Positions 1-64,000 of a DNA stretch of 64,000 nt are shown in pieces (positions within the stretch are counted from its first letter, which is position 1; each line of letters opens with the position of its first letter). Under the pieces are notes generated by a model. The model did no database searches, had not been told where the DNA came from, and worked only from the letters and a program-made list of their open reading frames with translations. The translations under genes and the position numbers were made by a program. The DNA comes from an uncultured Erysipelotrichaceae bacterium (GTDB taxonomy: Bacteria > Bacillota_I > Bacilli_A > Erysipelotrichales > Erysipelotrichaceae), in NCBI GenBank assembly GCA_964399545.1, contig CAYNRG010000004.1:16735-80734 (forward strand), in the 5' to 3' direction.

Positions 1-1098
1 TGGAACTATGAAGACGGTTGTGTTTTAATGGGTGCAAAGCAGATTTATGAGGTAACGCAAGATGAAATGTATAAGAACTTTATCTTTAGATACTTAGCAG
101 ACTTTATTTTAGATGATGGAACAATTCGAAATTATGATACTGATGAGTATAACATTGATAATATCAATGCAGGGAAAATTTTATACTTTGCTTATGATCA
201 AACGAAGGATGAAAAGTATTTTAAAGCTATCAATTTTCTAATGAACCAGTTAGAAAATCATCCGCGAACAAGTAGTGGAAATTTTTTCCATAAAAAACTT
301 TATCCGTATCAAATATGGTTAGACGGGTTATACATGGCCCAGCCATTTTATATGGAGTATGAGACACGATTTAATGGCAAGAATAGATACAATGATATCT
401 TACATCAATTCAAAAATACAAATAAATATTTATATAATGCTGAGACTAAATTATACTATCATGCCTACGATGAGACGCGTAGTATGTTTTGGGCTGATTC
501 TGAAACAGGGTGTTCAAAAAATTACTGGCTTAGATCAATGGGATGGTTTTTAATGGCACTTGTGGATGTTATGGAAGTTATGAGTAAAGAGATGTATGAA
601 CATTATGATGAATATCGTCAACTTTTTAAAGAAGCTATTGATGGAATTTTAAGATATCAAGATCCAAAATCTAAGCTATTCTATCAAGTAATTGATCACC
701 CTGAGGTTAAGGATAATTACTTAGAGACATCAGGAACAGTGATGATAGCATATGCTCTTTTAAAAGGAGTCCGATTGAATGTTTTAAGTAAAGAGCATTA
801 CATCACAATTGCTAAAGAAGTATTCGATCAATTAACTATTCATAAATTGGTTCAAGGGGTGGATGGATTATATCATTTAGAAGGTATTTGTCATGTGGCA
901 GGGCTTGGACCAGATGATAAACCATACCGTGATGGAAGTATTGAATATTATCTAAGTGAAGATATAGTAAGCGATGATTCAAAAGGCGTTGGGACATGGA
1001 TGATGGCACTAGCCGAAAGGTTAAGGTCTTGTGAAAGTGAAGAAGAAAAATCTATAGTTTATAAAATGTATCAAGATAAGAAAGGGGACTGTCAATGA
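1..1098 (+). CDS. Unsaturated rhamnogalacturonyl hydrolase, GH105 (YteR/YesR-like); 5' end cut by window edge
   Basis: The frame is open from base 1 (WNYEDGCVL precedes the first Met at 28). The sequence resembles the YteR family throughout (..IWLDGLYMAQPFY.., WLRSMGWF..). It lies in a pectin-utilisation context with GH28 and YesL. Confidence 0.8.
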   Translation, partial: WNYEDGCVLMGAKQIYEVTQDEMYKNFIFRYLADFILDDGTIRNYDTDEYNIDNINAGKILYFAYDQTKDEKYFKAINFLMNQLENHPRTSSGNFFHKKLYPYQIWLDGLYMAQPFYMEYETRFNGKNRYNDILHQFKNTNKYLYNAETKLYYHAYDETRSMFWADSETGCSKNYWLRSMGWFLMALVDVMEVMSKEMYEHYDEYRQLFKEAIDGILRYQDPKSKLFYQVIDHPEVKDNYLETSGTVMIAYALLKGVRLNVLSKEHYITIAKEVFDQLTIHKLVQGVDGLYHLEGICHVAGLGPDDKPYRDGSIEYYLSEDIVSDDSKGVGTWMMALAERLRSCESEEEKSIVYKMYQDKKGDCQ

Positions 1099-2030
1099 CA
1101 ACAATTTTGAAGGAAAAAGAAATTCTGCGGACTCCTAGAAAAGTAAGAATCAAGAAATGCCTCGAGCGTAATATTGGTTGGATTTTTATTGCACCTTGGA
1201 TTATTGGTTTCTTAGTATTTAAAGCTTATCCGATGATAGCTTCGTTGTATTATAGCTTCACAGACTTTCATTTGTTTAGAGGAATTTCTGAGCATGGATT
1301 CTTTAATTATATAAGAATAGCTACTGATCCTAATATAAAAAAATCAATTATGGTTACTTTTCAATATGCATTTCTTACAGTGCCTTTGAAACTTGTTGCG
1401 GCATTATTTATTGCCTACATTTTAAACTTTAAACTAAAAGGGGTGAAGATGTTTAGGACAGCCTACTATATTCCTTCAATATTAGGTGGTTCGGTAGCGA
1501 TAGCGGTATTATGGAAAGCATTATTTAGAATGGATGGAGTAATTAACTATATTATTACGGCATTTGGTGGTACTGCAATTAATTGGTTAGCAGATCCAAA
1601 TTACGCTATTTGGATTATATCTTTGTTGCGTGTATGGCAATTTGGTAGTGCTATGGTAATCTTCTTAGCTGCTTTAAAAGCGGTTCCTACAGAATTATAT
1701 GAAGCAGCAGCGATTGATGGAGCAGGAAAATGGAGGCAGTTCTTTAAGGTGACAATTCCATTAATAACACCAGTAATATTCTATAATTTTATTACACAAA
1801 TTGCTCAAGCGTTTCAAGAATTTAACGGTCCATATATTATTACTCAAGGTGGTCCACTTCGATCAACGACTGTTATGTCACTGTTAGTCTATAATAATGC
1901 TTTCCAAGAATATAAGATGGGTCTAGGTAGTGCGATAGCTTGGGTATTGTTTATCTTTGTATTATTATTTACTGTTGTGGCCTTTGCATCTCAACGTTTT
2001 TGGGTGTATTACGATGATGAGGGGAGATAA
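1095..2030 (+). CDS. ABC carbohydrate transporter permease (MalF/UgpA-like)
   Basis: About 6 TM helices and an EAA-type loop (ELYEAAAIDGAGKWRQFFKVTIP). The ATGA start overlaps the upstream stop. Confidence 0.85.
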   Translation: MTTILKEKEILRTPRKVRIKKCLERNIGWIFIAPWIIGFLVFKAYPMIASLYYSFTDFHLFRGISEHGFFNYIRIATDPNIKKSIMVTFQYAFLTVPLKLVAALFIAYILNFKLKGVKMFRTAYYIPSILGGSVAIAVLWKALFRMDGVINYIITAFGGTAINWLADPNYAIWIISLLRVWQFGSAMVIFLAALKAVPTELYEAAAIDGAGKWRQFFKVTIPLITPVIFYNFITQIAQAFQEFNGPYIITQGGPLRSTTVMSLLVYNNAFQEYKMGLGSAIAWVLFIFVLLFTVVAFASQRFWVYYDDEGR

Positions 2031-2034
2031 GTAA

Positions 2035-2919
2035 ATGAGCAGAGTAAGGAAAAAACCATTATTAAGCAAGCACAATAAAGCCAAGCTATCTACATTTTTA
2101 CGATATAGTGTATTAGTCTTAGTAGGATTTGTTATGATTTATCCATTATTGTGGATGGTGAGTGCCACGTTTAAAGAAAATAGTGAAATCTTTAGTTCCT
2201 TGAATTTAATTCCGCAAACAGTAACCTATAGCGGTTATCAAAATGCATTTAAGAAAATCGGAGGAGATTTGGGGTTTATTGAAGCCATGTTGAACACGTA
2301 TAAAATTGTTCTACCTAAAGTTATCTTCACTATTATTTCATGCACGATTGCAGCTTATGGATTTGGCAGATTCAAATTTAAAGGACGAGATTTACTTTTT
2401 TCCATTATGATTTCTACTTTATTCCTTCCGCAAGTTGTTTTGAATATTCCACAGTTTGTATTATTTAACCAATTAGGTTGGGTGGACCACCCACTTTACC
2501 TTGCATTAATAGTGCCTTCGCTTTTTGCGGTAGATACATACTTTGTTTTTATGCTTGTTCAATTTTTGAGAAATGTACCAAAAGAGCTTGAAGAAGCAGC
2601 GAAGATTGATGGTGCTAATGTATTTCAAATATTGTGGAGAGTTATTGTTCCTATGTTGAAACCAGCGATTGTATCGGTAGGGTTATTTCAATTTATGTGG
2701 TCAAGCAATGACTTTATGGGGCCATTACTCTATGTTAAGACACCATCAAATAAGGTGGTTGCACAATATGTAAAATTGGCTATGGATGCAGATAATGGGT
2801 TTGATTGGAATAGAGTTTTGGCTATTTCGCTGATTTCCATTATCCCATCTTTGGTGGTTTTCTTCCTTGCACAAGATAGCTTTGTAGAAGGGATATCAGC
2901 AGGAGGAGTAAAGGGATAA
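2035..2919 (+). CDS. ABC carbohydrate transporter permease (MalG/UgpE-like)
   Basis: EAA loop (ELEEAAKIDGANVFQILWRVIVP), polytopic, directly follows the first permease. Confidence 0.85.
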   Translation: MSRVRKKPLLSKHNKAKLSTFLRYSVLVLVGFVMIYPLLWMVSATFKENSEIFSSLNLIPQTVTYSGYQNAFKKIGGDLGFIEAMLNTYKIVLPKVIFTIISCTIAAYGFGRFKFKGRDLLFSIMISTLFLPQVVLNIPQFVLFNQLGWVDHPLYLALIVPSLFAVDTYFVFMLVQFLRNVPKELEEAAKIDGANVFQILWRVIVPMLKPAIVSVGLFQFMWSSNDFMGPLLYVKTPSNKVVAQYVKLAMDADNGFDWNRVLAISLISIIPSLVVFFLAQDSFVEGISAGGVKG

Positions 2920-2965
2920 TAGAGAGTAGATTACTACTCTTTTTCTATAGAATAGGAGGTAGATT

Positions 2966-4525
2966 ATGATTGAAATTAAACTAATTACCGCTCGTAGTGT
3001 GACGGTTGAGGTTCACCAAGAAGATGCTTATTATAGTGGAGAGAGTATAGATTTGTATTTGAATGAAGATTTTGTAATGAGGACCAACCGAGTTAATGTT
3101 AGCCTGTTTAATCTTAAACCAAATACAATATATACCTTGCAAGTAAAGAGGTGTAATGAATTAATCGAAAGTACTCAGTTTAAGACAAAGGGTGAATATG
3201 TTACCCTAAATGTTAAGGATTTTGGTGCAAAAGGAGATGGTTATCAAGATGATACACACTATATTCAAGCTGCTATTCTAGCTTGCCCTAAAAATTCAAG
3301 AGTACTAGTGCCTAAGGGACGGTATCTAGTTCGACAATTGTTCTTGACTAGTAACATTCAAATAGAAATAGCCAAAGATGCTATTATTTTGGGTAACACG
3401 AATAGAGAGGATTTGGCTATCTTTAGAGGAGAAATTGAAAGTTACGATAAAAACGAGTACTATAATTTGGGTACATGGGAAGGGAATCCGTTGGATATGT
3501 ATGCCGGAATTATTACTATGATTAATGTTGAAAATGTTGTTTTGTACGGAGAAGGAACTATTGATGGACAATCTAGTGATAAAAATTGGTGGAGAAATCC
3601 AAAGGAACAGCCTCAAAATATTTTTCGTCCAAGGCTATTATTTGTCTCCAATAGTTGCGATGTTACAGTGCAAGGACTAACATTTAGAAATTCTCCATCG
3701 TGGAATATTCATCCTTATTTTTCAAAGAGAATTGCTTTATACTCAATATCCATTCAGAGTGAAAAGGATTCTCCAAACACAGATGGAATTGATATTGAAT
3801 CGTGTAGTGGAGTTACAGTAGAGGGCTGTCACTTTAACTTAGGAGATGATTGTATTGCTATAAAATCAGGTAAAATTTATATGGCTAAGAAGTATAATGT
3901 TCCATCAAAAAATATTACTATCCGTCATTGTTTGATGGAGAATGGTCATGGAGCGGTTACACTAGGCAGTGAATTAGCAGGAGGAGTCTATGATGTTAAA
4001 GTTGATTCTTGTTTGTTTATCAAAACAGATCGAGGGCTGAGAATAAAGACACGAAGGGGACGAGGGGAATTAGCTAAAATTGATAATATTTACTTTAATA
4101 AAATAAAAATGCAGGATGTTTTAACTCCATTTGTGACAAATAGTTTTTATTTTTGTGATCCTGATGGAAAAAGTGATTATGTTCAATGTGAGACAAAGTT
4201 AGATGTTGACAATAGAACTCCATCCATTGGATCATTGTATTTTAAAAATATTATTTGTAATAACGCACATGTAGCTGCTGGATATTTTGCTGGACTGCCA
4301 GAGAGAAAAATTAAACTGATTTATATGGAAAATGTGGATGTCCATTTTGCGAAGGCGGCTATAATGGGAGTTCCAGCTATGCGTTGTAATATTGAACAAA
4401 TGACCAAAGGCGGATTTAATTTTTTACATGTAAATGAAATTGAATTAAAAAATGTAAATATTACAGGGAATAAAGAGGATGATTTTATTTATAACGATGT
4501 AAAGGACGTGAAAACATATGAATAG
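2966..4525 (+). CDS. Glycoside hydrolase family 28 (exo-polygalacturonase-like), no signal peptide
   Basis: GH28 catalytic motifs are present: NTDGIDIE, GDDCIAIKSG, GHGAVTLGSE, RGLRIKT. There is an N-terminal FN3-like extension and an RBS (aggagg) upstream. Confidence 0.85.
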   Translation: MIEIKLITARSVTVEVHQEDAYYSGESIDLYLNEDFVMRTNRVNVSLFNLKPNTIYTLQVKRCNELIESTQFKTKGEYVTLNVKDFGAKGDGYQDDTHYIQAAILACPKNSRVLVPKGRYLVRQLFLTSNIQIEIAKDAIILGNTNREDLAIFRGEIESYDKNEYYNLGTWEGNPLDMYAGIITMINVENVVLYGEGTIDGQSSDKNWWRNPKEQPQNIFRPRLLFVSNSCDVTVQGLTFRNSPSWNIHPYFSKRIALYSISIQSEKDSPNTDGIDIESCSGVTVEGCHFNLGDDCIAIKSGKIYMAKKYNVPSKNITIRHCLMENGHGAVTLGSELAGGVYDVKVDSCLFIKTDRGLRIKTRRGRGELAKIDNIYFNKIKMQDVLTPFVTNSFYFCDPDGKSDYVQCETKLDVDNRTPSIGSLYFKNIICNNAHVAAGYFAGLPERKIKLIYMENVDVHFAKAAIMGVPAMRCNIEQMTKGGFNFLHVNEIELKNVNITGNKEDDFIYNDVKDVKTYE

Positions 4526-5357
4526 TGTAGGCATACGATTGCATGATGTAGAAGGTGTAGGAATAGAAGAAAAGATTAATGAAGCCTATCGCCAAGGATT
4601 TAAGTGTGTTCATCTTGCTGTAAATAAGATTGAATCAAACTTCAAAATTGAACTATTGGATAAATGCTATTCCAACAAACTAAAAAAGTTATTAAATGAA
4701 AAAAAGATGACCCTAGCTATTTTGGGTTGTTATAAAAATTTAGCACATCCGTCGGATAAACAATTAAAAAAAATTAAAGAACAGTACTATCGTCATATTG
4801 ATTTTGTCGCAATGATGAATCAGGGAATTGTAGGGACTGAAACAGGCTGTCCTAATGCGGAATATAAGTGGGATAAAGATACTCATAGTGAACCTGCTCT
4901 ACAATTTTTTATAGAGCAACTTAAATATGTGGTAAATTATGCAGAAGAAAAAGGAGTGATTATAGCGATAGAGCCGGTTTATAAACATATCGTTCATTCT
5001 TCAAAGGTGGCTCGCCGGGTGTTAGATGAAATTGACAGCACCTCATTAAAGATTATTTTTGATCCGGTTAACCTTCTTTCCATAACTAATATTGAATATA
5101 GGGAACACATCTTTAAAGAAGCGATTGAACTTCTAGGGAAAGATATTGTCGCCGTTCATATTAAAGACTACTACATAGAAGATGGAGAGATTAAAGCCAC
5201 CTGTTGCGGATTAGGTGAAATGAACTTTGATATAGTTACATCCTTTCTTGCAAATCATAGAGATATACCAATTACACTAGAGAATACTACAGCGGATAAT
5301 GCTGAAAAGGCTCGCTTATTTCTTCAACAAAAAATCGATACAAATAATATTATTTAA
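4518..5357 (+). CDS. Sugar phosphate isomerase/epimerase (xylose isomerase-like TIM barrel)
   Basis: Family-typical layout (..IAIEPV.., ..FDPVNLL.., ..VHIKD..). It overlaps the GH28 stop by 8 nt, consistent with one operon. Confidence 0.65.
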   Translation: MNSVGIRLHDVEGVGIEEKINEAYRQGFKCVHLAVNKIESNFKIELLDKCYSNKLKKLLNEKKMTLAILGCYKNLAHPSDKQLKKIKEQYYRHIDFVAMMNQGIVGTETGCPNAEYKWDKDTHSEPALQFFIEQLKYVVNYAEEKGVIIAIEPVYKHIVHSSKVARRVLDEIDSTSLKIIFDPVNLLSITNIEYREHIFKEAIELLGKDIVAVHIKDYYIEDGEIKATCCGLGEMNFDIVTSFLANHRDIPITLENTTADNAEKARLFLQQKIDTNNII

Positions 5358-5373
5358 TATTATTTGTATCGAT
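5334..5373. repeat. Perfect 18-bp/18-bp inverted repeat (4-nt loop) spanning the convergent 3' ends of two genes
   Basis: atcgatacaaataatatt-attt-aatattatttgtatcgat, read directly. Both convergent ORFs therefore end in ..IDTNNI. Confidence 0.9.
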
Positions 5374-5988
5374 GTAAATATTGAAAATTTTGTTAAATTG
5401 CTTACTGAATATATAAGCTAATAAAGCAATGCCAAAAGAAAACAAAAATAGTGTGCCATAGACTAATAGTACAGATGATGATATATAAAAGAGTAAAAGA
5501 AGAATTGTAAACAATACAAGGAATAAAGTTTGTTTAATATGCTTGAAGGAAAGAATAAAACTATATCGAAAGGATTGTTTGGCTGTATTATGGAATCTAG
5601 CTAAAATAGGAAATATATATAGCGCAGTGCAAAGAAAGAAAAAGCTGATTAGGAATAAAATTCCAGCGAATATGGCTTGTATCCAAGGTGCGGTAATGCC
5701 ACTTGTAAAGTAAAAATCAATACTAAGGATAAATCCAACGATAAGAAGGATAATCCATACTTTTGTCGCTACCTTAAAGTTATCTTTAAAACTAGAAAAA
5801 TAATCAGAGAAGACAGAAATATCTTTGTTTCTATCAAGTTTCATTGTGCAGTAATAAAGCGCTGTTGTACTAGCACCAATTGTGATAATTGGAAGGGATG
5901 TTAGAACCCATAAAAGATTTAATAATACGAAGTGACTAAAGAAGTTTAACTTTTCCATAAAGGAAGAATCTAAATTAAAAAATTTCAT
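5350..5988 (-). CDS. YesL-family (DUF624) membrane protein
   Basis: Six hydrophobic helices and the N-terminal pattern typical of YesL proteins (..LNLLWVLTSLPIITIGASTTALYY..). YesL genes accompany rhamnogalacturonan loci in Bacillus. Confidence 0.7.
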   Translation of the reverse strand: MKFFNLDSSFMEKLNFFSHFVLLNLLWVLTSLPIITIGASTTALYYCTMKLDRNKDISVFSDYFSSFKDNFKVATKVWIILLIVGFILSIDFYFTSGITAPWIQAIFAGILFLISFFFLCTALYIFPILARFHNTAKQSFRYSFILSFKHIKQTLFLVLFTILLLLFYISSSVLLVYGTLFLFSFGIALLAYIFSKQFNKIFNIYIDTNNIK

Positions 5989-6394
5989 AGTGAAAAGTCC
6001 TCATTTTCTAATTATATTATATCAAATAAATAATGTTTTTTAAATAAATGAACGAATAGATTACTACGAATTACAATATTAAGTTAATTAGTTGATAAAA
6101 GTTTTGCTATCATGGGTAATTAGCTTAATTCGAACTTTCTTGCTATTTAATTTTGTATCTAACCTATTGAACTCGATATCGTGCTTAAGCAGATAAAATT
6201 AATTGAGTGGATAGACTTTAATTATAGGAATGTATAGTGAACAGTAGCCTTATAAATTGAACAAGAGTTTTAAGTATATTTTAGTAAATAAGGTAGATTT
6301 TTTAATTTCAGATTCTAATAATTTTTGAATAATGATTAAATATATTGATTTTTATTATATTTCGTTATAGTATTCTATATAAGGTAGGTGTGAT

Positions 6395-7063
6395 ATGTTG
6401 AAGCGAATATTATTTGTTGAAGATGATAAAGAATATGGAGAAATGATATCTCAAGTTTTAAGAAATCAAGGGTATATTGTTGATTATTTTTATAATCCTT
6501 TAGAAGCGCTTGAGCATGCAACAATCCATCAGTTTGATTGTATTTTATCTGATTATAAATTGGGATTAATGACAGGTGTTAAAGTAGTGAGTATGGTAAG
6601 GAACATGCAACGAGGGATAAAAGTCGTGATATTGACTGGTTGTGATGAAGAAAGTTGCGAAATTGACTCAGTCGTAAATGGAGTGGATATGTTTCTTTCC
6701 AAGGATAAGAGTATTAAGGTATTATTGACATATATTAATCAAGTGTTATCACAAGAGAGGACAGCAATATTAAATTTGAGCTCTACTGTAGAAAAAATTG
6801 TTGTTAATACAGAAAAGCATGAAGTTTATAAGGATTCAGTTCGAGTGAATTTAACGCCGAAGGAATATATGCTGCTTCAATATTTTTTAGAGAATAAAAA
6901 TAAGAAGATAACACGACAAGAATTTATAGAGAAAGTATGGCATATGGAATATGAGGAGATTGATCCTAGAATTATTGATGTGCATATAAAGAATTTGAGA
7001 GATAAATTACAAACTTTTTCTATTGTTTCAATTCGTGGATTTGGATATAAATGGCATGAATAA
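6395..7063 (+). CDS. Response regulator, OmpR/PhoB family (receiver plus winged-helix)
   Basis: Receiver motifs (ILFVEDD, ..ILSDYKLG.. acceptor Asp, ..KVVILTG..). C-terminal trans_reg_C-like region (LTPKEYMLLQYF.., IDVHIKNLRDKL, GFGYKW). Confidence 0.85.
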   Translation: MLKRILFVEDDKEYGEMISQVLRNQGYIVDYFYNPLEALEHATIHQFDCILSDYKLGLMTGVKVVSMVRNMQRGIKVVILTGCDEESCEIDSVVNGVDMFLSKDKSIKVLLTYINQVLSQERTAILNLSSTVEKIVVNTEKHEVYKDSVRVNLTPKEYMLLQYFLENKNKKITRQEFIEKVWHMEYEEIDPRIIDVHIKNLRDKLQTFSIVSIRGFGYKWHE

Positions 7064-8402
7064 GCAAAAAGTATTATCAATTATTATGGGATGCCTGCTA
7101 CTACTATATGTGATAGTGGCTTCCTTTTATTATAGAATATACTCAGATATTACTACTCATTTTGGAAACTATGAAATGTGGTATGTTAATCAAATAGAAG
7201 AAAAAGTGATTTCTGCCATTGAATCTGACAATCAAATCGATGAGTTGCAAGAGATAATAGAGCGATATGCAATGGAATTAATCATTAAAAAAGATAATAG
7301 AGTAATTTTTGAAACAATAAGTTTATCGGAAGGTTCAGAGCAATCAGGGATTATACATAATAAAGCGACACTTAGTGAGGTTAATGGCGACTTAGAGATT
7401 AGTGGTGAAGTGTACAATATTTACTATGCTATTTATCATTTGCCAGCTAATGTTTACTTTGATGATTTTTTGGTGCAAGGGAATCGATATTTAGTAATGC
7501 TAGTTATTGTTTTTCTAGCGATTATAATTTTGATTCAATATTTTTTGTATAAACCGTTATTGCAAGCAAAAGAAACTGTAAGCAATCTAGAGAAGTATGA
7601 TTTTGATAATATATCTATTGGAACAGATAGTGTTAATGAAAGTTTGTCTAGATTTTCATCAAAACTTGAAAAGGATATGAAAATTATTACTCGTCGACAT
7701 AGTCAGTTTGAGTTAGAACTTGAACAACAAAGATTAGCTCTTGAAAATATGATGATTTTCTCAAGAGCCATGGTTCATGATTTAAAAGGACCACTTCATA
7801 AGGTGATGATTTATAATGAATTAAATCATCAATCTCAAAAGACCTTAGATGAAATCACAAATTTTAATGTAGAAGAAGTATCTTCAATTATGCATAAAGT
7901 GAATCAAATATTGAAGATTATAAGTGAAAAGTCAAAGAGTATGGATCAAGAAAATGGCAAAATAGAAATTGATTGCATTGTCAGTGAAACTCTTAAGGTT
8001 TTTGATATTTTTATTGCTCAAAAGAGACTAAGTTTAAACGTAGAAGTTCCACAAGATATGGTTGTAAAATCTAATCTTGCTACGATAAGGTTATTGTTGC
8101 ATAATATTGTATCTAATATGATTCAGTACGCTCTTGAGAAAACTGAAATTGAGTTATTAATCTATTATAGTTCTAATAGAATGACGATTATTTCAAGAAA
8201 TAAAAGTAGCAGAAAAAATATTGAGCGAATGAGAAATAGTGAACAATTGTTTAACCAATTTGATAATGGAAAAGATAATGCTTTTGGAAGTGGAAATGGA
8301 TTACACTTAATTAAAGATTTGGCATTGATGTTAGATGGAGAATATAACTTTGAGATTGTTGATGATGTTGTAGAAGTGAAAACGGAAATAGTGGTGAAGT
8401 AA
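7056..8402 (+). CDS. Sensor histidine kinase (two TM helices, roughly 125-aa extracytoplasmic loop)
   Basis: H-box (FSRAMVHDLKGPLH) and a C-terminal ATPase region with G-box (GSGNGLHLIKDL). The start is set at the ATG that overlaps the regulator stop (ATGAATAA); the ORF-track TTG at 7023 is less likely. Confidence 0.8.
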   Translation: MNKQKVLSIIMGCLLLLYVIVASFYYRIYSDITTHFGNYEMWYVNQIEEKVISAIESDNQIDELQEIIERYAMELIIKKDNRVIFETISLSEGSEQSGIIHNKATLSEVNGDLEISGEVYNIYYAIYHLPANVYFDDFLVQGNRYLVMLVIVFLAIIILIQYFLYKPLLQAKETVSNLEKYDFDNISIGTDSVNESLSRFSSKLEKDMKIITRRHSQFELELEQQRLALENMMIFSRAMVHDLKGPLHKVMIYNELNHQSQKTLDEITNFNVEEVSSIMHKVNQILKIISEKSKSMDQENGKIEIDCIVSETLKVFDIFIAQKRLSLNVEVPQDMVVKSNLATIRLLLHNIVSNMIQYALEKTEIELLIYYSSNRMTIISRNKSSRKNIERMRNSEQLFNQFDNGKDNAFGSGNGLHLIKDLALMLDGEYNFEIVDDVVEVKTEIVVK

Positions 8403-8636
8403 ATGGACGAGAACATAAACCAAAACTATTATAGACTAGATAGCAACTATCTAGAGAATGAAGAGCAGCAATCAATATCTCCTAGTGAATTTTTTGATGA
8501 AAATCGCGAGATGAATAGTAGTAAACCGACGATAGAGTTACTCTATCTTCCTGTTTTTGTTGTGCTTTTAGCTTTTGCAACTACATTGGTTCAACTATAC
8601 AAATTGTTAATAAAAATTTATAGAAAAGTAGATTGA
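8403..8636 (+). CDS. Small tail-anchored membrane protein, acidic N-terminus (hypothetical)
   Basis: The start abuts the kinase stop (TAAATG). There is a single C-terminal TM helix (LLYLPVFVVLLAFATTLVQLY). No family was recognised. Confidence 0.4.
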   Translation: MDENINQNYYRLDSNYLENEEQQSISPSEFFDENREMNSSKPTIELLYLPVFVVLLAFATTLVQLYKLLIKIYRKVD

Positions 8637-8769
8637 TAAGTACCTAAACCCTTATAATTGAAAGGGATTTAGCGGAACAATTAACAAAACAAACAAAACA
8701 AATTGTTTCTTTACGGAAAACAAAAATGAATACCACTAGAATAGTAATTGATAGGTATAGGAGGTTACT

Positions 8770-11226
8770 ATGATTAATAAAATACTATTAGTGAGTACGA
8801 TGATTGTTTCGGTTCTATCACATAACATCGCTTTACCAGTGGAAAATGGTGAAGAAGTTTTTGAAGAAGGAATCCTTGAAGAAACTCTTACAGAGAATAA
8901 TCTAGAAGAAAATCTTGATGATGAAATTCTTGAAGAAAATGAAGAAGTTCTTGAAGAAAATCTTGATGATGAAATTCTTGAAGAAAATGAAGGAGTTCTT
9001 GAAGAAAATACTGATGAAGAAACCATAGATGAAGAAGAAGTTATCAATATTGAGAATATAAACGATGAAAATTTGGAATCAAGTGATCTCAATCAAGTTG
9101 AAAATGTAGAAATTAATAACGTAGTAGAAGGAGAAGAATTAGTAAGTATGACTAATTCTACTCGTAATTTTACTGACTATTCAATAGTGGGATCGGAAGA
9201 GGAATTGCTTAATGAAATCAATAACTTGAGTGAAATTCCGGGAGATACCAAAACAATAGAGATTAGTCAAGATATAGCATTAACTCAAGATATATTTATT
9301 CAGTTAAGTAAAAATGTTGTTATTTCGTCTAATTCAAATGCGACTTTAACATCCGCAGTAGGAAAGCCGCATTTTAGAGTAGCACAGTCAGATGGTGGTA
9401 ATACCCTTACTTTAAATAATTTTACTTTAATTGGAAGCGTTGAAGCAGAATATATTCAAGGTGATGAATTGATTGGTGATATCACTCAGGCTAGTGCAGG
9501 TGGAGGAATTGCCGGTACAACAAGTGGGAAACTGATTATTGAAGGAATGGTATTTAAGTATATCAAGGAAAAAGCGGTGAATATTAATTCAAAAGGTGGA
9601 GTTTTAATTCGTAACTCGAGTTTTGTTGCAAATACTTCCGCAATTGAGGGAACTGTAATAAGAGTTCAAGGAGATAAAGAAGCCTACGTTATTGAAAATT
9701 CGACATTCATAAATAACAAAGGGAATTGTGGAACTTGGATGAATTATGCTAACCCTGTAATCTATATGAATAATAGTAATGTTGAAGTGATATTGAAAAA
9801 TAACACATTTGTCAATAATTATACTTATGTAAAGGGGACAAATTCATCAGCAACTGGAGGTGGAGTCCTTACAATTAAGCAGTCATCATCTAATGTATTA
9901 GTTGAGGGAAATTATTTTTATGGAAATGAAGTTGAAGCATCAATAGGAAGAGGTAACGGGAACGGAACAACAGCAGATGGTGGAGCTATTTATTCGTTTT
10001 GGAGTACTGGAAAAATGGAAGTTATTGGTAATACATTTCATCAAAATGTAGCTAATGATGAGGGTGGAGCTATTTCAATCGTTGCTTCAAATAATGAAGG
10101 AAATCTTATTGCAAATAATACATTTATAGAAAATCGTTCTAGAGGAAGACAGGTAAGTAATTCTTGGGGTGTTGGAACTGATGGTGATGATGGTGGTGGA
10201 GCCATAGAAGTTAACGGGAACGAGACAAATTTTGGATATGCAAAAATTGCAAATAATACATTTTATGCAAATGTCGCAGAAAATGGAATGGCTTTTTCAG
10301 GAGATACTGTTCTGAATCAAGGTGGTGCAATCTCGTTTAGATATGCTAATGGTGTAGTAGCCAATAATGTAATCGTTGGAAATGAAGCAGGTACTGAAGA
10401 AACAAAAAATATCTATGTTGATCCAGCAAATACAGATGTTACTTTATCAAATAACGTTATTGATGAAGCTGTAATGGATGTATTTTACACAGATGGTCCA
10501 ACTTTAGGAGAGTTTGATAATACTGTCTTAGCAGGAAATCCTAATGAGGGGTATGAGCAAATTATTCCAGTATTAATGCCTATTGGACCAAATAACAATA
10601 GCAGTGCAACTGGATTGGCAGATGGGCAAGGAATTGATACAGAGGAACTAGATCAGAGAAATTATACACGCACAGTATTGCCGGATATAGGTGCACTAGA
10701 TACTATATATGTTGAATTTAATAGCAATGGTGGATCTTGGTCAAAAGATAGTGGAACATTATTCTATGATGGGAGTTTGTTCTATAGTGCAGATGATGAA
10801 GGTATCGTGGAAGAACAGCTTATTGTTACTTATCCATCTTCAAGTATAGAAGAAGTGATAGAAGATCCGACAGCTCCAGAAGGCTATCAATTTATTGGGT
10901 GGCATGATGCAGCCGATTCTACTTCAGTATTATCAGAAGAAGAGTTAAGGAATAAATTATCGGAGTTAAATGAAAATGTAGTTTTATATGCTATCTATGA
11001 AGAAGTTATAGTATCTACACCAGAAGAAACAGTATATTATACTTTGAATTTTATGAATTGTTCTAATGGAATAGCGGGACAAGACTGGGTTCAACCTGGA
11101 GAGAATGGAACTCCACCGTATGGATTTACATACGAAAGGTCTGAATATATTAATGTTGGTGGAAGCAGAGATATCTATCCAAAAAATTGCGATGGTGGAT
11201 TCAAGATTCCAGACACAGGTAAATAA
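8770..11226 (+). CDS. Secreted right-handed beta-helix repeat protein (Pmp-like GGAI repeats) with acidic N-terminal repeats and C-terminal Listeria/Bacteroides-type repeat domains
   Basis: RBS (taggagg). Signal-like N-terminus. Repeated ..GGA(I/L).. / N..F..N motifs between roughly aa 250 and 560. C-terminal ..FNSNGGSW.. and ..GYQFIGW.. elements typical of Flg_new repeats. Confidence 0.7.
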   Translation: MINKILLVSTMIVSVLSHNIALPVENGEEVFEEGILEETLTENNLEENLDDEILEENEEVLEENLDDEILEENEGVLEENTDEETIDEEEVINIENINDENLESSDLNQVENVEINNVVEGEELVSMTNSTRNFTDYSIVGSEEELLNEINNLSEIPGDTKTIEISQDIALTQDIFIQLSKNVVISSNSNATLTSAVGKPHFRVAQSDGGNTLTLNNFTLIGSVEAEYIQGDELIGDITQASAGGGIAGTTSGKLIIEGMVFKYIKEKAVNINSKGGVLIRNSSFVANTSAIEGTVIRVQGDKEAYVIENSTFINNKGNCGTWMNYANPVIYMNNSNVEVILKNNTFVNNYTYVKGTNSSATGGGVLTIKQSSSNVLVEGNYFYGNEVEASIGRGNGNGTTADGGAIYSFWSTGKMEVIGNTFHQNVANDEGGAISIVASNNEGNLIANNTFIENRSRGRQVSNSWGVGTDGDDGGGAIEVNGNETNFGYAKIANNTFYANVAENGMAFSGDTVLNQGGAISFRYANGVVANNVIVGNEAGTEETKNIYVDPANTDVTLSNNVIDEAVMDVFYTDGPTLGEFDNTVLAGNPNEGYEQIIPVLMPIGPNNNSSATGLADGQGIDTEELDQRNYTRTVLPDIGALDTIYVEFNSNGGSWSKDSGTLFYDGSLFYSADDEGIVEEQLIVTYPSSSIEEVIEDPTAPEGYQFIGWHDAADSTSVLSEEELRNKLSELNENVVLYAIYEEVIVSTPEETVYYTLNFMNCSNGIAGQDWVQPGENGTPPYGFTYERSEYINVGGSRDIYPKNCDGGFKIPDTGK
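8905..9012 (+). repeat. In-frame 48-bp tandem repeat (2 near-identical units plus a partial third) encoding EENLDDEILEENE(E/G)VL
   Basis: Units 8905-8952 and 8953-9000 differ at one base (gaagaagtt vs gaaggagtt). A degenerate third unit follows. Confidence 0.9.
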
Positions 11227-11247
11227 TCAAGTTTGAAAAGAAACAAA

Positions 11248-11291
11248 AACACCTCTTAGAGTGCGAGAATGCGATTCTAGGAGGTGTTTTT
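11248..11291 (+). terminator. Rho-independent terminator after the beta-helix protein gene
   Basis: aacacctcttaga ... tctaggaggtgtt stem (one G-U pair) followed by ttttt. Confidence 0.8.
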
Positions 11292-11469
11292 AAGTGCTTA
11301 AGGAAAAGAGAGTGGAATGGAAATAAACTTGAATAAGAGGGCGATTAAAGAGAGGCTATTTTTCATAAGGTAAGGGATGAAGGAAACTTACGCATAGCTG
11401 AAACATACGCAAGCTAGATTTGTTATATAATCGATGATTTGATTTGGATAAGGAAATCAGAGTAACATA

Positions 11470-12714
11470 TTAAAATTCAACTTTATCAATGATACAGCGA
11501 ATCGTTAGTGCAAGTCCTTTTAATTTTGAAGTAGGACAAGAGCAGATAGCGATACGAATTCCAAGGTTTACTTTGACAGTAAAGATGTGATGATTAATTA
11601 AAGCTGTATGAAGTTTATCTCGCTGCTGATTATCTTTACAAGCGATAGTGATAAAGAACCCTTCTTTGTAAGGATAAAGAGGAAGTTGACAATCTTTGGC
11701 TTCTTTTAGGAAAAGTGTACTCCGTTCTTTTAATAAATCAATATAAATTTGCTTTTCGGAAATAAAGTTAAAATAATTGTTAGAAGTTACCCAAGCAAAA
11801 TTATCCATTGCTGCATTAGGGATATTGCTCCAAATGGCACGAGCACCTTTTTCGAAGACTTGTTCTAACTGACTAATGACTTGGTTCTGTTGAGCAATTA
11901 AGATGAGAGCTCCGCATCGAAGACCATAAGAGGTGCAAGTTTTTGAGCAACTAAATGTTAAAGCAACTAGAAGGTTTTTGTGAATGGTGTTTAAAAGGGG
12001 GAAGTGTTTACGAGACTGTTTCAAATTATAAGAGTAATCTATATATGCTAAATCTTGTAAAAGAATGACAGGAACATCGCAAGCACATTCATTTAAAAAA
12101 TTTAAAACACAACTCCATTCATCTAAAGTCATAGAATAACCTGTTGGATTATGGCAAGGATCATTGATAACAACCATTAACTTTTTTTGTTTTTGAATAA
12201 TATGGAGACAAGAAGTTTTGAAAGATTGAAGATTAAATAAGCCAGAGGCATTAAAGAGTTGGTAAAATTCAGGATGAATATTATATTGTTCAGCCATCAC
12301 TTCATAGCTTTCCCAAGCGATATTAGGGAGTAGAATAGAATCGCCTTCATCAAGGAAGCTAGAAAATGATAAACTAAGGGCGCCACTGCCACCTGGAGTA
12401 GCAATCACTGTGTGAGGAAGAGCGATTTTCTCATTTTGAAAAACCCAGTCAAAAACTTGATAGCGATAATTTGCATTTCCACTATAGTGAGCAGCGTAGC
12501 GAGCTTTGGTTTGACTAGGCAGTGAATTGTAATGTTCAAAAACACTTTTGAATGCGACTAGCTCTCCCTCATCATCGATAAGTGATCCTACTGTTGCGTT
12601 GATAACATGATCGGAACCTAGCTTTTTAATTTCTTCTTTAGCTAATCGAGCAACAGCAAAGACGGTGTCTGTTAAAGGGTTTGTATTTAGATTTTTTTTT
12701 GTAAAATTAGTCAT
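11470..12714 (-). CDS. Class I/II pyridoxal-phosphate aminotransferase (aspartate/aromatic type)
   Basis: AAT-like fold-type I pattern (..GGSGALSL.., ..NPCHNPTGYS.., ..SCSKT.. PLP-Lys region, ..R.G..). The start is set at MTNFTKK, preceded by aaaggag; the ORF-track start is 10 codons upstream. Confidence 0.8.
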   Translation of the reverse strand: MTNFTKKNLNTNPLTDTVFAVARLAKEEIKKLGSDHVINATVGSLIDDEGELVAFKSVFEHYNSLPSQTKARYAAHYSGNANYRYQVFDWVFQNEKIALPHTVIATPGGSGALSLSFSSFLDEGDSILLPNIAWESYEVMAEQYNIHPEFYQLFNASGLFNLQSFKTSCLHIIQKQKKLMVVINDPCHNPTGYSMTLDEWSCVLNFLNECACDVPVILLQDLAYIDYSYNLKQSRKHFPLLNTIHKNLLVALTFSCSKTCTSYGLRCGALILIAQQNQVISQLEQVFEKGARAIWSNIPNAAMDNFAWVTSNNYFNFISEKQIYIDLLKERSTLFLKEAKDCQLPLYPYKEGFFITIACKDNQQRDKLHTALINHHIFTVKVNLGIRIAICSCPTSKLKGLALTIRCIIDKVEF

Positions 12715-12845
12715 GATTAAGTCTCCTTTTATACAATGTATCAAGAAACACTAAGAAGTGCAATGGAAATTGATATTATCCTTAATTTATGCTAAAATAA
12801 TGAAGAAGAGAGGGTAAGTGAGAGCTGATTGAGTCTCACTTGGAT

Positions 12846-13283
12846 ATGAAAATGAGAAAAATAATAGGAATAGCAATGATTATGTTTTTGGTTACTGGTT
12901 GTAGTGCTGGAGATAAAAAAATAGTTTGTTCACTAGGTGAAAGTGATTATGGTCTTGCGATAGATTCTAAAATGACAATATTTGCTTCTTCAAATTCGTC
13001 GCCAGTAAAAAAACTGATTATATCTCAATTAATTAAGGAACGAGAAGGTCGTTTGGAAGCTGAAAAAATTGAAGAATCCTATACAAAGCTTATGGATTTG
13101 GCAAAAGAGGAAGAAGGTTTTGCTTTTTCTTATGAAATAGAGGGAGATAACTTGTCTATAGATATTGAGTATGATTTCGAAAAAATAAGCGAGGAGAAAA
13201 AAGAGCAGCTAGGTCTTCAACTTCCTTCAACGCTAGGAGAGGTAGTAGAAGATTTAGAATTAGGTGGATATACGTGTAAATAG
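12846..13283 (+). CDS. Lipoprotein (hypothetical)
   Basis: Signal peptide ending in the lipobox LVTGC. The start codon is uncertain (TTG 12840, ATG 12846 or 12852). Confidence 0.6.
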   Translation: MKMRKIIGIAMIMFLVTGCSAGDKKIVCSLGESDYGLAIDSKMTIFASSNSSPVKKLIISQLIKEREGRLEAEKIEESYTKLMDLAKEEEGFAFSYEIEGDNLSIDIEYDFEKISEEKKEQLGLQLPSTLGEVVEDLELGGYTCK

Positions 13284-13310
13284 GTATTTTCTTTGATTCG
13301 AATAAGCATA

Positions 13311-13341
13311 AAAATAGAGATGAATTTGTCTCTATTTTTTT
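13311..13341 (+). terminator. Rho-independent terminator
   Basis: atagaga-tgaatttg-tctctat stem-loop followed by ttttttt. Confidence 0.75.
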
Positions 13342-13753
13342 ACAATAGGATATAAAATAATTAAATAAATATAATAAGATTGATAAATTTATTTAAATAA
13401 TAATTTTTCGTATTTCGAAGATAGAGAGAATATCCATTGGTATCTCCATACCAACCCAAAGTTCATTCTTGCGATAGTCAAGATGAGTTTACCTTTATTG
13501 CTGTACTTTAACAGGTTACTTCTTTTTCCTATTCTATTGCACTAATATATAATAATGTACAACTTTATTACTATATCGCAATAAAAAATATGAGATTTAT
13601 TTACTGTTACATATGTAATTGAGGTTAGTGAGAAAGAAAATCATATCCTCCTGTAAAAGTGAAATAAAATTGGAAATAGGATCAGATTATGATAGAATAA
13701 AAATTGTGAATTTAAAAAGAATGTATTAATTTTGATTGAAAGGAGAATAGAAG

Positions 13754-14089
13754 ATGAATCGTTTTTGGAATAACGTAGGCTATCCAATGAGTGTCTTAAT
13801 TGTTGGAGGACTATTAATTCGATTTTTATCAGAAAATGTATCTGCAGCAATTCTGACTATCTTGGTTGCCTTTGTTTGCTTTGCATTTGGAATTAGTTTA
13901 CATCAAAGGAAGAAAAGTAAAGAATGGGTCCATAAGTTTATAATCGCCTTCTTTTTTATCTTTTTCTTATTTTGGGATTTAGGATATGTGGTTTTACCTG
14001 AATTGAAAAATTTCTTTAATTTTATAGGGATTAATGGAATAGTGATTCGACTGTTTTATGTTTTTTGTGGATGGAGTTTCTTTAAATAA
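13754..14089 (+). CDS. Small membrane protein (hypothetical, 3-4 TM)
   Basis: Good RBS (aaaggag, 7 nt spacing) and a hydrophobic profile. No family was recognised. Confidence 0.45.
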   Translation: MNRFWNNVGYPMSVLIVGGLLIRFLSENVSAAILTILVAFVCFAFGISLHQRKKSKEWVHKFIIAFFFIFFLFWDLGYVVLPELKNFFNFIGINGIVIRLFYVFCGWSFFK

Positions 14090-14172
14090 GAAAGTGTAGC
14101 GTAGCAAGTGTATTAAGGAGATAGTTGCTAATAAAGTATCCGTGAGTAATAATGGGGGTAGGAATAGTAGAT

Positions 14173-14208
14173 AAAAAAACAATTAGACCCTAATCTAATT
14201 GTTTTTTA
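14173..14208. terminator. Bidirectional terminator between convergent genes
   Basis: aaaaaaacaattag-accctaat-ctaattgtttttt: an 8-bp stem flanked by an A-run and a T-run. Confidence 0.7.
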
Positions 14209-14284
14209 TATTGGCTAACTCCACTTGTTTTTCTGTAGTAGAGTAGGAATAAAGTTTTATTCTAGATTCGCTTGATATAAATGT

Positions 14285-14848
14285 CTAGAACCAAGGAAGA
14301 GGGAAAACGTTTTGGCTTGAAATAAGTTGCTTTTTCTTCAATGAGGGTCCAATAACATTAAAAATAAGAACAAGCATTATAAACTCAATAGGTAGTAAGA
14401 GCGTATTTTTTAAAAGACTTGCATTAAAATAAAAAATAAACCCTTTTGAGAACATCAATGTACTCCAAATCGAACCTAAAAAAGCATTAACAAATAGATT
14501 AACAACAAACTTTGCTCCTACAATTTTGAGCCATGTGATCTTCGTATCGTATAGAAAGATAGCGTAAATAAATAATCCAAGCATACTACTTAATGTGTAA
14601 CCTGGGAAAAAAGGTCCACTAGGACGAATTATGACACCTAAGAGGTCCCCGATGAGCCCACTAACTAAGGCAGGGATAGGACCGATAATCGCAGCTTCAA
14701 CAGCACTAAATATGAATGTAGAATAAATACGTAAATTATCCGCAACCGGAATATAGAATGTGCCAACTGCAATCTTTAGTGCAATAAAAATTGCCATAAT
14801 GGCAAGGTATTTGGTTGATGCTAGGTTTTTTGATGATTTTTTAAACAT
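14285..14848 (-). CDS. folT: ECF transporter S component for folates (FolT)
   Basis: About 190 aa with 6 TM helices, FolT-like sequence, and a THF riboswitch immediately upstream. The start is set at MFKKSS, behind aaaaggagg; the ORF-track start lies inside the riboswitch platform. Confidence 0.8.
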   Translation of the reverse strand: MFKKSSKNLASTKYLAIMAIFIALKIAVGTFYIPVADNLRIYSTFIFSAVEAAIIGPIPALVSGLIGDLLGVIIRPSGPFFPGYTLSSMLGLFIYAIFLYDTKITWLKIVGAKFVVNLFVNAFLGSIWSTLMFSKGFIFYFNASLLKNTLLLPIEFIMLVLIFNVIGPSLKKKQLISSQNVFPLPWF

Positions 14849-14892
14849 AGTAGTTCCTCCTTTTCCCAAAAGATGTGAAAAGGAATCACAAC

Positions 14893-14988
14893 GGTTGGGT
14901 ATCAACACTACACCGCAAGAAGTCTTTTCGTCTATCTCTTTCCCACAAAAGGGATAGCACTTAACGCATAGTGTGATCTACTATCTAA
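14893..14988 (-). ncRNA. THF (tetrahydrofolate) riboswitch
   Basis: The minus strand reads AGUAGAUCACACUAUGCGUUAAGUG...ACGAAAAGACUUCUUGCGGUGUAGUGUUGAUACC. This matches the conserved AGUAG..GCGUUAAGUG and ACGAA..GCGGUG cores and the long-range helix of the THF class (Rfam RF01831), as remembered from the Eubacterium siraeum structure. It sits upstream of folT. Confidence 0.85.
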
Positions 14989-15069
14989 AACTATACCTAG
15001 AAAACAAGAAGTTTGTCAAGTTAGACTTTAATAAATCATAAAAATGGGGTAAACTAAAGAAAGAAAAAG

Positions 15070-15963
15070 GTGATTAAATTGAAACAAATTGTAACAATAG
15101 GGCAATTGGATTGGATTGAAGCTATAGCTAAACATGGAGACGGTATTCTTTTATCGGATGGTTTTCATGGTGCACAAAGTCCAAAAAGCTTTACCATGAA
15201 TGAAATTAAAGAAGGAATTAATCGTACGAAGACGTGTGGGTTAATTTGTGCCGTAAGAATGAATCGGATGTATGCAGAAAGTGAAATTCAAACAATAGAA
15301 TCTTATATGAGACAATTGATTGATTGGCATGTCGATTGGATCTATTATCAGGATCCGGCAGTTTATATGGTGGCAGAAACATTAGGTGTTCAAAACAAGT
15401 TGGTTTATGATCCAGATACATTGATGACAAATTCAAGAGATGTTCAATATATGCTTGATCAAGGTATCCACCATGCGGTTTTATCAAAAGAAATTACATT
15501 AGAAGAAATGGTGCAAATTTTAAATAAGCTAGCTCAACCTGTAGAGGCAATCTTGTTTGGCTATTTAAAGTTAGCTACATCAAAGAGACGATTAATTGAA
15601 AGTTATTGTCAAGAAATTGGAGTAGAGAATACACTGTTTAACAGAAAAGATTGTTTTTTAATTGAATCTACCCGAAATGAGAAAATGCCGATTGTAGAAG
15701 ATGAGCATGGAACACATGTTTTTATGGATTATATTCTATGTGCGATGGAGGAGGTGCTTCCATTGCAACAAGCAGGCCTTGATATTTTGAGGATTGATGG
15801 AAATTTTCTAGAGAAAGAAATGATTATTGAGGCTGTTGCAGCATTTAAACAAATTCTAACAGGTTCTTCACCACAAATGATTGTTGAAGAATTTAAAAAG
15901 AAGTATGAAAATTATCCATGGAGTACGGGTTATATGTATCAAAAAACAAATTTAGTGAAGTAA
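15070..15963 (+). CDS. Peptidase U32 family protein (YrrN-like)
   Basis: U32-family sequence paired with a second U32 gene, as in B. subtilis yrrN-yrrO. GTG start assumed. Confidence 0.7.
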   Translation: MIKLKQIVTIGQLDWIEAIAKHGDGILLSDGFHGAQSPKSFTMNEIKEGINRTKTCGLICAVRMNRMYAESEIQTIESYMRQLIDWHVDWIYYQDPAVYMVAETLGVQNKLVYDPDTLMTNSRDVQYMLDQGIHHAVLSKEITLEEMVQILNKLAQPVEAILFGYLKLATSKRRLIESYCQEIGVENTLFNRKDCFLIESTRNEKMPIVEDEHGTHVFMDYILCAMEEVLPLQQAGLDILRIDGNFLEKEMIIEAVAAFKQILTGSSPQMIVEEFKKKYENYPWSTGYMYQKTNLVK

Positions 15964-15972
15964 GGAGTAATC

Positions 15973-17184
15973 ATGAATAAGACAATTGAGTTATTAGCGC
16001 CAGCAGGCGATTTAGAACGGGCTAAAACAGCTATTCGATTTGGAGCCAATGCGGTTTACTTAGGAGGTAAGCGTTTTTCTTTGCGATCAAGGGCCTCTAA
16101 TTTTGGACTAGATGAAATAAGAGAAGCTTGTGATTTTGCAAAAAAATACAAAGCACATATCCATGTCACGATTAATATTATTCCTCATGAGGAAGATTTT
16201 GATGGCTTAGAAGATTATGTTTGTGAACTTGAGAAAGCGGGAGTAACAGCAGTTATTGTTGCTTCTTCAGCGATGATTCAAGTTGTAAAAAGAGTAGCGC
16301 CAAAATTAGAGGTTCATTTAAGTACTCAGATGACTACGACTAACTCCAAGGCGATAGATTATTACAAGCGGTTAGGAGTAGATAGGGTAGTTCTTGCAAG
16401 AGAATGTGATTTAGAGGATGTTGTTTCCATTACTCAAGTCTCTTCTTTGCCAACGGAAGCTTTTATTCATGGAGGGATGTGTGTTAATTATTCAGGGCGT
16501 TGTACTCTAAGCAACCGCATGACACTTCGTGATGCTAATCGAGGAGGTTGTGCTCAATCATGTCGATGGAAGTACCATTTATATCAAGGTGAAAATGAAA
16601 TAAGCACTTCAGATTGTTTATTTTCAATGAGTTCAAAAGATTTAATGGCAGCTGAAGTTGTCTATGATTTAATGCAAGCGAATGTGGCTTCTTTGAAGAT
16701 TGAAGGAAGAATGAAATCCAATTATTATATAGCTACAGTGGTCCAAACTTATCGTCGTCTAATTGATGAAATTGCCAATACCGAAAAACCACTGTCTCAG
16801 ACTCGACTTGCTTATTATCAAAATGAATTTTCTAAAGCTGAAAACAGGCCAACATCGATAGGATTTTATCAAGGCTTACCTCAGGCTAACGGACACTTAT
16901 ATGGTATTAATGGAGCAGGTGTAACTCATTTGTTTGTGGGAGTGATTTTATCTTATGATAAAATCACAAAAGAGGCTATTATTGAAGTTCGTAATGTAAT
17001 TAAAGAAAATGAAAATTTGGAAGTTTTTGGTCCAAAAGTAAATAATCAAGTTTTCATGATTCAGGAGTTTACTCGTGATGAAGATGGTGAAAAGATTGAG
17101 GTTGCCAATCAACCAATGACTAAGATTCGCTGTAAAATCCCGTTTGATGTAGAACCGCTGGATATGATTAGGAGACATCAATAA
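15973..17184 (+). CDS. Peptidase U32 family protein (YrrO/YhbU-like)
   Basis: Typical U32 N-terminus (ELLAPAGDLERAKTAIRFGANAVYLGG) and the signature region E..IHG..C..YSGRC.LS. Confidence 0.85.
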   Translation: MNKTIELLAPAGDLERAKTAIRFGANAVYLGGKRFSLRSRASNFGLDEIREACDFAKKYKAHIHVTINIIPHEEDFDGLEDYVCELEKAGVTAVIVASSAMIQVVKRVAPKLEVHLSTQMTTTNSKAIDYYKRLGVDRVVLARECDLEDVVSITQVSSLPTEAFIHGGMCVNYSGRCTLSNRMTLRDANRGGCAQSCRWKYHLYQGENEISTSDCLFSMSSKDLMAAEVVYDLMQANVASLKIEGRMKSNYYIATVVQTYRRLIDEIANTEKPLSQTRLAYYQNEFSKAENRPTSIGFYQGLPQANGHLYGINGAGVTHLFVGVILSYDKITKEAIIEVRNVIKENENLEVFGPKVNNQVFMIQEFTRDEDGEKIEVANQPMTKIRCKIPFDVEPLDMIRRHQ

Positions 17185-17909
17185 TGAAGCTAGAAGGAGC
17201 ACTGAGTGTAAAGGCAGCTCTTTTGGCGAAGAGAAGAGAAGTAACAACTATTTTTGTAGATAAAAAAAAGAAAGATAAAGATACTGACTTTATTTGTAAA
17301 AAAGCGAAAGAGAATAGGGTGAATCTTGTTTTTAAGGAAAGAGACGAGATTGACAAACTTTGCGATGGAAAAACTCATGGTGGAGTAATGGCTTATGTAG
17401 AAGAGCGGAAAAAGCAGAATCTTGAAGAAGCTTTTCAAGTAGATAATCCCTTTATTTGTATCTTAGAAGGTGTTGAAGATCCCTTTAATTTAGGATATGC
17501 CCTCCGCACTTTGTATAGTGCAGGATGTACAGGAGTTATTCTTCGAAGAAGAGACTGGAGTCATGTTGATTCGACTATTCTGAAATCTAGTGCTGGCGCA
17601 AGTGAATATATTAATTGGATTGAGAGTGATAATCTTCAACAAGATTTAAAGATTTGTAAGCAAAAAGGTTGCCAAATTTTTTCGGCGATGAGAAAGGATG
17701 CAATTCCGTATTTTGATCAAAGTTATAAAGGACCGATGGTTTTAGCTATTGGCGGAGAAATGAGAGGTCTAAGTAGACAAGTCTTAGATGAAACAGATCA
17801 AAATATATATATTCCTTATGCAAATGACTTTAGAAATGCATTAAATGCATCAAGTGCTGTTGCTGCTATTAGTTTTGAGGTAGTTCGGCAACGACGAGGA
17901 GGGAAGTAG
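17184..17909 (+). CDS. TrmH/SpoU-family RNA 2'-O-methyltransferase (RlmB-like)
   Basis: SpoU motifs (..EGVEDPFNLGYALRT.., ..LAIGGEMRGLS.., ..IPYANDFRNALNASSAVAA..). Confidence 0.8.
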   Translation: MKLEGALSVKAALLAKRREVTTIFVDKKKKDKDTDFICKKAKENRVNLVFKERDEIDKLCDGKTHGGVMAYVEERKKQNLEEAFQVDNPFICILEGVEDPFNLGYALRTLYSAGCTGVILRRRDWSHVDSTILKSSAGASEYINWIESDNLQQDLKICKQKGCQIFSAMRKDAIPYFDQSYKGPMVLAIGGEMRGLSRQVLDETDQNIYIPYANDFRNALNASSAVAAISFEVVRQRRGGK

Positions 17910-17911
17910 CT

Positions 17912-18655
17912 ATGAAAATTCAATCTGTTCAGAATGAACGAGTAAAGCAATGGACAAAATTGCATTCGAAAAAAGGAAGAGAGGCCATGCAGCAATTCCT
18001 TATTGAAGGGGAGCACTTAATTCAAGAGGCTTTAAAAGATGAGAGTGTAGAACTAATTTTGGTGGAAGAAGGAAATAGAAACCCTTTTGATGGGGTTGAT
18101 TGTATAGAGTGTAGTGCTAGTGTTATGAAAAAGCTTAGTCAGAATATTTCAGGGTGCAAGTTAATGGCAGTTTGCTTAATGAAAAAAAAGACAATAAAAA
18201 AAAGGAATCGCTTAATTTTGCTAGATAATATCCAAGACCCGGGAAATATGGGGACAATGATTCGAACTGCTCATGCCTTTGGGTTTGATGGTGTTTACTG
18301 CTCAAAAGATTGCGTGGATTTATATAATGAAAAAACTATTCGCTCAACCCAAGGAGCTTTATTTTTAATTCCGGTCATTAGAAGGGACTTAAATTTTTTA
18401 GTTGAAGAATTGAAAAAGGAAGAGGTTTGTGTCATCGGAACAGCGTTGAATCACGCTACTCCACTTTCTTCTTGTGATAAGTTATTAAAAATGGCTTTTA
18501 TTTTTGGAAATGAAGGGCAAGGAGTGTCAAAGGAATTGTTGGAGAAAACCGATAAGAATATCAAAATTGAAATGCAAGGGTTTGATTCTTTGAATGTTGC
18601 CGTTGCGGCAGGTATTTGTATGCATTCTTTTCGTAAGGTTGAAATAGAAACTTAA
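17912..18655 (+). CDS. TrmH/SpoU-family RNA methyltransferase (YsgA-like)
   Basis: SpoU motifs (..DNIQDPGNMGTMIRTA.., ..FIFGNEGQGVS.., ..SLNVAVAAGI..). Confidence 0.8.
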   Translation: MKIQSVQNERVKQWTKLHSKKGREAMQQFLIEGEHLIQEALKDESVELILVEEGNRNPFDGVDCIECSASVMKKLSQNISGCKLMAVCLMKKKTIKKRNRLILLDNIQDPGNMGTMIRTAHAFGFDGVYCSKDCVDLYNEKTIRSTQGALFLIPVIRRDLNFLVEELKKEEVCVIGTALNHATPLSSCDKLLKMAFIFGNEGQGVSKELLEKTDKNIKIEMQGFDSLNVAVAAGICMHSFRKVEIET

Positions 18656-18684
18656 GGAGTTATTTGTAACTTTCAAATAGAATA

Positions 18685-18727
18685 AAAAAGACTGAGGAGA
18701 GGAATAGTATCTCTTCAGTCTTTTCTT
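18685..18727. terminator. Bidirectional terminator between the methyltransferase gene and adhE
   Basis: aaaaag-actgaggaga...tctcttcagt-cttttc: a 12-bp stem with one G-U pair, flanked by an A-run and a T-run. Confidence 0.8.
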
Positions 18728-18729
18728 TA

Positions 18730-21393
18730 TTAAAATCCTTTGTAAGCTTTAAGTAAGATTTCTTTTAGTTCTTCTAACATAGGTAAGCGAGGGTTAGAAG
18801 GAGAGCATTGATCTTCATAAGCAAGGAATGCAACCTTATCTAAATTTTCTTCAAATACTTTTTTATCAATTCCTTGATCTTTGAAAGACATTTGAATTCC
18901 ACAATCTTTTGCAAGGTTTCCACAAGCTTTTGCATAAGCATCAACACCTTCTGGAGTTGTTTTAAATTTCAATCCAAGAAGTCGAGCGATTTCCGCATAC
19001 TTTTCATCAGCTTTGTAGTAATTATACTTCGGCCAAACTCCAGGCTTTGCAGGTTTTGTACCATTGTATCGAATAACATGAGGCATTAAAATTGCATTAG
19101 CACGACCATGTGGTACATGATATTCTCCACCAATCTTATGAGCTAGTGAATGGTTAATTCCAAGGAAAGCATTTGCAAAAGCCATACCTGCAAGGGTTCC
19201 AGCATTATGCATTTTCTCTCTAGCTTCAGGATCATTTTTACCATTGGCAACAGCACGTGGTAAATATTCAAAGACCATTTTTATTGCTTGAAGTGCTAAT
19301 CCATCTGTGTAGTCGTTAGCAAGAGTAGATACATAAGCTTCTGTTGCATGAGTTAAAACATCTAGTCCCGTATCAGCAGTAATTGAAGCAGGCATGCTCA
19401 TAGTTAAGGCAGGGTCAATAATTGCAACAGTTGGTGTTAATGAATAATCTGCAAGAGGATATTTTTTTCCTTCATCACGATCGGTGATGACCGCAAATGG
19501 AGTAACTTCTGATCCTGTTCCAGATGTTGTTGGGATACAAACCATTTTTGATTTTTTCCCAAGTTCTGGGTAACGGAAGGCACGTTTGCGAATATCCATG
19601 AATTTTTGTTTTAGGTCATCGAAGTTTACATCTGGATGTTCATAGAATAACCACATTCCTTTTGCCGCATCCATTGGAGATCCTCCTCCTAAAGCAATGA
19701 TTGTATCAGGTTTGAAGGCTTCCATTAATTGCCAACCACGTTTTACAGTTTGGATACTTGGATCTGGTTCTACATCGCAGAAGAGTTGAACTTGGACTTT
19801 GTTTCTTCGTGCTTCAAGTTGATCTGTAATACGACGAACATATCCTAAATCAACCATTGAGCGGTCAGTAACAATGAATACCTTTTCAACATCATGCATA
19901 GATTTCAAGTATTCAATTGAATCTCTTTCAAAGTAAATTTTTGATGGAATTTTGAACCATTGCATATTATTTCTCCTTTTACCAATTTTCTTGATGTTTA
20001 ATAAATTGATGGCACTAACATTATCAGAGACAGAGTTGTGACCATAAGAGCCACAGCCTAGAGTGAGTGATGGAATAAAGGCATTATAAACATTTCCAAT
20101 TCCACCAAAGGTACTTGGAGAATTCCAGATGATTCGGCAAGCTTTAATGCGTTCACCAAAAGCTTTTGCAACAGCATCATTGGAAGTGTGGATGGCCGCA
20201 CTATGACCAATACCATGGAACATAACCATCGCTTCAGATTTTGCTAATCCATCTTCGATAGACTCTGCTTTTAAGAAGGCTAGTACTGGAGATAATTTTT
20301 CACGAGTCAATGGTTCTTTTTCTCCAACTTCCTTACATTCAGCTGCAAGAATGCTTGTTGTAGCAGGAACTGTAAACCCTGCTTGTTCAGCAATCCAAGA
20401 AGCAGAACGACCTACAACTGCAGGATTTAGTTTGGCTCCAGCACAATTTTTTGAAGTGGCAGAAACACCAAACATGTATTCTTCTAAGAGTGTTTTCTCT
20501 TTTTTACTAATAAAGTGAACATGGTATTCTTTAAAGAGATCGATGGTATCTTGATAAACTTCTTTGTCGATAATAACTGCTTGCTCTGAGGCACAGATCA
20601 TTCCATTATCGAAAGCTTTAGATAGACAGATGTCATTTACAGCTTGGCGAAGGTTTGCAGTAGTTTCAATGTATGCAGGAACATTTCCAGCTCCAACACC
20701 TAGTGCAGGTTTTCCACAAGAGTAAGCAGCACGAACCATTGCATTACCACCTGTTGCTAGGATTGTAGCAACTCCTGAATGGTTCATTAAAGCATTAGTA
20801 GCCTCAAGGCTAGGCGCTTCAATCCACTGAATGCAGTCTTTAGGTGCACCTGCAGCAAGTGCAGTTTCATAAATTACTTTAGCAGTTTCACTAGAGCATT
20901 GTTGAGCATTAGGGTGAAATGCAAAGATAATAGGGTTTCTTGTTTTTAAGCTAATTAGAGCTTTAAAGATGGTAGTAGAGGTTGGATTGGTTACTGGAGT
21001 AATTCCGGCAACGACACCAACTGGCTCAGCAATTTGTGTAATTCCTTGAACTTCATCTTCAGCGATAATCCCAACTGTTTTTAAATGACGCATATGGTTT
21101 ACCACATACTCACAAGCGAATAAGTTTTTTGTTGCTTTATCTTCAAATACACCGCGTCCTGTTTCGTCAACGGCAAGTTTTGCTAGTTCTCCATGTTTGT
21201 CTAAAGCAGCGACAGAACACTTTGCGACAATATAATCGATTTGTTCTTGATTTAAGTCAGCATACTTGTCTAAAGCAATTAGTGCGTTTTTGACTTTTTT
21301 ATCAACTTCAGAAACCTTAACCGGGGTAGATTCTGTAGCTGGTGAAACTTTTTTAATACTTTTTTTTGTTGTAGTTGTTTTCTTTGTAGCCAT
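18730..21393 (-). CDS. adhE: Bifunctional acetaldehyde-CoA/alcohol dehydrogenase
   Basis: Full-length AdhE architecture: an N-terminal ALDH domain and a C-terminal iron-ADH domain (..GGGSPMDAAK.., ..HG.ANA..). The start is set at MATKK, behind gaaggaggg. Confidence 0.95.
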   Translation of the reverse strand: MATKKTTTTKKSIKKVSPATESTPVKVSEVDKKVKNALIALDKYADLNQEQIDYIVAKCSVAALDKHGELAKLAVDETGRGVFEDKATKNLFACEYVVNHMRHLKTVGIIAEDEVQGITQIAEPVGVVAGITPVTNPTSTTIFKALISLKTRNPIIFAFHPNAQQCSSETAKVIYETALAAGAPKDCIQWIEAPSLEATNALMNHSGVATILATGGNAMVRAAYSCGKPALGVGAGNVPAYIETTANLRQAVNDICLSKAFDNGMICASEQAVIIDKEVYQDTIDLFKEYHVHFISKKEKTLLEEYMFGVSATSKNCAGAKLNPAVVGRSASWIAEQAGFTVPATTSILAAECKEVGEKEPLTREKLSPVLAFLKAESIEDGLAKSEAMVMFHGIGHSAAIHTSNDAVAKAFGERIKACRIIWNSPSTFGGIGNVYNAFIPSLTLGCGSYGHNSVSDNVSAINLLNIKKIGKRRNNMQWFKIPSKIYFERDSIEYLKSMHDVEKVFIVTDRSMVDLGYVRRITDQLEARRNKVQVQLFCDVEPDPSIQTVKRGWQLMEAFKPDTIIALGGGSPMDAAKGMWLFYEHPDVNFDDLKQKFMDIRKRAFRYPELGKKSKMVCIPTTSGTGSEVTPFAVITDRDEGKKYPLADYSLTPTVAIIDPALTMSMPASITADTGLDVLTHATEAYVSTLANDYTDGLALQAIKMVFEYLPRAVANGKNDPEAREKMHNAGTLAGMAFANAFLGINHSLAHKIGGEYHVPHGRANAILMPHVIRYNGTKPAKPGVWPKYNYYKADEKYAEIARLLGLKFKTTPEGVDAYAKACGNLAKDCGIQMSFKDQGIDKKVFEENLDKVAFLAYEDQCSPSNPRLPMLEELKEILLKAYKGF

Positions 21394-21724
21394 AAGCCCT
21401 CCTTCAGTTGTGAAAGTTTTCACTTCTTATATTCTCAAGTATATCACCATAAAAAGAACCTTGCAATAGGAATGGTTAAAAAAATCACATGTTATCGCTT
21501 TCATTTTCTTGGAGTGTTTTTGTTACCGGTTTCAGTGTCTGTTAGTAGCATGATTTGCATAATTAAAAAGAGCTAATTAATCCAAATTAGATAGTAGTTC
21601 TTGTGAAATGAAATAAGAAAGTCGTGTTGTTTTAAGAGATAGGAAAAGATAGACTTTTCTTTTTTAAAAATTTGAAATTTAATATGGATATAGTATAATG
21701 GTGAGAAAAGAAAGAGGTAGAAAA

Positions 21725-23419
21725 ATGAAATTTAATGAATTTAAATATGAACGCCCCAATTTTGAAAAATTCAGTCAAGAAGTAACAGAGTTATTGAATC
21801 AATTAGAAAAAGAGGAATCACCAGAAAAATTTTTAGAGCTATTTAATCAAATCAATATAATGAGAAAACATATTAGCACAATGGAGAGCATAAGCAATGT
21901 TCGCCATACGATTGATACTAGTGATGAATTTTATGATAAAGAAAATCAATATTGGGATCAACAAGGACCATTGTATCAAGTGTTTGAACAACGCCTTGCG
22001 AAGATTACTTTAGCCAAGCCTTATCGTGAGGAATTATTGAAAGAGATACCAATGACTTATTTTCAATTAGCTGAGCAAGATTTAAAATCCTTCGATGAAA
22101 AAATTATTCCACTTTTACAAGAAGAAAATCAATTGACTTCTAGCTATGCGAAACTAAAAGCAAGTTGCAAGATTGATTTTGATGGAAAAGAATTAAACCT
22201 TTCACAGATTGAAGCAGAAAGTGAAAATTTAGATCGTGAACATAGGAAAAGAGCAGTAGAAGCTCGTGTGAAATGGCTTGGAGAAAAAGAATCAGAGTTT
22301 GATGAGATTTATCATAAACTGGTTCAAGTTCGTCAAAAAATTGCGGAAGAGTTGGGATTTGAAAATTTTATTGAATTAGGATATTACAGGATGAATCGCT
22401 TAGATTATAATGAAGAAATGGTTGCAACCTACCGCAAACAAGTGTTGGAACAATTAGTTCCTCTTGCACAAAAGCTATATGATAAGCAAGCAGGCCGCTT
22501 AGGTGAAAATCACTTAGCGTATTATGATTTGCCAATTCAATTTTTAGATGGAAATCCAACACCAAAAGGTGGAGAAGCGGAATTAGTAGAAGCGGCAAAG
22601 CAAATGTATCATGAGATGAGTCCAGAGACTAAAGAATTTATTGATGTGATGATTAATCAAGAACTTTGGGATCTAACTAGTAAATCGAATAAAGCAGGTG
22701 GAGGGTATTGTACACTGATTGCTGATCATAAAGTTCCGTTTATTTTTTCAAATTTTAATGGAACTAGTGGGGATGTAGATGTATTAACTCATGAAGCAGG
22801 ACATGCGTTTCAGGTTTATAGCTCAAGAAATATTGAGGTTCCAGAATGTTTGTGGCCTACTTTAGAGTCATGTGAAATCCATTCTATGAGTATGGAGTTC
22901 TTCGCATGGCCATGGATGGATAAATTCTTCAAAGAAGATACAAAAAAGTATTATTACACTCATTTGGCAAGTGCGATTCAATTTATTCCCTATGGAATTT
23001 TAGTGGATCATTATCAACATGAGGTTTACGCAAACCCAACATGGACAACTGGGCAAAGAAAAGAATGTTGGAGGAGATTAGAGAAGCAATATACTCCTTG
23101 GAAGGATTATACAGGGTATGCTTCTTTAGAAGGAGGAAGTTTTTGGCATAAACAATCTCACATCTTTGCCAGTCCTTTCTACTATATTGATTACACACTA
23201 GCTCAAGTATGTGCTTTACAATTTTGGACACGCCTTCAAAAACAAGATCCAAAAGCATGGGCTGATTATTTAGAACTTTGCAAGATGGGTGGAACAAAAT
23301 CGTTTGTACAACTTGTTGAAACAGCTGGATTAATCTCTCCTTTTAAAGAAGGATGTTTAAATCAAGTTGCGAAAACAGTGGACGAGTATTTAAGCAGTAT
23401 CGATGATAGCCAGTTATAG
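21725..23419 (+). CDS. M3-family oligoendopeptidase (PepF-like)
   Basis: Zinc motif HEAGHAF plus a downstream E (..ESCEIHS..). Size and N-terminus are typical of the M3B group. The start is set at MKFNEFKYERP. Confidence 0.85.
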   Translation: MKFNEFKYERPNFEKFSQEVTELLNQLEKEESPEKFLELFNQINIMRKHISTMESISNVRHTIDTSDEFYDKENQYWDQQGPLYQVFEQRLAKITLAKPYREELLKEIPMTYFQLAEQDLKSFDEKIIPLLQEENQLTSSYAKLKASCKIDFDGKELNLSQIEAESENLDREHRKRAVEARVKWLGEKESEFDEIYHKLVQVRQKIAEELGFENFIELGYYRMNRLDYNEEMVATYRKQVLEQLVPLAQKLYDKQAGRLGENHLAYYDLPIQFLDGNPTPKGGEAELVEAAKQMYHEMSPETKEFIDVMINQELWDLTSKSNKAGGGYCTLIADHKVPFIFSNFNGTSGDVDVLTHEAGHAFQVYSSRNIEVPECLWPTLESCEIHSMSMEFFAWPWMDKFFKEDTKKYYYTHLASAIQFIPYGILVDHYQHEVYANPTWTTGQRKECWRRLEKQYTPWKDYTGYASLEGGSFWHKQSHIFASPFYYIDYTLAQVCALQFWTRLQKQDPKAWADYLELCKMGGTKSFVQLVETAGLISPFKEGCLNQVAKTVDEYLSSIDDSQL

Positions 23420-23509
23420 AAAGAACGAAGATAACTTTGGTATCTAAATCAGGAGTCATAGTATATTTCATAAATACGTGAAAAGAGTGGAATACTTACT
23501 TATTTTCAA

Positions 23510-23541
23510 AAAAGAAGCTTAAGGATAGGCTTCTTTTCGTT
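23510..23541 (+). terminator. Rho-independent terminator after the oligoendopeptidase gene
   Basis: agaagc-ttaaggatag-gcttct followed by a T-rich tail. Confidence 0.6.
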
Positions 23542-23610
23542 TATTATTGAATCTCCTTTGAATTTACTTTATACTTTAGATAGAATTTTAATAATCAGTG
23601 GAGGTGTTTT

Positions 23611-24270
23611 ATGCAAGCGATTATGGAAACAATATTTGATATCGCTTATTTAACGACGGTAGTCACCTTAGGAATCTTAATGATTAAGAATGCAAAGGGA
23701 AATAAGCAATATAGGTTATTTGGGGTTATGGCGGTAGTGTTAGGATTTGGAGATGCTTTTCATTTAGTGCCACGTATGGTAGCTTTATGTACAACAGGTC
23801 TTGAGAACTATACTGTGCCTTTGGGTATTGGTAAGTTTATCACTTCAATAACAATGACTATATTCTATGTAATGTTGTATTATGTGTGGAAACTTAGATA
23901 TAATGTTCAAGGAAGAAAGTCATTAACGATTACTATTTATGTTTTGGCGGCATTAAGAATTATTTTGTGTTTATTTCCACAGAACGAATGGCTAAGTGCT
24001 AGTCCACCAATATCGTGGGGAATATATAGGAATATTCCATTCTTGATTCAAGGGTTGATAATTATTGTCCTGTTTTATAAAAGTGCTAAGGAGCATAAAG
24101 ATGAATCATTTAAGTATATGTGGTTAACAATTGTATTAAGCTTTGGCTTCTATCTTCCGGTAGTCTTATGGGCAAGTGTTAACCCATTAATTGGAATGCT
24201 GATGATGCCTAAAACTATGGCTTATGTATGGACTGTATGGATAGGGTATAGAGATATGAAAAAGATATAA
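23611..24270 (+). CDS. Seven-TM membrane protein (hypothetical)
   Basis: RBS (ggaggtg) and seven hydrophobic segments by eye. No family was recognised. Confidence 0.5.
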   Translation: MQAIMETIFDIAYLTTVVTLGILMIKNAKGNKQYRLFGVMAVVLGFGDAFHLVPRMVALCTTGLENYTVPLGIGKFITSITMTIFYVMLYYVWKLRYNVQGRKSLTITIYVLAALRIILCLFPQNEWLSASPPISWGIYRNIPFLIQGLIIIVLFYKSAKEHKDESFKYMWLTIVLSFGFYLPVVLWASVNPLIGMLMMPKTMAYVWTVWIGYRDMKKI

Positions 24271-24297
24271 TCTTGTTAATGGATTATATCTTTTTTT
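24262..24297. terminator. Terminator (perfect 10-bp stem) overlapping the stop codon of the 7-TM gene
   Basis: agatataatc-ttgttaatg-gattatatct followed by ttttttt, with an A-run on the other side. Confidence 0.8.
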
Positions 24298-24479
24298 CAG
24301 CCTCACTTAACTAGCAATATCTTAAATATTGAGAGAGTATACCCCAATGATTGAAGGGACTTGGAATTTTACCTCAGATAACTACCAAATGTAACTATGC
24401 ACAATGGTACAATGCAATCTTTTATCAAGATGAGATTGCAGAAGGTGAAAAGTAGGAACTCTTAGCGGATGTAGCTTTT

Positions 24480-24752
24480 TTAATAGCGTATTTTAAAGTT
24501 TTTCTCCGTTTCAATGATTGAAATTTCCTTGACTTGATAATCATCAACATGGATAAATTGGTTTCCTTTGGAGATGGTAGATAAAACAGATAAAACATCC
24601 TCTTTCTTTCCTTGAAGCTCAATTTCAACACACCCATTCTCTAGATTACGAACCCATCCAGTGCAAGAATTAGATGTTGCCGAAGAGAAAGTGAAGGCAC
24701 GAAAACCAACACCTTGAACACGGCCATTTACTAGAATATAGAAGCGAATCAT
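24480..24752 (-). CDS. acyP: Acylphosphatase
   Basis: 90 aa with signature V.G.VQGVGFR and ..GWVRN...G.VE...G. Confidence 0.9.
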   Translation of the reverse strand: MIRFYILVNGRVQGVGFRAFTFSSATSNSCTGWVRNLENGCVEIELQGKKEDVLSVLSTISKGNQFIHVDDYQVKEISIIETEKNFKIRY

Positions 24753-24875
24753 GGGAGCCCTCCTTTAATAGAATAAGTATAACATGAGGGTTAAGAAACA
24801 ACAAAAAAATCATATTTTTTTTGTGTAAAAAATAAAGAAATATGTTAGAATGTAATAAATTAGGAGGCTAGGGAA

Positions 24876-25694
24876 ATGCCAGAGATTAAATTAGGGATTG
24901 TGATTTTACTTGTTGTCGCAGGATTGGGAGCAGGAGTAGTAACAGGATTAGCAGGAGCATCCGCAGCGACGATCGTGACTCCATTATTGGTGACATTTAG
25001 TCCGATTGCAGCGTATACTGCTATTGCTATAAGTTTGATTACCGATGTGTTCGCATCATTCTTTTCTTTTTTGACTTATAAAAAAGAAGGGAATATTAAT
25101 ATGAAAGATGGAGTGATTCTAACGATTACTGCGTGTATTGGGGCAATTATTGGAAGCTATGTCTCAACTTATATGAATAGTGAAGCTTTGGGGAGTTTAG
25201 GAGGATTAATGACTTTTATACTAGGACTTAATTTCTTAAGAAAAGGGATGAAGCTTCACAAAAATCCACAGTTAAATAAAGATGAAATAGAAAAACCTAA
25301 AACAGAGGCTAAACTTGATCCAAGAGTTTTTTCGGCTATTCTAGGATTGATTTTAGGAGTTGTCTGTGGGGTTGTTGGAGCAGGTGGAGGATTAATGATT
25401 CTTTACGTTCTGACAGGAGTGTTAGGGTATAATACAAAAACAGCCATTGGAACTTCGGTTTTAATTATGACTTTCACAGCATTAACAGGAGGAGTATCAC
25501 ATTTACTTCATATGGAACTAAATCAATGGATTTTTATTGCTATGGTAATTACAAGTGTATCTGCAGTTATTGGAGCAAAAGCAGCTGCTAAGTTTGCTAA
25601 TAGAACATCTGAATCAATTTTGTTAACTATTGTTGGTTCTACTTTTACAGTAATTAGTATTTTAATGGTTTTACAAAAGGTTCGTGGGTTATAA
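24876..25694 (+). CDS. TauE/SafE-family anion exporter membrane protein
   Basis: Duplicated 4-TM halves with G-rich helices (..GLGAGVVTGLAGASAATIVTPLL.., ..GVVGAGGGLMILYVL..). Confidence 0.75.
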   Translation: MPEIKLGIVILLVVAGLGAGVVTGLAGASAATIVTPLLVTFSPIAAYTAIAISLITDVFASFFSFLTYKKEGNINMKDGVILTITACIGAIIGSYVSTYMNSEALGSLGGLMTFILGLNFLRKGMKLHKNPQLNKDEIEKPKTEAKLDPRVFSAILGLILGVVCGVVGAGGGLMILYVLTGVLGYNTKTAIGTSVLIMTFTALTGGVSHLLHMELNQWIFIAMVITSVSAVIGAKAAAKFANRTSESILLTIVGSTFTVISILMVLQKVRGL

Positions 25695-25704
25695 GAAAAA
25701 GGAA

Positions 25705-25740
25705 TAGTCCTATCTCTAAATGTTGGGATAGGATTTTATT
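25705..25740 (+). terminator. Probable terminator/attenuating hairpin between the TauE and P-ATPase genes
   Basis: tcctatc-(12 nt)-gatagga followed by ttttatt. Confidence 0.45.
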
Positions 25741-25755
25741 AAGGAGGATCATTCA

Positions 25756-28338
25756 ATGACATATAAAAAAAGCAAGGAAGAAATTCTGCAAGAACTGAAT
25801 ACGGATCCTGAAATAGGTCTAACCGAAGAGCAAGTAGAAGATATAAGGAAACAACAAGGCTATAATGTCCTTCATGAGAAGAAAAGAGAATCTTTGATTA
25901 TTCGCTTTTTAGTACAATTTAAAGATCCATTAATTATTGTTTTATTAATTGCAGCAGCAATTTCAATTGTAGTAGATCCTGAAGAATGGATTGAAAGCTT
26001 AATTATTTTAATAGTTGTTATTTTTAATGCGGTTTTAGGAATTGCGCAAGAGCTCAATGCTGAAAAATCATTAGAAGCTTTAAAAGAGATGAGTGCTCCT
26101 CATGCTACAGTTTTAAGGAATCAAGAAAGAAAATCAATTGACTCCAAGGATGTGGTTGTAGGAGATATTATCTTGTTAGAAGCAGGTGACTTTATCCCAA
26201 GTGATGGTCGATTAATCGAAGTTCATAATTTACAAGTCGATGAAAGTGTTTTAACAGGAGAATCTGTTCCTGTAAATAAAAAAGATTTAGTTATTGAGGC
26301 GGAGGATGTTGCTTTAGGCGATCAAAAAAATATGGTCTTTGCAAGTACTGTTTGTACCTATGGAAGAGGGAAGATGGTAGTTACAACAGTAGGAATGGAA
26401 AATGTCATAGGAAAAATTGCAGGAATGCTAATGGAGGATGACAAGGAGAAGACACCACTTCAAATAAAACTATCGCAAATAAGCAAAATGATAGGCTTTA
26501 TGTGTTTTGTGATTTGTGTGGTTGTTTTTTATATGGAATATCAATCGGGAGTACATTGGCTTGAAGCATTTAAGACATCAGTTGCACTTGCAGTTGCTGC
26601 TATTCCAGAAGGGTTGGCTACGGTAGTGACTATTGTTTTGGCACTTGGAGTTACACGAATGGTAAAAAGCAATGCGATTATCCGTCATTTGCCTGCAGTC
26701 GAAACTCTTGGCTCAGCAAGTATTGTTTGTAGTGATAAAACAGGGACATTAACACAGAATAAAATGACAGTAGTTTCTGTTTATCAAGAAGATACAGGGA
26801 TTCAAGATTTTAATCAAGATGAAAAGTTTAGAGAAACATTAAAATACTTTACCTTATGTACTGATGGAGAAATTCATTTTGAAGATGGAAAAATTAAACA
26901 TCTAGGGGATCCAACAGAAACAGCATTAGTTGAAGCGAGTTATCATTTGGGAGATAAAAAGGAGCAACTCTATCGCCAATATGATAGGAAAGAAGAAATT
27001 GCTTTTGATTCAACAAGAAAGATGATGACTGTTTTCTATAATACTCCAGAAGGTGTAATATCGGTTACAAAAGGAGCTCCTGATGTGGTTATTGCTAGGT
27101 GTCAAGGCTCTTATGAAAAAGCGTTAGCAGCGAATGAAACTATGGCTAATAAAGCTTTACGGGTCTTGGCTGTGGCTATTCGAAAGTGGGAGAAAATTCC
27201 ACAAGAATTGACGACAGAGCAAGTGGAATCGGAAATGACCTTTTTAGGACTTGTAGGAATGATTGATCCTCCAAGAGAGGAAGCAAAACAAGCAATTGCT
27301 GAAGCTAAAAAAGGCGGAATTAGAACAATAATGATTACAGGAGATCATATTACAACAGCTCAAGCAATTGCGAAACAACTGGGTATCTTAGAAAAAGGAC
27401 ATCAAGCGATTACGGGACTAGAGCTAGAGAAAATGACAGAAGATGAGTTAGAAAGTCGTGGCGAGTTGATTTCTGTATATGCCCGTGTAGCACCTGAGCA
27501 TAAGGTTCGAATTGTAAAAATGTGGCAAAAGAAAGGTCATGTTGTTGCAATGACCGGAGATGGTGTAAATGATTCACCAGCATTAAAAGCTGCGGATATT
27601 GGCTGTGCTATGGGGATTACTGGTACAGATGTTAGCAAAGGTGTTGCTGATATGATTTTAACTGATGATAACTTTGCTACAATTATCAAAGCAGTAAAAG
27701 AAGGAAGAACAATTTATAATAATATAAAAAAAGATGTACAATTTCTTTTATCAAGTAATATTGGAGAAGTATTCACCATTTTCATGGCTTCCTTATTAAG
27801 TCTAGTTGGACTTAGTTTAGGAATTCCACTGTTACCAATTCATTTATTATGGGTGAACTTAATTACGGATTCTTTACCAGCCTTTGCCTTAGGTATGGAA
27901 CCAGCAGAAGAAGGAATTATGGAACAGAAACCTCGTCCAAAGAAGGAAAGTTTCTTTGCAAATAGGTTAGGATGGACTATTTTTTGGCAAGGGATTATGA
28001 TAGGGATGCTTACTTTAATTTCTTATATTATAGGGAATAGAATTTCTCATGAGCTAGGAATGAGCATGGCTTTTATGACTTTATCCATGGCTCAATTATT
28101 TCATTCCTTTAATATGAAAAGTAGTAAGACCATCTTTAGTAAGAGCTTATTCAATAACAAATATCTTTGGGGATCTTTTGTAGTAGGTGTACTATTGCAG
28201 TTTACAATTATGTATACACCAGGATTGAATTCTATTTTTTCTTTAATTCCACTTCCTTCAGAAATGCTAGTTGTGGCATTAGCTATTTCTTTTTGCCCTA
28301 TTCTAATTGTAGAGGTAGTGAAACAATTTTCAAAATAG
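25756..28338 (+). CDS. P-type cation-transporting ATPase, Ca2+ (P2A, YloB/SERCA-like) type
   Basis: CSDKTGTLT phosphorylation motif, TGES, MITGDH, MTGDGVNDSPALK, PEGL in TM4, 10 TM helices. Confidence 0.9.
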   Translation: MTYKKSKEEILQELNTDPEIGLTEEQVEDIRKQQGYNVLHEKKRESLIIRFLVQFKDPLIIVLLIAAAISIVVDPEEWIESLIILIVVIFNAVLGIAQELNAEKSLEALKEMSAPHATVLRNQERKSIDSKDVVVGDIILLEAGDFIPSDGRLIEVHNLQVDESVLTGESVPVNKKDLVIEAEDVALGDQKNMVFASTVCTYGRGKMVVTTVGMENVIGKIAGMLMEDDKEKTPLQIKLSQISKMIGFMCFVICVVVFYMEYQSGVHWLEAFKTSVALAVAAIPEGLATVVTIVLALGVTRMVKSNAIIRHLPAVETLGSASIVCSDKTGTLTQNKMTVVSVYQEDTGIQDFNQDEKFRETLKYFTLCTDGEIHFEDGKIKHLGDPTETALVEASYHLGDKKEQLYRQYDRKEEIAFDSTRKMMTVFYNTPEGVISVTKGAPDVVIARCQGSYEKALAANETMANKALRVLAVAIRKWEKIPQELTTEQVESEMTFLGLVGMIDPPREEAKQAIAEAKKGGIRTIMITGDHITTAQAIAKQLGILEKGHQAITGLELEKMTEDELESRGELISVYARVAPEHKVRIVKMWQKKGHVVAMTGDGVNDSPALKAADIGCAMGITGTDVSKGVADMILTDDNFATIIKAVKEGRTIYNNIKKDVQFLLSSNIGEVFTIFMASLLSLVGLSLGIPLLPIHLLWVNLITDSLPAFALGMEPAEEGIMEQKPRPKKESFFANRLGWTIFWQGIMIGMLTLISYIIGNRISHELGMSMAFMTLSMAQLFHSFNMKSSKTIFSKSLFNNKYLWGSFVVGVLLQFTIMYTPGLNSIFSLIPLPSEMLVVALAISFCPILIVEVVKQFSK

Positions 28339-28364
28339 AACAAAATTAGGAACGATAGAATATT

Positions 28365-28397
28365 AAAAAGTGCAAAGAATGAAGTGCACTTTTTTTA
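28365..28397. terminator. Bidirectional terminator between the ATPase and PTS regulator genes
   Basis: aaaaagtgca-aagaatgaag-tgcacttttttt. Confidence 0.75.
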
Positions 28398-28399
28398 TT

Positions 28400-30244
28400 T
28401 TAGATTAATAAATTTAGAAGTTCATCTAGAGATTGAACTGTCTCAAAAACTGCTTGTTTTTTAGGGTCACAAAGTGATTTGGTTAAATGGTCATAGAGAA
28501 TTTTTAAATTTTTCCTATCTTCTTTTTGAATAGCGATAAGAAAGACAATGGTTATTCTCTGAGTATCCCATTGAATTCCTGAAGGGTTAATTAGAACAAC
28601 AATTTTTGATTGATTCGCAAGACTTTCTAAAGCGTGGGGAATGGCGAAGTTGTTCATAAATGCAGTAGATGATAAGGATTCTCTTTTAATTACAGAGGGT
28701 AAAAAGTCAGAGTTGACAATAGCCTTTTTTAGTAATTGTTGATTTAAAAAATTCAAGCAACTTTCTTTTGTAGAATAAGAAGATTGAATGAAGAAAAGGC
28801 TTGGATCGAAGTGGGATTGTGCTAGTTTATGAAAGAAAAGATTATGTTGTTTTTCACTAAAAGAAAGAAGAGATTTAGTGAGGTTACTTTGATCTTGATG
28901 ATTAAAAAAAGGACTAAGATTGCATGTTGGAACATTAATAAAAGGAGGTAAGGATTCTGTAGTAACTAATAGATGATGACTAGAAATAGTTAAAATATCT
29001 GAACTCTCATAAATGGTGGAATAAGAGAGTTGGTGAGAATAAGATTGAATGTATTGAATTATTTTTTGTTCAAGGGATTTATTCTTAGAATAAATATAGA
29101 TAAAGTGGTCGGATAAAGGTGTGATTTCTTGGAAATATTTTTCAATTGAAAATCCAATGTGGATAGCAATAAGAGAGATATCTGGATCAGAAATTGAAAT
29201 TTTAAATTCCTGGGAAATTTCTTTGCAAATAGAAACAGCAATATCATAGATATAAAAACTATCATTTTTTATATTTAAAAATGAAGAAGTAATATGATTG
29301 TTGTTTTTATGACGCTGAATAAGATGATAAATATGTGTAGATAAGAAAGAAATGAACCCACTGCAGTCTACGTGGATAGAATAATCGCTGAAAACATCTA
29401 GAATAATCGCTTTAATTTTATTTGAAAATTCTGAGGAATAAGGTGTTGGGTTAAGGGTATTTCTAGCAATGCCGGATAAAGAAATATAAATATGCTCAGC
29501 GATATAATCATTTTCAATATTTAAAAGTGATGTAATAGAGCGAGAAAGATTCATTAAAGTAGGGTCCTTTACTGCGATTGAAGGTTGAAGATCTGATTCA
29601 GAGTAGGAATCAATAATTGAAAAAATTTGAATATATAAATTTTCTTTATAATTATTCGGAATGGAGTAATTAAATGATTCCAAAGAATTATCAACAGCAA
29701 GCTTTATTTTTTTAATATTTAATAAAGGGAAATAATTTTGGAGTGCATCAATATTATCAAAGGTAAAGAAAGCCTCTTTTTTTATAAGTTGAACAAGGAG
29801 TTTTCTTTTTGCATCAATGGTCCCTTCAAGAAGTAATTGATTTTTCTTTCGACGAATGAAAAGGTGGTAATAAGCTAATTCTTGATTTAGTTGTTTTACT
29901 CGATTTTGCAAAGCTGATGGAGATAAAAAGAAAAGGTCACAGAGCTCGTCAAAATAACAAGGAGAAAAATTGATGATGTGATGAAGTAGTTGCTGATTTG
30001 CTCTATCATCTTCTGCCTCAGTTGTAAGAGAATCAATTAAGTGAGTCAAGGTGTTATTAATATAATACCCTCGGTTATTAGAAAGAATGAGATTATTTTG
30101 AACTAAAAGGTTTAGCTGTGAAATTGAATTGCGAATAGTCTTTTCCGATAGATGGCAAAGTTTAGCTAAATCTTTGCACGTAATAATATCATTATTTAAA
30201 ATATGAAAGAGAAGAAGTTGTTCTCGCTTTGAAATTTTAATCAT
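28400..30244 (-). CDS. PRD-domain PTS-controlled transcriptional regulator (LicR/MtlR-like) with C-terminal EIIA(Mtl/Fru)-like domain
   Basis: N-terminal HTH (..ITCKDLAKLCHLSEKTIRNSISQL..), a central PRD-sized region, and a C-terminal EIIA-2-like segment with ..FAIPHA.. His. It is divergent from the PTS operon. Confidence 0.7.
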   Translation of the reverse strand: MIKISKREQLLLFHILNNDIITCKDLAKLCHLSEKTIRNSISQLNLLVQNNLILSNNRGYYINNTLTHLIDSLTTEAEDDRANQQLLHHIINFSPCYFDELCDLFFLSPSALQNRVKQLNQELAYYHLFIRRKKNQLLLEGTIDAKRKLLVQLIKKEAFFTFDNIDALQNYFPLLNIKKIKLAVDNSLESFNYSIPNNYKENLYIQIFSIIDSYSESDLQPSIAVKDPTLMNLSRSITSLLNIENDYIAEHIYISLSGIARNTLNPTPYSSEFSNKIKAIILDVFSDYSIHVDCSGFISFLSTHIYHLIQRHKNNNHITSSFLNIKNDSFYIYDIAVSICKEISQEFKISISDPDISLIAIHIGFSIEKYFQEITPLSDHFIYIYSKNKSLEQKIIQYIQSYSHQLSYSTIYESSDILTISSHHLLVTTESLPPFINVPTCNLSPFFNHQDQSNLTKSLLSFSEKQHNLFFHKLAQSHFDPSLFFIQSSYSTKESCLNFLNQQLLKKAIVNSDFLPSVIKRESLSSTAFMNNFAIPHALESLANQSKIVVLINPSGIQWDTQRITIVFLIAIQKEDRKNLKILYDHLTKSLCDPKKQAVFETVQSLDELLNLLI

Positions 30245-30384
30245 AAAGGACCTCCATTAATTAACTATAGTATATCAAGACTAAATCATTAATGAGGTTA
30301 AAAATTGCCAAGTGGTCGGTAATTTGGCGGTTGAAAAAGAGTGTATATTATAAAAAAATAGAGGTAGATAGGGAGGAGGTACAA

Positions 30385-30711
30385 ATGAAAAAAGAAGAGA
30401 TACAATACATGGCCTTTGAAATGATAGCAGATGCGGGCAATGCCATGAACAGTTATTACACCGCAATGATTCATTATCATCACCAAAGAATTCATGAAGC
30501 AGAACAAGCATTACAAGAGGGGAATGATTTTTTAGTTAAAACTCATCAAATACAAACAACATTGATTCAAGCAGAAGTGAATCAAGAAGAGATACCGTAT
30601 AGCTTAGTTATGACTCATGCTCAGGATCATTTGACAAATGCGATTAATTGGCAACGGTTATCGCAGTTATTTATTCAAGGATTGAAAAAAGGGGAGGAAA
30701 ACGATGAATAA
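30385..30711 (+). CDS. PTS lactose/cellobiose-family EIIA component
   Basis: About 108-aa helical protein (..MAFEMIADAGNA.., ..HAQDHL.. His). The start follows gggaggagg; the ORF-track 5' extension lacks an RBS. Confidence 0.85.
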   Translation: MKKEEIQYMAFEMIADAGNAMNSYYTAMIHYHHQRIHEAEQALQEGNDFLVKTHQIQTTLIQAEVNQEEIPYSLVMTHAQDHLTNAINWQRLSQLFIQGLKKGEENDE

Positions 30712-32032
30712 GTTTTTTAATAATCTTTCAGCAATGATTGAAAAATATTTAACACCCATCGCAGGGAAGTTAGCTCAAAATAAATATTTACAAACATTAT
30801 CAACAGCATTTATGAATACTTTACCAATTATTATGATTGGGTCCTTTGCTCTAATCTTATCAGAGCCATTTTTAGATTATACAACGATGAAAGAAACAGA
30901 GTTATTTTATAATTTTTTTAAAGGGTGGAGTAATCTATCTGTGATTATAGGTCCGCATTTAGATTTCTTATTTTCAGCAACACTTGGAAGTCAGTCGATT
31001 TACATTACCTTATCCATTGCCTATACAAGTGCTATTAAAAATAAATTAAATATTTTTCATACTATGATTGTGGCATTTATTTCATTCATTGTAGTAAATA
31101 GTACGTTTGTAGGATGGGATTGGAGTGCAGCATATTTTGGAGGAACAGGGCTTTTTTCAGCGATTCTAACGGCCTTCATTGCAGTAGAAATGTATCGTTG
31201 GCTAGTTGAAAAGAAGGTAGGTTATATTAAGATGCCACCTGCAGTTCCACCGTCACTAAAAGAGTCTATTGGGCTTTTAGCTCCGATTGCTTTGATTTTG
31301 ATAGGTGCAACAGTAGTGAGAGCTTTTTTAGCAATTGGATTTGATACATCATTACCTGAGTTGATGATGTCAATAGGAACTCCGCTAAATATGGCGGTAG
31401 ATTCTATTTTAGGAATTTCGATAGCATCAACATTTTCTCAAATAGGATGGTGGTTTGGAATTCATAGTAGTGCAATTTTATCAGTGGTAATGCCATCGTT
31501 TGATGCTAATTTACTACAAAATGCAACCGACTTTTCTCGAGGTATTCCGTTTGATCAACTTCAGAGGATAGTTACAGGGCCATTTTATTTTAACTTTGTT
31601 GCTATTGGTGGAGGAGGAGCAACTTTTGGATTAGTTCTAATGATGATTAGAAGTAAATCTCAGCAAATAAAAACTGTAGGTAGGCTAGCTTTAGTTCCAG
31701 GAATTTTTGGAATTAATGAGCCGGTATTGTTTGGGTTGCCTATTGTATTAAATCCCATTTTCTTAATTCCATTTTTGTTGTCACATGTTGTCAATATTGT
31801 TGTTTGTTATGCAACAATGCAACTTGGGTTTATTAATAAAACAATTATTGAGGTTAGTTCGACAGCGCCTATTGGAATTGGTCCGATGTTATCCAATTTA
31901 GATTGGCGATCATTAGTTTTAACAGGCGCATTGATTTTCCTAGATATTCTAGTTTATTATCCATTCTTTAAAATGTTTGAAAAACAAAAATTAGTTGAAG
32001 AGATGGAAGAAATGGAGGTTATAGAAGGATGA
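30704..32032 (+). CDS. PTS lactose/cellobiose-family EIIC permease
   Basis: 442 aa, polytopic, with family-typical segments (..LTPIAGKLAQNKYLQ.., ..GINEPVLFGLPIVLNP..). Confidence 0.9.
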   Translation: MNKFFNNLSAMIEKYLTPIAGKLAQNKYLQTLSTAFMNTLPIIMIGSFALILSEPFLDYTTMKETELFYNFFKGWSNLSVIIGPHLDFLFSATLGSQSIYITLSIAYTSAIKNKLNIFHTMIVAFISFIVVNSTFVGWDWSAAYFGGTGLFSAILTAFIAVEMYRWLVEKKVGYIKMPPAVPPSLKESIGLLAPIALILIGATVVRAFLAIGFDTSLPELMMSIGTPLNMAVDSILGISIASTFSQIGWWFGIHSSAILSVVMPSFDANLLQNATDFSRGIPFDQLQRIVTGPFYFNFVAIGGGGATFGLVLMMIRSKSQQIKTVGRLALVPGIFGINEPVLFGLPIVLNPIFLIPFLLSHVVNIVVCYATMQLGFINKTIIEVSSTAPIGIGPMLSNLDWRSLVLTGALIFLDILVYYPFFKMFEKQKLVEEMEEMEVIEG

Positions 32033-32337
32033 GAGTGATGTTGATTTGTCAAGCAGGGTTAAGTACGGGAATTATGAAAGAGAAAATTAAGGAAGCTGCT
32101 AAAAAAGAAGGGAAAGAAATCGAAATGCAAGCGGTAGGATTGGACTCATTTGAGCCATTAATTCCAGATTGCGACTTTATTTTATTGGGCCCACAAATTA
32201 AATATGCAGAAAAAAATATAAGAAAAGTAGTTCAAAATAGAGTTCCTGTCATGATGATTGAATCTATTGATTTTGGTAGGATGCAGGGGGAAGTAGTATA
32301 TAAAAAAATGATGAATGTTGTTCATCAAGGAGAGTAG
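32029..32337 (+). CDS. PTS lactose/cellobiose-family EIIB component
   Basis: 102 aa with the N-terminal MLICQAGLSTG active-site Cys motif. Confidence 0.85.
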   Translation: MRVMLICQAGLSTGIMKEKIKEAAKKEGKEIEMQAVGLDSFEPLIPDCDFILLGPQIKYAEKNIRKVVQNRVPVMMIESIDFGRMQGEVVYKKMMNVVHQGE

Positions 32338-32341
32338 AAAA

Positions 32342-33784
32342 ATGAAAGTATGGATGGGTTTCTTTAATTCTGAGTCGAATCAACATGCAACACAATTGAT
32401 GGATAAAGAAAATTTTATTTATAAAGAAGGGAATCAACTAATTCAAGCGATGCATACTGAAGAAATTTTTAGAAAAGAAAAAATTGAGATAATTCCAGGA
32501 TTTTATGCGAATGGTCACCCCGCAGGTTTGGTAACAAAGAGGGCCTTCGATTATATTTTTCAAAAATTTAAAAGTAGTATTCAAGAGAATGAGGATGAGA
32601 TAGATGCTATTTTCATCTATCTGCATGGTGGCAGCAAGGTTCAAGGATTGATCGGAGATTCGGCAGAACATGCATTATTATCAATGATTCGTGAAGAGGT
32701 GGGATGCTATATGCCAATTGCTGTGGTGATGGATCCTCACAGTAATTTAAGTGAACCCTTCGTGAAACAAGCGAATATTTTAAGGTGTTATCGTCACTCA
32801 CCTCATACAGATATAAAGGAGACCTATGAGTTTGTCGCAAAGAAGTTGTGTAAGTTGATGCGACAGCGGAAGAAAATTACACCTGCCTTCTATAAATTGC
32901 CGATGATTCTAGGGGGAGAAAAAAGTGTTACTACTGATGAGCCGATGATTACTATTAATAATTATTTGGATGAATTAGAAAAAGAGGAACGAATTCAATC
33001 TATTTCTTTTCATGTAGGATATTTACGTCATGATTCCGATAAATTAGGATGTTCGATTGTTGTAGTTCCAGAAAAAGAAGAAGATTTTTCATTTGCAGAA
33101 GAAGTAGCAAATAAAGCGGCTCATTTTATTCTAGAACGCAAAGAACAGTTTCATTATCATGGGAAAACTGCAACGCTTGAAGAAGCGATTGAAATGTCAT
33201 TAAATTGTGAAGGGAGTCCCTTTTTTATAACTGATTCCGGTGATAATTGTGGTGCAGGAGCGGATGGTTTTAATACAACCTTCCTTCATCAATTTTATGA
33301 AAGAAAAGAAATTTTAACAAAAAATATTTTGATTAGTGGAATTATCGATTTTGAAAATTATTCCTTGCTGAAGGAAAAAGCAGTAGGAGATGAAGTTCAG
33401 TTTCGATTAGGGATGAATAAAGATGAGAGATCTAAGCCTTTTCCTTTAGTAGGAAAGTTAATTGCTAAAGGGTGGATAGATCAAGAGTATGTTGGGAAAG
33501 AAAAAGGTCAGTCCTTAGCAATCAAGTTAAAAGATGCACCAATTACGGTGGTGGTTGAAGGAGAGTCGATTAGTTATACAGAGTTAGAGCAATTGGAATT
33601 GCTAGAGATTAATTGGAAAAACTATGATATTTTTGTAGTTAAACAAGGGTATCTATCTCCTGATTTTAAAAAAATCTGCTCAGACTACGTAATGGCTCTA
33701 ACAGAGGGAGATACAAATCAGCGCACTGAAAACTTGATTTTCAAAAAAATTATGCGTCCAATATTCCCATATGACAAAATATAG
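32342..33784 (+). CDS. M81-family (MlrC-like, DUF1485 plus MlrC_C) putative metallopeptidase
   Basis: N-terminal ..GFFNSESNQH.. resembles the GF.HE.NTF motif of the family. Length of about 480 aa and ..HG...V.. / ..D.H.N.. segments fit. No search was run, so the call is moderate. Confidence 0.55.
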   Translation: MKVWMGFFNSESNQHATQLMDKENFIYKEGNQLIQAMHTEEIFRKEKIEIIPGFYANGHPAGLVTKRAFDYIFQKFKSSIQENEDEIDAIFIYLHGGSKVQGLIGDSAEHALLSMIREEVGCYMPIAVVMDPHSNLSEPFVKQANILRCYRHSPHTDIKETYEFVAKKLCKLMRQRKKITPAFYKLPMILGGEKSVTTDEPMITINNYLDELEKEERIQSISFHVGYLRHDSDKLGCSIVVVPEKEEDFSFAEEVANKAAHFILERKEQFHYHGKTATLEEAIEMSLNCEGSPFFITDSGDNCGAGADGFNTTFLHQFYERKEILTKNILISGIIDFENYSLLKEKAVGDEVQFRLGMNKDERSKPFPLVGKLIAKGWIDQEYVGKEKGQSLAIKLKDAPITVVVEGESISYTELEQLELLEINWKNYDIFVVKQGYLSPDFKKICSDYVMALTEGDTNQRTENLIFKKIMRPIFPYDKI

Positions 33785-34916
33785 TAAAGAAGTTCAAGTT
33801 AGCATTGTATTGATTATATTTTCATTTATTTTAACAACATTTGAATCTAGTATGGTTATGCCGATGGGCCCGATTATTACTAGTCAGTATCTTTTATCAG
33901 GGGCAACAATTACTTATTTGAATTTAGGATTTAATCTAGCCGGGTTATTTACACCAGTTATGGGCTATTTTTCAGATAAATATAGTGCAAAGAAAGCTTT
34001 AATTGCAGGTATGCTATTTTTTAGTTTCGGTTGTTTTATTGTTAGTTTCAATCAGCTGTGGTCCTATGTGATTGGTCGATTTGTTTTAGGTGTTGGATAT
34101 TATAGCCTTTTGACCCTTCGCTTTGCTTACACCAGTAAGATTGTAGATTCTAGCAGCTTAAGTAGAGTATCGGGATATTATAAAGTAGCCTTTGCAATTG
34201 GAGCGATTCTTTCACCCTATGGTGGGAAGTTTTTACTAGACTATTTTTCTTTTCAGACGATCTATTTGATAATTGGTTTTATCTCTTTGGTACTAACCTT
34301 AGCGATGGGGCGACTTGTAGAGGCTAGGAAAGAAGAACGAATAGTAAATCTAGGTATAATTATTAACTTGGTGAAAGAGAAAAGAGCACAGCTTGCTTTT
34401 TTAGCTAGTCTATTCATTTCGCTGCCAACAATTTTCTTTTACACTTATGCCAGTGTATTTCTATCTGGTTTAGGGAAAACAAGTGGAGAAATATCTCTTT
34501 ATTATACAATGGCTTCTTTAGGGTCAGTTCTAGCTGGTTTTTTACTTTCTTCCAAAAATCAAAAATTAGATATTTACCGTATTCCAGTTCTTTTTAGCGT
34601 TGGGGCTGCTATTAGCTTAATGGGAGTTTCATTCTTCCCAATAGCGCTATTACCTGCATTCTTTTTTGGGCTATGCTTTGATATGTTGTGGGGAGTTTTT
34701 TATCCTTCGTGTTCACTATACTTTGCGAAAGAAAGTGCGATTTTCTTGACAGTGTTAGGAATGTTGAATGCAGGAATAAATTTGATCAGTGCGTTAGTCG
34801 CACCAACGTTATTTGTGACTATTGGATATTCAATGCTGATTTTTATTTGCGCGTGCGGGCTATATTTTGCTAGTATATTAATAAAGGCATCTCAAAAAGG
34901 ATTAAAGGAGGGATAA
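33771..34916 (+). CDS. MFS transporter
   Basis: 12 predicted TM helices in a 6+6 layout. It overlaps the upstream gene by 14 nt. Confidence 0.7.
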   Translation: MTKYSKEVQVSIVLIIFSFILTTFESSMVMPMGPIITSQYLLSGATITYLNLGFNLAGLFTPVMGYFSDKYSAKKALIAGMLFFSFGCFIVSFNQLWSYVIGRFVLGVGYYSLLTLRFAYTSKIVDSSSLSRVSGYYKVAFAIGAILSPYGGKFLLDYFSFQTIYLIIGFISLVLTLAMGRLVEARKEERIVNLGIIINLVKEKRAQLAFLASLFISLPTIFFYTYASVFLSGLGKTSGEISLYYTMASLGSVLAGFLLSSKNQKLDIYRIPVLFSVGAAISLMGVSFFPIALLPAFFFGLCFDMLWGVFYPSCSLYFAKESAIFLTVLGMLNAGINLISALVAPTLFVTIGYSMLIFICACGLYFASILIKASQKGLKEG

Positions 34917-34918
34917 AC

Positions 34919-35677
34919 ATGAATCAGATTTTATTAGAAGTTTGTTGCGGAAGTTATAAAGATTGTTTAATTGCAAAAAAGGCAGGAGCAACCCGAGTAG
35001 AATTAAATTCAGCTCTATCTTTAGGTGGATTAACACCAACAATAGCAACTGTTCGGCGCGTTAAAGCAGAGACGTCATTATCGGTTATGGTTATGATACG
35101 ATCTCGTGGAGCGGGTTTTTGCTATAGTGATGAAGAGTTTTCAATTATGTTGGAGGATGCAAAAGAAATGCTCGATGCAGGCGCCGATGGAATTGTATTT
35201 GGTTGTTTAACTTCAGATGCTCAAATTCAGTTGGATCAAACCAAAACAATGATCGAGCTAATTAAAAGCTATGGAAGAGAAGTAGTTATTCACAGAGCCT
35301 TTGATTGTATTGAAGATTCAAAAGTTGCTATAGAAACTTATATTGAATTGGGTGTAGACCGTATTTTAACAGCTGGGAAAAGGAAAACAGCGATAGATGG
35401 GATAGAGGAAATAGCAAATTTGCAGTCTACCTATGGCAATCAAATTGAAATTTTACCTGGTAGTGGCTTAAACGAAAAGAATATAGTTTCATTTTTAGAA
35501 AAAACTAAATGTACACAAGTACACTCTTCGTGCAAGGGATATGGAATGGATCCGACAACAAGCATGAAGCATTTTGGCTTTTCATATTTACAAGAAGGGG
35601 ATTTTGAACAAACCGATGAGCAAAAGATAATTCAACTTTTAAAAACTCTTGAAAAGGTCAGTAATCATTTATTTTAA
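34919..35677 (+). CDS. cutC: CutC-family TIM-barrel protein
   Basis: Characteristic N-terminus (LLEVCCGSYKDCLIAKKAGATRVELNSALSLGGLTP) and ..HRAFD...D. Confidence 0.85.
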   Translation: MNQILLEVCCGSYKDCLIAKKAGATRVELNSALSLGGLTPTIATVRRVKAETSLSVMVMIRSRGAGFCYSDEEFSIMLEDAKEMLDAGADGIVFGCLTSDAQIQLDQTKTMIELIKSYGREVVIHRAFDCIEDSKVAIETYIELGVDRILTAGKRKTAIDGIEEIANLQSTYGNQIEILPGSGLNEKNIVSFLEKTKCTQVHSSCKGYGMDPTTSMKHFGFSYLQEGDFEQTDEQKIIQLLKTLEKVSNHLF

Positions 35678-35708
35678 TGATTGTTCTTTACAAACTCTAG
35701 CTTAATTT

Positions 35709-35716
35709 TGTATAAT
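35709..35716 (+). promoter_or_regulatory. Extended -10 promoter element (TGtATAAT) for the pheST leader
   Basis: tgtataat sits about 12-20 nt upstream of the first T-box stem. A TTTACA hexamer lies at 35686-35691, but the spacing is 19 nt. Confidence 0.45.
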
Positions 35717-35727
35717 AAAAGCAGTAA

Positions 35728-35949
35728 AGCGAAATGAAGGACTAGTAATAAGGTAATATTTGCCAAGAGAGAGGGACGTTAAGCTGAAAGTCACTTGCAG
35801 AAATTCTTATGAATTCACCTTTATAGTGGAAGTAATGACTCCCGGGGAGAAAGCCTCGTTATCAAGAAAGTGAGAGCATCTGTTTTTTGGATGAATCAGG
35901 ATGGTACCGCGACAACAATCGTTCCTGTTATTAACAGGAGCGTTTTTTA
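35728..35949 (+). ncRNA. T-box leader, Phe specifier (UUC), with terminator
   Basis: Stem I elements (agaga/agta), a specifier-loop gaaTTCa at 35814-35816, the conserved T-box AAUCAGGAUGGUACCGCG at 35894-35911, and a terminator cgttcctgtt-attaa-caggagcg followed by tttttt. It lies upstream of pheS (Rfam RF00230 class). Confidence 0.9.
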
Positions 35950-35962
35950 TTTAAAAGAGAGG

Positions 35963-37006
35963 ATGAACATTGTGGAAAAAGTAAGAGTAGTAAAAGAAGA
36001 AGCTCTTCAAAGAATTGAAGATTGTTTGGAGATGGAGGATTTACAAAAAATACGAGTAATGTATTTGGGGAAAAAGGGACCTGTACAAGAATTAATGTTG
36101 TTGATGAAAGATTTATCGGCAGAAGAAAAACCTATTTTAGGACAAGAAGTCAATAGTTGTAAGCAAGCTATTGCAAAAGCAATTGAGGAAAAGCAAGAAA
36201 CTCTTTCAATGAAAGAAATGAGTGAAAAATTAGAGAAAGAAAAGATTGACATTACATTACCAGGAGTACAGATGACTATTGGAACTCTTCATCCTTTAAC
36301 AATTGTGAGTCAAGAAATTGAAGATTTATATGTTGGCTTAGGTTATACGGTGGAAGAAGGACCAGAAGTAGAGTTGGATTTGTATAATTTTGAGCGTGCT
36401 AATATTCCTGCAGATCATCCAGCAAGAGATATGCAAGATACTTTTTATATTAACGTGAAGGAATTGTTAAGAACACATACTACAGCAATTCAAACTAGAA
36501 AGTTAGAAGAAGCTAATGGACAAACTCCTGTAAAAGTAATTTGCCCAGGTAAGGTTTATCGTCGTGACGATGATGATGCAACCCATTCTCACCAATTTAT
36601 GCAAGCAGAAGGTTTGGTTGTTGGTGAAAAAATTACATTATCTGATTTAAAAGGGACTCTTCAATTTATGGCAGATCGTTTATTTGGTAAAGGGAGAAAT
36701 ATTCGCTTTAGACCTTCCTATTTTCAATTTACAGAGCCATCAGTAGAGGTTGATGTTAGCTGTCATATTTGTGATGGGAAAGGATGTTCTATTTGTAAAG
36801 GAAGTGGATGGATTGAAATTTTAGGTGCAGGAATGGTTCATCCAAGTGTTCTTGAGATGGCGGGATTTGATAGTGAAAAATGTAGTGGTTTTGCATTTGG
36901 AATAGGAATAGAGCGAGTAGCTATGTTGAAATATGGTATAGATGATATCCGTAATTTTTACACGAATGATAAACAGTTTTTGAAGATGTTTAATCGATTT
37001 GATTAG
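35963..37006 (+). CDS. pheS: Phenylalanine--tRNA ligase alpha subunit
   Basis: Class II aaRS motifs (..[11 protein letters not shown].., ..[12 protein letters not shown].., ..[13 protein letters not shown]..). The start lies after the T-box terminator (aagagagg RBS). Confidence 0.95.
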
Positions 37007-37018
37007 GAGGAGAAGAAA

Positions 37019-39406
37019 ATGAGAATAAGTACAAGATGGTTAGAGAAATACGTTTCTTTAGAAGGAAAAACTCCTAAGCAATTGGCAGAAGCAATGACGA
37101 CTGCAGGAATAGAGATTGAAGGAATTGAAGCATTAGCGAAAGGAACAAATTTAATTATTGGTCAGGTTGTTGAGTGTAAAGAACATCCAGATTCAGACCA
37201 CTTGCAAGTGTGCCAAGTTAATATTGGGAAGGAAACTGTGCAAATTGTTTGTGGAGCACCAAACTGTCAAGAGGGAATTAAGGTTATTGTCGCTCAAGTT
37301 GGAGCTGAACTTCCAGAAATTACAATTAAAAAGGCTAAAGTTCGTGGGGTTGAATCCAACGGAATGTTGTGTAGTTTGTTGGAGTTAGGTGTTGGTGAAA
37401 AATATTTAAAAGAAGATCAAATTAAAGGGATTGAAATTTTATCTGTGGATGCCCCTATTGGCGAAACAGAGGTATTAGCTTATTTAGGATTGGATGACCA
37501 TATATTAGATGCTTCTTTAACGCCTAACCGAGCAGATTGTTTAGCTATGTGGAGTGTTGCTAAAGAAGTTGGAGCTATTTTGAGAAGAGAAGTTAGGTTA
37601 CCTGAGCTTAACCTTTCTTTTGAAGAAAAAGAAACGCAAGCAGTTGTAAAAACGAAAACAGAAAACTGTCCACATATCTTAGGAAAAGTGGTTAGAAAAG
37701 TAGTTGTAAAAGAATCTCCTGAATGGATGAAGAAAGCTCTACAAGCTGCTGGGATTAAATCAATTAATAATGTGGTGGATATTTCAAATTATGTTATGTT
37801 AGAAACAGGTCAGCCCTTACATTTTTATGATTTATCAAAAATGAAGAAAGAAGAACTATTTGTTGAAAGTAATCATGAAGGAAAATTTTTAGCTTTAGAT
37901 GGCGAAGAGTATACATTGAAAAAAGAAGATTTAGTTATTGTGAGTGATGGCGAAATTGTTGGACTTGCTGGTATTATGGGTAGTGATGGTAGTAAGATTG
38001 ATGAAGCGACAACTGGAATTTTGATTGAGGCTGCAAATTTTAATGCTGTTTCAATTCGGAATACATCTAAGCGTTTAACTTTAATGACAGAAGCTGCTTC
38101 TCGCTTTGCAAAAGGGCTAGATGCATTAGCGCAGGGAAAAGCGATGAACCGTGCGTTGGATCTATTGTGTGAGTTGGCAAGTGCGGATGAAATTGAGAAT
38201 ACAGTTTCTGATGGTGAAGTACATTATGAAGAAGTAAAGATTCAAGAAACTTTGTCTCACTGCAATGAGTTGTTAGGAACAAGTTATAGTATTGAAGAGG
38301 TTGTTGAAGTGTTATCGGCATTAGATTTTTCACCTAAAGTAGAAGGAGATACAGTAACCTGTAGAATCCCAAGTTATCGCCGTGACATTAAAATCGCCGA
38401 AGATTTAGACGAAGAAATTATTCGCTTAATTGGGTTTGATGGATTAGAGACAACACTTCCAAAAATGGAGATGACTGAAGGAAGATTGAGTAAAGCTCAA
38501 AAACTACGCCGACGAAGCAGAGAAATTTTGACTGCTCAAGGGTTAAGTGAAATTATTACTTATACTTTAGTTAAGGAAAGTTATATGAATAAGGCATTAA
38601 TGGCGTTTGGAAATCCTGTTCAATTAGCTTCTCCAATGAGCGAAAATCGAAAATTTGTTCGCAATAGCTTAATGAATTCTATGTTGGAGTGCTTATCTTA
38701 TAATCAGGCTCGTAAAGCGACTAATGTGAATTTATTTGAAATTTCAAATGTTTACCAAGAAGAGAAAGTTCAAGAGCGATGTGGAATTGTTATTTCTGAA
38801 GCACTTCATCAATCACGGTTTCACGGTCAAAAAATAGACAGCGATTTTTTTGCTTTAAAAGGAATTATCTTGTCATGGTTAAAAGCATGGGGATTTAGTG
38901 ATGGGCAAGTTGAGTTTAGGGAAAATGAGATAGATAAGCAACATTTCCATCCTTATCGTAGTGCAGCTGTATATATTCAAGGAAAGATGATTGGTGTTTT
39001 TGGTGAAGTTCATCCACAAGTTGTGAAAGAGTGGGATATCACTCCGTGTAGTTATGGGGAGTTTATTTTGGATTATTTACATGAATTAGAAATGAATCCA
39101 ACCCGGTTTAAACCCTTAGTTCGATATCCAGCTGTTTCAAGAGATTTAGCATTGGTAACATTGGAAGAGGTATCTGCTAAGCAAATCTTAGATGTTATTC
39201 ATCAAGCAGGTCACAATCTAGTTCAAACAATTGAGGTTTTTGATGTTTATCAAGGAGAACATATTGAACAGGGATATAAGTCGATTGCATTATCGATTAT
39301 TTATCAAGCAAAAGACCATACTTTGGTTGAGGATGAAATCCAAGAAGTTCATCAAGAAATTTTAGAGCAGTTAAAGTTAAAATTAAACGCAACCTTGAGA
39401 ACTTAA
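37019..39406 (+). CDS. pheT: Phenylalanine--tRNA ligase beta subunit
   Basis: 795 aa with an N-terminal tRNA-binding OB domain (..HPDSDHLQVCQV..), B3/4, B5 and FDX-ACB domains, directly after pheS. Confidence 0.95.
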   Translation: MRISTRWLEKYVSLEGKTPKQLAEAMTTAGIEIEGIEALAKGTNLIIGQVVECKEHPDSDHLQVCQVNIGKETVQIVCGAPNCQEGIKVIVAQVGAELPEITIKKAKVRGVESNGMLCSLLELGVGEKYLKEDQIKGIEILSVDAPIGETEVLAYLGLDDHILDASLTPNRADCLAMWSVAKEVGAILRREVRLPELNLSFEEKETQAVVKTKTENCPHILGKVVRKVVVKESPEWMKKALQAAGIKSINNVVDISNYVMLETGQPLHFYDLSKMKKEELFVESNHEGKFLALDGEEYTLKKEDLVIVSDGEIVGLAGIMGSDGSKIDEATTGILIEAANFNAVSIRNTSKRLTLMTEAASRFAKGLDALAQGKAMNRALDLLCELASADEIENTVSDGEVHYEEVKIQETLSHCNELLGTSYSIEEVVEVLSALDFSPKVEGDTVTCRIPSYRRDIKIAEDLDEEIIRLIGFDGLETTLPKMEMTEGRLSKAQKLRRRSREILTAQGLSEIITYTLVKESYMNKALMAFGNPVQLASPMSENRKFVRNSLMNSMLECLSYNQARKATNVNLFEISNVYQEEKVQERCGIVISEALHQSRFHGQKIDSDFFALKGIILSWLKAWGFSDGQVEFRENEIDKQHFHPYRSAAVYIQGKMIGVFGEVHPQVVKEWDITPCSYGEFILDYLHELEMNPTRFKPLVRYPAVSRDLALVTLEEVSAKQILDVIHQAGHNLVQTIEVFDVYQGEHIEQGYKSIALSIIYQAKDHTLVEDEIQEVHQEILEQLKLKLNATLRT

Positions 39407-39659
39407 AAAATTGCTTATTTAGATAGTCAATAATACGGAAGTAAAAAATCTTAAAGGAAAATGATTCTTAGGTTATGCGATGGAAGAAATTAGACATTTA
39501 TTGAGAATAGATGTCTTTTTCTTTATCTATACAATAAGAAGGGTTTTGAACGATAATTATCTAATGAGAAAGAACGATTAAATATTCTTAAACCTGACAT
39601 AAGATGTCTAGTTTAACGTGCTATACTTTAGCTGTAGTTAAAGAAAGGAGAGGTTAGTT

Positions 39660-39926
39660 TTGAAAGAACAAGCGCTCAAAAGTCGAGGAGTCGAGAACTA
39701 TAAAATTGTGGGGTGTATAAATCTTGGATTAGTAGTTATCTTTTTACTTCTTTACTTGATGGATCCCAGTCTATTTTCAAAAGATACCACAATTAATAAT
39801 TCGTATATCTATGTGGCTTTTTCAATTTTAGCTAGCTATTATTATATCTTGGCAGCACCATTATCTATTGCGAGTGCATTAATAATGCTTAAGAATAAAA
39901 GTGAAAAAAAATTGTATTATACATGA
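39660..39926 (+). CDS. Small membrane protein (hypothetical), possibly truncated at an A8 tract
   Basis: TTG start behind aaaggagagg and two TM helices. See the finding on a frame-shifted third helix. Confidence 0.4.
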   Translation: MKEQALKSRGVENYKIVGCINLGLVVIFLLLYLMDPSLFSKDTTINNSYIYVAFSILASYYYILAAPLSIASALIMLKNKSEKKLYYT

Positions 39927-40014
39927 ATGCAGCTGCAAGTATATTGATTGTTATATCTTATTTCATTTTTTTGAAGTAATTTAAATTTTAAATTAAAACA
40001 AGGAGGATATATTT

Positions 40015-40554
40015 ATGAGTAGAGCAACAACAAAAATAGATTTAATAAATGGAGCAACTAATAATTTTGAAAAAATAAATACACTCATTGCTTCTATGAG
40101 TGAAAAAGAGCTTTCAACACCTTTTGATTTTTCGAAAGACAAAAATAAGAAAGAAGCACATTGGAATAGAGATAAAAATCTTAGAGATATTTATATTCAT
40201 TTATATGAATGGCATTGTCTTGTTTTAAATTGGGTTAATTCAAATATGAATGGTGAAGAAAAATCATTTTTACCAGCTCCATATAACTGGAAGACTTATG
40301 GCAATATGAATGCTGAATTTTGGAAGAAGCATCAGACTACATCGTTAATCATGGCTAAAAAAATGTTTGAAAATTCTCACAAAGATATTTTGACTTTAGT
40401 GGAAAAATTTACAAGTGAAGAGCTGTTTTCAAAAAATACGTACAGCTGGGTTGGGGGAAGCACACTAGGAGCATATTTTGTGAGTGCAACAGCAAGTCAT
40501 TACGATTGGGCTATGAAAAAATTAAAAGCACATATTAAAAATTGCAAAGTTTAG
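40015..40554 (+). CDS. ClbS/DfsB-family four-helix-bundle protein
   Basis: About 179 aa with family-typical ..W..DKNLRD...HLYEWH.. and ..HY.WA.K.L. RBS aaggagg. Confidence 0.7.
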   Translation: MSRATTKIDLINGATNNFEKINTLIASMSEKELSTPFDFSKDKNKKEAHWNRDKNLRDIYIHLYEWHCLVLNWVNSNMNGEEKSFLPAPYNWKTYGNMNAEFWKKHQTTSLIMAKKMFENSHKDILTLVEKFTSEELFSKNTYSWVGGSTLGAYFVSATASHYDWAMKKLKAHIKNCKV

Positions 40555-40745
40555 AATATGTTTAACTTTATGAAGCATAGCAAGTAATCATCAAGCTAAA
40601 AGAATAGAAACTATAATAACAAAAGTGATAGATACAAGGGTAAAGAGCCAATAATCTCGAAGAATCAAAGTCTTCAGTTAGGGGGCTCTTTTTAGTTGGA
40701 GATAAGCAAAGAGTATAGTATACTTAAAAAGAAAGGTGGATAATT

Positions 40746-41633
40746 ATGAAAGTGATTGAAATTGAAAGCTTAACAAAAGATTATGGCAAGAATCGTGGTG
40801 TTTTTGATGTATCTTTTGATATTAAGCAAGGGGAAATTTTTGGTTTTTTAGGTCCTAATGGTGCAGGGAAGACAACGACTATTCGCCATCTTATGGGATT
40901 TGTTCACCAAGATCAAGGATCTTGTCATATTTTAGGATATGATTGTGCTCGAGAGTCTTCCAAAATTCAGGAAAAATTGGGTTATTTACCTGGTGAAATA
41001 GCTTTTATGAATGAAATGACTGGAATGCAGTTTATTCGATTCATTGCCAAAATGAAAAAATGCAAAGATTTGACATATGCTATAGAGTTAATGAGACGAT
41101 TTGAATTAAATCCAAGTGGAAAAATTCGGAAAATGTCAAAAGGAATGAAGCAGAAAATAGGAATTGTTTGTGCTTTTATGAATGATCCGGAAGTGCTAAT
41201 TCTTGATGAACCAACAAGCGGATTAGATCCATTGATGCAAACTCGTTTTGTGGATTTACTTTTAGAGGAAAAAGCAAAAGGAAAAACAATTTTGATGTCT
41301 TCTCATATTTTTGAAGAAATTGAAAAAACATGTGATCGGTTTGCGATGATTAAAGAAGGAAAAATTGTAACTTTAGAAGATAATCGAAAAATTCGTGAAG
41401 AAAGGAAAAAGAGATATATTATTGAGTTTGAAACGAATCAACAAGCAAATGATTTTTCTCAAGAATGGAAAGAATGCACTGTTGAGGAGAATAAGGTGCG
41501 CTTCGCTCATAAGGGAGACTTAAAAGAATTATTCTCATTATTACAGAAATATCAAGTTGCCGATATGGATATATCAGTAGAGACACTAGAAGAGAAGTTT
41601 ATTCACTTGTATGGAGGGAAGATACATGATTAA
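40746..41633 (+). CDS. ABC transporter ATP-binding protein (ABC-2 exporter type)
   Basis: Walker A GPNGAGKTT, signature MSKGMKQK, Walker B ILILDEPTSGLD, H-loop SSH. Confidence 0.9.
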   Translation: MKVIEIESLTKDYGKNRGVFDVSFDIKQGEIFGFLGPNGAGKTTTIRHLMGFVHQDQGSCHILGYDCARESSKIQEKLGYLPGEIAFMNEMTGMQFIRFIAKMKKCKDLTYAIELMRRFELNPSGKIRKMSKGMKQKIGIVCAFMNDPEVLILDEPTSGLDPLMQTRFVDLLLEEKAKGKTILMSSHIFEEIEKTCDRFAMIKEGKIVTLEDNRKIREERKKRYIIEFETNQQANDFSQEWKECTVEENKVRFAHKGDLKELFSLLQKYQVADMDISVETLEEKFIHLYGGKIHD

Positions 41634-42426
41634 TACAACATTGATGAAAAAAGAGTTAAAATCTAATTGGAAAATCACGTTGATTTTTCTAGGCATCGTC
41701 TCTCTATATATTAGCGTTATTGTTTATATGTATTCCCCTGGTTTAAATCAAGTTATTCAGAACATGATGACTGAAATGTCAGAGATGTTTAAGATGTTTG
41801 GTATGGATCAAAGTGGTGTTGGATTATTGGGGTTTTGTATCCAATATCTATATGGGTTTATTTTGTTAGTTTTTCCAATCATTTTTATTTTAATCATTGG
41901 CGCAAGGCTGGTGTCAAGATATGTAGATACAGGATCCATGGCCTATTTACTAGCTACACCAAATACTAGAAAAAAAATTGTTAAAACTCAATGGACTGTA
42001 TTTAATGTTTTGATTCTAGTATTAGTGATTTATATAGTAGGTTTTGGTTTGTTGGTGTCAGGATTAATGTTTCCTAATGAGATGGATGTAATTGGATTTT
42101 TGAAAGTTAATTTTGGATTATGGTCATTCTACTTCTGTGTGTTAAGTTTTATCTTCTTTGTTTCTTGCTTATTTAATGAAGCAGATAAAGTGTTAGGCTT
42201 TGGTGGGTTTATTTTATTCTTTTCTTATATTTTGCAAGCAATTGCGAATATGGGGTCAACTTTTGAATTTGTAAAATATTTTACAGTCTTTACTCTATTC
42301 AATCCATCGGCATTGGCGAGTGATTTTAGTAGCCAACTTGTACCTTTGGCTTTGTTGATTGGGTTGGGAACGGTGTTTTCAATCTTTGCTTTTACAATCT
42401 TTGAGAAAAAAGATTTACCGCTATAA
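41626..42426 (+). CDS. ABC-2 type transporter permease
   Basis: Six TM helices. It overlaps the ATPase gene; the start is set at ATG 41626 behind ggaggg. Confidence 0.7.
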   Translation: MINTTLMKKELKSNWKITLIFLGIVSLYISVIVYMYSPGLNQVIQNMMTEMSEMFKMFGMDQSGVGLLGFCIQYLYGFILLVFPIIFILIIGARLVSRYVDTGSMAYLLATPNTRKKIVKTQWTVFNVLILVLVIYIVGFGLLVSGLMFPNEMDVIGFLKVNFGLWSFYFCVLSFIFFVSCLFNEADKVLGFGGFILFFSYILQAIANMGSTFEFVKYFTVFTLFNPSALASDFSSQLVPLALLIGLGTVFSIFAFTIFEKKDLPL

Positions 42427-42428
42427 AT

Positions 42429-43313
42429 ATGAAATATCAACGATATAAAGATCAATTGCATCTATTTGATTTAGATCATTTTCATGAAAAGACCATGGAA
42501 TACTTTTTTGAGTTTTACAATATTCCAACAAGGAAAAGAAATCACTTCATTCAGACTTTAACAATTAAGGTGAATGGACAGCGCTGCAACGTAGATCAAG
42601 TTTTAAAAAGAGAAGATCGCATCATCATTTTAAATCAAGAGAAAATTGATATTGATTGCGACTCAACCGCAGCGAAGGTAGTTTATGAGGATGACTTTGT
42701 ATTGGTAGCACACAAAGAAAGTGGAATTTTAATTCACGAAGATAATCCCTCAAAAATAGGAACATTATCTAGTCAAGTAGCTAGGTATTATCAACTCGGC
42801 GGAAAAGAATACTTTGTTCGTCCACTTCATCGATTAGATAAGCAAACTCAAGGTTTGGTTCTTTTTTCCAAATGTTCTTTTTTTCAACCGTGGCTAGATA
42901 GACAGTTAAGGGAAAAAGAAATAAAAAGAGTGTATCTTGCAATTGTTCATGGGAAAATGAAAGTTGGGATAAAGAAAAGAATTCAAAAGCGAATTGGAAG
43001 AGACCGTCATGATTCACGAAAGATGATAATTACAACTAAAGGAAAAGAAGCAACAACTAAAATTCAATGTATAAAATCAACGAAAAACTATTCGCTGATT
43101 TCATGTGAGTTAGAAACAGGGAGAACTCATCAAATTCGTGTTCATTTGGCATCATTGGGCTATCCAATTGTTAATGATGCGTTATATGGAGCCTCTACAA
43201 AAGATTTTCAAGAGATGGGGCTATATGCAGTAAAATTAGAATGGAGAGATCCAATAACGCAAGAAAAAAGAGTCATAAACGACTCTTACTTAAAGGATAT
43301 TGAAATGTTTTAA
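42429..43313 (+). CDS. RluA-family pseudouridine synthase
   Basis: Catalytic motif HRLDKQTQG and the C-terminal ..GRTHQIRVHLA..G.PI.ND..YG. Confidence 0.9.
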   Translation: MKYQRYKDQLHLFDLDHFHEKTMEYFFEFYNIPTRKRNHFIQTLTIKVNGQRCNVDQVLKREDRIIILNQEKIDIDCDSTAAKVVYEDDFVLVAHKESGILIHEDNPSKIGTLSSQVARYYQLGGKEYFVRPLHRLDKQTQGLVLFSKCSFFQPWLDRQLREKEIKRVYLAIVHGKMKVGIKKRIQKRIGRDRHDSRKMIITTKGKEATTKIQCIKSTKNYSLISCELETGRTHQIRVHLASLGYPIVNDALYGASTKDFQEMGLYAVKLEWRDPITQEKRVINDSYLKDIEMF

Positions 43314-44090
43314 AGCATGAACGACTCCATCATCATGGACAGAAGTTGATACAAAATCAGCTTCTTTTTTTACATTGTCTTTTGCATTTCCCATGGCAAC
43401 ACCAATAGCAGATTTGTGGAACATTTGAATATCGTTTGCTGCATCACCAAAAGTCATAACCTCATCCCATTGGTAACCTTTCATTTTTAAATAGGATTCA
43501 ATAGCTGTTGCTTTACTAATAGCGGTAGGATAAACGTCATAACCGTTGGGATAAGACCACCCAAAAGTTAGGTGAGGGAATAAGGGTCTTAGTGCTTCAA
43601 TGGTTGGTTCATCTCCAATAAGAAAACAGCCAAGTGGACAACCGTGTGTAATGTGAAAGTCTTCCTCCTCGGGATTTTCAAAAATAAACGAACCATAATC
43701 ATTATCACCGACATATCCTTTGTAAAATTGAGCGTAATGAGCATATCCGACAATACCTTCTTTAAATTTAAAGCCTAGTCCAATATTCTTTTCATGACAA
43801 AGATCTCTAAGTGTGACTACATCTTCGGAAGTCATTGGATGAGACTGTAAAATCTCTCCTTCCCCACTAACAAGACAACCTCCATTAATGGTTACAAGAT
43901 GAGAAGGGTTTATATCTGTGAATACAGAAGGATGAATGAAGTTGAAATGCCTTCCGGTTGCGATAAGGACATCTAGTCCTTGTTCTTTGGCTTGCTGAAT
44001 GGCATTCTTTACTGCAGGAGAGATGGCTGTTTTACCATAAGGGATTAAAGTGCCATCAATATCAAATGCTAATAGTTTTATACTTTTCAT
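43290..44090 (-). CDS. Cof-type HAD-IIB sugar phosphatase
   Basis: AFDIDGTL, ..ATGR.., ..FGDAANDIQMF... The start is set at MKSIKLL; the longer ORF-track start runs into the tRNA on the other strand. Confidence 0.85.
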   Translation of the reverse strand: MKSIKLLAFDIDGTLIPYGKTAISPAVKNAIQQAKEQGLDVLIATGRHFNFIHPSVFTDINPSHLVTINGGCLVSGEGEILQSHPMTSEDVVTLRDLCHEKNIGLGFKFKEGIVGYAHYAQFYKGYVGDNDYGSFIFENPEEEDFHITHGCPLGCFLIGDEPTIEALRPLFPHLTFGWSYPNGYDVYPTAISKATAIESYLKMKGYQWDEVMTFGDAANDIQMFHKSAIGVAMGNAKDNVKKEADFVSTSVHDDGVVHALKHFNIL

Positions 44091-44157
44091 AAAAATCACC
44101 TCTTTTGTAATTATAGCATGAAAAAAAGAGAAAGATATGTTAAAATAAAAGAGCTGT

Positions 44158-44234
44158 GTGCCCGTGGCGCAATTGGATAGCGCATCTGATTCCGATTCAG
44201 ACGGTTGCAGGTTCAAGTCCTGTCGGGCACGCCA
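44158..44234 (+). tRNA. tRNA-Arg (anticodon CCG)
   Basis: A 77-nt cloverleaf folded by hand: acceptor GTGCCCG/CGGGCAC, D-arm GCGC-AATTGGATA-GCGC, anticodon arm TCTGA-TTCCGAT-TCAGA, T-arm GCAGG-TTCAAGT-CCTGT, and an encoded CCA. Confidence 0.9.
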
Positions 44235-44287
44235 AAAAAAAGAAAAACAACAGATATTAGTGATATGTTTTATTGAATAATTAAGGT

Positions 44288-44324
44288 CAAGCCAGTCAGA
44301 GGAATAGAGAGGCTTGGCTTTTTA
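44288..44324 (+). terminator. Probable terminator after the tRNA
   Basis: caagcc-(17 nt)-ggcttg followed by gcttttt. Confidence 0.5.
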
Positions 44325-44782
44325 ATACCTGTATGTAGATATTAAAGTAGGCAAGAAGGAGGATTTTTACTTAAAAATGGTTGTAAAGAATATATATTAG
44401 CAAAAAATATAGATTACTTTAAAAGAGATATCTTGTTTTCTTATGCTAAAAAAGGAAAAGGTTTTCAGTGAAAAGGGAAAAACAACTATTTTATATGTTT
44501 ATAAAAAATTAAATGACTTCGCTAAAATCATGAATATAGCCAAAAAAGCTTTATATAAAGGCAAAAACAATAATTTTAATCTTTGTCATATTTAAATTGT
44601 ATGTTCTTTTTGGAGTGAGGGAAGAGGATATAATAATCTCTAAAAATTAGGTGATGGTTTGATAAGTGTAGATAAAATAAAGGTTATTGAAAGGTTCTTG
44701 CAGAAAAAAAATAGAAAAAAAAGAGTATTTTTATTGCAAATAATAGATAAGCAGTATATAATTTCAAAAGAGGTGCTGGAAA

Positions 44783-45256
44783 ATGAAAGATATAAAAAAA
44801 CTAGTTGAAACAACCGAAATGTTCGCTGAGGCGTATTCGTCTTATGTGAGTGTTTACCATCGTCGCCAAAGAAAATTTTCTCTTTATGAGAAAGAAGCTC
44901 AATTTGTGGTGTTAGTGCACACATTGAAAAAATTGAAAGATGAAATTAATATGATGGATCTTTCAAAAGAGTTACATTTGACACCAGGTGCAATTTCTCA
45001 AACTGCATCACGTGCTGAAAGAAAAGGTTATATCAAGCGCGTTATGTCAAAGAGTGATCGAAGATCAAATATTGTTTTATTAACTAAAAAGGGAGAGAAA
45101 TTCTGCCAAGGTTATGAAGACTATATGTTGTCACTAAATGCTACTCTTAAGAAAACATTGTCAGGGCATAGTGCTCATGATATTAATTCATTTATTGAGA
45201 TTCAAGGGAAATTAGCTAAAATGCTAAGAGAACTTTCTTTAAAAGAAGAAACTTAG
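44783..45256 (+). CDS. MarR-family transcriptional regulator
   Basis: Winged-HTH core (..MMDLSKELHLTPGAISQTASRAERKGYIKRVMSKSDRRSNIVLLTKKGE..). Confidence 0.85.
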   Translation: MKDIKKLVETTEMFAEAYSSYVSVYHRRQRKFSLYEKEAQFVVLVHTLKKLKDEINMMDLSKELHLTPGAISQTASRAERKGYIKRVMSKSDRRSNIVLLTKKGEKFCQGYEDYMLSLNATLKKTLSGHSAHDINSFIEIQGKLAKMLRELSLKEET

Positions 45257-45585
45257 TAGACGACCCAACGATTTAAAAGAAATTATAGAGGAAAAAGTAT
45301 TTGAAATCAAATGCTTTTTTTTATGCAAATTTTAGCAACTCTACTTTGCAATTATATAGTAAAGAGGAGATTAATCAGTTTTCAAAGAGACTACGGTAGA
45401 AATAAGCATTTAGAAATAGTAGTCGTTATTGAGGTGGAAAGGTATAATGTCCTAATTGAAAAACTTTTTTTATGAATGGGTGAAAAGCGTTTGGGAATAG
45501 TTAGAAAAATCTAGATTTTTTTAGGAAAATGGAATAAAGAGGATAATTAATTATCAGCAAGTTATTGCAGGAAAGGAGAATTGAA

Positions 45586-45735
45586 ATGAAAGAAATTTTA
45601 CAAGAATATGGAGGGTTTATTTTATCCATTGTCTTAATTGCGGCATTAATTGCTAGTTTAAAATCAGGGTTTATTGGAAAAATTAATGAAAACATTACCT
45701 CGCAATTAGATAAAATTTCAGAAATAGGAAATTAG
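45586..45735 (+). CDS. Flp-like type IVb (Tad) pilin, 49 aa; not in the supplied ORF track (<60 aa)
   Basis: RBS gaaaggag sits 7 nt upstream. The product is MKEILQEYGGFILSIVLIAALIASLKSGF..., with the Flp-type EYG-hydrophobic-IAALIA core. It is the first gene of an operon containing CpaB/TadA/TadB/TadC-like genes. Confidence 0.65.
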   Translation: MKEILQEYGGFILSIVLIAALIASLKSGFIGKINENITSQLDKISEIGN

Positions 45736-45746
45736 TCTAGCAGTAG

Positions 45747-46142
45747 ATGACAGGATTATTAAAAAGCTATGGTGTTTTTCTTCTAGGAATTTTTTGTTTT
45801 ATTTCTCTAATGCTAATGAATCAAAGGCTGGTTTTAGAGGATGAAATTTTTGAAAGTACAAGGCTGACTCAATATTCTGTAATAGAAAATAATATTTTAC
45901 TAGGAGAATTATTTACGAATAAGAAAGTAGTCATTGCAGCAGAGAATTTACCAGCGGAATGGGTAGCGCAGTTTAGGCTCAATATAAATTTAAAAGGAGA
46001 ATACATTATCGAAATTGTAGGCATCCATGAGGATCCGCCAGCAATTGCGGTTCGTGTTCAAGGTAAGGCGAAAAAGAAATGGAGTCAAGAGGAAATACAG
46101 TTGGACTATACAAGTTTAATTTTAATAGAAGAAGGGCGATGA
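45747..46142 (+). CDS. Pilin-like/pseudopilin-like protein (131 aa) sharing the N-terminal register of the Flp-like pilin
   Basis: MTGLLKSYGVFLLGIFCFISL..: Tyr8-Gly9 and then a hydrophobic helix, as in the 49-aa pilin. It starts 11 nt after the pilin stop. Confidence 0.5.
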   Translation: MTGLLKSYGVFLLGIFCFISLMLMNQRLVLEDEIFESTRLTQYSVIENNILLGELFTNKKVVIAAENLPAEWVAQFRLNINLKGEYIIEIVGIHEDPPAIAVRVQGKAKKKWSQEEIQLDYTSLILIEEGR

Positions 46143-46143
46143 A

Positions 46144-46926
46144 ATGAAAAAGCTAAGGATGAAGAATAAAATCTTATGGACAGTACTTTTAGGGAGTTTG
46201 TTGAGTGGTGGGATTTTGATTACTTTACATCAAACTAAAACAGAAATGGAACAGATGGTAGAGATTCCAGTGGCTTTTAGAAAGATTTCTTCAAGGGAGA
46301 TGATTCAGGAAGAAGATATTGTAATGATTTCGATTCCCAAATATGTGCTTTTAGAGGGAGTTATTATGAGCGAAGAGGAAATCATTGGTCAGTATATTAA
46401 ACCTTATCACTCTGTTGTTGAAAATTCCTTATTTTATAAAGATGCGGTTATTCAAAAGGAAAGAATGAATGATGTGGCTTTATTCACATTGGAGCAAGGC
46501 GAGATTGCAGTGACAATTGAAGCAGATATACAAAGTTCTTATGCTAATTCTATTTTAGTAGGTCACCAAATTGATCTTTATTATTTAGGGCAAGCTCGTT
46601 TGAAGAGCGATGTGGATAAAGTGATTATTCATGGTGAAATTGTCAAAAATGCCAGAGTTATAGCTGTGAAAGATAAAGATGGTCTATCTATAGAAGGCAA
46701 TCAAGAGTTAAAAACAGCAATGATTGTTGTAGCGTTGTCAAAAGAAGACGGTCATCTTGTAGAGATAGCAAAGGCCTTAGGGAAAGTAACACCAATCATT
46801 TCTTATGAAAATTTTAATGAGGGAGAAGAAAGTCAATATTACGACATAGAAAAGATGAAAAATATTCTGTTTGGTAATTCCTTGGATGTAACTATTGAAT
46901 CCATCAATGGAGATCAAGATGAATAG
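46144..46926 (+). CDS. CpaB/RcpC-like Flp pilus assembly protein (N-terminal TM, SAF-like domain)
   Basis: A TM anchor followed by a V.IPVA.R.I....I..ED.....IP pattern typical of SAF/CpaB. It sits immediately before the secretion ATPase. Confidence 0.6.
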   Translation: MKKLRMKNKILWTVLLGSLLSGGILITLHQTKTEMEQMVEIPVAFRKISSREMIQEEDIVMISIPKYVLLEGVIMSEEEIIGQYIKPYHSVVENSLFYKDAVIQKERMNDVALFTLEQGEIAVTIEADIQSSYANSILVGHQIDLYYLGQARLKSDVDKVIIHGEIVKNARVIAVKDKDGLSIEGNQELKTAMIVVALSKEDGHLVEIAKALGKVTPIISYENFNEGEESQYYDIEKMKNILFGNSLDVTIESINGDQDE

Positions 46927-47947
46927 TCAAGGATTTAATCATGTAGATTTTGGAGACTTACAGCAATTTTTAGATTATCCAGATGTTACCGATGTATCTT
47001 GTAAAAATGATGGAGAAGTTTGGTTAACATCGAATGAAAGAGGTCATTATTTATCTGATGTGAAGGTTTATGAAAAGGAAGTAATGCGAATTGCAAGCCA
47101 AATTGCTAATAAAATGCAAAAAGAATTTAATCCAGCAAATCCTAATCTAGAAGGAGATATACAAGGAAAAGAGGAAGATTATCGAGTGGGATGTGTCCAT
47201 CGTCATCTATCTCCTTTTGGAACTACATTGGTAATTAGGAAAGTTCGGAAGAAGTTATTCCTCTCCTATAGTCAATTATTAAGGGACAAAAGTATATCAA
47301 AAGAGGCTTTACATTTATTAATCTTAGCTGTTAAATCTGGAATGAATATGATTTTTATTGGTGAAACTGGCAGTGGAAAAACAGAGTTATTAAAATTTTT
47401 ATCACAATATATTCCAAAAGAGGAAGTTGTGGTGACTATTGAAGATTCTATGGAGTTTAATTTAAATCAACTAATTTCAGATCTTTCTTGTACTGCTTTC
47501 CATCTTCGAGAAGGAGTGACGTATCAGCAGATTGTTGCAATGAGTCTAAGGTTGAATGTCCAAAGAATTTTACTTCAAGAGGCTCGAGGAGAAGAGGTGG
47601 ATGATCTATTAGATGCAATGTCTACTGGGCATACGGTTATGACTACTATGCATGCACGCTCTGTTGAAACTGTGTGTTCAAGAATTAAACAAATGCTAAA
47701 GTCTAGTCAAGAGAGCTATGATCATTTACAAGCAAGAGTATATGGGTTAGTGGATTTAGTAGTTTTTATGGAGAAGGAAAAAACTAAAAAGGGAACGCAT
47801 AGGAAAGTAAAGCAAATTGCTCGGTATCAATATTTTTCAAAAGAAAATAGATGGGAATGTAACTTAGTGTATGACTATAATAAGAAACTTTTCCCCATGT
47901 CTTCCGACTTCATTCAAAAATTAATAAAAGGGAAAAGATATGATTGA
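46919..47947 (+). CDS. TadA/CpaF-like secretion ATPase (T2SSE/VirB11 superfamily), short form
   Basis: Walker A GETGSGKTE, Asp-box/Walker B (..RILLQEARGEE..), His-box (..TGHTVMTTMHA..). The start is set at ATG 46919 behind ggag, overlapping the cpaB-like stop. Confidence 0.8.
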   Translation: MNSQGFNHVDFGDLQQFLDYPDVTDVSCKNDGEVWLTSNERGHYLSDVKVYEKEVMRIASQIANKMQKEFNPANPNLEGDIQGKEEDYRVGCVHRHLSPFGTTLVIRKVRKKLFLSYSQLLRDKSISKEALHLLILAVKSGMNMIFIGETGSGKTELLKFLSQYIPKEEVVVTIEDSMEFNLNQLISDLSCTAFHLREGVTYQQIVAMSLRLNVQRILLQEARGEEVDDLLDAMSTGHTVMTTMHARSVETVCSRIKQMLKSSQESYDHLQARVYGLVDLVVFMEKEKTKKGTHRKVKQIARYQYFSKENRWECNLVYDYNKKLFPMSSDFIQKLIKGKRYD

Positions 47948-48812
47948 AGGAATTATTCTTATCAGCGTATTCCTTTTAGTTTGGGTTTTAATTGGTGGGG
48001 AAAGAGCGGATATTGAAAAGTTAGTAGAGAATAGAGTTGTTCAGGAAACGATGGAGCTATCTTATTTTGGTCAAGAGAAGAAATTGGTCAATATTGGAAG
48101 AAAATATTCTTTAAAACAATACTTCCGAGATAGTTTTAAATTGCTTGTCTTTTTTGGCTTTTTAATCTATAGAACAGTAGATGATCTTTATTTGTCACTT
48201 TGGATATGCGGTGTTATTATCTTTTTTTGGCCATACCTTTATTGCCTAAAAGTCATGAATGAAGAGCAAAGGAAAAAAGAGGAATCAGCATTCATTTATA
48301 GTCAGTCCATCTTAGTTTATCTAAGAGAAAATCGAGTGTCGCAGCAGATTCTTTATCAATGTGTAGAGGTGTTAGAGGGAGCATTTAGAACGGATATTGA
48401 AAAAATGATTTCAGTTGTTGAGCAATCCAATCAATTTTCAAAAGGGCTGAAAATGTTGGAAGATAAGTATCCCTATTCAATGATAAAAAATGTTCATATC
48501 TTACTCTTGGGAAAGAAGGATCAAGGTTCGAGCTATCTTAGTCTAGTAGACTATCTTCAGCAAAGCATAGAAAATCATGAAATTTTGCTAAGAGAATTTT
48601 ATAGAAAGAAAGAAACAAATGAAAAGATGTTCTTTATTATTTGTGGATTAAACTTCATTGCGATATCGATGATTATTAAATTCTTTGTAGGTACATCAGA
48701 GATGAGCCTGGGTATAGGGATTAAAATAGTGTTATCTTGTTTTTATTCTTTAAATTTAATAACTATTGTCCTATATGAACGTTGGTGTTTGACTAAAAAT
48801 CACTTAGATTAG
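47940..48812 (+). CDS. TadB-like inner-membrane platform protein (T2SSF-like)
   Basis: An N-terminal TM helix, a central soluble helical region and C-terminal TM helices. It overlaps the ATPase gene by 8 nt. Position and topology fit TadB; there is no HMM confirmation. Confidence 0.5.
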   Translation: MIEGIILISVFLLVWVLIGGERADIEKLVENRVVQETMELSYFGQEKKLVNIGRKYSLKQYFRDSFKLLVFFGFLIYRTVDDLYLSLWICGVIIFFWPYLYCLKVMNEEQRKKEESAFIYSQSILVYLRENRVSQQILYQCVEVLEGAFRTDIEKMISVVEQSNQFSKGLKMLEDKYPYSMIKNVHILLLGKKDQGSSYLSLVDYLQQSIENHEILLREFYRKKETNEKMFFIICGLNFIAISMIIKFFVGTSEMSLGIGIKIVLSCFYSLNLITIVLYERWCLTKNHLD

Positions 48813-48820
48813 GAGGCTTG

Positions 48821-49582
48821 ATGGGAGTGTTGATTATTTTATGTTGCTTTGGGATTTCTTTTCTATGGACAATGGATCATTATCAGATTAATCAGGAAAT
48901 TCATTGGATAGAAAGTTTGATTATCGAGAAAGATTATTTTAGGATGATTCAATTAACAACAGAGAAAACAAGAAGGAAAGCTCTTATGGAGAGGTTGATT
49001 GTCTCTTTTATTGGTGGAATATTGGCCTTTTTTATTTTTGATGGAGAAATTCGAATTGTTTATTCTGCTATAGTTATTCTTGTTATATATAAAGGGATAT
49101 ACTTATCACTAAAAAAGAAAGTTAAAATTCAATTGGAAATTGCTAAAAATGTTTTTCCTTTCTATCTGAATAATTTATGTATTTTAATTCAAACCAATCC
49201 AGTTCCATTGGCTTTGCAAAAATCGATTCAAATGGCTCCTACTATTTTTAAAGATGATTTAGAAATCTTAGTAAAAGAAATTCATGAGGGTAAAAAGGAA
49301 AGGGTTATTCCATATTTAGAATTTGCTCAAAAGTTTGAACAGATTCCAGATTTGATGAGAATTTATAGAACACTATACTATCTTTCTGTAACTGTTGTTC
49401 AAAAGGAAATGATTTTACTATCTTTATGTAAAATCGCTAATGAAAAATTAGTAGAAGAGAGAAAGCGTAAGCTGGATAATTTTTTGGATCACCAATCGCT
49501 TGTTCCGTGGATTGCTTTTTTATGGGTGGGTCTTGTGATTATTGCTTTGTTTAATTTCGTTCATATACAAGGATTTTTATAA
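48821..49582 (+). CDS. TadC-like inner-membrane platform protein (T2SSF-like)
   Basis: Same topology class as the previous gene, with an aggagg RBS. The start codon is ambiguous (TTG 48818, ATG 48821 or GTG 48827). Confidence 0.5.
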   Translation: MGVLIILCCFGISFLWTMDHYQINQEIHWIESLIIEKDYFRMIQLTTEKTRRKALMERLIVSFIGGILAFFIFDGEIRIVYSAIVILVIYKGIYLSLKKKVKIQLEIAKNVFPFYLNNLCILIQTNPVPLALQKSIQMAPTIFKDDLEILVKEIHEGKKERVIPYLEFAQKFEQIPDLMRIYRTLYYLSVTVVQKEMILLSLCKIANEKLVEERKRKLDNFLDHQSLVPWIAFLWVGLVIIALFNFVHIQGFL

Positions 49583-49583
49583 G

Positions 49584-49946
49584 ATGAAGATGCCAGTTCA
49601 AGTTTATGGGATATTATTTGCTTTTTCTCTTTCAATTTTGGTGTTACCACAAATTTTAAACTATGCAATTTGTTATCGCCAATGTAATAGTGTTGCTATG
49701 TATTTTGTAGATGTTGTCGAGGTCTATGATGGTCTTGAAGAAAGAATAATTTATGAAAAGAAGTTGGAAATGAGTAAGAGATATCCAACAATGGAGATTG
49801 AAATTAACCGGGTAATAATTGATCAGCAATATGTTTCTTATCGCGTGGTATGTAAAAAGAAGTTATCGTTCTCCATTTTGAAATTGGATATTACCGTTCA
49901 AGCTGAAAAGCAATCCAAACGGATTGTAGACTGGAGAAGTGAATGA
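49584..49946 (+). CDS. Pilin-like/pseudopilin-like protein (120 aa) with the same Tyr8-Gly9 N-terminal register
   Basis: MKMPVQVYGILFAFSLSILVL... The ATG lies 1 nt after the tadC-like stop. The ORF-track start at 49542 lies inside the upstream gene. Confidence 0.5.
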   Translation: MKMPVQVYGILFAFSLSILVLPQILNYAICYRQCNSVAMYFVDVVEVYDGLEERIIYEKKLEMSKRYPTMEIEINRVIIDQQYVSYRVVCKKKLSFSILKLDITVQAEKQSKRIVDWRSE

Positions 49947-52528
49947 AAAAGGTTATAGGAATAGGGATAATGTGCGTACTGCTGATTAGTCCTCTTCTAG
50001 GAGAGGAAGAACAATGTAAAGCAATTTTTTTGTACTCTAGAAAAGAGTGGATGAGTCATCAAAATTTGATTGATGTTCCTTTTCAAGGAGGTAAGAACCA
50101 CTTCATTAATTCTAAAGGAGTGCAATTATCTTTAAATGTATTTGGTAGCTTTGCAAATCCAGAAATGGAAGATTCATCGTTTTTGTTGGGAGAAAGAGAA
50201 TTAATTAAAGAAGTGCAGACTAAACAGGGGGATCCTATTGTTTTTTCGATGATTTTTTATCAGAATATAAAAATAGGGGAGCTGGAGTTTGAAATGCAAG
50301 CGATTGATAAAGTGACACAGAAGGTATTGGATAAAAAAATACTTATAAATGTGTCAAGTGTAGATGACTTGTACTCCAACCCAGTCGTAATTCCTTCGAG
50401 CACATTGGGAAAAAGGGAAAAAGTTGATTTAAATAACGCAGAAGTTCGGAATGTATTTATTGCTTTTGAACCTACCCCAAATCCAGTAGAGTATCGTTTA
50501 TCTTATTTTCAAGTTAAAGACTATGCAGTTTATAAGCATATTCAATGGCAGGAAGAGGAAATAAAGAATACAGAAGTTAAACAAGTGATATGGTGTCAAA
50601 AAAACGGGAAATTTAATCCAGATGGGACAGGGAATCAATGGGTGAAAGAAGAGGAAACAGGATTTGGCCCTTCGATCCATTTAATTAGTGATTATATACC
50701 AATTATTAAGGAACAGCATTTTAATTATGATCAAGGAAGAGGATCAACTATAAAAGCCTATTCATTGCCTAAAGAATCCGTCCAGTTGGCTAATTATAAT
50801 GTAGTCATTACTGATTGGCAAACACAAGGAGAAAAGCCTTACCTGACATATTACTCTCTGTATGAAGGGAAAAAGTATAGCCCACTTTCAAAGACAGTGG
50901 GAGTACAATATATAGCAATTCCAGTTTATTGGGATGTGCGGAAAAGAACCCATTATGCATCGGTTTTATCATACAATAAAGACTGGTGTTACCATGTGAG
51001 TGGTAAAAAGGAAATTCCATGTTACAAGCATTTTGGACATTCTTCAGAGGGACGATTAAATTCATATGACATCAAAGTTAATGTTTGGGACCAAGTGGTG
51101 GATCCAGATTATCAAAAAGTAGAAAAAGCAATTTATTCCGTTTATAAAAATGGAGAGAAACAGTTTGAGATACAAGGAAAAGAGGAATTGAAGAGGTTTA
51201 AATTTAATGAAACAGGGATTTGGGAAGTGAAAGCGATTATTTATGATGGTGTGGGGCAACAAGGCGAAGTAAGATCGAAGAAATTTTATATTGACCAAGA
51301 TAAACCAAATATTGAAATTAATAGTAGTATGGAAGAACGGAAATTTAATATTAGAGTTAGTGATGACCACTCAGGGGTGAAGAGATGGTGGTACTTTGTA
51401 TCTAATGATGATGGGGAATCGTATTACTACCAAAGTGATATTTTGACAACGATTGAAGAAACCATTAGGTTAGAAAATCCAGGAGAGTACATTGTTGATG
51501 TTTTTTGTGAGGATCAAGTTGGAAATCTTCAAGAGAAAAGAAGTGAGAGAATAGAGGTTAAAGAGGAGAATATTGTACTCGATAAAGTTTTTGCTCCTGT
51601 ATATGAACAAGGAGTGGAAACTCAGCTCTATGTTCAATATCAGTGTGGTAGTTGTTCTTTTGGAAATCCACAAGAAGTAGCTATTTTTATAGGCGAAGAT
51701 AAGCTAGTTGACGATTGGATAATAACGGATGAATACCGCACTACCTACACTTATCGTACCCGAAATGAGGCTTTTGTAGATATAAGGATAGAAACAAGTC
51801 GTTGGGATAAAACCTTGCGAGTTCATGAAAAGAGTTATCGTCATAAGCAAAGTAACGATGAAGTTAATTTTGATGAAATTGTTGTTAGCTCTTTAGATAG
51901 GCTGGGGAATCAAGTTGACTTTAAAGAGAGAATTCAATTAAAGATTAATCAAGATAAAAAAACTTATTTTTCAGGAGAGGGAATGGAACAAGAAGTTCTT
52001 GTGGACTATAGGAATGAATGCACAGGGTACGAAAGTTTCAACTGTACTCCAAGTGCTTTGCAAGAAAAATGGCAAGGCAGTGCTTCAATGTGGTATGAAG
52101 ATTGTGCTTACCCATTAAATCAAGAGCGAAAAGTAGAGGACAAATATAGGACGAATCTAGAATTTGAAAATGGTAAATATCAGTTACCTATTCTATATCT
52201 TCATCCTCGAACAGGATTTGTATATGATAAAGAAACTCTAGATTTGATGGATGGTGGAAGAAGGTGGTACTCTAATCCAAAGTCATCACAAGGTGAGTAT
52301 TCAGTGGAGGCTAAAGGGGAACAGTTAGGAGTTAATCAAGTGAGTTGGATACTAAAAACAGTGTATGAGATTGACCAAAGCTATAAGGAGAAGTATCATA
52401 TTCGATTTTTCCATCAGAAAGAACCTTTTCCAAAAGGGATGAGTACATGGTGGGAGAAGAGTAAGGAATGGATAGAGAATCTTAGATTAGAAAATCCAGT
52501 TTTTTCAACTGAAATTAGGAGTGATTAG
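49943..52528 (+). CDS. Large secreted protein (861 aa), function unknown; putative pilus-associated adhesin
   Basis: ATGA overlap with the upstream gene and a hydrophobic N-terminal signal (MKKVIGIGIMCVLLISPLLG). The sequence is rich in beta-strand-prone and aromatic residues, and one Ig-like-looking segment (..NIRVSDDHSGVKRWWYFVSNDDG..) is present. No catalytic motif was recognised. Confidence 0.6.
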   Translation: MKKVIGIGIMCVLLISPLLGEEEQCKAIFLYSRKEWMSHQNLIDVPFQGGKNHFINSKGVQLSLNVFGSFANPEMEDSSFLLGERELIKEVQTKQGDPIVFSMIFYQNIKIGELEFEMQAIDKVTQKVLDKKILINVSSVDDLYSNPVVIPSSTLGKREKVDLNNAEVRNVFIAFEPTPNPVEYRLSYFQVKDYAVYKHIQWQEEEIKNTEVKQVIWCQKNGKFNPDGTGNQWVKEEETGFGPSIHLISDYIPIIKEQHFNYDQGRGSTIKAYSLPKESVQLANYNVVITDWQTQGEKPYLTYYSLYEGKKYSPLSKTVGVQYIAIPVYWDVRKRTHYASVLSYNKDWCYHVSGKKEIPCYKHFGHSSEGRLNSYDIKVNVWDQVVDPDYQKVEKAIYSVYKNGEKQFEIQGKEELKRFKFNETGIWEVKAIIYDGVGQQGEVRSKKFYIDQDKPNIEINSSMEERKFNIRVSDDHSGVKRWWYFVSNDDGESYYYQSDILTTIEETIRLENPGEYIVDVFCEDQVGNLQEKRSERIEVKEENIVLDKVFAPVYEQGVETQLYVQYQCGSCSFGNPQEVAIFIGEDKLVDDWIITDEYRTTYTYRTRNEAFVDIRIETSRWDKTLRVHEKSYRHKQSNDEVNFDEIVVSSLDRLGNQVDFKERIQLKINQDKKTYFSGEGMEQEVLVDYRNECTGYESFNCTPSALQEKWQGSASMWYEDCAYPLNQERKVEDKYRTNLEFENGKYQLPILYLHPRTGFVYDKETLDLMDGGRRWYSNPKSSQGEYSVEAKGEQLGVNQVSWILKTVYEIDQSYKEKYHIRFFHQKEPFPKGMSTWWEKSKEWIENLRLENPVFSTEIRSD

Positions 52529-52546
52529 ATTCACTCTCTTTTTTTG
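52518..52546 (+). terminator. Rho-independent terminator ending the Tad-like operon
   Basis: ggagtga-ttagat-tcactct followed by cttttttt. It overlaps the stop codon. Confidence 0.75.
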
Positions 52547-52590
52547 AAGTGCAGAACATGGTATGATAAGAGAAATAGGCGGTGAATTAA

Positions 52591-53679
52591 ATGAAGATTT
52601 TGGTTACTGGATCCAGTGGATTCATTGGAAAGAATTTATGTTTATCATTAGAGTATCAAGGGTATGAGGTTTATCGGTTTGATGTTGACAATACAAAATC
52701 GGAACTAAGAATGATGATCAAAAACTGTGATTTTATTATGCATTTAGCAGGGATTAATCGTCCACTAGCACCTGAAGAGTTTTATGATGGAAATGTTCGA
52801 TTGACACAATGGTTGGTCCAAATTATTGAAGAAGAAAGAAAAACTGTACCTCTTTTATTTAGCTCGACAATTCAAGCAGAGCAGTTTAATGATTATGGAA
52901 AAAGCAAGCGTCAAGCAGAGGAGGTTGTTTCCGAATATGCACTGAGAACAGGGAGTGATATCTTTATCTATCGGTTAGCGAATGCTTTTGGGAAATGGTG
53001 TCGCCCTAACTATAATTCTCAAGTAGCAACTTTTTGTCATATGGTAGCAAATGATTTAGATTTTAAAGTTACAGTACCTAATGCGATTGTGCCATTAGTT
53101 TATATTGATGATATTGTTCATTCATTTATGACATGTATTGGTAAGCCGGGAAGCATGGAGGTTCAAGAAGTTGATCCTACCTATAAAATCTCAGTAGGGA
53201 AGCTAGCAGATACAATTAAGTCCTTTAAAGATTATCGAGAAAATAAAAGGATTCAATATGATAAAAGCGAGTTAGAAAGAAAACTATACACGACATATTT
53301 AAGCTATGTACCAGAAGAGAAACTGATAGGATCATTAGGCTGGGAAGTAGACGCATATGATTTCTTAAAAAGTGATTCTTTTGGTAAGCTATCTATACGT
53401 TATTTACAACCAGGTGAAGTTTCTGGAAATCATTGGCATGGGAAAAGAAGTGAACGATATGTAGTAGTAGCGGGATGTGGAAAAATGAAGATGCGCCGAA
53501 TAGGGAGTGAACAAATAATTGAACATCACTTATCTAGGGAAAAGATTCAGGTTGTTGATATTCCGGTAGGTTATGTGCATTCTATTGAAAATATAGGAGA
53601 TAGTGAGCTGGTTCTTTTAGTTTGGTCTGAAGCATATGAGCATGATCGAAACAGTGATATTTTTGAAGAGCAGGTGTAG
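52591..53679 (+). CDS. CapF-like bifunctional SDR/cupin enzyme (UDP-6-deoxy-hexosamine pathway reductase/epimerase)
   Basis: N-terminal GSSGFIGKN Rossmann motif and ..YG.SK.. with GKWCRPNYNS..ATFC. C-terminal cupin region ..GNHWH.., ..VVDIPVGYVHSIENIGD... It is collinear with S. aureus CapF as remembered. Confidence 0.8.
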   Translation: MKILVTGSSGFIGKNLCLSLEYQGYEVYRFDVDNTKSELRMMIKNCDFIMHLAGINRPLAPEEFYDGNVRLTQWLVQIIEEERKTVPLLFSSTIQAEQFNDYGKSKRQAEEVVSEYALRTGSDIFIYRLANAFGKWCRPNYNSQVATFCHMVANDLDFKVTVPNAIVPLVYIDDIVHSFMTCIGKPGSMEVQEVDPTYKISVGKLADTIKSFKDYRENKRIQYDKSELERKLYTTYLSYVPEEKLIGSLGWEVDAYDFLKSDSFGKLSIRYLQPGEVSGNHWHGKRSERYVVVAGCGKMKMRRIGSEQIIEHHLSREKIQVVDIPVGYVHSIENIGDSELVLLVWSEAYEHDRNSDIFEEQV

Positions 53680-53704
53680 CTTGAGAGTCTAAATAGGAGT
53701 GGTG

Positions 53705-55855
53705 ATGAGCATGAAAAAGATATTAGTAGGATTAATGGCCTTTTTAGTAATAGGAATGTCGTGGCGATTTGTTTTTAATAACAAGAAAGATAAAACACAG
53801 GAAGAGGCATCTATTTTAGAGACGACAGTTCCAGAGACGAAAGAAGTAGTTTTTCCAATTGATAATGAATCGAAATTTGAAACAGCTTGGGAATTTGAAG
53901 CTCCAATGGGTGTGACAAGAGAATCAACATATATCACTCAAACGATCTCTATCCAACAAGAAGCCCATGAAGGAGAAATTATTCTTCAAAAGAAAGGGTT
54001 ATTATGGCAAGAAGATGAAGAGTATACGTTTTCAGCATTTTTTGATAGTGATTCAGAAATCGCTTTAAAAATAGATGTATTCTTTTCAGAAGGAGATCTT
54101 TTTTATTCAGAAGAGCTTGAATTTCAAGGGAATACAGAAGTTAAATTTTCGTTAAAAAGTACTAAAACTAACGATTGGAATGGTTTCATTCAAATTAAGA
54201 TGACACCTAAAGAAGCTCAAACTATTGTCATGAACGAGTTTCGAATTATTGAGAATAATCCAAAGGGATCTGTGATTCGATTGAATCACTTGGGGTATCT
54301 TGAAAATGAGAGAAAACGAGTTATTTTCCCATATAATCAAGGTGATTTCTTTGATGTGGTTCGAGTGGAAGATCAGAAAATTGTATATACTGGTGCTATT
54401 GTTGAAGAGAGGTGGAATGAAAGTGCTCAGGAAAGAAATTATAGAGGTGATTTTAGCTCTGTTCAAACTCCTGGGAAATATATTCTTCGCTCTCAAAGTC
54501 TAGGATCATCGTATGAGTTTGAAATTACGGATAATATTTATGAGGAAGTTGCGAAAGATGCACTTAAAATGATTTCCTTACAGCGCTGTGGATCAGATTT
54601 AGCTCAATCTTGGGCTGGAAATTTTGCTCATGAAGCATGTCACATAGAAGAAGCCCATATTTATGATGCTCAACCTCATAAGTTAGATGTACGAGGAGGG
54701 TGGCATGATGCAGGAGACTACGGGCGATATGTAGAAACAGGTGCGAAGACAGCCTTTGACTTATTATTTGCATATCAACGATTTCCAAACAAATTTACAG
54801 ATGAAGTTGGAATTGCGGAAAGCGCCAATGGAATTCCAGATATTTTAGATGAAGTTCGTTATGAACTGGAATGGCTTTTAAAGTTACAAACAGATTGGGG
54901 TGGAGTTTATAACAAAGTAACAACACCATTTTTTGCAGATGATATTTTACCGGAAGAGGATAAAGATGAGTTATATATTCTCCAAGTAGAAACGATGACT
55001 ACAGGAGATTTTGCTGCTGTCATGGCCATGGCTTCAATGATTTATGAAGAATATGATGCTGATTTTGCAAAACAGTGCTTAGAAGCTTCTAAAAAAGCTT
55101 GGGATAATTTAAATGGAACTTATAAAGTAGTAGACTATGGGAACCCAGGTGACTTTATGACTGGAAGTTATCGTGATGGAAATGATAGTGACGAGAGATT
55201 CTTTGCAAGTATAGCATTATGGAGTGCAACTCAAGAGGAGGGATATCTGAATTATGCAAAAGAAGTGTTAGAATCGGATTACCGAGCAGCCGAAGGAGTT
55301 AGTTGGAGTGAAGTTGGGGCTTATGGAGCATATCTTTTTCTAAGTCAAGAAGAGGCGAGAGAACATGAATATTTTTATGGAAAAGTTCTTGAAAATCTTC
55401 AAGGACAAGTTGGTAAAATTGTTGCTTTAATTGAATCAGATGCTTATTTTACTTCTTTGGAAAATTATTCTTGGGGTAGTAATGGGAAAGTACTGAATCA
55501 TGCGATTATATTATTGATGATGTCTGATTTAGAAGGAAATGAATATTATCGTGAGTTGGCAGCTGAACAACTTAATTATATTTTTGGAAGGAACACCTTA
55601 GATTTATCTTTTGTTAGTGGATATGGGTATAAGTTTCCGGAAAATCCGCATCATCGGATTGCGAAGATAAAAAAATCCTTGTTAAAAGGAGCCTTAGTTG
55701 GTGGAGTTAATAGTGACCGTGATGATGGAATAATGCAGCAGATTCAACGGCCAATAGCAAGTATGTATTTGGATCAATATGAGAGTTATTCCACAAATGA
55801 GGTAACTATTTATTGGAATTCTGCCTTAGTTTATGTGTTAAGTTATTTCAGATAA
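53705..55855 (+). CDS. Glycoside hydrolase family 9, membrane-anchored, with N-terminal CBM-like and Ig-like (CelD_N) modules
   Basis: GH9 signature DVRGGWHDAGDYGRY, ..DILDEVRYELEWLLKLQ.., and C-terminal ..YSTNEVTIYWNSAL... One N-terminal TM helix. The start codon is ambiguous (53699, 53705 or 53711). Confidence 0.85.
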   Translation: MSMKKILVGLMAFLVIGMSWRFVFNNKKDKTQEEASILETTVPETKEVVFPIDNESKFETAWEFEAPMGVTRESTYITQTISIQQEAHEGEIILQKKGLLWQEDEEYTFSAFFDSDSEIALKIDVFFSEGDLFYSEELEFQGNTEVKFSLKSTKTNDWNGFIQIKMTPKEAQTIVMNEFRIIENNPKGSVIRLNHLGYLENERKRVIFPYNQGDFFDVVRVEDQKIVYTGAIVEERWNESAQERNYRGDFSSVQTPGKYILRSQSLGSSYEFEITDNIYEEVAKDALKMISLQRCGSDLAQSWAGNFAHEACHIEEAHIYDAQPHKLDVRGGWHDAGDYGRYVETGAKTAFDLLFAYQRFPNKFTDEVGIAESANGIPDILDEVRYELEWLLKLQTDWGGVYNKVTTPFFADDILPEEDKDELYILQVETMTTGDFAAVMAMASMIYEEYDADFAKQCLEASKKAWDNLNGTYKVVDYGNPGDFMTGSYRDGNDSDERFFASIALWSATQEEGYLNYAKEVLESDYRAAEGVSWSEVGAYGAYLFLSQEEAREHEYFYGKVLENLQGQVGKIVALIESDAYFTSLENYSWGSNGKVLNHAIILLMMSDLEGNEYYRELAAEQLNYIFGRNTLDLSFVSGYGYKFPENPHHRIAKIKKSLLKGALVGGVNSDRDDGIMQQIQRPIASMYLDQYESYSTNEVTIYWNSALVYVLSYFR

Positions 55856-55920
55856 AATATACTTTAATTGCATGAGGAATCATACGCTTTGACAACAGGT
55901 GTAGATTTACTTGCTGTATA

Positions 55921-55971
55921 TGAAAAAATGCTCTTGGCTATTTGAGTAATCAAATAACAATGGAGCATTTT
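55921..55971. terminator. Bidirectional terminator between GH9 and the convergent HAD gene
   Basis: aaaaaatgctc...gagcattttt outer stem with an inner tatttga/tcaaata pairing. Confidence 0.6.
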
Positions 55972-55977
55972 TATGTT

Positions 55978-56547
55978 CTACTTTTTAGATTTATTCCAAG
56001 GGTGTAAGGTATGTCCTTTTACAAGAAACGCTTGTTTTGATAACTTAGCTAAAGGATCATCGGAGTAAGAATCTGAGTAGAAAGAATGAACATCTTCTCG
56101 TCGATAAAACTCATCAAAACGCCGAACTTTCTCTGTTCCATAGCAATTTCTTCCCTGATAGGCTCCTGTGTTTTTATTTACTGGTGAGGCCATCCAATGA
56201 GTAATATTTAATTTCTGGCAGAAGGCACCAATTAAAAACTCAGGCGAAGCTGAAATGATTAAGTCATCAGGCTGTTGTTGGCTTAAGTACCACGGTTTGA
56301 TATTTTTTAGGTGAGAGACAACAAAGTCTTCAATCACTAAGTCAATAGAGTCAATCGCTTTTAGGAAAGAGAATAATCTTTCCTTGAATTGCTGTTTTTT
56401 CTTAAGCCTTACTACAAATAAAAGACCATTGAGAAGATGAACAGGAATTTCCTTGTAAAGGGAAGGTTGTTTTTTTAAGCAATAAAAGATAAAGTCAACG
56501 GTACAATCTCCATCATAGATTGTTTTATCAAAATCATAAACATTCAT
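55978..56547 (-). CDS. HAD-IB family hydrolase (SerB-like phosphatase fold)
   Basis: The DFDKT motif I lies right after the start (MNVYDFDKTIYDGD), followed by ..ISASP.. and ..YSDSYSD.PL... The start is set at ATG 56547 behind gaggtga. Confidence 0.7.
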   Translation of the reverse strand: MNVYDFDKTIYDGDCTVDFIFYCLKKQPSLYKEIPVHLLNGLLFVVRLKKKQQFKERLFSFLKAIDSIDLVIEDFVVSHLKNIKPWYLSQQQPDDLIISASPEFLIGAFCQKLNITHWMASPVNKNTGAYQGRNCYGTEKVRRFDEFYRREDVHSFYSDSYSDDPLAKLSKQAFLVKGHTLHPWNKSKK

Positions 56548-56765
56548 AAATTTCACCTCTGTTATACTTATTTTATAGCAAAACATGGAATAAGAAAAGA
56601 AAAAGTAAGAGACTTTTAGATAAAAGACAATTTAGTTAACTATCATTTCCTTAAAGGATACTACTTTCATCAAGCTAGTATTGGACATGAATGTTATTTT
56701 ATGAAAGATTCATCAAAGGGATAAGCGATTTTTAAGTGCTAAAATAATTCCTGTTCAATGGGTGA

Positions 56766-56801
56766 TAAAAAAACTCGAAACCATAGTATAATGTTCCGAG
56801 T
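56766..56801 (-). terminator. Rho-independent terminator after the GT-C-like gene
   Basis: The minus strand reads ctcggaac-attatactatg-gtttcgag followed by ttttttt. Confidence 0.7.
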
Positions 56802-56808
56802 GAATAGG

Positions 56809-58317
56809 TTAGTTTTCCGGCCAATAAAAGATTAATTTCATGTCGGGATTCAAGTTATAGTATTCTTTAAATACTTCTTGGTGATAGACATCATCATCTT
56901 CTACATCGGCAGAATGGATAGTCATAATCGGCATTCGCTGAATCCACGCTTCAGGTGTTTCAGGGTTCTCTTGAAGCCAATGGATCCGCTCTAGGCGTTG
57001 TTGATTAACGGTGTTAACCAGTTTGTATTTATCGTAGTACTTCTTGGACCACAATAGACAAAGAAGTAAAAGAGCGATAAATATGCCTTTTTCTAGTGTA
57101 GCGTGAACGATAGAACGATTATAGAAAATACCAATCAAAAGAATGAAAATATAAATCATATAGATGCTACTACGTGGTCCGAAGATAGGAGAGAAAAGCA
57201 TGACAATGTTGGCACTTCCTCCTACAAGAACAAGGAAACTGGCAATTAGTCGATTCTCTTCGTCAAGGAAGCTCAAGATTATCCAAAATAAGGTTAATAA
57301 ATAAACTGTAAAGAAAGTAGTGATAAATATTTCTCCTCCAGGGTAGTTTAAATCGAATAATAGTCGAAGTGCCTCCCAGTGAAGTTTGCTATAAAGAAAA
57401 GAAGCCATACTTTGAAAAGCGCCAAGAGAAAGAATACTGCCTAGAATCCATAAATGCCAAGCTTTTCTTCTGTAGTCAAAACGTCGAGTATAAATGAAAA
57501 GGAGAAGAACTAAGCTTAAAATTAAAATAAGATACTTATTGTCCAAGAATGTATAAGTTAAGAAATTTTGCCAATTGGCTTGTATTTTTTCGAAAATAGA
57601 TAATCCTAACCAAAGACTATGCTCATTCATCAAGCGATAACTTGCTCCAGGAGAAAGTCTTAATATAGCAAATCCTATGCAACTAACTAAGAGAAACCCG
57701 AGTCCAATTTTTAGTTTCTTTTTGTCGCTAAAATGGAAGTAAAGTGATAATAGAATATTGGATAAAATCAGAGTTGTTGCTATGTTTTCCATCCAAAGAG
57801 GGATGATGATATTTAAAGCGAAACCGGCAATAATTAATCCCGTTTGTTTGTTCCAGTCAAATAATAGGATTTTAATAATATACAAATAGAGCAAATAAAG
57901 AAAGAGTGGAACGATATAAGTTGTTCCCATAATCCATGTGTAGGTTTCCATACGAACATAGTCTTTTACAGAAAGCATCAAAAATAAGATGAGTAGTAAT
58001 AAGCTGACTTGCTTTGCTTTGGGGTTGATAATCTTAAAAATAAGAAAAGCTATTCCAGTAAAGAGTAATGGATTTAAGATGTTCCATAACCATTTATTTG
58101 GTGCTACAACGAAACCCCAAAACTCACTAAAGATTCGACCGGACCAAGAAAAGTAAAATTGATAGGTAAGTTCAAAAGGGTTTCCTTTCATACCATTTAG
58201 TGCATATCCCCAATCGTCTCCTGCAAGAGGGGTCCAATAGGAAATTAGTGCAAAAAGGAGGAAAAAACCTAGGAATAATAATGAGATGAAGAGATTATTT
58301 TTTTTATTTTTTAGCAT
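56809..58317 (-). CDS. Polytopic membrane protein, GT-C-type glycosyltransferase candidate (DUF6056-like)
   Basis: About 13 TM helices and an early extracytoplasmic acidic motif (..TPLAGDDWGY..) of the kind used by GT-C enzymes. It lies directly downstream of a GtrA-family gene. The start is set at ATG 58317 behind gaggtgg. Confidence 0.5.
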   Translation of the reverse strand: MLKNKKNNLFISLLFLGFFLLFALISYWTPLAGDDWGYALNGMKGNPFELTYQFYFSWSGRIFSEFWGFVVAPNKWLWNILNPLLFTGIAFLIFKIINPKAKQVSLLLLILFLMLSVKDYVRMETYTWIMGTTYIVPLFLYLLYLYIIKILLFDWNKQTGLIIAGFALNIIIPLWMENIATTLILSNILLSLYFHFSDKKKLKIGLGFLLVSCIGFAILRLSPGASYRLMNEHSLWLGLSIFEKIQANWQNFLTYTFLDNKYLILILSLVLLLFIYTRRFDYRRKAWHLWILGSILSLGAFQSMASFLYSKLHWEALRLLFDLNYPGGEIFITTFFTVYLLTLFWIILSFLDEENRLIASFLVLVGGSANIVMLFSPIFGPRSSIYMIYIFILLIGIFYNRSIVHATLEKGIFIALLLLCLLWSKKYYDKYKLVNTVNQQRLERIHWLQENPETPEAWIQRMPIMTIHSADVEDDDVYHQEVFKEYYNLNPDMKLIFYWPEN

Positions 58318-58327
58318 AATGACCACC

Positions 58328-58738
58328 TCAAGAAACTTTCTTTTTAGTGAATTTCATAACGAAAGAAACACATAAAAAATTTAAAGGAATTGTAATAGGT
58401 AGCGAAATTAATTTTGCGTACTCTTCTGGGAAATTTAAAATATAAACAGTAAAGAGCACAATAAGCATATTTATGAAAATTCCAGGAAGATAAGCAATGG
58501 GGAAGGTTAGAGCATTTTTCCAATTTAAGGGTTCATGATAGGTGAATTTCGCATTGAGAACATAGGAAATGAAGATAGGGATAGTATCTCCTATAAAAGA
58601 AGAAAAACCAAGTGGGAAAAATCCTAATGTTACGGAAAAATAGTAGATAAATTGAGCTAAAAATGTATTAATTCCCCCAATGATTCCAAACGTTAGGAAT
58701 TGCTTATTAAAAAACTTTAATTTGATTGTATTAAACAT
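58328..58738 (-). CDS. GtrA-family membrane protein (polyprenyl-phosphate-sugar flippase candidate)
   Basis: About 136 aa with 4 TM helices and ..FLTFGIIGGINTF.. typical of GtrA/GtcA. ATG start behind ggag. Confidence 0.75.
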   Translation of the reverse strand: MFNTIKLKFFNKQFLTFGIIGGINTFLAQFIYYFSVTLGFFPLGFSSFIGDTIPIFISYVLNAKFTYHEPLNWKNALTFPIAYLPGIFINMLIVLFTVYILNFPEEYAKLISLPITIPLNFLCVSFVMKFTKKKVS

Positions 58739-58876
58739 GAGCAATACTCCTTATCTTAGATATTATATCATAAATACTATTGAAGAAAATATAGCTTTTG
58801 GAGTAAAAGTTGAAATCTCTTTGTAAAGAGTTTAAAAGGAGACATTTTTTTGATATAATTAAACATGGTGATAAAA

Positions 58877-59839
58877 ATGAATAAAAAAATATCGATTGTG
58901 GTTCCTGTATATAATGTAGAGAACTATTTAGAGCGATGTATCAAAAGCTTAATCAACCAATCTTATCAAAATTTGGAAATTATACTGGTTGATGATGGTT
59001 CAACAGATTCTTCAGGATTAATTTGTAAGAAGTGGGCTGAACAAGATCAGCGCATTGTTTTTGTGAAGAAACAAAATGGAGGATTAAGTGATGCTAGAAA
59101 TGCAGGGATAAAAAATGCAACAGGAAGTTATCTTTTGTTTGTAGATAGCGATGATTTTATAAAAGAAAACATAGTGGCAGTCATGGTACAACGATTACAA
59201 GAAACAGAAGCTGATATTTGTATTTGTGATATGGAATATCTTTATGATGATGGAAGAGTTTCTTTCTCTAGCGGAGGGGATTTCGACCAGGGAAATGTTC
59301 AAGAAAATCCCACTTTGATAAAAATAAACAATAGTGCTTGTAATAAACTTTTTGCACGATATTTATTTGAAGATGTGCAATTTCCAGTAGGGAAGTATTA
59401 CGAAGATTTAGCGACAGTTCCTATTTTATTGTTTAAGGCAAAAAAAATTGTCAAAGTGAATGAAGTTGGATATATTTACTATCAACGCACGGGGTCTATT
59501 GCGCATAGTGCTAATCGAAAAATATTTGAAATCTATGATGCAATTCAAGGTTGTATTGACTATATTGAAAAGCAAGGGCAGTATTTGAATTTAGTAGAAG
59601 AATTAAAAAAGTTATATATTTTACATGGTTTAGAATTAACGACGTTAAGAATTAAAGACTTTGATGATTCTGCATTGATTGAGGAATACTTACAGGAGAA
59701 TATGAAACATTTGGAAAAGTTTTATCCTAATTACAGAAAAGATTCAATGATGAAATCTTACTCTTTAAAAAAGAGGCTTATTTTTTCGTTAATGTCTTGG
59801 AGAAAAATGAAAGTAGTGAAGAAAATTTATGGGCGATAA
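58877..59839 (+). CDS. Family 2 glycosyltransferase
   Basis: ISIVVPVYNVENYLERC.., ..VDDGSTD.., ..FVDSDD.. (DxD). Confidence 0.85.
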   Translation: MNKKISIVVPVYNVENYLERCIKSLINQSYQNLEIILVDDGSTDSSGLICKKWAEQDQRIVFVKKQNGGLSDARNAGIKNATGSYLLFVDSDDFIKENIVAVMVQRLQETEADICICDMEYLYDDGRVSFSSGGDFDQGNVQENPTLIKINNSACNKLFARYLFEDVQFPVGKYYEDLATVPILLFKAKKIVKVNEVGYIYYQRTGSIAHSANRKIFEIYDAIQGCIDYIEKQGQYLNLVEELKKLYILHGLELTTLRIKDFDDSALIEEYLQENMKHLEKFYPNYRKDSMMKSYSLKKRLIFSLMSWRKMKVVKKIYGR

Positions 59840-60983
59840 GAGAAAAATTTTATTTGTGAATGATGAAATGGAAATGGGGGGAGTTGCACGGGTGTTAAAT
59901 ACACTTATGTCACATTTAGACCCTAGTCAATATGAGGTGGATTGTCTAGTCCTACATAAGCATGGTTTACTTTTGGATGAAATTCCATCTCATGTTCAGA
60001 TTTTAAGTGGAACTTCTTTTTTTGATACTATAGATTTACCTTTAAAAGAGTTGATTCATCAAAAAAAAGGAATCAAAATTTTAAAGAAGGCTCGTCTTAT
60101 TTTTTATATGAAAACAGGGATGATTAAGAAAAAGATCCAAGCAGAAAGAAGAAAGATATTAAAAAAGAAATATGATGTTGAGTTTGCAGCAAAAGAGGGA
60201 TTTTGTACAATTTTTACAGCATATGGAGATAGTAAGAAAAAATTAAATTGGGTTTTAACAGACTACAGTGTTCATAATTATTCGAAGCGTCATATGAAAC
60301 TAATGAAAGAGGCTTTGAAAGAAATCGATTTGAATATTGCGGACTCTAAAGATGCCTTGAATGCCTACATTGATGTTTTCGATATTAAGACAGGCTGTGC
60401 GATTCACAATTTGATGGATGTAGATAAGGTGAAAAGAGGAATGGAAGGGACACCAATTGTTGATTATGATTTAAACTGTGTGAATGTAATTAGTATTGGG
60501 AGATTTCATCATCAAAAACGAGTAGAAAGAATTTTATATGCTCATGAAGAAGCTTTAAAAAAAGGTATGAATCATAATCTGTATTTGATTGGCGGTGGGC
60601 CTGATGAAGAGATGCTACGCAAAATTGTAAAAGATAAAAAACTGAATCAAGTATTCTTCTTAGGATATCAGAAAAATCCTTATGCAGATTTAGCACGTTG
60701 TGACTTGTTTGTGTTATCTAGTGAATATGAAGGGTTTGCGACAATTGTAAATGAAAGCTTAATTGCAACAACTCCAGTGCTATCTACATTGGTGAGTGGG
60801 ATTCAAGAACAGATTACACAAGAAGAGCATGGTTGGATTGTTGAAAATAATCAAGAAAGTCTAAATGAAGGCTATATAAGAGCTATTGAAAATCAAGAAA
60901 AATTGCGGATGATGAAAAAGAAGCTAGAGAACTATAATTATCCCAATCAAGAGATTTTAAAGAAATTTATTCAAATTTTATAA
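59829..60983 (+). CDS. Family 4 (GT-B, Glycos_transf_1) glycosyltransferase
   Basis: N-terminal ..GGVARVL.. and a C-terminal E(x7)E-type region (..SSEYEGFATIVNESLIATTPVLST..). Confidence 0.8.
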   Translation: MGDKRKILFVNDEMEMGGVARVLNTLMSHLDPSQYEVDCLVLHKHGLLLDEIPSHVQILSGTSFFDTIDLPLKELIHQKKGIKILKKARLIFYMKTGMIKKKIQAERRKILKKKYDVEFAAKEGFCTIFTAYGDSKKKLNWVLTDYSVHNYSKRHMKLMKEALKEIDLNIADSKDALNAYIDVFDIKTGCAIHNLMDVDKVKRGMEGTPIVDYDLNCVNVISIGRFHHQKRVERILYAHEEALKKGMNHNLYLIGGGPDEEMLRKIVKDKKLNQVFFLGYQKNPYADLARCDLFVLSSEYEGFATIVNESLIATTPVLSTLVSGIQEQITQEEHGWIVENNQESLNEGYIRAIENQEKLRMMKKKLENYNYPNQEILKKFIQIL

Positions 60984-61043
60984 AAAGATTAAAAATAGGT
61001 GGAAGGAATTTATTCAAAAGAAAGCACGGATGAGGTGAGGGAG

Positions 61044-62645
61044 ATGAAACTGATACAAAGAATGCGAAATGAAAGCAACTGGAAGCTGGTTTTAATTTTA
61101 TGGATATTAATTCAACCAGTTGTTGATTTAGACTATGTATTCTATGAAACTTTGAATCAAATTGGGTTACCACGTTTTTCAACGATTGTTCGATTTTTGG
61201 TTTTGCCAGCATTAATTGTATGGACGTATGCACTAAAGGAGAAAAATAAGAAAAAAGTTGGAATCTGCGCTTTGCTTTATTTAGGGATTGCAGGAGGTTA
61301 TTTCTATTTTCACTCTGTGCAAGCGATAGCTATTTATGATGTAATGGGGTTTACTACGAACTTTAGATTTAATTGGTATCAGGAATTAGTTTATTTACTG
61401 ACGCTAGTTCTACCTTTTGGACTGATGTATTGTGTTTTCTACTTAAGACCCACTCAAAATCTTATGAGAAATATTGTGATTTTCACTTCAGGTATCATTT
61501 CAGTACCTATCGTTATTTCAAATATTCTTTCTTTTGGGTTAAGTACATACGAAGGGAAAGCCGTAGCTAGTTTTCTATCATGGTTTTCGGAAAATGAATA
61601 TACGCCGCGCCAATTAGCGACGAAGTTTTTCTTTTATGAAGGAAATACGGTAGGAATTTTATTGTTTATGTTACTACCGCTTGTGTACCTTTTATATGTT
61701 CAAGAAAAAAATCAAAAAGAAAAAAATAAGTTGATTTTCCTTTTGTTAATGCACTCATTATCCATGCTTATCTTAGGGACAAGAGTAGCAACATATGGAG
61801 CCTTGCTGGTGCCACTTTATTTCACGGTGTTGTATGTACTAGATTGTTTTTTAAAAAACAGAAAGTTTGAAATTAATAAATTTGGAGTACCTGTAGTTAT
61901 TGCAGTTGTTGTTTCTTTGATGTTTCCCTATACTCCAGCAGTACAAAATCAAAAAATTGATGCAGCTAATGATGTTGCGTTAATTGAAGGTGGGTTGTCA
62001 AATGGAATAGAAGAAATCGAAAGAATAAAGGGAGAAATTGATGGAGAAGCTCTAATTCCAGGATCTCTAGAATTTAATCATTTCTATATTAATATGTTTG
62101 AAGAGTATGGAATTCGCGCAGGGTTTATTAATACAGTCCCACAAATATACTATACTCATTGGTATAGTTATGAGTATGATCCTATTTTTTGGATGAGTAT
62201 TGTAGAAATGGATGTTTATCAGCGTTTAAATGGTCGACAAATCCAAAATATTTTTATGAGATATAAATTGGAAAAACTAACCATGAAAGAAAAGATTTTG
62301 GGTGCGGGATATTCAACCTTTATGAATGGTTCTATTATTTTGGAACAAGACTTTAAGCAACAAATGATGACGTTGGGGCCGATTGGATTTATTTTAACCA
62401 TTTATCCATGGATTTTAATCCTCTGTGTAGGCTTATTTATTGTACTTCTAAGATGGAAGAAGTATTTTAGATTAAATATTTTTGTCTATGGAGCTAGTTT
62501 TGCAAGTGGGTTAGGTTCTGCTTACATGAGTGGTCATACATTAGATCAATTTATGACAACAACATGGCTTGCGATTATGGCTGCGTTATTGATCATTGAA
62601 ATTACCCAAAAAGAGGAAGAGGTGTCTGGATGCGACCACAAGTAA
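61044..62645 (+). CDS. O-antigen ligase/polymerase-like (Wzy-type) membrane protein
   Basis: At least 10 TM helices with a large late extracytoplasmic loop, and a ..LGTRVATYGALLVP.. segment resembling the Wzy_C core. The start is set behind gaggtgagggag. Confidence 0.55.
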   Translation: MKLIQRMRNESNWKLVLILWILIQPVVDLDYVFYETLNQIGLPRFSTIVRFLVLPALIVWTYALKEKNKKKVGICALLYLGIAGGYFYFHSVQAIAIYDVMGFTTNFRFNWYQELVYLLTLVLPFGLMYCVFYLRPTQNLMRNIVIFTSGIISVPIVISNILSFGLSTYEGKAVASFLSWFSENEYTPRQLATKFFFYEGNTVGILLFMLLPLVYLLYVQEKNQKEKNKLIFLLLMHSLSMLILGTRVATYGALLVPLYFTVLYVLDCFLKNRKFEINKFGVPVVIAVVVSLMFPYTPAVQNQKIDAANDVALIEGGLSNGIEEIERIKGEIDGEALIPGSLEFNHFYINMFEEYGIRAGFINTVPQIYYTHWYSYEYDPIFWMSIVEMDVYQRLNGRQIQNIFMRYKLEKLTMKEKILGAGYSTFMNGSIILEQDFKQQMMTLGPIGFILTIYPWILILCVGLFIVLLRWKKYFRLNIFVYGASFASGLGSAYMSGHTLDQFMTTTWLAIMAALLIIEITQKEEEVSGCDHK

Positions 62646-63607
62646 GTGTTATTGTTCCAGTATATAATGCAGATAAATTTTTAGAAAGTTGCTTAGAAAG
62701 TTTAGTCTGCCAAACTTTAGAATCGATAGAGATTATTGTAGTGAATGATGGATCGACGGATGGAAGTCAGGAAATTATTGATCGGTATACAGAAAAATAT
62801 CCACAAATTAAAGCATATAAGAAAGAAAATACAGGGATTGCGGACACTCGAAATTTCGGGCTTTCCAAAGTAACTGGTGAATATTTAGCTTTTTTAGATA
62901 GTGATGATACAGCGGATAGAACCATGCTTGAGAAAATGATTAAAAAAGCAAAGGAAACCGATGCGGATGTTGTGGTTAGTCACTTTATGTGGACTTTCCC
63001 AAATGAAAGAAAGATTCAAAAAGAAGGTCCTTATCCATGTGGGAAGTTAATGATGATTCACCTCTTCGCAACCCTATGGAACAAGATTTATAAAACTGAA
63101 TTCATTCAGCAGACTGGCTTACAATTTCCAAATGGGAATCGATATGAAGATGCGTATTTCTTGTATTGTCTTGTTCCTTGGATTAAAAGAGTTGAATTTA
63201 TAGATGAAGCATTTGTCTCGTATATTCAACACGATGCGAGCATTACACATACCAATAATGATCAAGTAAAGAATATGATTACGGTATTTCAACTGATTGT
63301 GGAGTACTATAAAAAGCATGGGTTGTTTGAACAGTATTTTGAAGAATTAGAATATATTCATATTCGTTTTTTTCTAGGAAACAGTTTTTTGAGAAGTGCT
63401 CAAATTGAGGATAAAAAAGATCGGAAAGAAACGATTTTATTGGGGTGGAACCTTCTGAATCAACAGTTTCCAAAATGGAGGAAAAATCATTATTTAAAGG
63501 ATTTAGGTGGAATGAAAAATAGTTATTTTCGACTAGTTAGTCGATGGAACTTAATGATTTTCGCAGCTTTATTTAAAAAACGGAAAAAAAATGCCGATTC
63601 TGACTGA
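62630..63607 (+). CDS. Family 2 glycosyltransferase
   Basis: VSVIVPVYNADKFLESC.., ..VNDGSTDGS.., ..FLDSDD... Confidence 0.85.
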   Translation: MRPQVSVIVPVYNADKFLESCLESLVCQTLESIEIIVVNDGSTDGSQEIIDRYTEKYPQIKAYKKENTGIADTRNFGLSKVTGEYLAFLDSDDTADRTMLEKMIKKAKETDADVVVSHFMWTFPNERKIQKEGPYPCGKLMMIHLFATLWNKIYKTEFIQQTGLQFPNGNRYEDAYFLYCLVPWIKRVEFIDEAFVSYIQHDASITHTNNDQVKNMITVFQLIVEYYKKHGLFEQYFEELEYIHIRFFLGNSFLRSAQIEDKKDRKETILLGWNLLNQQFPKWRKNHYLKDLGGMKNSYFRLVSRWNLMIFAALFKKRKKNADSD

Positions 63608-63688
63608 TAAGAGATTCGTAAAGGCCAGATGGAAGATATACATTTAAAAAGGTTTATTGTATAATGTTTAGGATACGGAGGAATGAGT

Positions 63689-64000
63689 ATGAAATTACTG
63701 TCGATTGTTGTCCCGTGCTATAACGAGAAAGAAACTGTCTTCTTATTTTTTGAAGCAGTTCAAAAAGTGTTAGCTGAAATGAGTATGAGCTATGAAGTTA
63801 TTTTCATTAATGATGGCTCAAAGGATACAACATTAGAAGAATGTGTTAAATTATATGAACAATTTCCAGATAGAGTTCGCATAGTGGACTTTAGTCGCAA
63901 TTTTGGAAAAGAAAGTGGATTATTAGCTGGACTAGAATATGCTAAGGGAGATTACATTACAGTGATGGATGCAGATTTGCAAGATCCACCCTATTTATTG
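63689..64000 (+). CDS. GtrB/CsbB-like GT2 polyprenyl-phosphate glycosyltransferase; 3' end cut by window edge
   Basis: LSIVVPCYNE.., ..FINDGSKD.., ..SRNFGKE.., ..DADLQDPP.. are hallmarks of the bactoprenol-phosphate glycosyltransferase subgroup. The frame is open to base 64000. Confidence 0.8.
   Translation, partial: MKLLSIVVPCYNEKETVFLFFEAVQKVLAEMSMSYEVIFINDGSKDTTLEECVKLYEQFPDRVRIVDFSRNFGKESGLLAGLEYAKGDYITVMDADLQDPPYLL

Follow-up and report, generated by a model that had tools for sequence, protein, structure and literature searches.

An eight-gene Tad-like operon with predicted leaderless pilin-like proteins and a candidate secreted adhesin in Erysipelotrichaceae

Here, we describe a block of eight co-oriented genes (G1 to G8, termed the cassette) on the + strand at positions 45586-52528 of a 64,000-nucleotide stretch of DNA from an uncultured Erysipelotrichaceae bacterium, hereafter called the window. 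In line with an earlier note on this DNA, the presence of a T2SSE/CpaF-type ATPase and of a protein passing the RcpC threshold (G3) supports its designation as a compact monoderm operon for a Tad-like type IV filament. Judged from the genes alone, we consider it somewhat better than an even chance that the block encodes a Tad-derived type IV filament machine, which operates independently of a prepilin peptidase and displays the secreted protein G8 as an adhesin. The features are as follows.

44158-44234, tRNA-Arg(CCG)
44783..45256, + strand, MarR-family regulator gene directly 5′ of the operon (Pfam MarR_2, 1.3e-8)
45586..45735, + strand, G1, candidate Flp-like major pilin without leader, 49 aa, MKEILQEYGGFILSIVLIAALI..., TM helix at residues 12-30
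45747..46142, + strand, G2, DUF5411 protein, minor-pilin-like subunit, 131 aa, MTGLLKSYGVFLLGIF..., Pfam DUF5411 5e-21, N-terminal TM helix
46144..46926, + strand, G3, RcpC/CpaB-like bitopic protein, 260 aa, Pfam RcpC 4e-7, TM helix 10-28
46919..47947, + strand, G4, core-only CpaF/TadA-type secretion ATPase, 342 aa, Pfam T2SSE 3.9e-30
47940..48812, + strand, G5, polytopic platform protein, TadB-like by fold, 290 aa, TM helices 1-19, 85-103, 232-250 and 259-277
48821..49582, + strand, G6, polytopic platform protein, TadC-like by remote homology and fold, paralogue of G5, 253 aa
49584..49946, + strand, G7, minor-pilin-like, remotely DUF4320-like protein, 120 aa, MKMPVQVYGILFAFSL..., TM helix 7-25
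49943..52528, + strand, G8, Sec-secreted candidate adhesin, 861 aa, C-terminal PXO2_28_C domain (PF27438)
52518..52547, + strand, intrinsic-terminator-like hairpin (52518-52537) with T-run, overlapping the G8 stop codon

Gene order and conservation

All eight reading frames were found where the earlier note had placed them, with junctions from G1 to G8 of exactly +11, +1, -8, -8, +8, +1 and -4 nucleotides, and the block is closed by the terminator-like hairpin, the only such site between 44200 and 52700, where the shuffled region averages 3.3. The lengths of G4 to G8 are identical in the public record of the same genes. The MarR and tRNA genes named in that note were likewise located upstream, the latter as tRNA-Arg(CCG). 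Possibly the MarR protein regulates the operon, but the association is weak: an orthologue lies 5′ of the cassette in the window and in two related loci (L006 and L013) only, and is absent there in the others.

When the recurrence of the arrangement was mapped, all 19 related Erysipelotrichaceae loci (from Anaerorhabdus and Holdemania) proved to carry G1 to G8 complete and with unchanged order, and their chromosomal surroundings vary while the cassette is constant. The eight genes are all intact down to approximately 40% ATPase identity. G1 is the best-conserved product, with 86-94% amino acid identity between loci at synonymous sites at or near saturation, and its dN/dS of about 0.02-0.05 indicates strong constraint. 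Given the invariant order and the conservation of G1 despite synonymous saturation, the eight-gene block is more than a chance assembly.

Machine proteins and the secreted protein

The assignment of G4 as a TadA/CpaF-type ATPase was borne out by its T2SSE match (E = 4e-30) and by comparison of the family profile with solved structures, which ranked Caulobacter CpaF first (130.8 bits), followed by archaeal GspE (111.7), VirB11 (97.7) and FlaI (93.8). Positions 8-302 of the query align to residues 145-438 of the 501 residues of Caulobacter CpaF, and all members of the family share the Walker A motif GETGSGKT without variation. The NCBIfam matches of G4, the best of which include 'conjugal transfer-associated TadA' and VirB11, are all far under their cut-offs. 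G3 scored 30.4 bits against an RcpC gathering score of 28.8, in agreement with its proposed CpaB/RcpC identity, and matched the CpaB model TIGR03177 at 8e-12, under the cut-off of that model.

The TadB/TadC-like identity ascribed to G5 and G6 fared less uniformly. The T2SSF HMM (PF00482) matched neither G5 nor G6, the latter in 17 orthologues, and the platform assignment is carried only by remote matches and the predicted fold. G5 and G6 are paralogous (hhalign 93.7%, E = 1.8e-7). A full HMMER search with G6 returned 452 representative clusters, among them fused proteins of ~500 aa; PF00482 was the most recurrent weak match among its remote relatives (8/76), and the G6 superfamily profile aligned with clostridial TadB (hhalign 63.6%, E = 6.8e-5). 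In G5, the TM helices flank a cytoplasmic helical domain of ~130 aa. Its AF2 model (pLDDT 66) gave as top PDB match the N-terminal domain of PilC (2whn; prob 0.99, TMt 0.63), followed by the cytoplasmic domains of EpsF (2vmb, 3c1q, 2vma), then OutF and SpoIIIAB, with probabilities of 0.77-0.99 for the PilC, EpsF and OutF domains. The G6 model (pLDDT 76.6) had one structurally meaningful match, SpoIIIAB (6bs9; prob 0.8, TMt 0.6), the fold of which is GspF-like (PMC10790770). Both models, built from 7-sequence alignments, are of moderate confidence, and the Foldseek E-values are weak (0.5-2), the matched domains being small.

The sole hydrophobic segment of G8 is an N-terminal signal-like helix (residues 1-19), and the protein has no wall or membrane anchor. 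PF27438 is on record for the exact G8 gene and for the A. furcosa orthologue, and orthologues show weak Ig-like matches (Big_3_4, Big_13, PKD). The C-terminal ~250 aa are homologous to the C-termini of an 849-aa protein of pHT73 (2.3e-22), a Listeria thioester adhesin (5e-15) and the pLS20-family Tie adhesin (2e-12); by tblastn, this domain was found on 151 plasmids, 149 of which are from Bacillus.

Relatives on chromosomes and plasmids

Two compact loci of uncultured Bacillota (L025 and L026) resemble the cassette in their ATPases (320-347 aa, 30-32% identity), in a platform with homology to G5 and G6 together (1e-43), in leaderless pilins that start with MKAFMEEYG and MKSFIEEYG, and in the absence of an A24 peptidase in cis. 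In contrast to the cassette, their platform is fused into a single protein of 446-490 aa, RcpC, a DUF5411 Pfam match and the PXO2_28_C protein are missing, four to six pilin-like ORFs are present, and the last gene of the locus encodes an NlpC/P60 or Flg_new protein. A 'secretion-related' operon containing DUF5411 and CpaF/PilC proteins was predicted computationally in Clostridia by Miller et al. 2022 (PMC9523054). As compared by description, this operon (Roseburia, Ruminococcus, Eubacterium) shares DUF5411 and CpaF with the cassette, whereas it belongs to a different class and the paper reports neither leaderless pilins nor a link to plasmids (PMC9523054). The view that the locus represents an uncharacterised system is upheld, with the qualifier that this related DUF5411 operon was flagged in 2022.

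The term 'secretion-related' (PMC9523054) and the NlpC/P60 wall hydrolase at the end of L025 are consistent with a pseudopilus-type secretion or wall-crossing device, comparable to type II secretion or the Com pseudopilus, in which G8 or other cargo would be pushed or released through the thick wall by a short fibre that stays internal instead of forming an external adhesive pilus. The machine parts would be identical to those of the filament model, and G8 is Sec-exported and unanchored. The present data do not separate the two. However, a C-terminal domain common to otherwise different adhesins (thioester, Ig-like) suits docking better than a secretion signal, and we regard such a device as unlikely, although it is the strongest of the alternatives to an adhesin-displaying filament.

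Sequence homology further shows that the cassette does not stand alone, as it is related to an uncharacterised adhesin/"VirB11" block of Gram-positive conjugative plasmids: the p34-p41 block of pLS20 (Tie adhesin, p36, 'putative VirB11' p37, p38-p41) and blocks on pHT73 and Listeria pLM5578. Tie is the sole member of these blocks with a tested function (PMC8092201). Genes 34-41 of pLS20 and their equivalents (pHT73, pAW63/pXO2, Listeria pLM5578) share with the cassette the ATPase (4e-57), both platform proteins, a G7-like protein and the homologous C-terminal adhesin domain, and protein sizes, TM topologies and local gene order match. The G7 profile matched a 118-aa ORF of Listeria pLM5578 (2.3e-10), p40 of the pLS20 family (6.8e-6) and a DUF4320 protein of pHT73 (1.3e-4). 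In addition, pHT73 encodes a DUF5411 protein homologous to G2 (1.9e-8) and a 263-aa RcpC-like protein homologous to G3 (2.8e-34). In contrast to the chromosomal context of the cassette, the plasmid blocks adjoin a T4SS and a relaxase, their adhesin gene is located upstream rather than downstream, and their ATPases are longer (402-485 aa); CpaB is absent from the pLS20-type blocks, and an additional TadZ-like ATPase (AAA_31) is encoded on pHT73. Since the small proteins of the pLS20 family do not contain the MK..EYG motif, the pilin part of the analogy appears weaker than the machine part.

As homologous blocks head conjugation operons on pLS20-family, pHT73, pAW63/pXO2 and pLM5578 plasmids, and one Holdemania copy sits between ParA/ParB and ArdC-N/TrbL_4 genes, the cassette could be a part or stranded remnant of a Gram-positive conjugative T4SS, with G4 as a VirB11 powering a channel for DNA transfer, the role annotated for pLS20 gene 37, and without any filament. 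The best NCBIfam matches of G4 also speak for this reading. Against this, the G4 family scores CpaF above VirB11, and VirB11 is no partner of GspF/PilC-fold platforms, CpaB or EYG-type pilins. Moreover, neither relaxase nor conjugation genes were recognised in the flanks of most other loci (in the window and most loci, ORFs read by eye, with selected genes HMM-scanned), the flanks look chromosomal (pheST, MarR, glycine-cleavage genes) with a mobile-element context in L001 only, and the eight genes stay intact in divergent copies. A conjugation remnant is therefore improbable, and ranks behind the pseudopilus-type device.

Pilin-like proteins without leaders

The cassette shares with Tad/Flp systems (type IVc: Aggregatibacter tad, Caulobacter cpa and clostridial monoderm Tad such as L027) the CpaF-type ATPase, the RcpC/CpaB-like protein, a pair of paralogous single-domain platform proteins, a very small pilin that has E-Y-G and a hydrophobic helix, and further pilin-like subunits sharing its N-terminus; it is collinear with flp-rcpC-tadA-tadB-tadC-tadE once tadV, the secretin genes, tadZ and tadD are removed. 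In contrast to Tad/Flp, its pilins carry neither a leader nor Gly(-1), no A24 peptidase or TadZ is encoded in cis, the ATPase does not contain the N-terminal ~145 aa of CpaF, the T2SSF, Flp and TadE HMMs miss the platform and pilin proteins, and a DUF5411 subunit is added, as is a dedicated secreted protein with PXO2_28_C.

G1 matched no Pfam or NCBIfam model, including the Flp_Fap and Flp1_like HMMs, and its hhalign comparison with clostridial Flp was not significant; what stands of its earlier designation as Flp-like is the E-Y-G plus hydrophobic-helix motif only. Its N-terminus MK-x4-E-[Y/F]-G is kept in 21/21 loci, all of which contain a start codon (ATG in 20, TTG in L022) and a Shine-Dalgarno-like site 5′ of the gene. 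The DUF5411 model matches G2 from its first residue (model positions 1-130 match residues 1-127), and the N-termini of G2 and G7 align with each other (hhalign 88.7%). G7 has no Pfam match and starts with M-x6-[Y/F/W]-G. Across loci, all three families begin with M-x6-[Y/F]-G ahead of a hydrophobic helix, except for a few G2 and G7 orthologues that differ in the called start or in the residue following the aromatic one. The start codon lies exactly seven codons ahead of [Y/F]G, and the position of Gly(-1) holds Lys, Ser or Thr. Stop codons are found immediately 5′ of the G1 ATG in L006 and L023, of the G2 ATG in the window, L007 and L019, and of G7 in L006, L013 and L014. In the six frames of the window the start motif occurs three times, exactly at G1, G2 and G7. 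As read from these sequences, neither a leader nor a Gly at -1 is encoded in any of the three genes. This would account for the lack of a prepilin peptidase gene in the neighbourhood.

The A24 peptidase motif is absent from all six frames of the window, and no ParA-like gene was seen there (most genes read by eye, selected ones HMM-scanned), as the earlier note had stated; likewise, neither an A24 peptidase nor a ParA-like TadZ was found within 10 kb of any of the 19 related loci. The polytopic membrane ORFs scanned in the window matched DUF624, ECF-S, TauE, ABC-2, DUF6056 and O-antigen ligase, with no family match for a 219-aa ORF (23611-24270) and two small ones. Absence of a peptidase from the locus is in itself not unusual, because MSH pilus loci, too, have none in cis and are believed to rely on a borrowed one (PMC6668835). 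As the pilins are leaderless, the description of a reduced or divergent Tad variant holds for its Tad-like character, but the missing peptidase probably does not reflect mere reduction or a relocated gene. The least probable alternative, an ordinary Tad/Flp operon whose pilins, like those of MSH pili, would be processed in trans by a peptidase (perhaps along with TadZ) encoded elsewhere in the genome, could draw on the canonical tad and comG loci with tadV that Erysipelotrichales can carry (Bulleidia, PMC12786226), but the three proteins offer no leader to remove, and a canonical clostridial Tad locus differs from the cassette and is picked up by HMMs (Peptidase_A24, Flp1_like, TadE and T2SSF in cis).

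In the peptidase-independent filament model, the pilins G1, G2 and G7 would insert N-in, and the N-terminal amine together with Lys2 would supply the positive-inside signal normally provided by the leader, rendering cleavage unnecessary; trimming of the N-terminus by a genome-encoded A24 peptidase (e.g. ComC) or another protease could still occur. The CpaF-type hexameric-ATPase core G4 would act via G5 and G6 to pull G1 from the membrane and polymerise it into a thin Flp-like fibre, with G2 and G7 serving in priming or capping and a G3 ring leading the fibre across the wall. G8 would attach to the fibre by its PXO2_28_C domain and act as an adhesin. The plasmid blocks (e.g. pLS20, pHT73) may correspondingly present a mating adhesin, and the chromosomal copy in Anaerorhabdus and Holdemania may mediate adhesion to hosts or other cells. 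Mating in liquid requires the Tie protein of pLS20, which has no known anchor and whose C-terminal ~250 aa are suspected of attaching it (PMC8092201). If true, the display of adhesins on a filament would answer how the anchorless Tie is attached.

Layout and conservation of the eight-gene cassette

The eight-gene cassette described in the earlier note is real. All eight open reading frames (G1 to G8) lie on the plus strand at the claimed places, with the claimed junctions of +11, +1, -8, -8, +8, +1 and -4 nt from G1 to G8, and the contig's public record calls G4 to G8 with identical lengths. The cassette and its upstream neighbours comprise the following features.

44158-44234, + strand, tRNA-Arg(CCG), upstream of the cassette
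44783-45256, MarR gene, upstream of the cassette
45586-45735, + strand, G1, pilin-like protein, 49 aa
45747-46142, + strand, G2, pilin-like protein, 131 aa
46144-46926, + strand, G3, RcpC/CpaB-like protein, 260 aa
46919-47947, + strand, G4, ATPase, 342 aa
47940-48812, + strand, G5, putative platform protein, 290 aa
48821-49582, + strand, G6, putative platform protein, 253 aa
49584-49946, + strand, G7, pilin-like protein, 120 aa
49943-52528, + strand, G8, secreted protein, 861 aa

The locus thus lies behind a tRNA and a MarR gene, as had been described, and the terminator said to close the block was found as a terminator-like hairpin (52518-52537) followed by a T-run where G8 ends, the sole such site in 44200-52700. 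Recent horizontal transfer into the window was considered and rejected, because the G+C content and skew of the cassette are those of the rest of the window and no integrase or conjugation gene was seen.

Three observations concern other parts of the window. The longest open reading frame of a HAD/Cof-type hydrolase (43290-44216, minus strand) overlaps the tRNA-Arg gene of the opposite strand; its true start is probably an internal ATG (MKSIKLLAFDIDGT...). Directly 3′ of the cassette (52591-63607) lies a surface-polysaccharide cluster with epimerase-like, 718-aa secreted, DUF6056, GtrA-like and O-antigen-ligase-like products and apparent glycosyltransferases, where HMM confirmation applies to DUF6056 and the ligase only; the genes for the 718-aa, DUF6056 and GtrA-like proteins and one more are syntenic with the related loci L006 and L013. 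Positions 8770-11226 encode an 818-aa secreted protein with acidic repeats near its N-terminus (EENLDDEILEENE...), followed by Gly/Asn-rich, beta-helix-like repeats.

Scanning the genome collection with the ATPase family yielded 19 loci, all from Erysipelotrichaceae (Anaerorhabdus, Holdemania and uncultured relatives), and the best G4 match among the GTDB representatives scanned was 67% (Anaerorhabdus sp.). G1 to G8 occur in the same order across these loci with the exception of Holdemania filiformis DSM 12042 (L017:12685-16712), where G7 was undetected and G8 is split into two open reading frames of 452 and 657 aa; either the operon could be decaying at its adhesin end, or the sequence of this strain could contain an error. 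The flanks vary: a MarR gene lies 5′ only in the window, L006 and L013, pheST lies 3′ in five loci, and the other neighbours are unrelated. Two metagenome-assembled genomes carry two copies each, namely CAYLQY01 (L010 and L023) with the different pilin types MKEILQEYGG and MKAFFEEYGL, and CAMQTJ01 (L014 and L016), where both pilins are of the MKE type. Holdemania massiliensis GCA_022440805 (L001:5751-21020) harbors a divergent cassette with the pilin start MKAFFEEYG, in which an additional 278-aa gene separates G7 from G8. It is the only related locus with a mobile-element context, with ParA/ParB-like genes on one side and ArdC-N/MPTase-PolyVal and TrbL_4 on the other, and is probably located on an integrative element.

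G1 is the most conserved product of the cassette, with 86-94% amino acid identity between loci whose ATPases share 56-67%; these loci are saturated or nearly so at synonymous sites, and dN/dS values between them are therefore rough. So large a lead in conservation over the ATPase is not usual for a major pilin exposed on the surface, and suggests that the fibre is buried or its packing tightly constrained.

The ATPase, the RcpC/CpaB-like protein and the predicted platform

The proposed assignment of G4 to T2SSE and of G3 to the SAF/RcpC family was borne out by HMM searches. G4 matches T2SSE (PF00437) in Pfam with E = 3.9e-30 and stays below the cut-off of every NCBIfam equivalog, while G3 passes the gathering score of RcpC/CpaB (PF16976; 30.4 versus 28.8 bits), which marks it as an RcpC/CpaB protein, and matches TIGR03177 at 8e-12, under the cut-off of that model. 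Among solved structures the G4 family profile scores best with Caulobacter CpaF (130.8 bits), followed by archaeal GspE (111.7), VirB11 (97.7) and FlaI (93.8 bits), which points to a TadA/CpaF-type ATPase. The profile covers residues 145-438 of the 501 of CpaF; G4 therefore has both core domains, N- and C-terminal, but lacks CpaF's N-terminal extension, in agreement with the short ATPase noted before.

In contrast, the HMM scans returned no Pfam or NCBIfam match for G1, G5, G6, G7 or G8, and the HMM route proposed in the earlier note thus gives no support for the pilins or the platform proteins (G1 and G5 to G7). The T2SSF model (PF00482) matched neither G5 and G6 nor 17 G6 orthologues, and thus the claim of a TadB/TadC-like platform failed at the HMM level; it is upheld by predicted fold, paralogy and topology. 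G5 and G6 are paralogues (hhalign 93.7%, E = 1.8e-7) with the TadB/TadC-like layout of N-terminal TM helices, a cytoplasmic helical domain of ~130 aa and C-terminal TM helices. Word-indexed homologue searches returned three proteins for G6 and five for a mixed G5 and G6 alignment, and the AF2 models were therefore built from shallow 7-sequence alignments and are of moderate confidence. At that confidence, the G5 model (pLDDT 66) finds the N-terminal domain of PilC (2whn) as top PDB match (probability 0.99, target-normalised TM-score 0.63), followed by the EpsF cytoplasmic domains 2vmb (0.98) and 3c1q (0.93), OutF and SpoIIIAB. The G6 model (pLDDT 76.6) matches SpoIIIAB (probability 0.8), whose soluble domain is GspF-like (PMC10790770). 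Both models of the paralogous pair thus show a predicted GspF/PilC cytoplasmic-domain fold.

A full HMMER search with the G6 profile reached 452 representative clusters, fused forms of ~500 aa among them, and PF00482 was the commonest Pfam match, though weak, in 76 remote relatives (8 of 76; best 0.003). A deep profile of this superfamily (A7) aligned weakly with clostridial TadB over the T2SSF domain (hhalign 63.6%, E = 6.8e-5). Against the PDB, no meaningful match came from the sequence profiles of G5, G6, the G6 superfamily or G8, and in hhalign against the Tad proteins of the canonical clostridial locus L027 the narrow profiles of G5, G6, G1, G2 and G7 gave nothing significant. We accept G5 and G6 as putative platform proteins on fold, topology, paralogy and position beside the ATPase. 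The last product, G8, is predicted to be Sec-exported and unanchored, and its orthologues have putative Ig-like modules. The cassette might be read as a pseudopilus-type device for the export of G8, a reading that is not separable from that of a pilus.

Start sites of the pilin-like proteins and the missing prepilin peptidase

The claim of a Flp-like pilin did not hold at the HMM level, since G1 matched neither Flp_Fap nor Flp1_like. G2 belongs to DUF5411 (Pfam, E = 5e-21), with model position 1 on residue 1, and G7 is remotely DUF4320-like; neither matched TadE (PF07811), and hhalign against clostridial TadE was not significant, so that no TadE/TadF pseudopilin was recovered. The canonical processing motif of Flp and TadE proteins is G/XXXXEY. 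In G1 the E-Y pair occupies positions 7-8, and XXXXEY is thus present, preceded by M-K alone. Across the loci, the residues ahead of XXXXEY are M-K (or M-S, M-T, M-G), which provide neither a leader nor a Gly(-1) for an A24 peptidase, and a Flp prepilin with leader and G/XXXXEY was not found.

The N-terminal motif of G1 is common to G2 and G7. Here and in nearly every related locus, the three genes place exactly seven codons ahead of [Y/F/W]-G and continue with a hydrophobic helix, as in G1 MKEILQEYGGFIL (variant MKAFFEEYGLII), G2 MTGLLKSYGVFLL and G7 MKMPVQVYGILFA; a few G2 and G7 orthologues have another residue behind the aromatic one or another called start. When all six frames of the window were searched for this start pattern, it turned up at G1, G2 and G7 and nowhere else. 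The in-frame DNA 5′ of these starts is short and unconserved, and a stop codon immediately precedes the ATG of G1 in L006 and L023, of G2 in the window, L007 and L019, and of G7 in L006, L013 and L014. In addition, an SD-like site lies 5-12 nt 5′ of the G1 start in 21/21 loci. A longer G1 starting at TTG 45565 was rejected, because the SD sequence (AGGAG) serves ATG 45586 and the codons 5′ of this ATG are unconserved. We consider these leaderless pilins, which were missed in the earlier note, the key new finding.

The earlier statement that the window encodes neither an A24 prepilin peptidase nor TadZ is supported. The A24 motif is absent from all six frames, the membrane ORFs of the window that were scanned gave no A24 match (three of them have no family at all), and no ParA/MinD-like TadZ/CpaE was recognised in the window, mostly by-eye reading, or in the cassettes of related loci. 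Likewise, neither an A24 peptidase nor a ParA-like TadZ was seen within 10 kb of 19 related loci. Most window and flank genes were identified by eye and selected genes by HMM, and the peptidase search extended over the 64 kb of the window and, for related genomes, over pieces of 20 kb. A conserved neighbouring peptidase was rejected, since the flanks vary from locus to locus and those membrane ORFs that came into question are transporters or lack a family match. These absences fit leaderless pilins. A rival reading, in which a canonical Tad system relies on a peptidase encoded elsewhere, has a precedent in MSH pili but is disfavoured by the N-termini of G1, G2 and G7.

The cassette is collinear with tad loci once tadV, the secretin genes, tadZ and tadD are removed. 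The clostridial locus L027, reached via a more distant ATPase homologue, encodes in cis Peptidase_A24, Flp1_like, TadE, two T2SSF proteins and a TadZ-like protein, and its Flp, unlike the cassette pilins, carries a normal leader ending in Gly. Two compact Bacillota loci (L025:8838-13328 and L026:4181-8418) combine an ATPase of 320-347 aa with one fused platform protein of 446-490 aa that is G5+G6-like (1e-43). Their four to six small ORFs all start with MK-x4/5-[Y/F/M]-G/V and a hydrophobic helix; the pilins start with MKAFMEEYG and MKSFIEEYG, without a leader, and other small ORFs with MKEFFEEYG and MKVWIGEYG. L025 ends with an NlpC/P60 protein. As L025 and L026 combine pilins without a leader with the lack of an A24 peptidase in cis, the leaderless design extends beyond the cassette.

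Plasmid relatives and a possible filament without prepilin peptidase

Counterparts of the cassette were found on conjugative plasmids, with E-values computed on small local sets (Z = 1000 for the pLS20-family and pHT73 comparison). In the pLS20 family, G4 matches p37 (4.4e-57), G5 p38 (1.8e-4), G6 p39 (2.4e-14) and G7 p40 (6.8e-6), that is, a p37-like ATPase, a p38/p39-like membrane pair and a p40-like small protein follow in the same order, and the published sizes and TM topologies of p37-p40 match those of G4-G7 (PMC8557374). The Listeria pLM5578 block contributes two platform proteins (3.7e-12 and 1.4e-7) and a 118-aa G7-like ORF (2.3e-10), and the pAW63/pXO2 tra region shows the same size pattern around its 'VirB11'. 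The module on pHT73 (L029:11140-11955) is fuller, with DUF5411 (1.9e-8), an RcpC-like protein (2.8e-34), AAA_31, a 485-aa ATPase, two platform proteins (8.7e-11 and 8.7e-21) and DUF4320 (1.3e-4). It adds to the cassette the ParA/TadZ-like AAA_31 ATPase between the RcpC-like gene and the ATPase gene, lies directly 5′ of a Tcp-type T4SS/conjugation apparatus and seems to stand midway from canonical Tad loci to the reduced cassette. The DUF5411 match was obtained by profile, as tblastn of G2 against the plasmids returned nothing.

The relationship extends to the candidate adhesin. PF27438 'PXO2_28_C' is on record for G8, and the G8 profile matches the C-terminal parts of an 849-aa pHT73 protein (2.3e-22), a Listeria thioester adhesin (5e-15) and Tie of the pLS20 family (2e-12); like the plasmid blocks, the cassette thus has a secreted, anchorless PXO2_28_C protein as putative adhesin. 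Tie is required for efficient mating in liquid and lacks an LPXTG motif, a lipobox and a wall-binding module, its C-terminal ~250 aa being suspected of cell retention (PMC8092201). However, the small proteins of pLS20-type blocks lack the MK..EYG motif of the cassette pilins, and the plasmid blocks sit in a conjugation operon, whereas the cassette has chromosomal surroundings in the window and in the majority of its related loci.

Given the annotation of p37 as 'putative VirB11', with p36 and p38-p41 listed as 'Unknown' (PMC8557374), the cassette could be taken for a VirB11/T4SS module or its remnant, a reading disfavoured by the CpaF affinity of G4, the platform fold, the CpaB protein and the chromosomal contexts. 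VirB4, VirD4, VirB6/8-like proteins and a relaxase were not recognised in the window (mostly by eye), nor in most of the flanks examined around related loci. Within this scope, no conjugation operon around the cassette and no T4SS energised by VirB11 was found.

The interpretation as a Tad variant was partly right. The earlier note oversold the cassette in one respect, as it is not unique and related operons were flagged in 2022, and undersold it in its leaderless pilins and plasmid homology. The closest prior notice is a computationally predicted 'secretion-related' operon of 8-9 genes with CpaF, PilC/GspF and DUF5411 in Roseburia, Ruminococcus and Eubacterium (PMC9523054). Our literature search found no paper tying the genes of the pLS20-type block to a Tad-like machine, and Gram-positive conjugative elements are stated not to form pili (PMC8557374).

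For assembly of a pilus by the cassette we infer the following steps. G1, G2 and G7 would enter the membrane in an N-in orientation, for which the N-terminal amine and Lys2 would provide the positive-inside signal; G4 would polymerise G1 through G5 and G6, G2 and G7 would prime or cap the fibre, G3 would form a ring through the wall, and G8 would dock through PXO2_28_C. We tentatively propose, with more doubt than confidence, that the cassette and its plasmid relatives define a lineage of type IV filaments without class III signal peptide or prepilin peptidase, and that on pLS20, pHT73, pXO2/pAW63 and pLM80 the same machine is the pilus of Gram-positive conjugation, carrying the Tie-type adhesin via PXO2_28_C. 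This hypothesis addresses the role of pLS20 genes 36-41 with the "VirB11" p37 (PMC8557374) and how anchorless Tie is held on the donor surface (PMC8092201). As pLS20 is genetically tractable in Bacillus subtilis, it is directly testable.

Type IV filaments are generally taken to need a prepilin peptidase of their own and pilins that carry a class III signal peptide. If true, a conserved lineage with pilins encoded already "mature" would break this rule and would show a minimal part list for a monoderm filament. In the gut Erysipelotrichaceae Holdemania and Anaerorhabdus, the cassette probably encodes an adhesion organelle.

Follow-up and report, generated by a model that had tools for sequence, protein, structure and literature searches.

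The locus reported here is compared with the Flp/Tad pili (type IVc; PilA/Cpa of Caulobacter and Flp1/Tad of Aggregatibacter), with the class III pilins and with two groups of operons from Gram-positive bacteria. In the Caulobacter Tad pilus, the residue Tyr6, conserved in all Tad pilins, sets the helical register, Gly7 lies in the packed core and the first nine residues are tightly packed (PMC10710030). Most tad loci carry their own tadV gene, and Gram-positive tad-like loci without a recognisable prepilin were already noted in 2011 (PMC3244431). In the conjugative plasmid pLS20, a block formed by gene 36, the VirB11-like gene 37 and genes 38, 39, 40, and 41 is listed as unknown (PMC8557374), and operons of gut Clostridia combining DUF5411, CpaF and PilC/GspF were flagged in 2022 as a putative secretion system (PMC9523054).

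In this study, we analysed a stretch of 64 kb from an uncultured Erysipelotrichaceae bacterium, referred to as the window, in which a first-pass annotation had pointed out a 49-aa pilin gene absent from the list of open reading frames and a Met1...Tyr8-Gly9 register common to three small proteins of one operon. This observation is confirmed, and the interpretation given to it is partly supported. Our best reading, to which we assign a probability of roughly 45%, is that the three proteins are Flp/TadE-like subunits whose N-terminus would be set by the start codon and which would be used uncleaved.

Organization of the operon and genomic setting

Eight genes arranged head to tail on the + strand (45586–52528) constitute a Tad-like operon, in the order 49-aa pilin candidate, DUF5411 protein, CpaB/RcpC, CpaF/VirB11-like ATPase, two platform-like paralogues, 120-aa protein and 861-aa protein. 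The annotation and the coordinates are provided in Table 1. Apart from the hairpin that closes the operon, neither strand has a terminator-like site between positions 45200 and 52700. Directly upstream lies a gene of the MarR family, a possible regulator of the operon; a MarR-like gene occupies the same place in the two closest loci (L007 and L014), and different upstream genes are found in the other loci. A tRNA-Arg gene is located further upstream than the MarR gene. A genomic island beside this tRNA gene was considered and rejected, given that no compositional shift was present.

Table 1. Features of the Tad-like operon and its immediate surroundings in the window.
Feature	Position	Strand	Remarks
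MarR-family regulator gene	44783..45256	+	Directly 5' of the operon; Pfam MarR_2, 1.3e-8
RBS AAAGGAGA of the pilin gene	45572..45579	+	6 nt before ATG 45586
49-aa Flp-like major pilin candidate	45586..45735	+	MKEILQEYGG, 16-residue hydrophobic helix, amphipathic tail
131-aa DUF5411 protein, minor-pilin-like (MTGLLKSYGVF...)	45747..46142	+	Pfam PF17424, 75.5 bits
CpaB/RcpC-like protein	46144..46926	+	Pfam RcpC, 30.4 bits (cut-off 28.8)
CpaF/TadA/VirB11-like secretion ATPase, short form, 350 aa	46895..47947	+	Pfam T2SSE, 4.2e-30
Polytopic platform-like protein, TadB-like	47940..48812	+	Paralogue of the next gene; no Pfam match
Polytopic platform-like protein, TadC-like	48818..49582	+	Paralogue of the preceding gene
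120-aa second minor-pilin-like subunit (MKMPVQVYGIL...)	49584..49946	+	AAGGA 10 nt upstream; 17 orthologues with the register
861-aa protein, ordinary Sec-type N-terminus	49943..52528	+	From sequence; orthologues with PF27438 (PXO2_28_C)
Terminator-like hairpin and T-run	52518..52547	+	Closes the operon

The window derives from an Anaerorhabdus-like gut Firmicute, and the nearest proteins and loci belong to Anaerorhabdus and Holdemania. About 30 related cassettes were collected from these two genera and other Erysipelotrichaceae, comprising 18 genome loci, several metagenome or assembly loci and the window itself. The gene order is constant across the collected loci while their genomic surroundings vary, and two MAGs carry two different cassettes each. 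The metagenome scan added only the same clade and one unrelated archaeal locus. The DUF5411 and TadC-like alignments were too variable for locus scans. Word-indexed searches for relatives of the DUF5411 system gave matches from Erysipelotrichaceae alone.

The machine proteins and their counterparts in other systems

The ATPase is of the TadA/CpaF type found in Tad machinery, its best NCBIfam matches being the TadA-family model TIGR03819 (2e-36) and VirB11 (5.5e-36), both below the cut-offs. A CpaB/RcpC protein is likewise present (TIGR03177 CpaB at 8e-12, below the cut-off), and its orthologues match PF16976. The two platform-like proteins gave neither a T2SSF match nor a PDB sequence match. 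Profile comparison shows the two to be mutual paralogues (hhalign probability 90%, E 1.5e-6, 181 columns), as are TadB and TadC, and a paralogous pair at this place is reminiscent of the TadB/TadC arrangement. Neither TadZ/CpaE nor TadV was found among the eight genes, in the window or in the related loci. The C-terminus of the 861-aa protein is 24% identical to a pXO2-28-like "conjugal transfer protein" of Bacillus thuringiensis plasmids, and this protein is probably a surface or adhesin partner.

The same gene order around the ATPase is found in Firmicute conjugative plasmids of the pLS20 and pXO2/pAW63 families (pLS20 genes 36–41, with a putative VirB11; PMC8557374). The plasmid module contains an N-anchored protein of 126–130 aa, the ATPase, two polytopic proteins (about 270 and 240 aa), an N-anchored protein of 120 aa and a one-helix protein of 47 aa, with a large adhesin nearby. 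Profile comparison aligned the TadC-like protein with the gene-39-like protein of a pLS20-family locus, L026 (hhalign probability 96%, E 4e-9), and the 120-aa protein with the gene-40-like one (E 3.4e-6), while for DUF5411 and its plasmid counterpart homology is only hinted at (E 0.03). Unlike the cassettes, these modules are carried by plasmids, within a T4SS operon, and their small proteins lack the Met1...aromatic8-Gly9 register (e.g., MLDQNTDRASWG-, MNQGPKW-, and MEHGINH-). Therefore, the wider machine family can do without the register. The pLS20-type loci examined hold no CpaB gene; a CpaB-like ORF is present in the pXO2-like locus.

The operons of gut Clostridia comprise eight to nine genes, among them a CpaF-like ATPase, a platform protein, DUF5411 and a large surface protein, with the rest unrecognisable and a prepilin peptidase not mentioned in the paper (PMC9523054). 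Their hosts are different (Roseburia, Ruminococcus, and Eubacterium) and the likeness is to the published description.

The 49-aa gene and its start codon

The first gene of the operon runs from the ATG at 45586 to the TAG ending at 45735 and encodes MKEILQEYGGFILSIVLIAALIASLKSGFIGKINENITSQLDKISEIGN. The in-frame TAA at 45544–45546 and the absence of Gly among the 13 codons (LIISKLLQERRIE) that separate it from the ATG, both reported by the first-pass annotation, were read again from the sequence. The sole upstream in-frame start is an unconserved TTG at 45565, which lies 5' of the RBS. In the 18 related loci an AGGAG-type RBS precedes the equivalent ATG, and in most of them an in-frame stop is found at most 15 codons 5' of it, the other upstream codons being unconserved. 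A longer leader translated from an upstream start, which would have made these ordinary prepilins, is rejected by the stop codons, the position of the RBS and the unconserved upstream codons. No Gly precedes the Glu-Tyr pair, as had been stated, and 5' of the ATG the frame is closed by TAA or taken up by the RBS.

About 30 homologues of the pilin candidate were found overall. The 13 close homologues and five further clusters, the latter being the total yield of an exhaustive profile search against 1.8 billion representatives, all begin with MKE[IL]xQE[YF]GG; in a more divergent cassette the N-terminus reads MKAFFEEYGL. Residues 1–10 are the best-conserved part of the protein, and at positions 2, 3, and 6–10 the residue is constant while several synonymous codons are used. 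The gene is thus under purifying selection, and an ORF arising by chance is rejected by the homologues and the synonymous codon pattern; together with the RBS, these also establish that the gene had been rightly proposed. A Sec-secreted peptide was discarded as well, given that there is no AxA-type site, that the h-region is too long and that conservation is N-terminal. In two related loci (L003 and L004) the pilin gene is duplicated in tandem, the second copy in L003 beginning 18 nt past the first stop.

The exact 49-aa product is absent from a large protein collection in which the product of the neighbouring gene is present. Therefore, gene callers missed the 49-aa gene in this genome, for which the description as unannotated is correct. 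The Anaerorhabdus homologues are annotated as hypothetical proteins.

A common N-terminal register in three families

The proteins starting at 45747 and 49584 have the N-termini that the first-pass annotation had quoted (Table 1), and their alignment with the pilin candidate from Met1 extends to their families. In an alignment of 52 orthologues (17 from the pilin family, 18 from DUF5411 and 17 of the 120-aa protein) the first 12 columns are free of gaps. Position 5 is aliphatic in all 52 sequences and position 6 is K, Q or E in 50 of them; an aromatic residue occupies position 8 in 51/52, and Gly or Ala stands at position 9 without exception (52/52), with Ser there in a few further sequences outside this set. 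Within the pilin family E7 and G9 are invariant, and position 8 is Tyr in 16 of the 17 members and Phe in the remaining one. The Tyr8-Gly9 pair noted at first is thus kept in its position but not strictly in its residues, which are Tyr, Phe or Trp at 8 and Gly, Ala or, rarely, Ser at 9.

In every locus examined the DUF5411 ORF has no possible start ahead of Met1, and in most of them the same is true of the 120-aa protein. Profile comparison with hhalign aligned residues 1–21 of DUF5411 with residues 1–21 of the 120-aa family (E 5.6e-6), and the pilin family with each of the two from Met1 and without shift (E about 2–3e-3). The three N-termini therefore represent one homologous module. Among the 1310 possible starts of the 64-kb window (six frames, at least 40 codons to the stop), only three combine M-x6-[YFW]-[GA] with a hydrophobic stretch, and they are exactly those of these three proteins. 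The register goes beyond chance. No description of a register anchored at Met1 was found in the searchable literature.

Relation to Flp and TadE subunits

It must be noted that the pilin models of Pfam and NCBIfam (Flp, TadE) match none of the three small proteins: the 17 members of the pilin family gave no Pfam match at E<=10, Flp/Fap (PF04964) included, nor did the 131-aa and 120-aa proteins match TadE (PF07811) at E<=1. The protein encoded at 45747 belongs to DUF5411 (PF17424), scoring 75.5 bits where the cut-off is 30, with residues 1–127 on profile positions 1–130, so that the family model likewise starts at Met1. A PDB profile search with the 49-aa protein returned noise only. In the hhalign comparison with mature Caulobacter PilA, the sequence of which was confirmed through PDB 8U1K, QEYGGFI is placed on IEYGLIV with a probability of 3%, which is not significant.

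The likeness to Flp/Tad systems lies in the combination of features. There is a small one-helix pilin candidate in the range of about 45–60 aa with Glu-Tyr-Gly at the start of the helix (E7-Y8-G9 followed by the hydrophobic segment G10-L25 in the 49-aa protein), accompanied by two larger proteins that share its N-terminal motif, as TadE and TadF do, and by CpaB/RcpC, a CpaF/TadA-type ATPase and two paralogous platform proteins in one operon. Flp prepilins have a leader whose terminal Gly stands four residues ahead of Glu-Tyr; such a leader is absent here, where nothing but Met1-Lys2 comes before the corresponding position. Further differences are the lack of tadV and tadZ, of Pfam Flp, TadE and T2SSF matches and of Glu5 in the larger subunits, a short ATPase that scores equally well with VirB11, and the presence of an additional large Sec-secreted protein.

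In the AF2 model of the DUF5411 protein (pLDDT 81) a helix spanning residues 2–48 leads into a small three-stranded alpha/beta domain; the helix starts at residue 2, without a separate leader segment. For the 120-aa protein, a single-sequence AF2 model (pLDDT 67) predicts a helix at 5–45 and a four-stranded sheet. A long N-terminal helix followed by a small sheet is the general architecture of pilins. Foldseek with the DUF5411 model retrieved no solved pilin (best E about 0.1). The term pilin, used by the first-pass annotation, is thus kept here in the sense of pilin-like, a status suggested by the operon context, the shared N-terminal module and the predicted shape of proteins that lie outside the pilin models.

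Search for a prepilin peptidase

The first-pass annotation had spoken of a missing peptidase, which holds for the locus: none was found in the operon, in the 64-kb window or in about 30 related cassettes and their flanks. ORFs of the A24 type (GxGDxK) were absent from about 490 kb comprising the window, the cassettes and their flanks, and from 97 kb of metagenome loci. The Peptidase_A24 model matched none of the membrane proteins of the window, and it gave a weak match in one of the 14 members of the TadC-like family (E 0.023). A polytopic protein of the operon acting as a hidden peptidase was considered and rejected, since its family has no invariant Asp and it therefore does not resemble an aspartic peptidase, since it is a paralogue of its neighbour and since its soluble middle part is T2SSF-like by eye.

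Elsewhere in the genome the situation may be different. The comG competence loci need a ComC-type A24 peptidase. Such loci are reported to be widespread in Erysipelotrichales (PMC12786226), and a ComC-type peptidase encoded in the genome likely exists in this order.

Processing of the subunits

According to the reading that we favour, the operon would encode a filament machine of monoderm bacteria that is Tad-like but divergent (type IVc-related), with the 49-aa protein as major pilin and the DUF5411 and 120-aa proteins as the other two filament subunits. Their common N-terminal assembly module, beginning at the initiator methionine, would correspond to the mature N-terminus of the Flp/TadE type, that is, polar residues, an aromatic-Gly/Ala pair and a hydrophobic alpha1 helix, with one or two residues only in place of the leader. 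The short K-containing stub would insert the subunits with the N-terminus inside, and polymerisation would proceed without cleavage by a prepilin peptidase. The start codon would thereby take over the job of the cleavage site, the peptidase gene having been lost from the cassette. A simple evolutionary path can be envisaged, in which the start codon shifts to where cleavage formerly took place and the gene for the peptidase is lost afterwards.

In canonical systems, such as the pilin sets of Pseudomonas aeruginosa and Bacillus subtilis, the length of the leader differs between paralogues, and the invariant positions are those counted from the mature N-terminus. The three families described here share positions counted from Met1. 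The fixed start codons, the gap-free first 12 columns, the high conservation of pilin residues 1–10, the lack of a peptidase in and around the cassettes and the DUF5411 helix that begins at residue 2 all agree with the uncleaved reading. The pilin candidate supports the uncleaved reading through the resemblance of E7-Y8-G9 and its hydrophobic helix to Flp E5-Y6-G7, and no A24 peptidase is known to require an aromatic residue at −2. If Tyr8-Gly9 corresponds to Flp Tyr6-Gly7, the roles of these residues in the Caulobacter pilus would give a reason for keeping an aromatic/small pair in three families (PMC10710030). In addition, the Ala or Ser sometimes present at position 9 suits helix packing and would be a poorer −1 residue.

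Several observations speak against subunits used uncleaved. The similarity to Flp lacks statistical significance, the related plasmid modules do not share the register, and neither of the larger proteins carries Glu at the position equivalent to Glu5; Glu is found at positions 3 and 7 of the major pilin and at neither in the other two. The tight packing of the first nine residues in Caulobacter implies that subunits longer by two residues would have to pack differently (PMC10710030). Pilin residues 1–8 are rather polar (K2, E3, Q6, and E7) and are followed by Gly, which formally resembles a class III leader (PMC4471445), and the ComC-type peptidase that is likely in this order (PMC12786226) could be a source of cleavage.

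The main alternative, which we consider plausible but less likely, is that the N-termini are ordinary short class III signal peptides, cut after Gly/Ala9 by an unlinked A24 peptidase such as ComC, leaving a purely hydrophobic mature N-terminus without Glu5. The first-pass annotation had offered this as one of two possibilities, the other being an effectively leaderless pilin, and had regarded both as departures from described Flp processing. It is the leaderless one that we favour, and cleavage after Gly9 would depart only from Flp/TadV processing and the Glu5 rule. Nor would a 9-aa leader be very short, as had been assumed, given that published class III leaders range from 6 to 26 aa and those of type IVa pilins are under 10 aa (PMC4471445). 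Gly or Ala at position 9 in 52/52 sequences with the hydrophobic helix directly after it, and fairly polar pilin residues 1–9 that end in Gly and have a normal leader length, agree with such cleavage (PMC4471445). With Gly9 as −1, the subunits would resemble type IVa, Com and archaeal pilins in their short hydrophilic leader ending in Gly, in the helix and in lacking Glu5, as many archaeal pilins do (PMC4471445), and Tad systems are thought to derive from archaeal ones (PMC10710030).

Nevertheless, the 9-residue segment that would have to be the leader contains I4, L5 and Y8, shows the highest conservation within the pilin and keeps a constant length in three paralogous families. Cleavage after position 9 would place Ser, Gly or Phe at +5 instead of Glu. 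The conserved aromatic residue would stand at −2, where it has no known role in A24 recognition; Ala and, at times, Ser would stand at −1, and work on PilA G-1 mutants reportedly shows both to be poor substrates of bacterial peptidases. The aromatic-Gly end and a major-pilin leader with zero or negative net charge are further differences from class III pilins. That a leader should end precisely in the Glu-Tyr-Gly motif of Flp would also be coincidental. Finally, no cassette contains a linked peptidase, though most tad loci have one (PMC3244431).

It is improbable that the N-termini are signal-anchors only, in which a cytoplasmic stub, an interfacial aromatic residue and a small residue would mark the start of a transmembrane helix, the DUF5411 and 120-aa proteins being bitopic machine parts instead of filament subunits (PilN/PilO-like alignment or stator proteins, or parts of a T4SS-like kind as in pLS20) and the 49-aa protein a small membrane component. 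The failure of pilin models to match any of the three proteins and of Foldseek to find a solved pilin would be explained in this way, and pLS20-family operons hold homologues of the 120-aa and platform-like proteins together with counterparts that have plain N-terminal anchors and no register (PMC8557374). Against this, a Tad-like ATPase, a platform pair and CpaB need a polymerising subunit, for which the operon offers no other candidate, and three families of simple anchors would need no common register, nor would an anchor need an invariant decapeptide. The predicted architecture, a long helix at the N-terminus with a small sheet, is also that of pilins in general. The 49-aa gene is the first of the operon, has the strongest RBS and occurs as tandem copies in some loci, as flp genes do.

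Implications for the family

In attention to the above, uncleaved Flp/TadE-like subunits remain our preferred reading. We put forward more tentatively a broader proposal, that the operon represents a type IV filament system free of peptidase, with major and minor subunits that leave the ribosome ready for assembly and with Met (plus Lys) at the former cleavage site, and that the same module constitutes the "VirB11 + unknowns" block of the pLS20/pXO2-type plasmids. Modules related to this operon are present, though unrecognised, in plasmids of the pLS20 family. This would give a name to DUF5411 and to several conjugation genes of the pLS20 type listed as unknown. The cassette is carried by the cultured strains Anaerorhabdus furcosa ATCC 25662, Holdemania filiformis DSM 12042 and Holdemania massiliensis AP2, which makes these proposals directly testable. 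PilFind and similar pilin finders, like the pilin models of Pfam, rely on the G/xxxxE signature. If uncleaved assembly is true, the peptidase step would be dispensable and the strategy used to search for such systems would change.

Conservation of the operon and its small proteins

The exact 49-aa product of the pilin candidate gene (window 45586-45735) was not found in a collection of 5.8 billion proteins, in which its best match was 92% identical, but the product of the adjoining DUF5411 gene had a 100% match in the same collection. Gene callers evidently overlook the short first genes of such operons. Two MAGs each carried two divergent cassettes, namely CAMQTJ01 (loci L015 and L017) and CAYLQY01 (L011 and L023), and in each of these cassettes the register (aromatic residue at position 8 and Gly or Ala at position 9, counted from Met1) was kept by all three small proteins. 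The residues C-terminal to the aromatic one seem to co-vary within a cassette, as judged from the L023 set (MKAFFEEYGL, MSGAIAFYGL and MKQVIGAYGL).

Variation in gene content and surroundings

The pilin gene was duplicated in tandem in three loci, an arrangement similar to that of flp1 and flp2 in classical tad loci; in L003 the copies were separated by 18 nt and differed mainly in the C-terminal tail. In L018 and L020 the large last gene was a single ORF (about 1180 aa), while its split form in Holdemania filiformis could reflect either pseudogene formation or an error in the assembly. The surroundings of the cassette varied between genera. A MarR gene preceded it in the window, whereas in the A. 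furcosa group its place was taken by genes for a protein with a TfoX_N domain and for an MFS transporter, immediately upstream of the cassette. No island-like shift in GC content was observed around the window cassette.

Features of the compared loci
Feature	Locus	Position	Strand	Remark
tRNA-Arg(CCG)	window	44158-44234	+	0.55 kb upstream of MarR gene and operon
Site upstream of cassette (TfoX_N, MFS)	L005/L008	8170-8493		A. furcosa group; equivalents in L009, L010
Pilin gene, two tandem copies	L003	10001-10153, 10172-10324		also in L004, L030
Large last gene, two ORFs (452 + 657 aa)	L019	13174-16712		H. filiformis DSM 12042
Archaeal-type pilus locus	L039	4200-13500		sole distant match in metagenome scan
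Apparent Tad-like module	L026	6395-10644		plasmid, pLS20 family
Apparent Tad-like module	L028	4209-8033		plasmid
Apparent Tad-like module	L006	7225-14022		plasmid

Related loci

The metagenomic match L039 (31% identity to the cassette ATPase) is an unrelated archaeal-type pilus locus. It encodes an ATPase resembling FlaI, a FlaJ-like protein and a number of pilins bearing class III signals of the KG/ISPVIATVLL type. On plasmids, a module was found in which a CpaF/VirB11-like ATPase and two polytopic proteins are accompanied by one N-anchored protein of about 128 aa and another of about 120 aa; it also includes one-helix proteins of 47 aa and a large adhesin. Comparison of the window families with its proteins gave E values of 4e-9 and 3.4e-6 (hhalign). 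In the pLS20 literature, the genes of this module (36 and 38-41) are entered as unknown (PMC8557374). Both in the conjugation operons of the pLS20 family (Paraclostridium, Listeria and Bacillus plasmids) and in pXO2/pAW63-like plasmids of B. thuringiensis, this module looks like the same one as the Tad-like module of the window.
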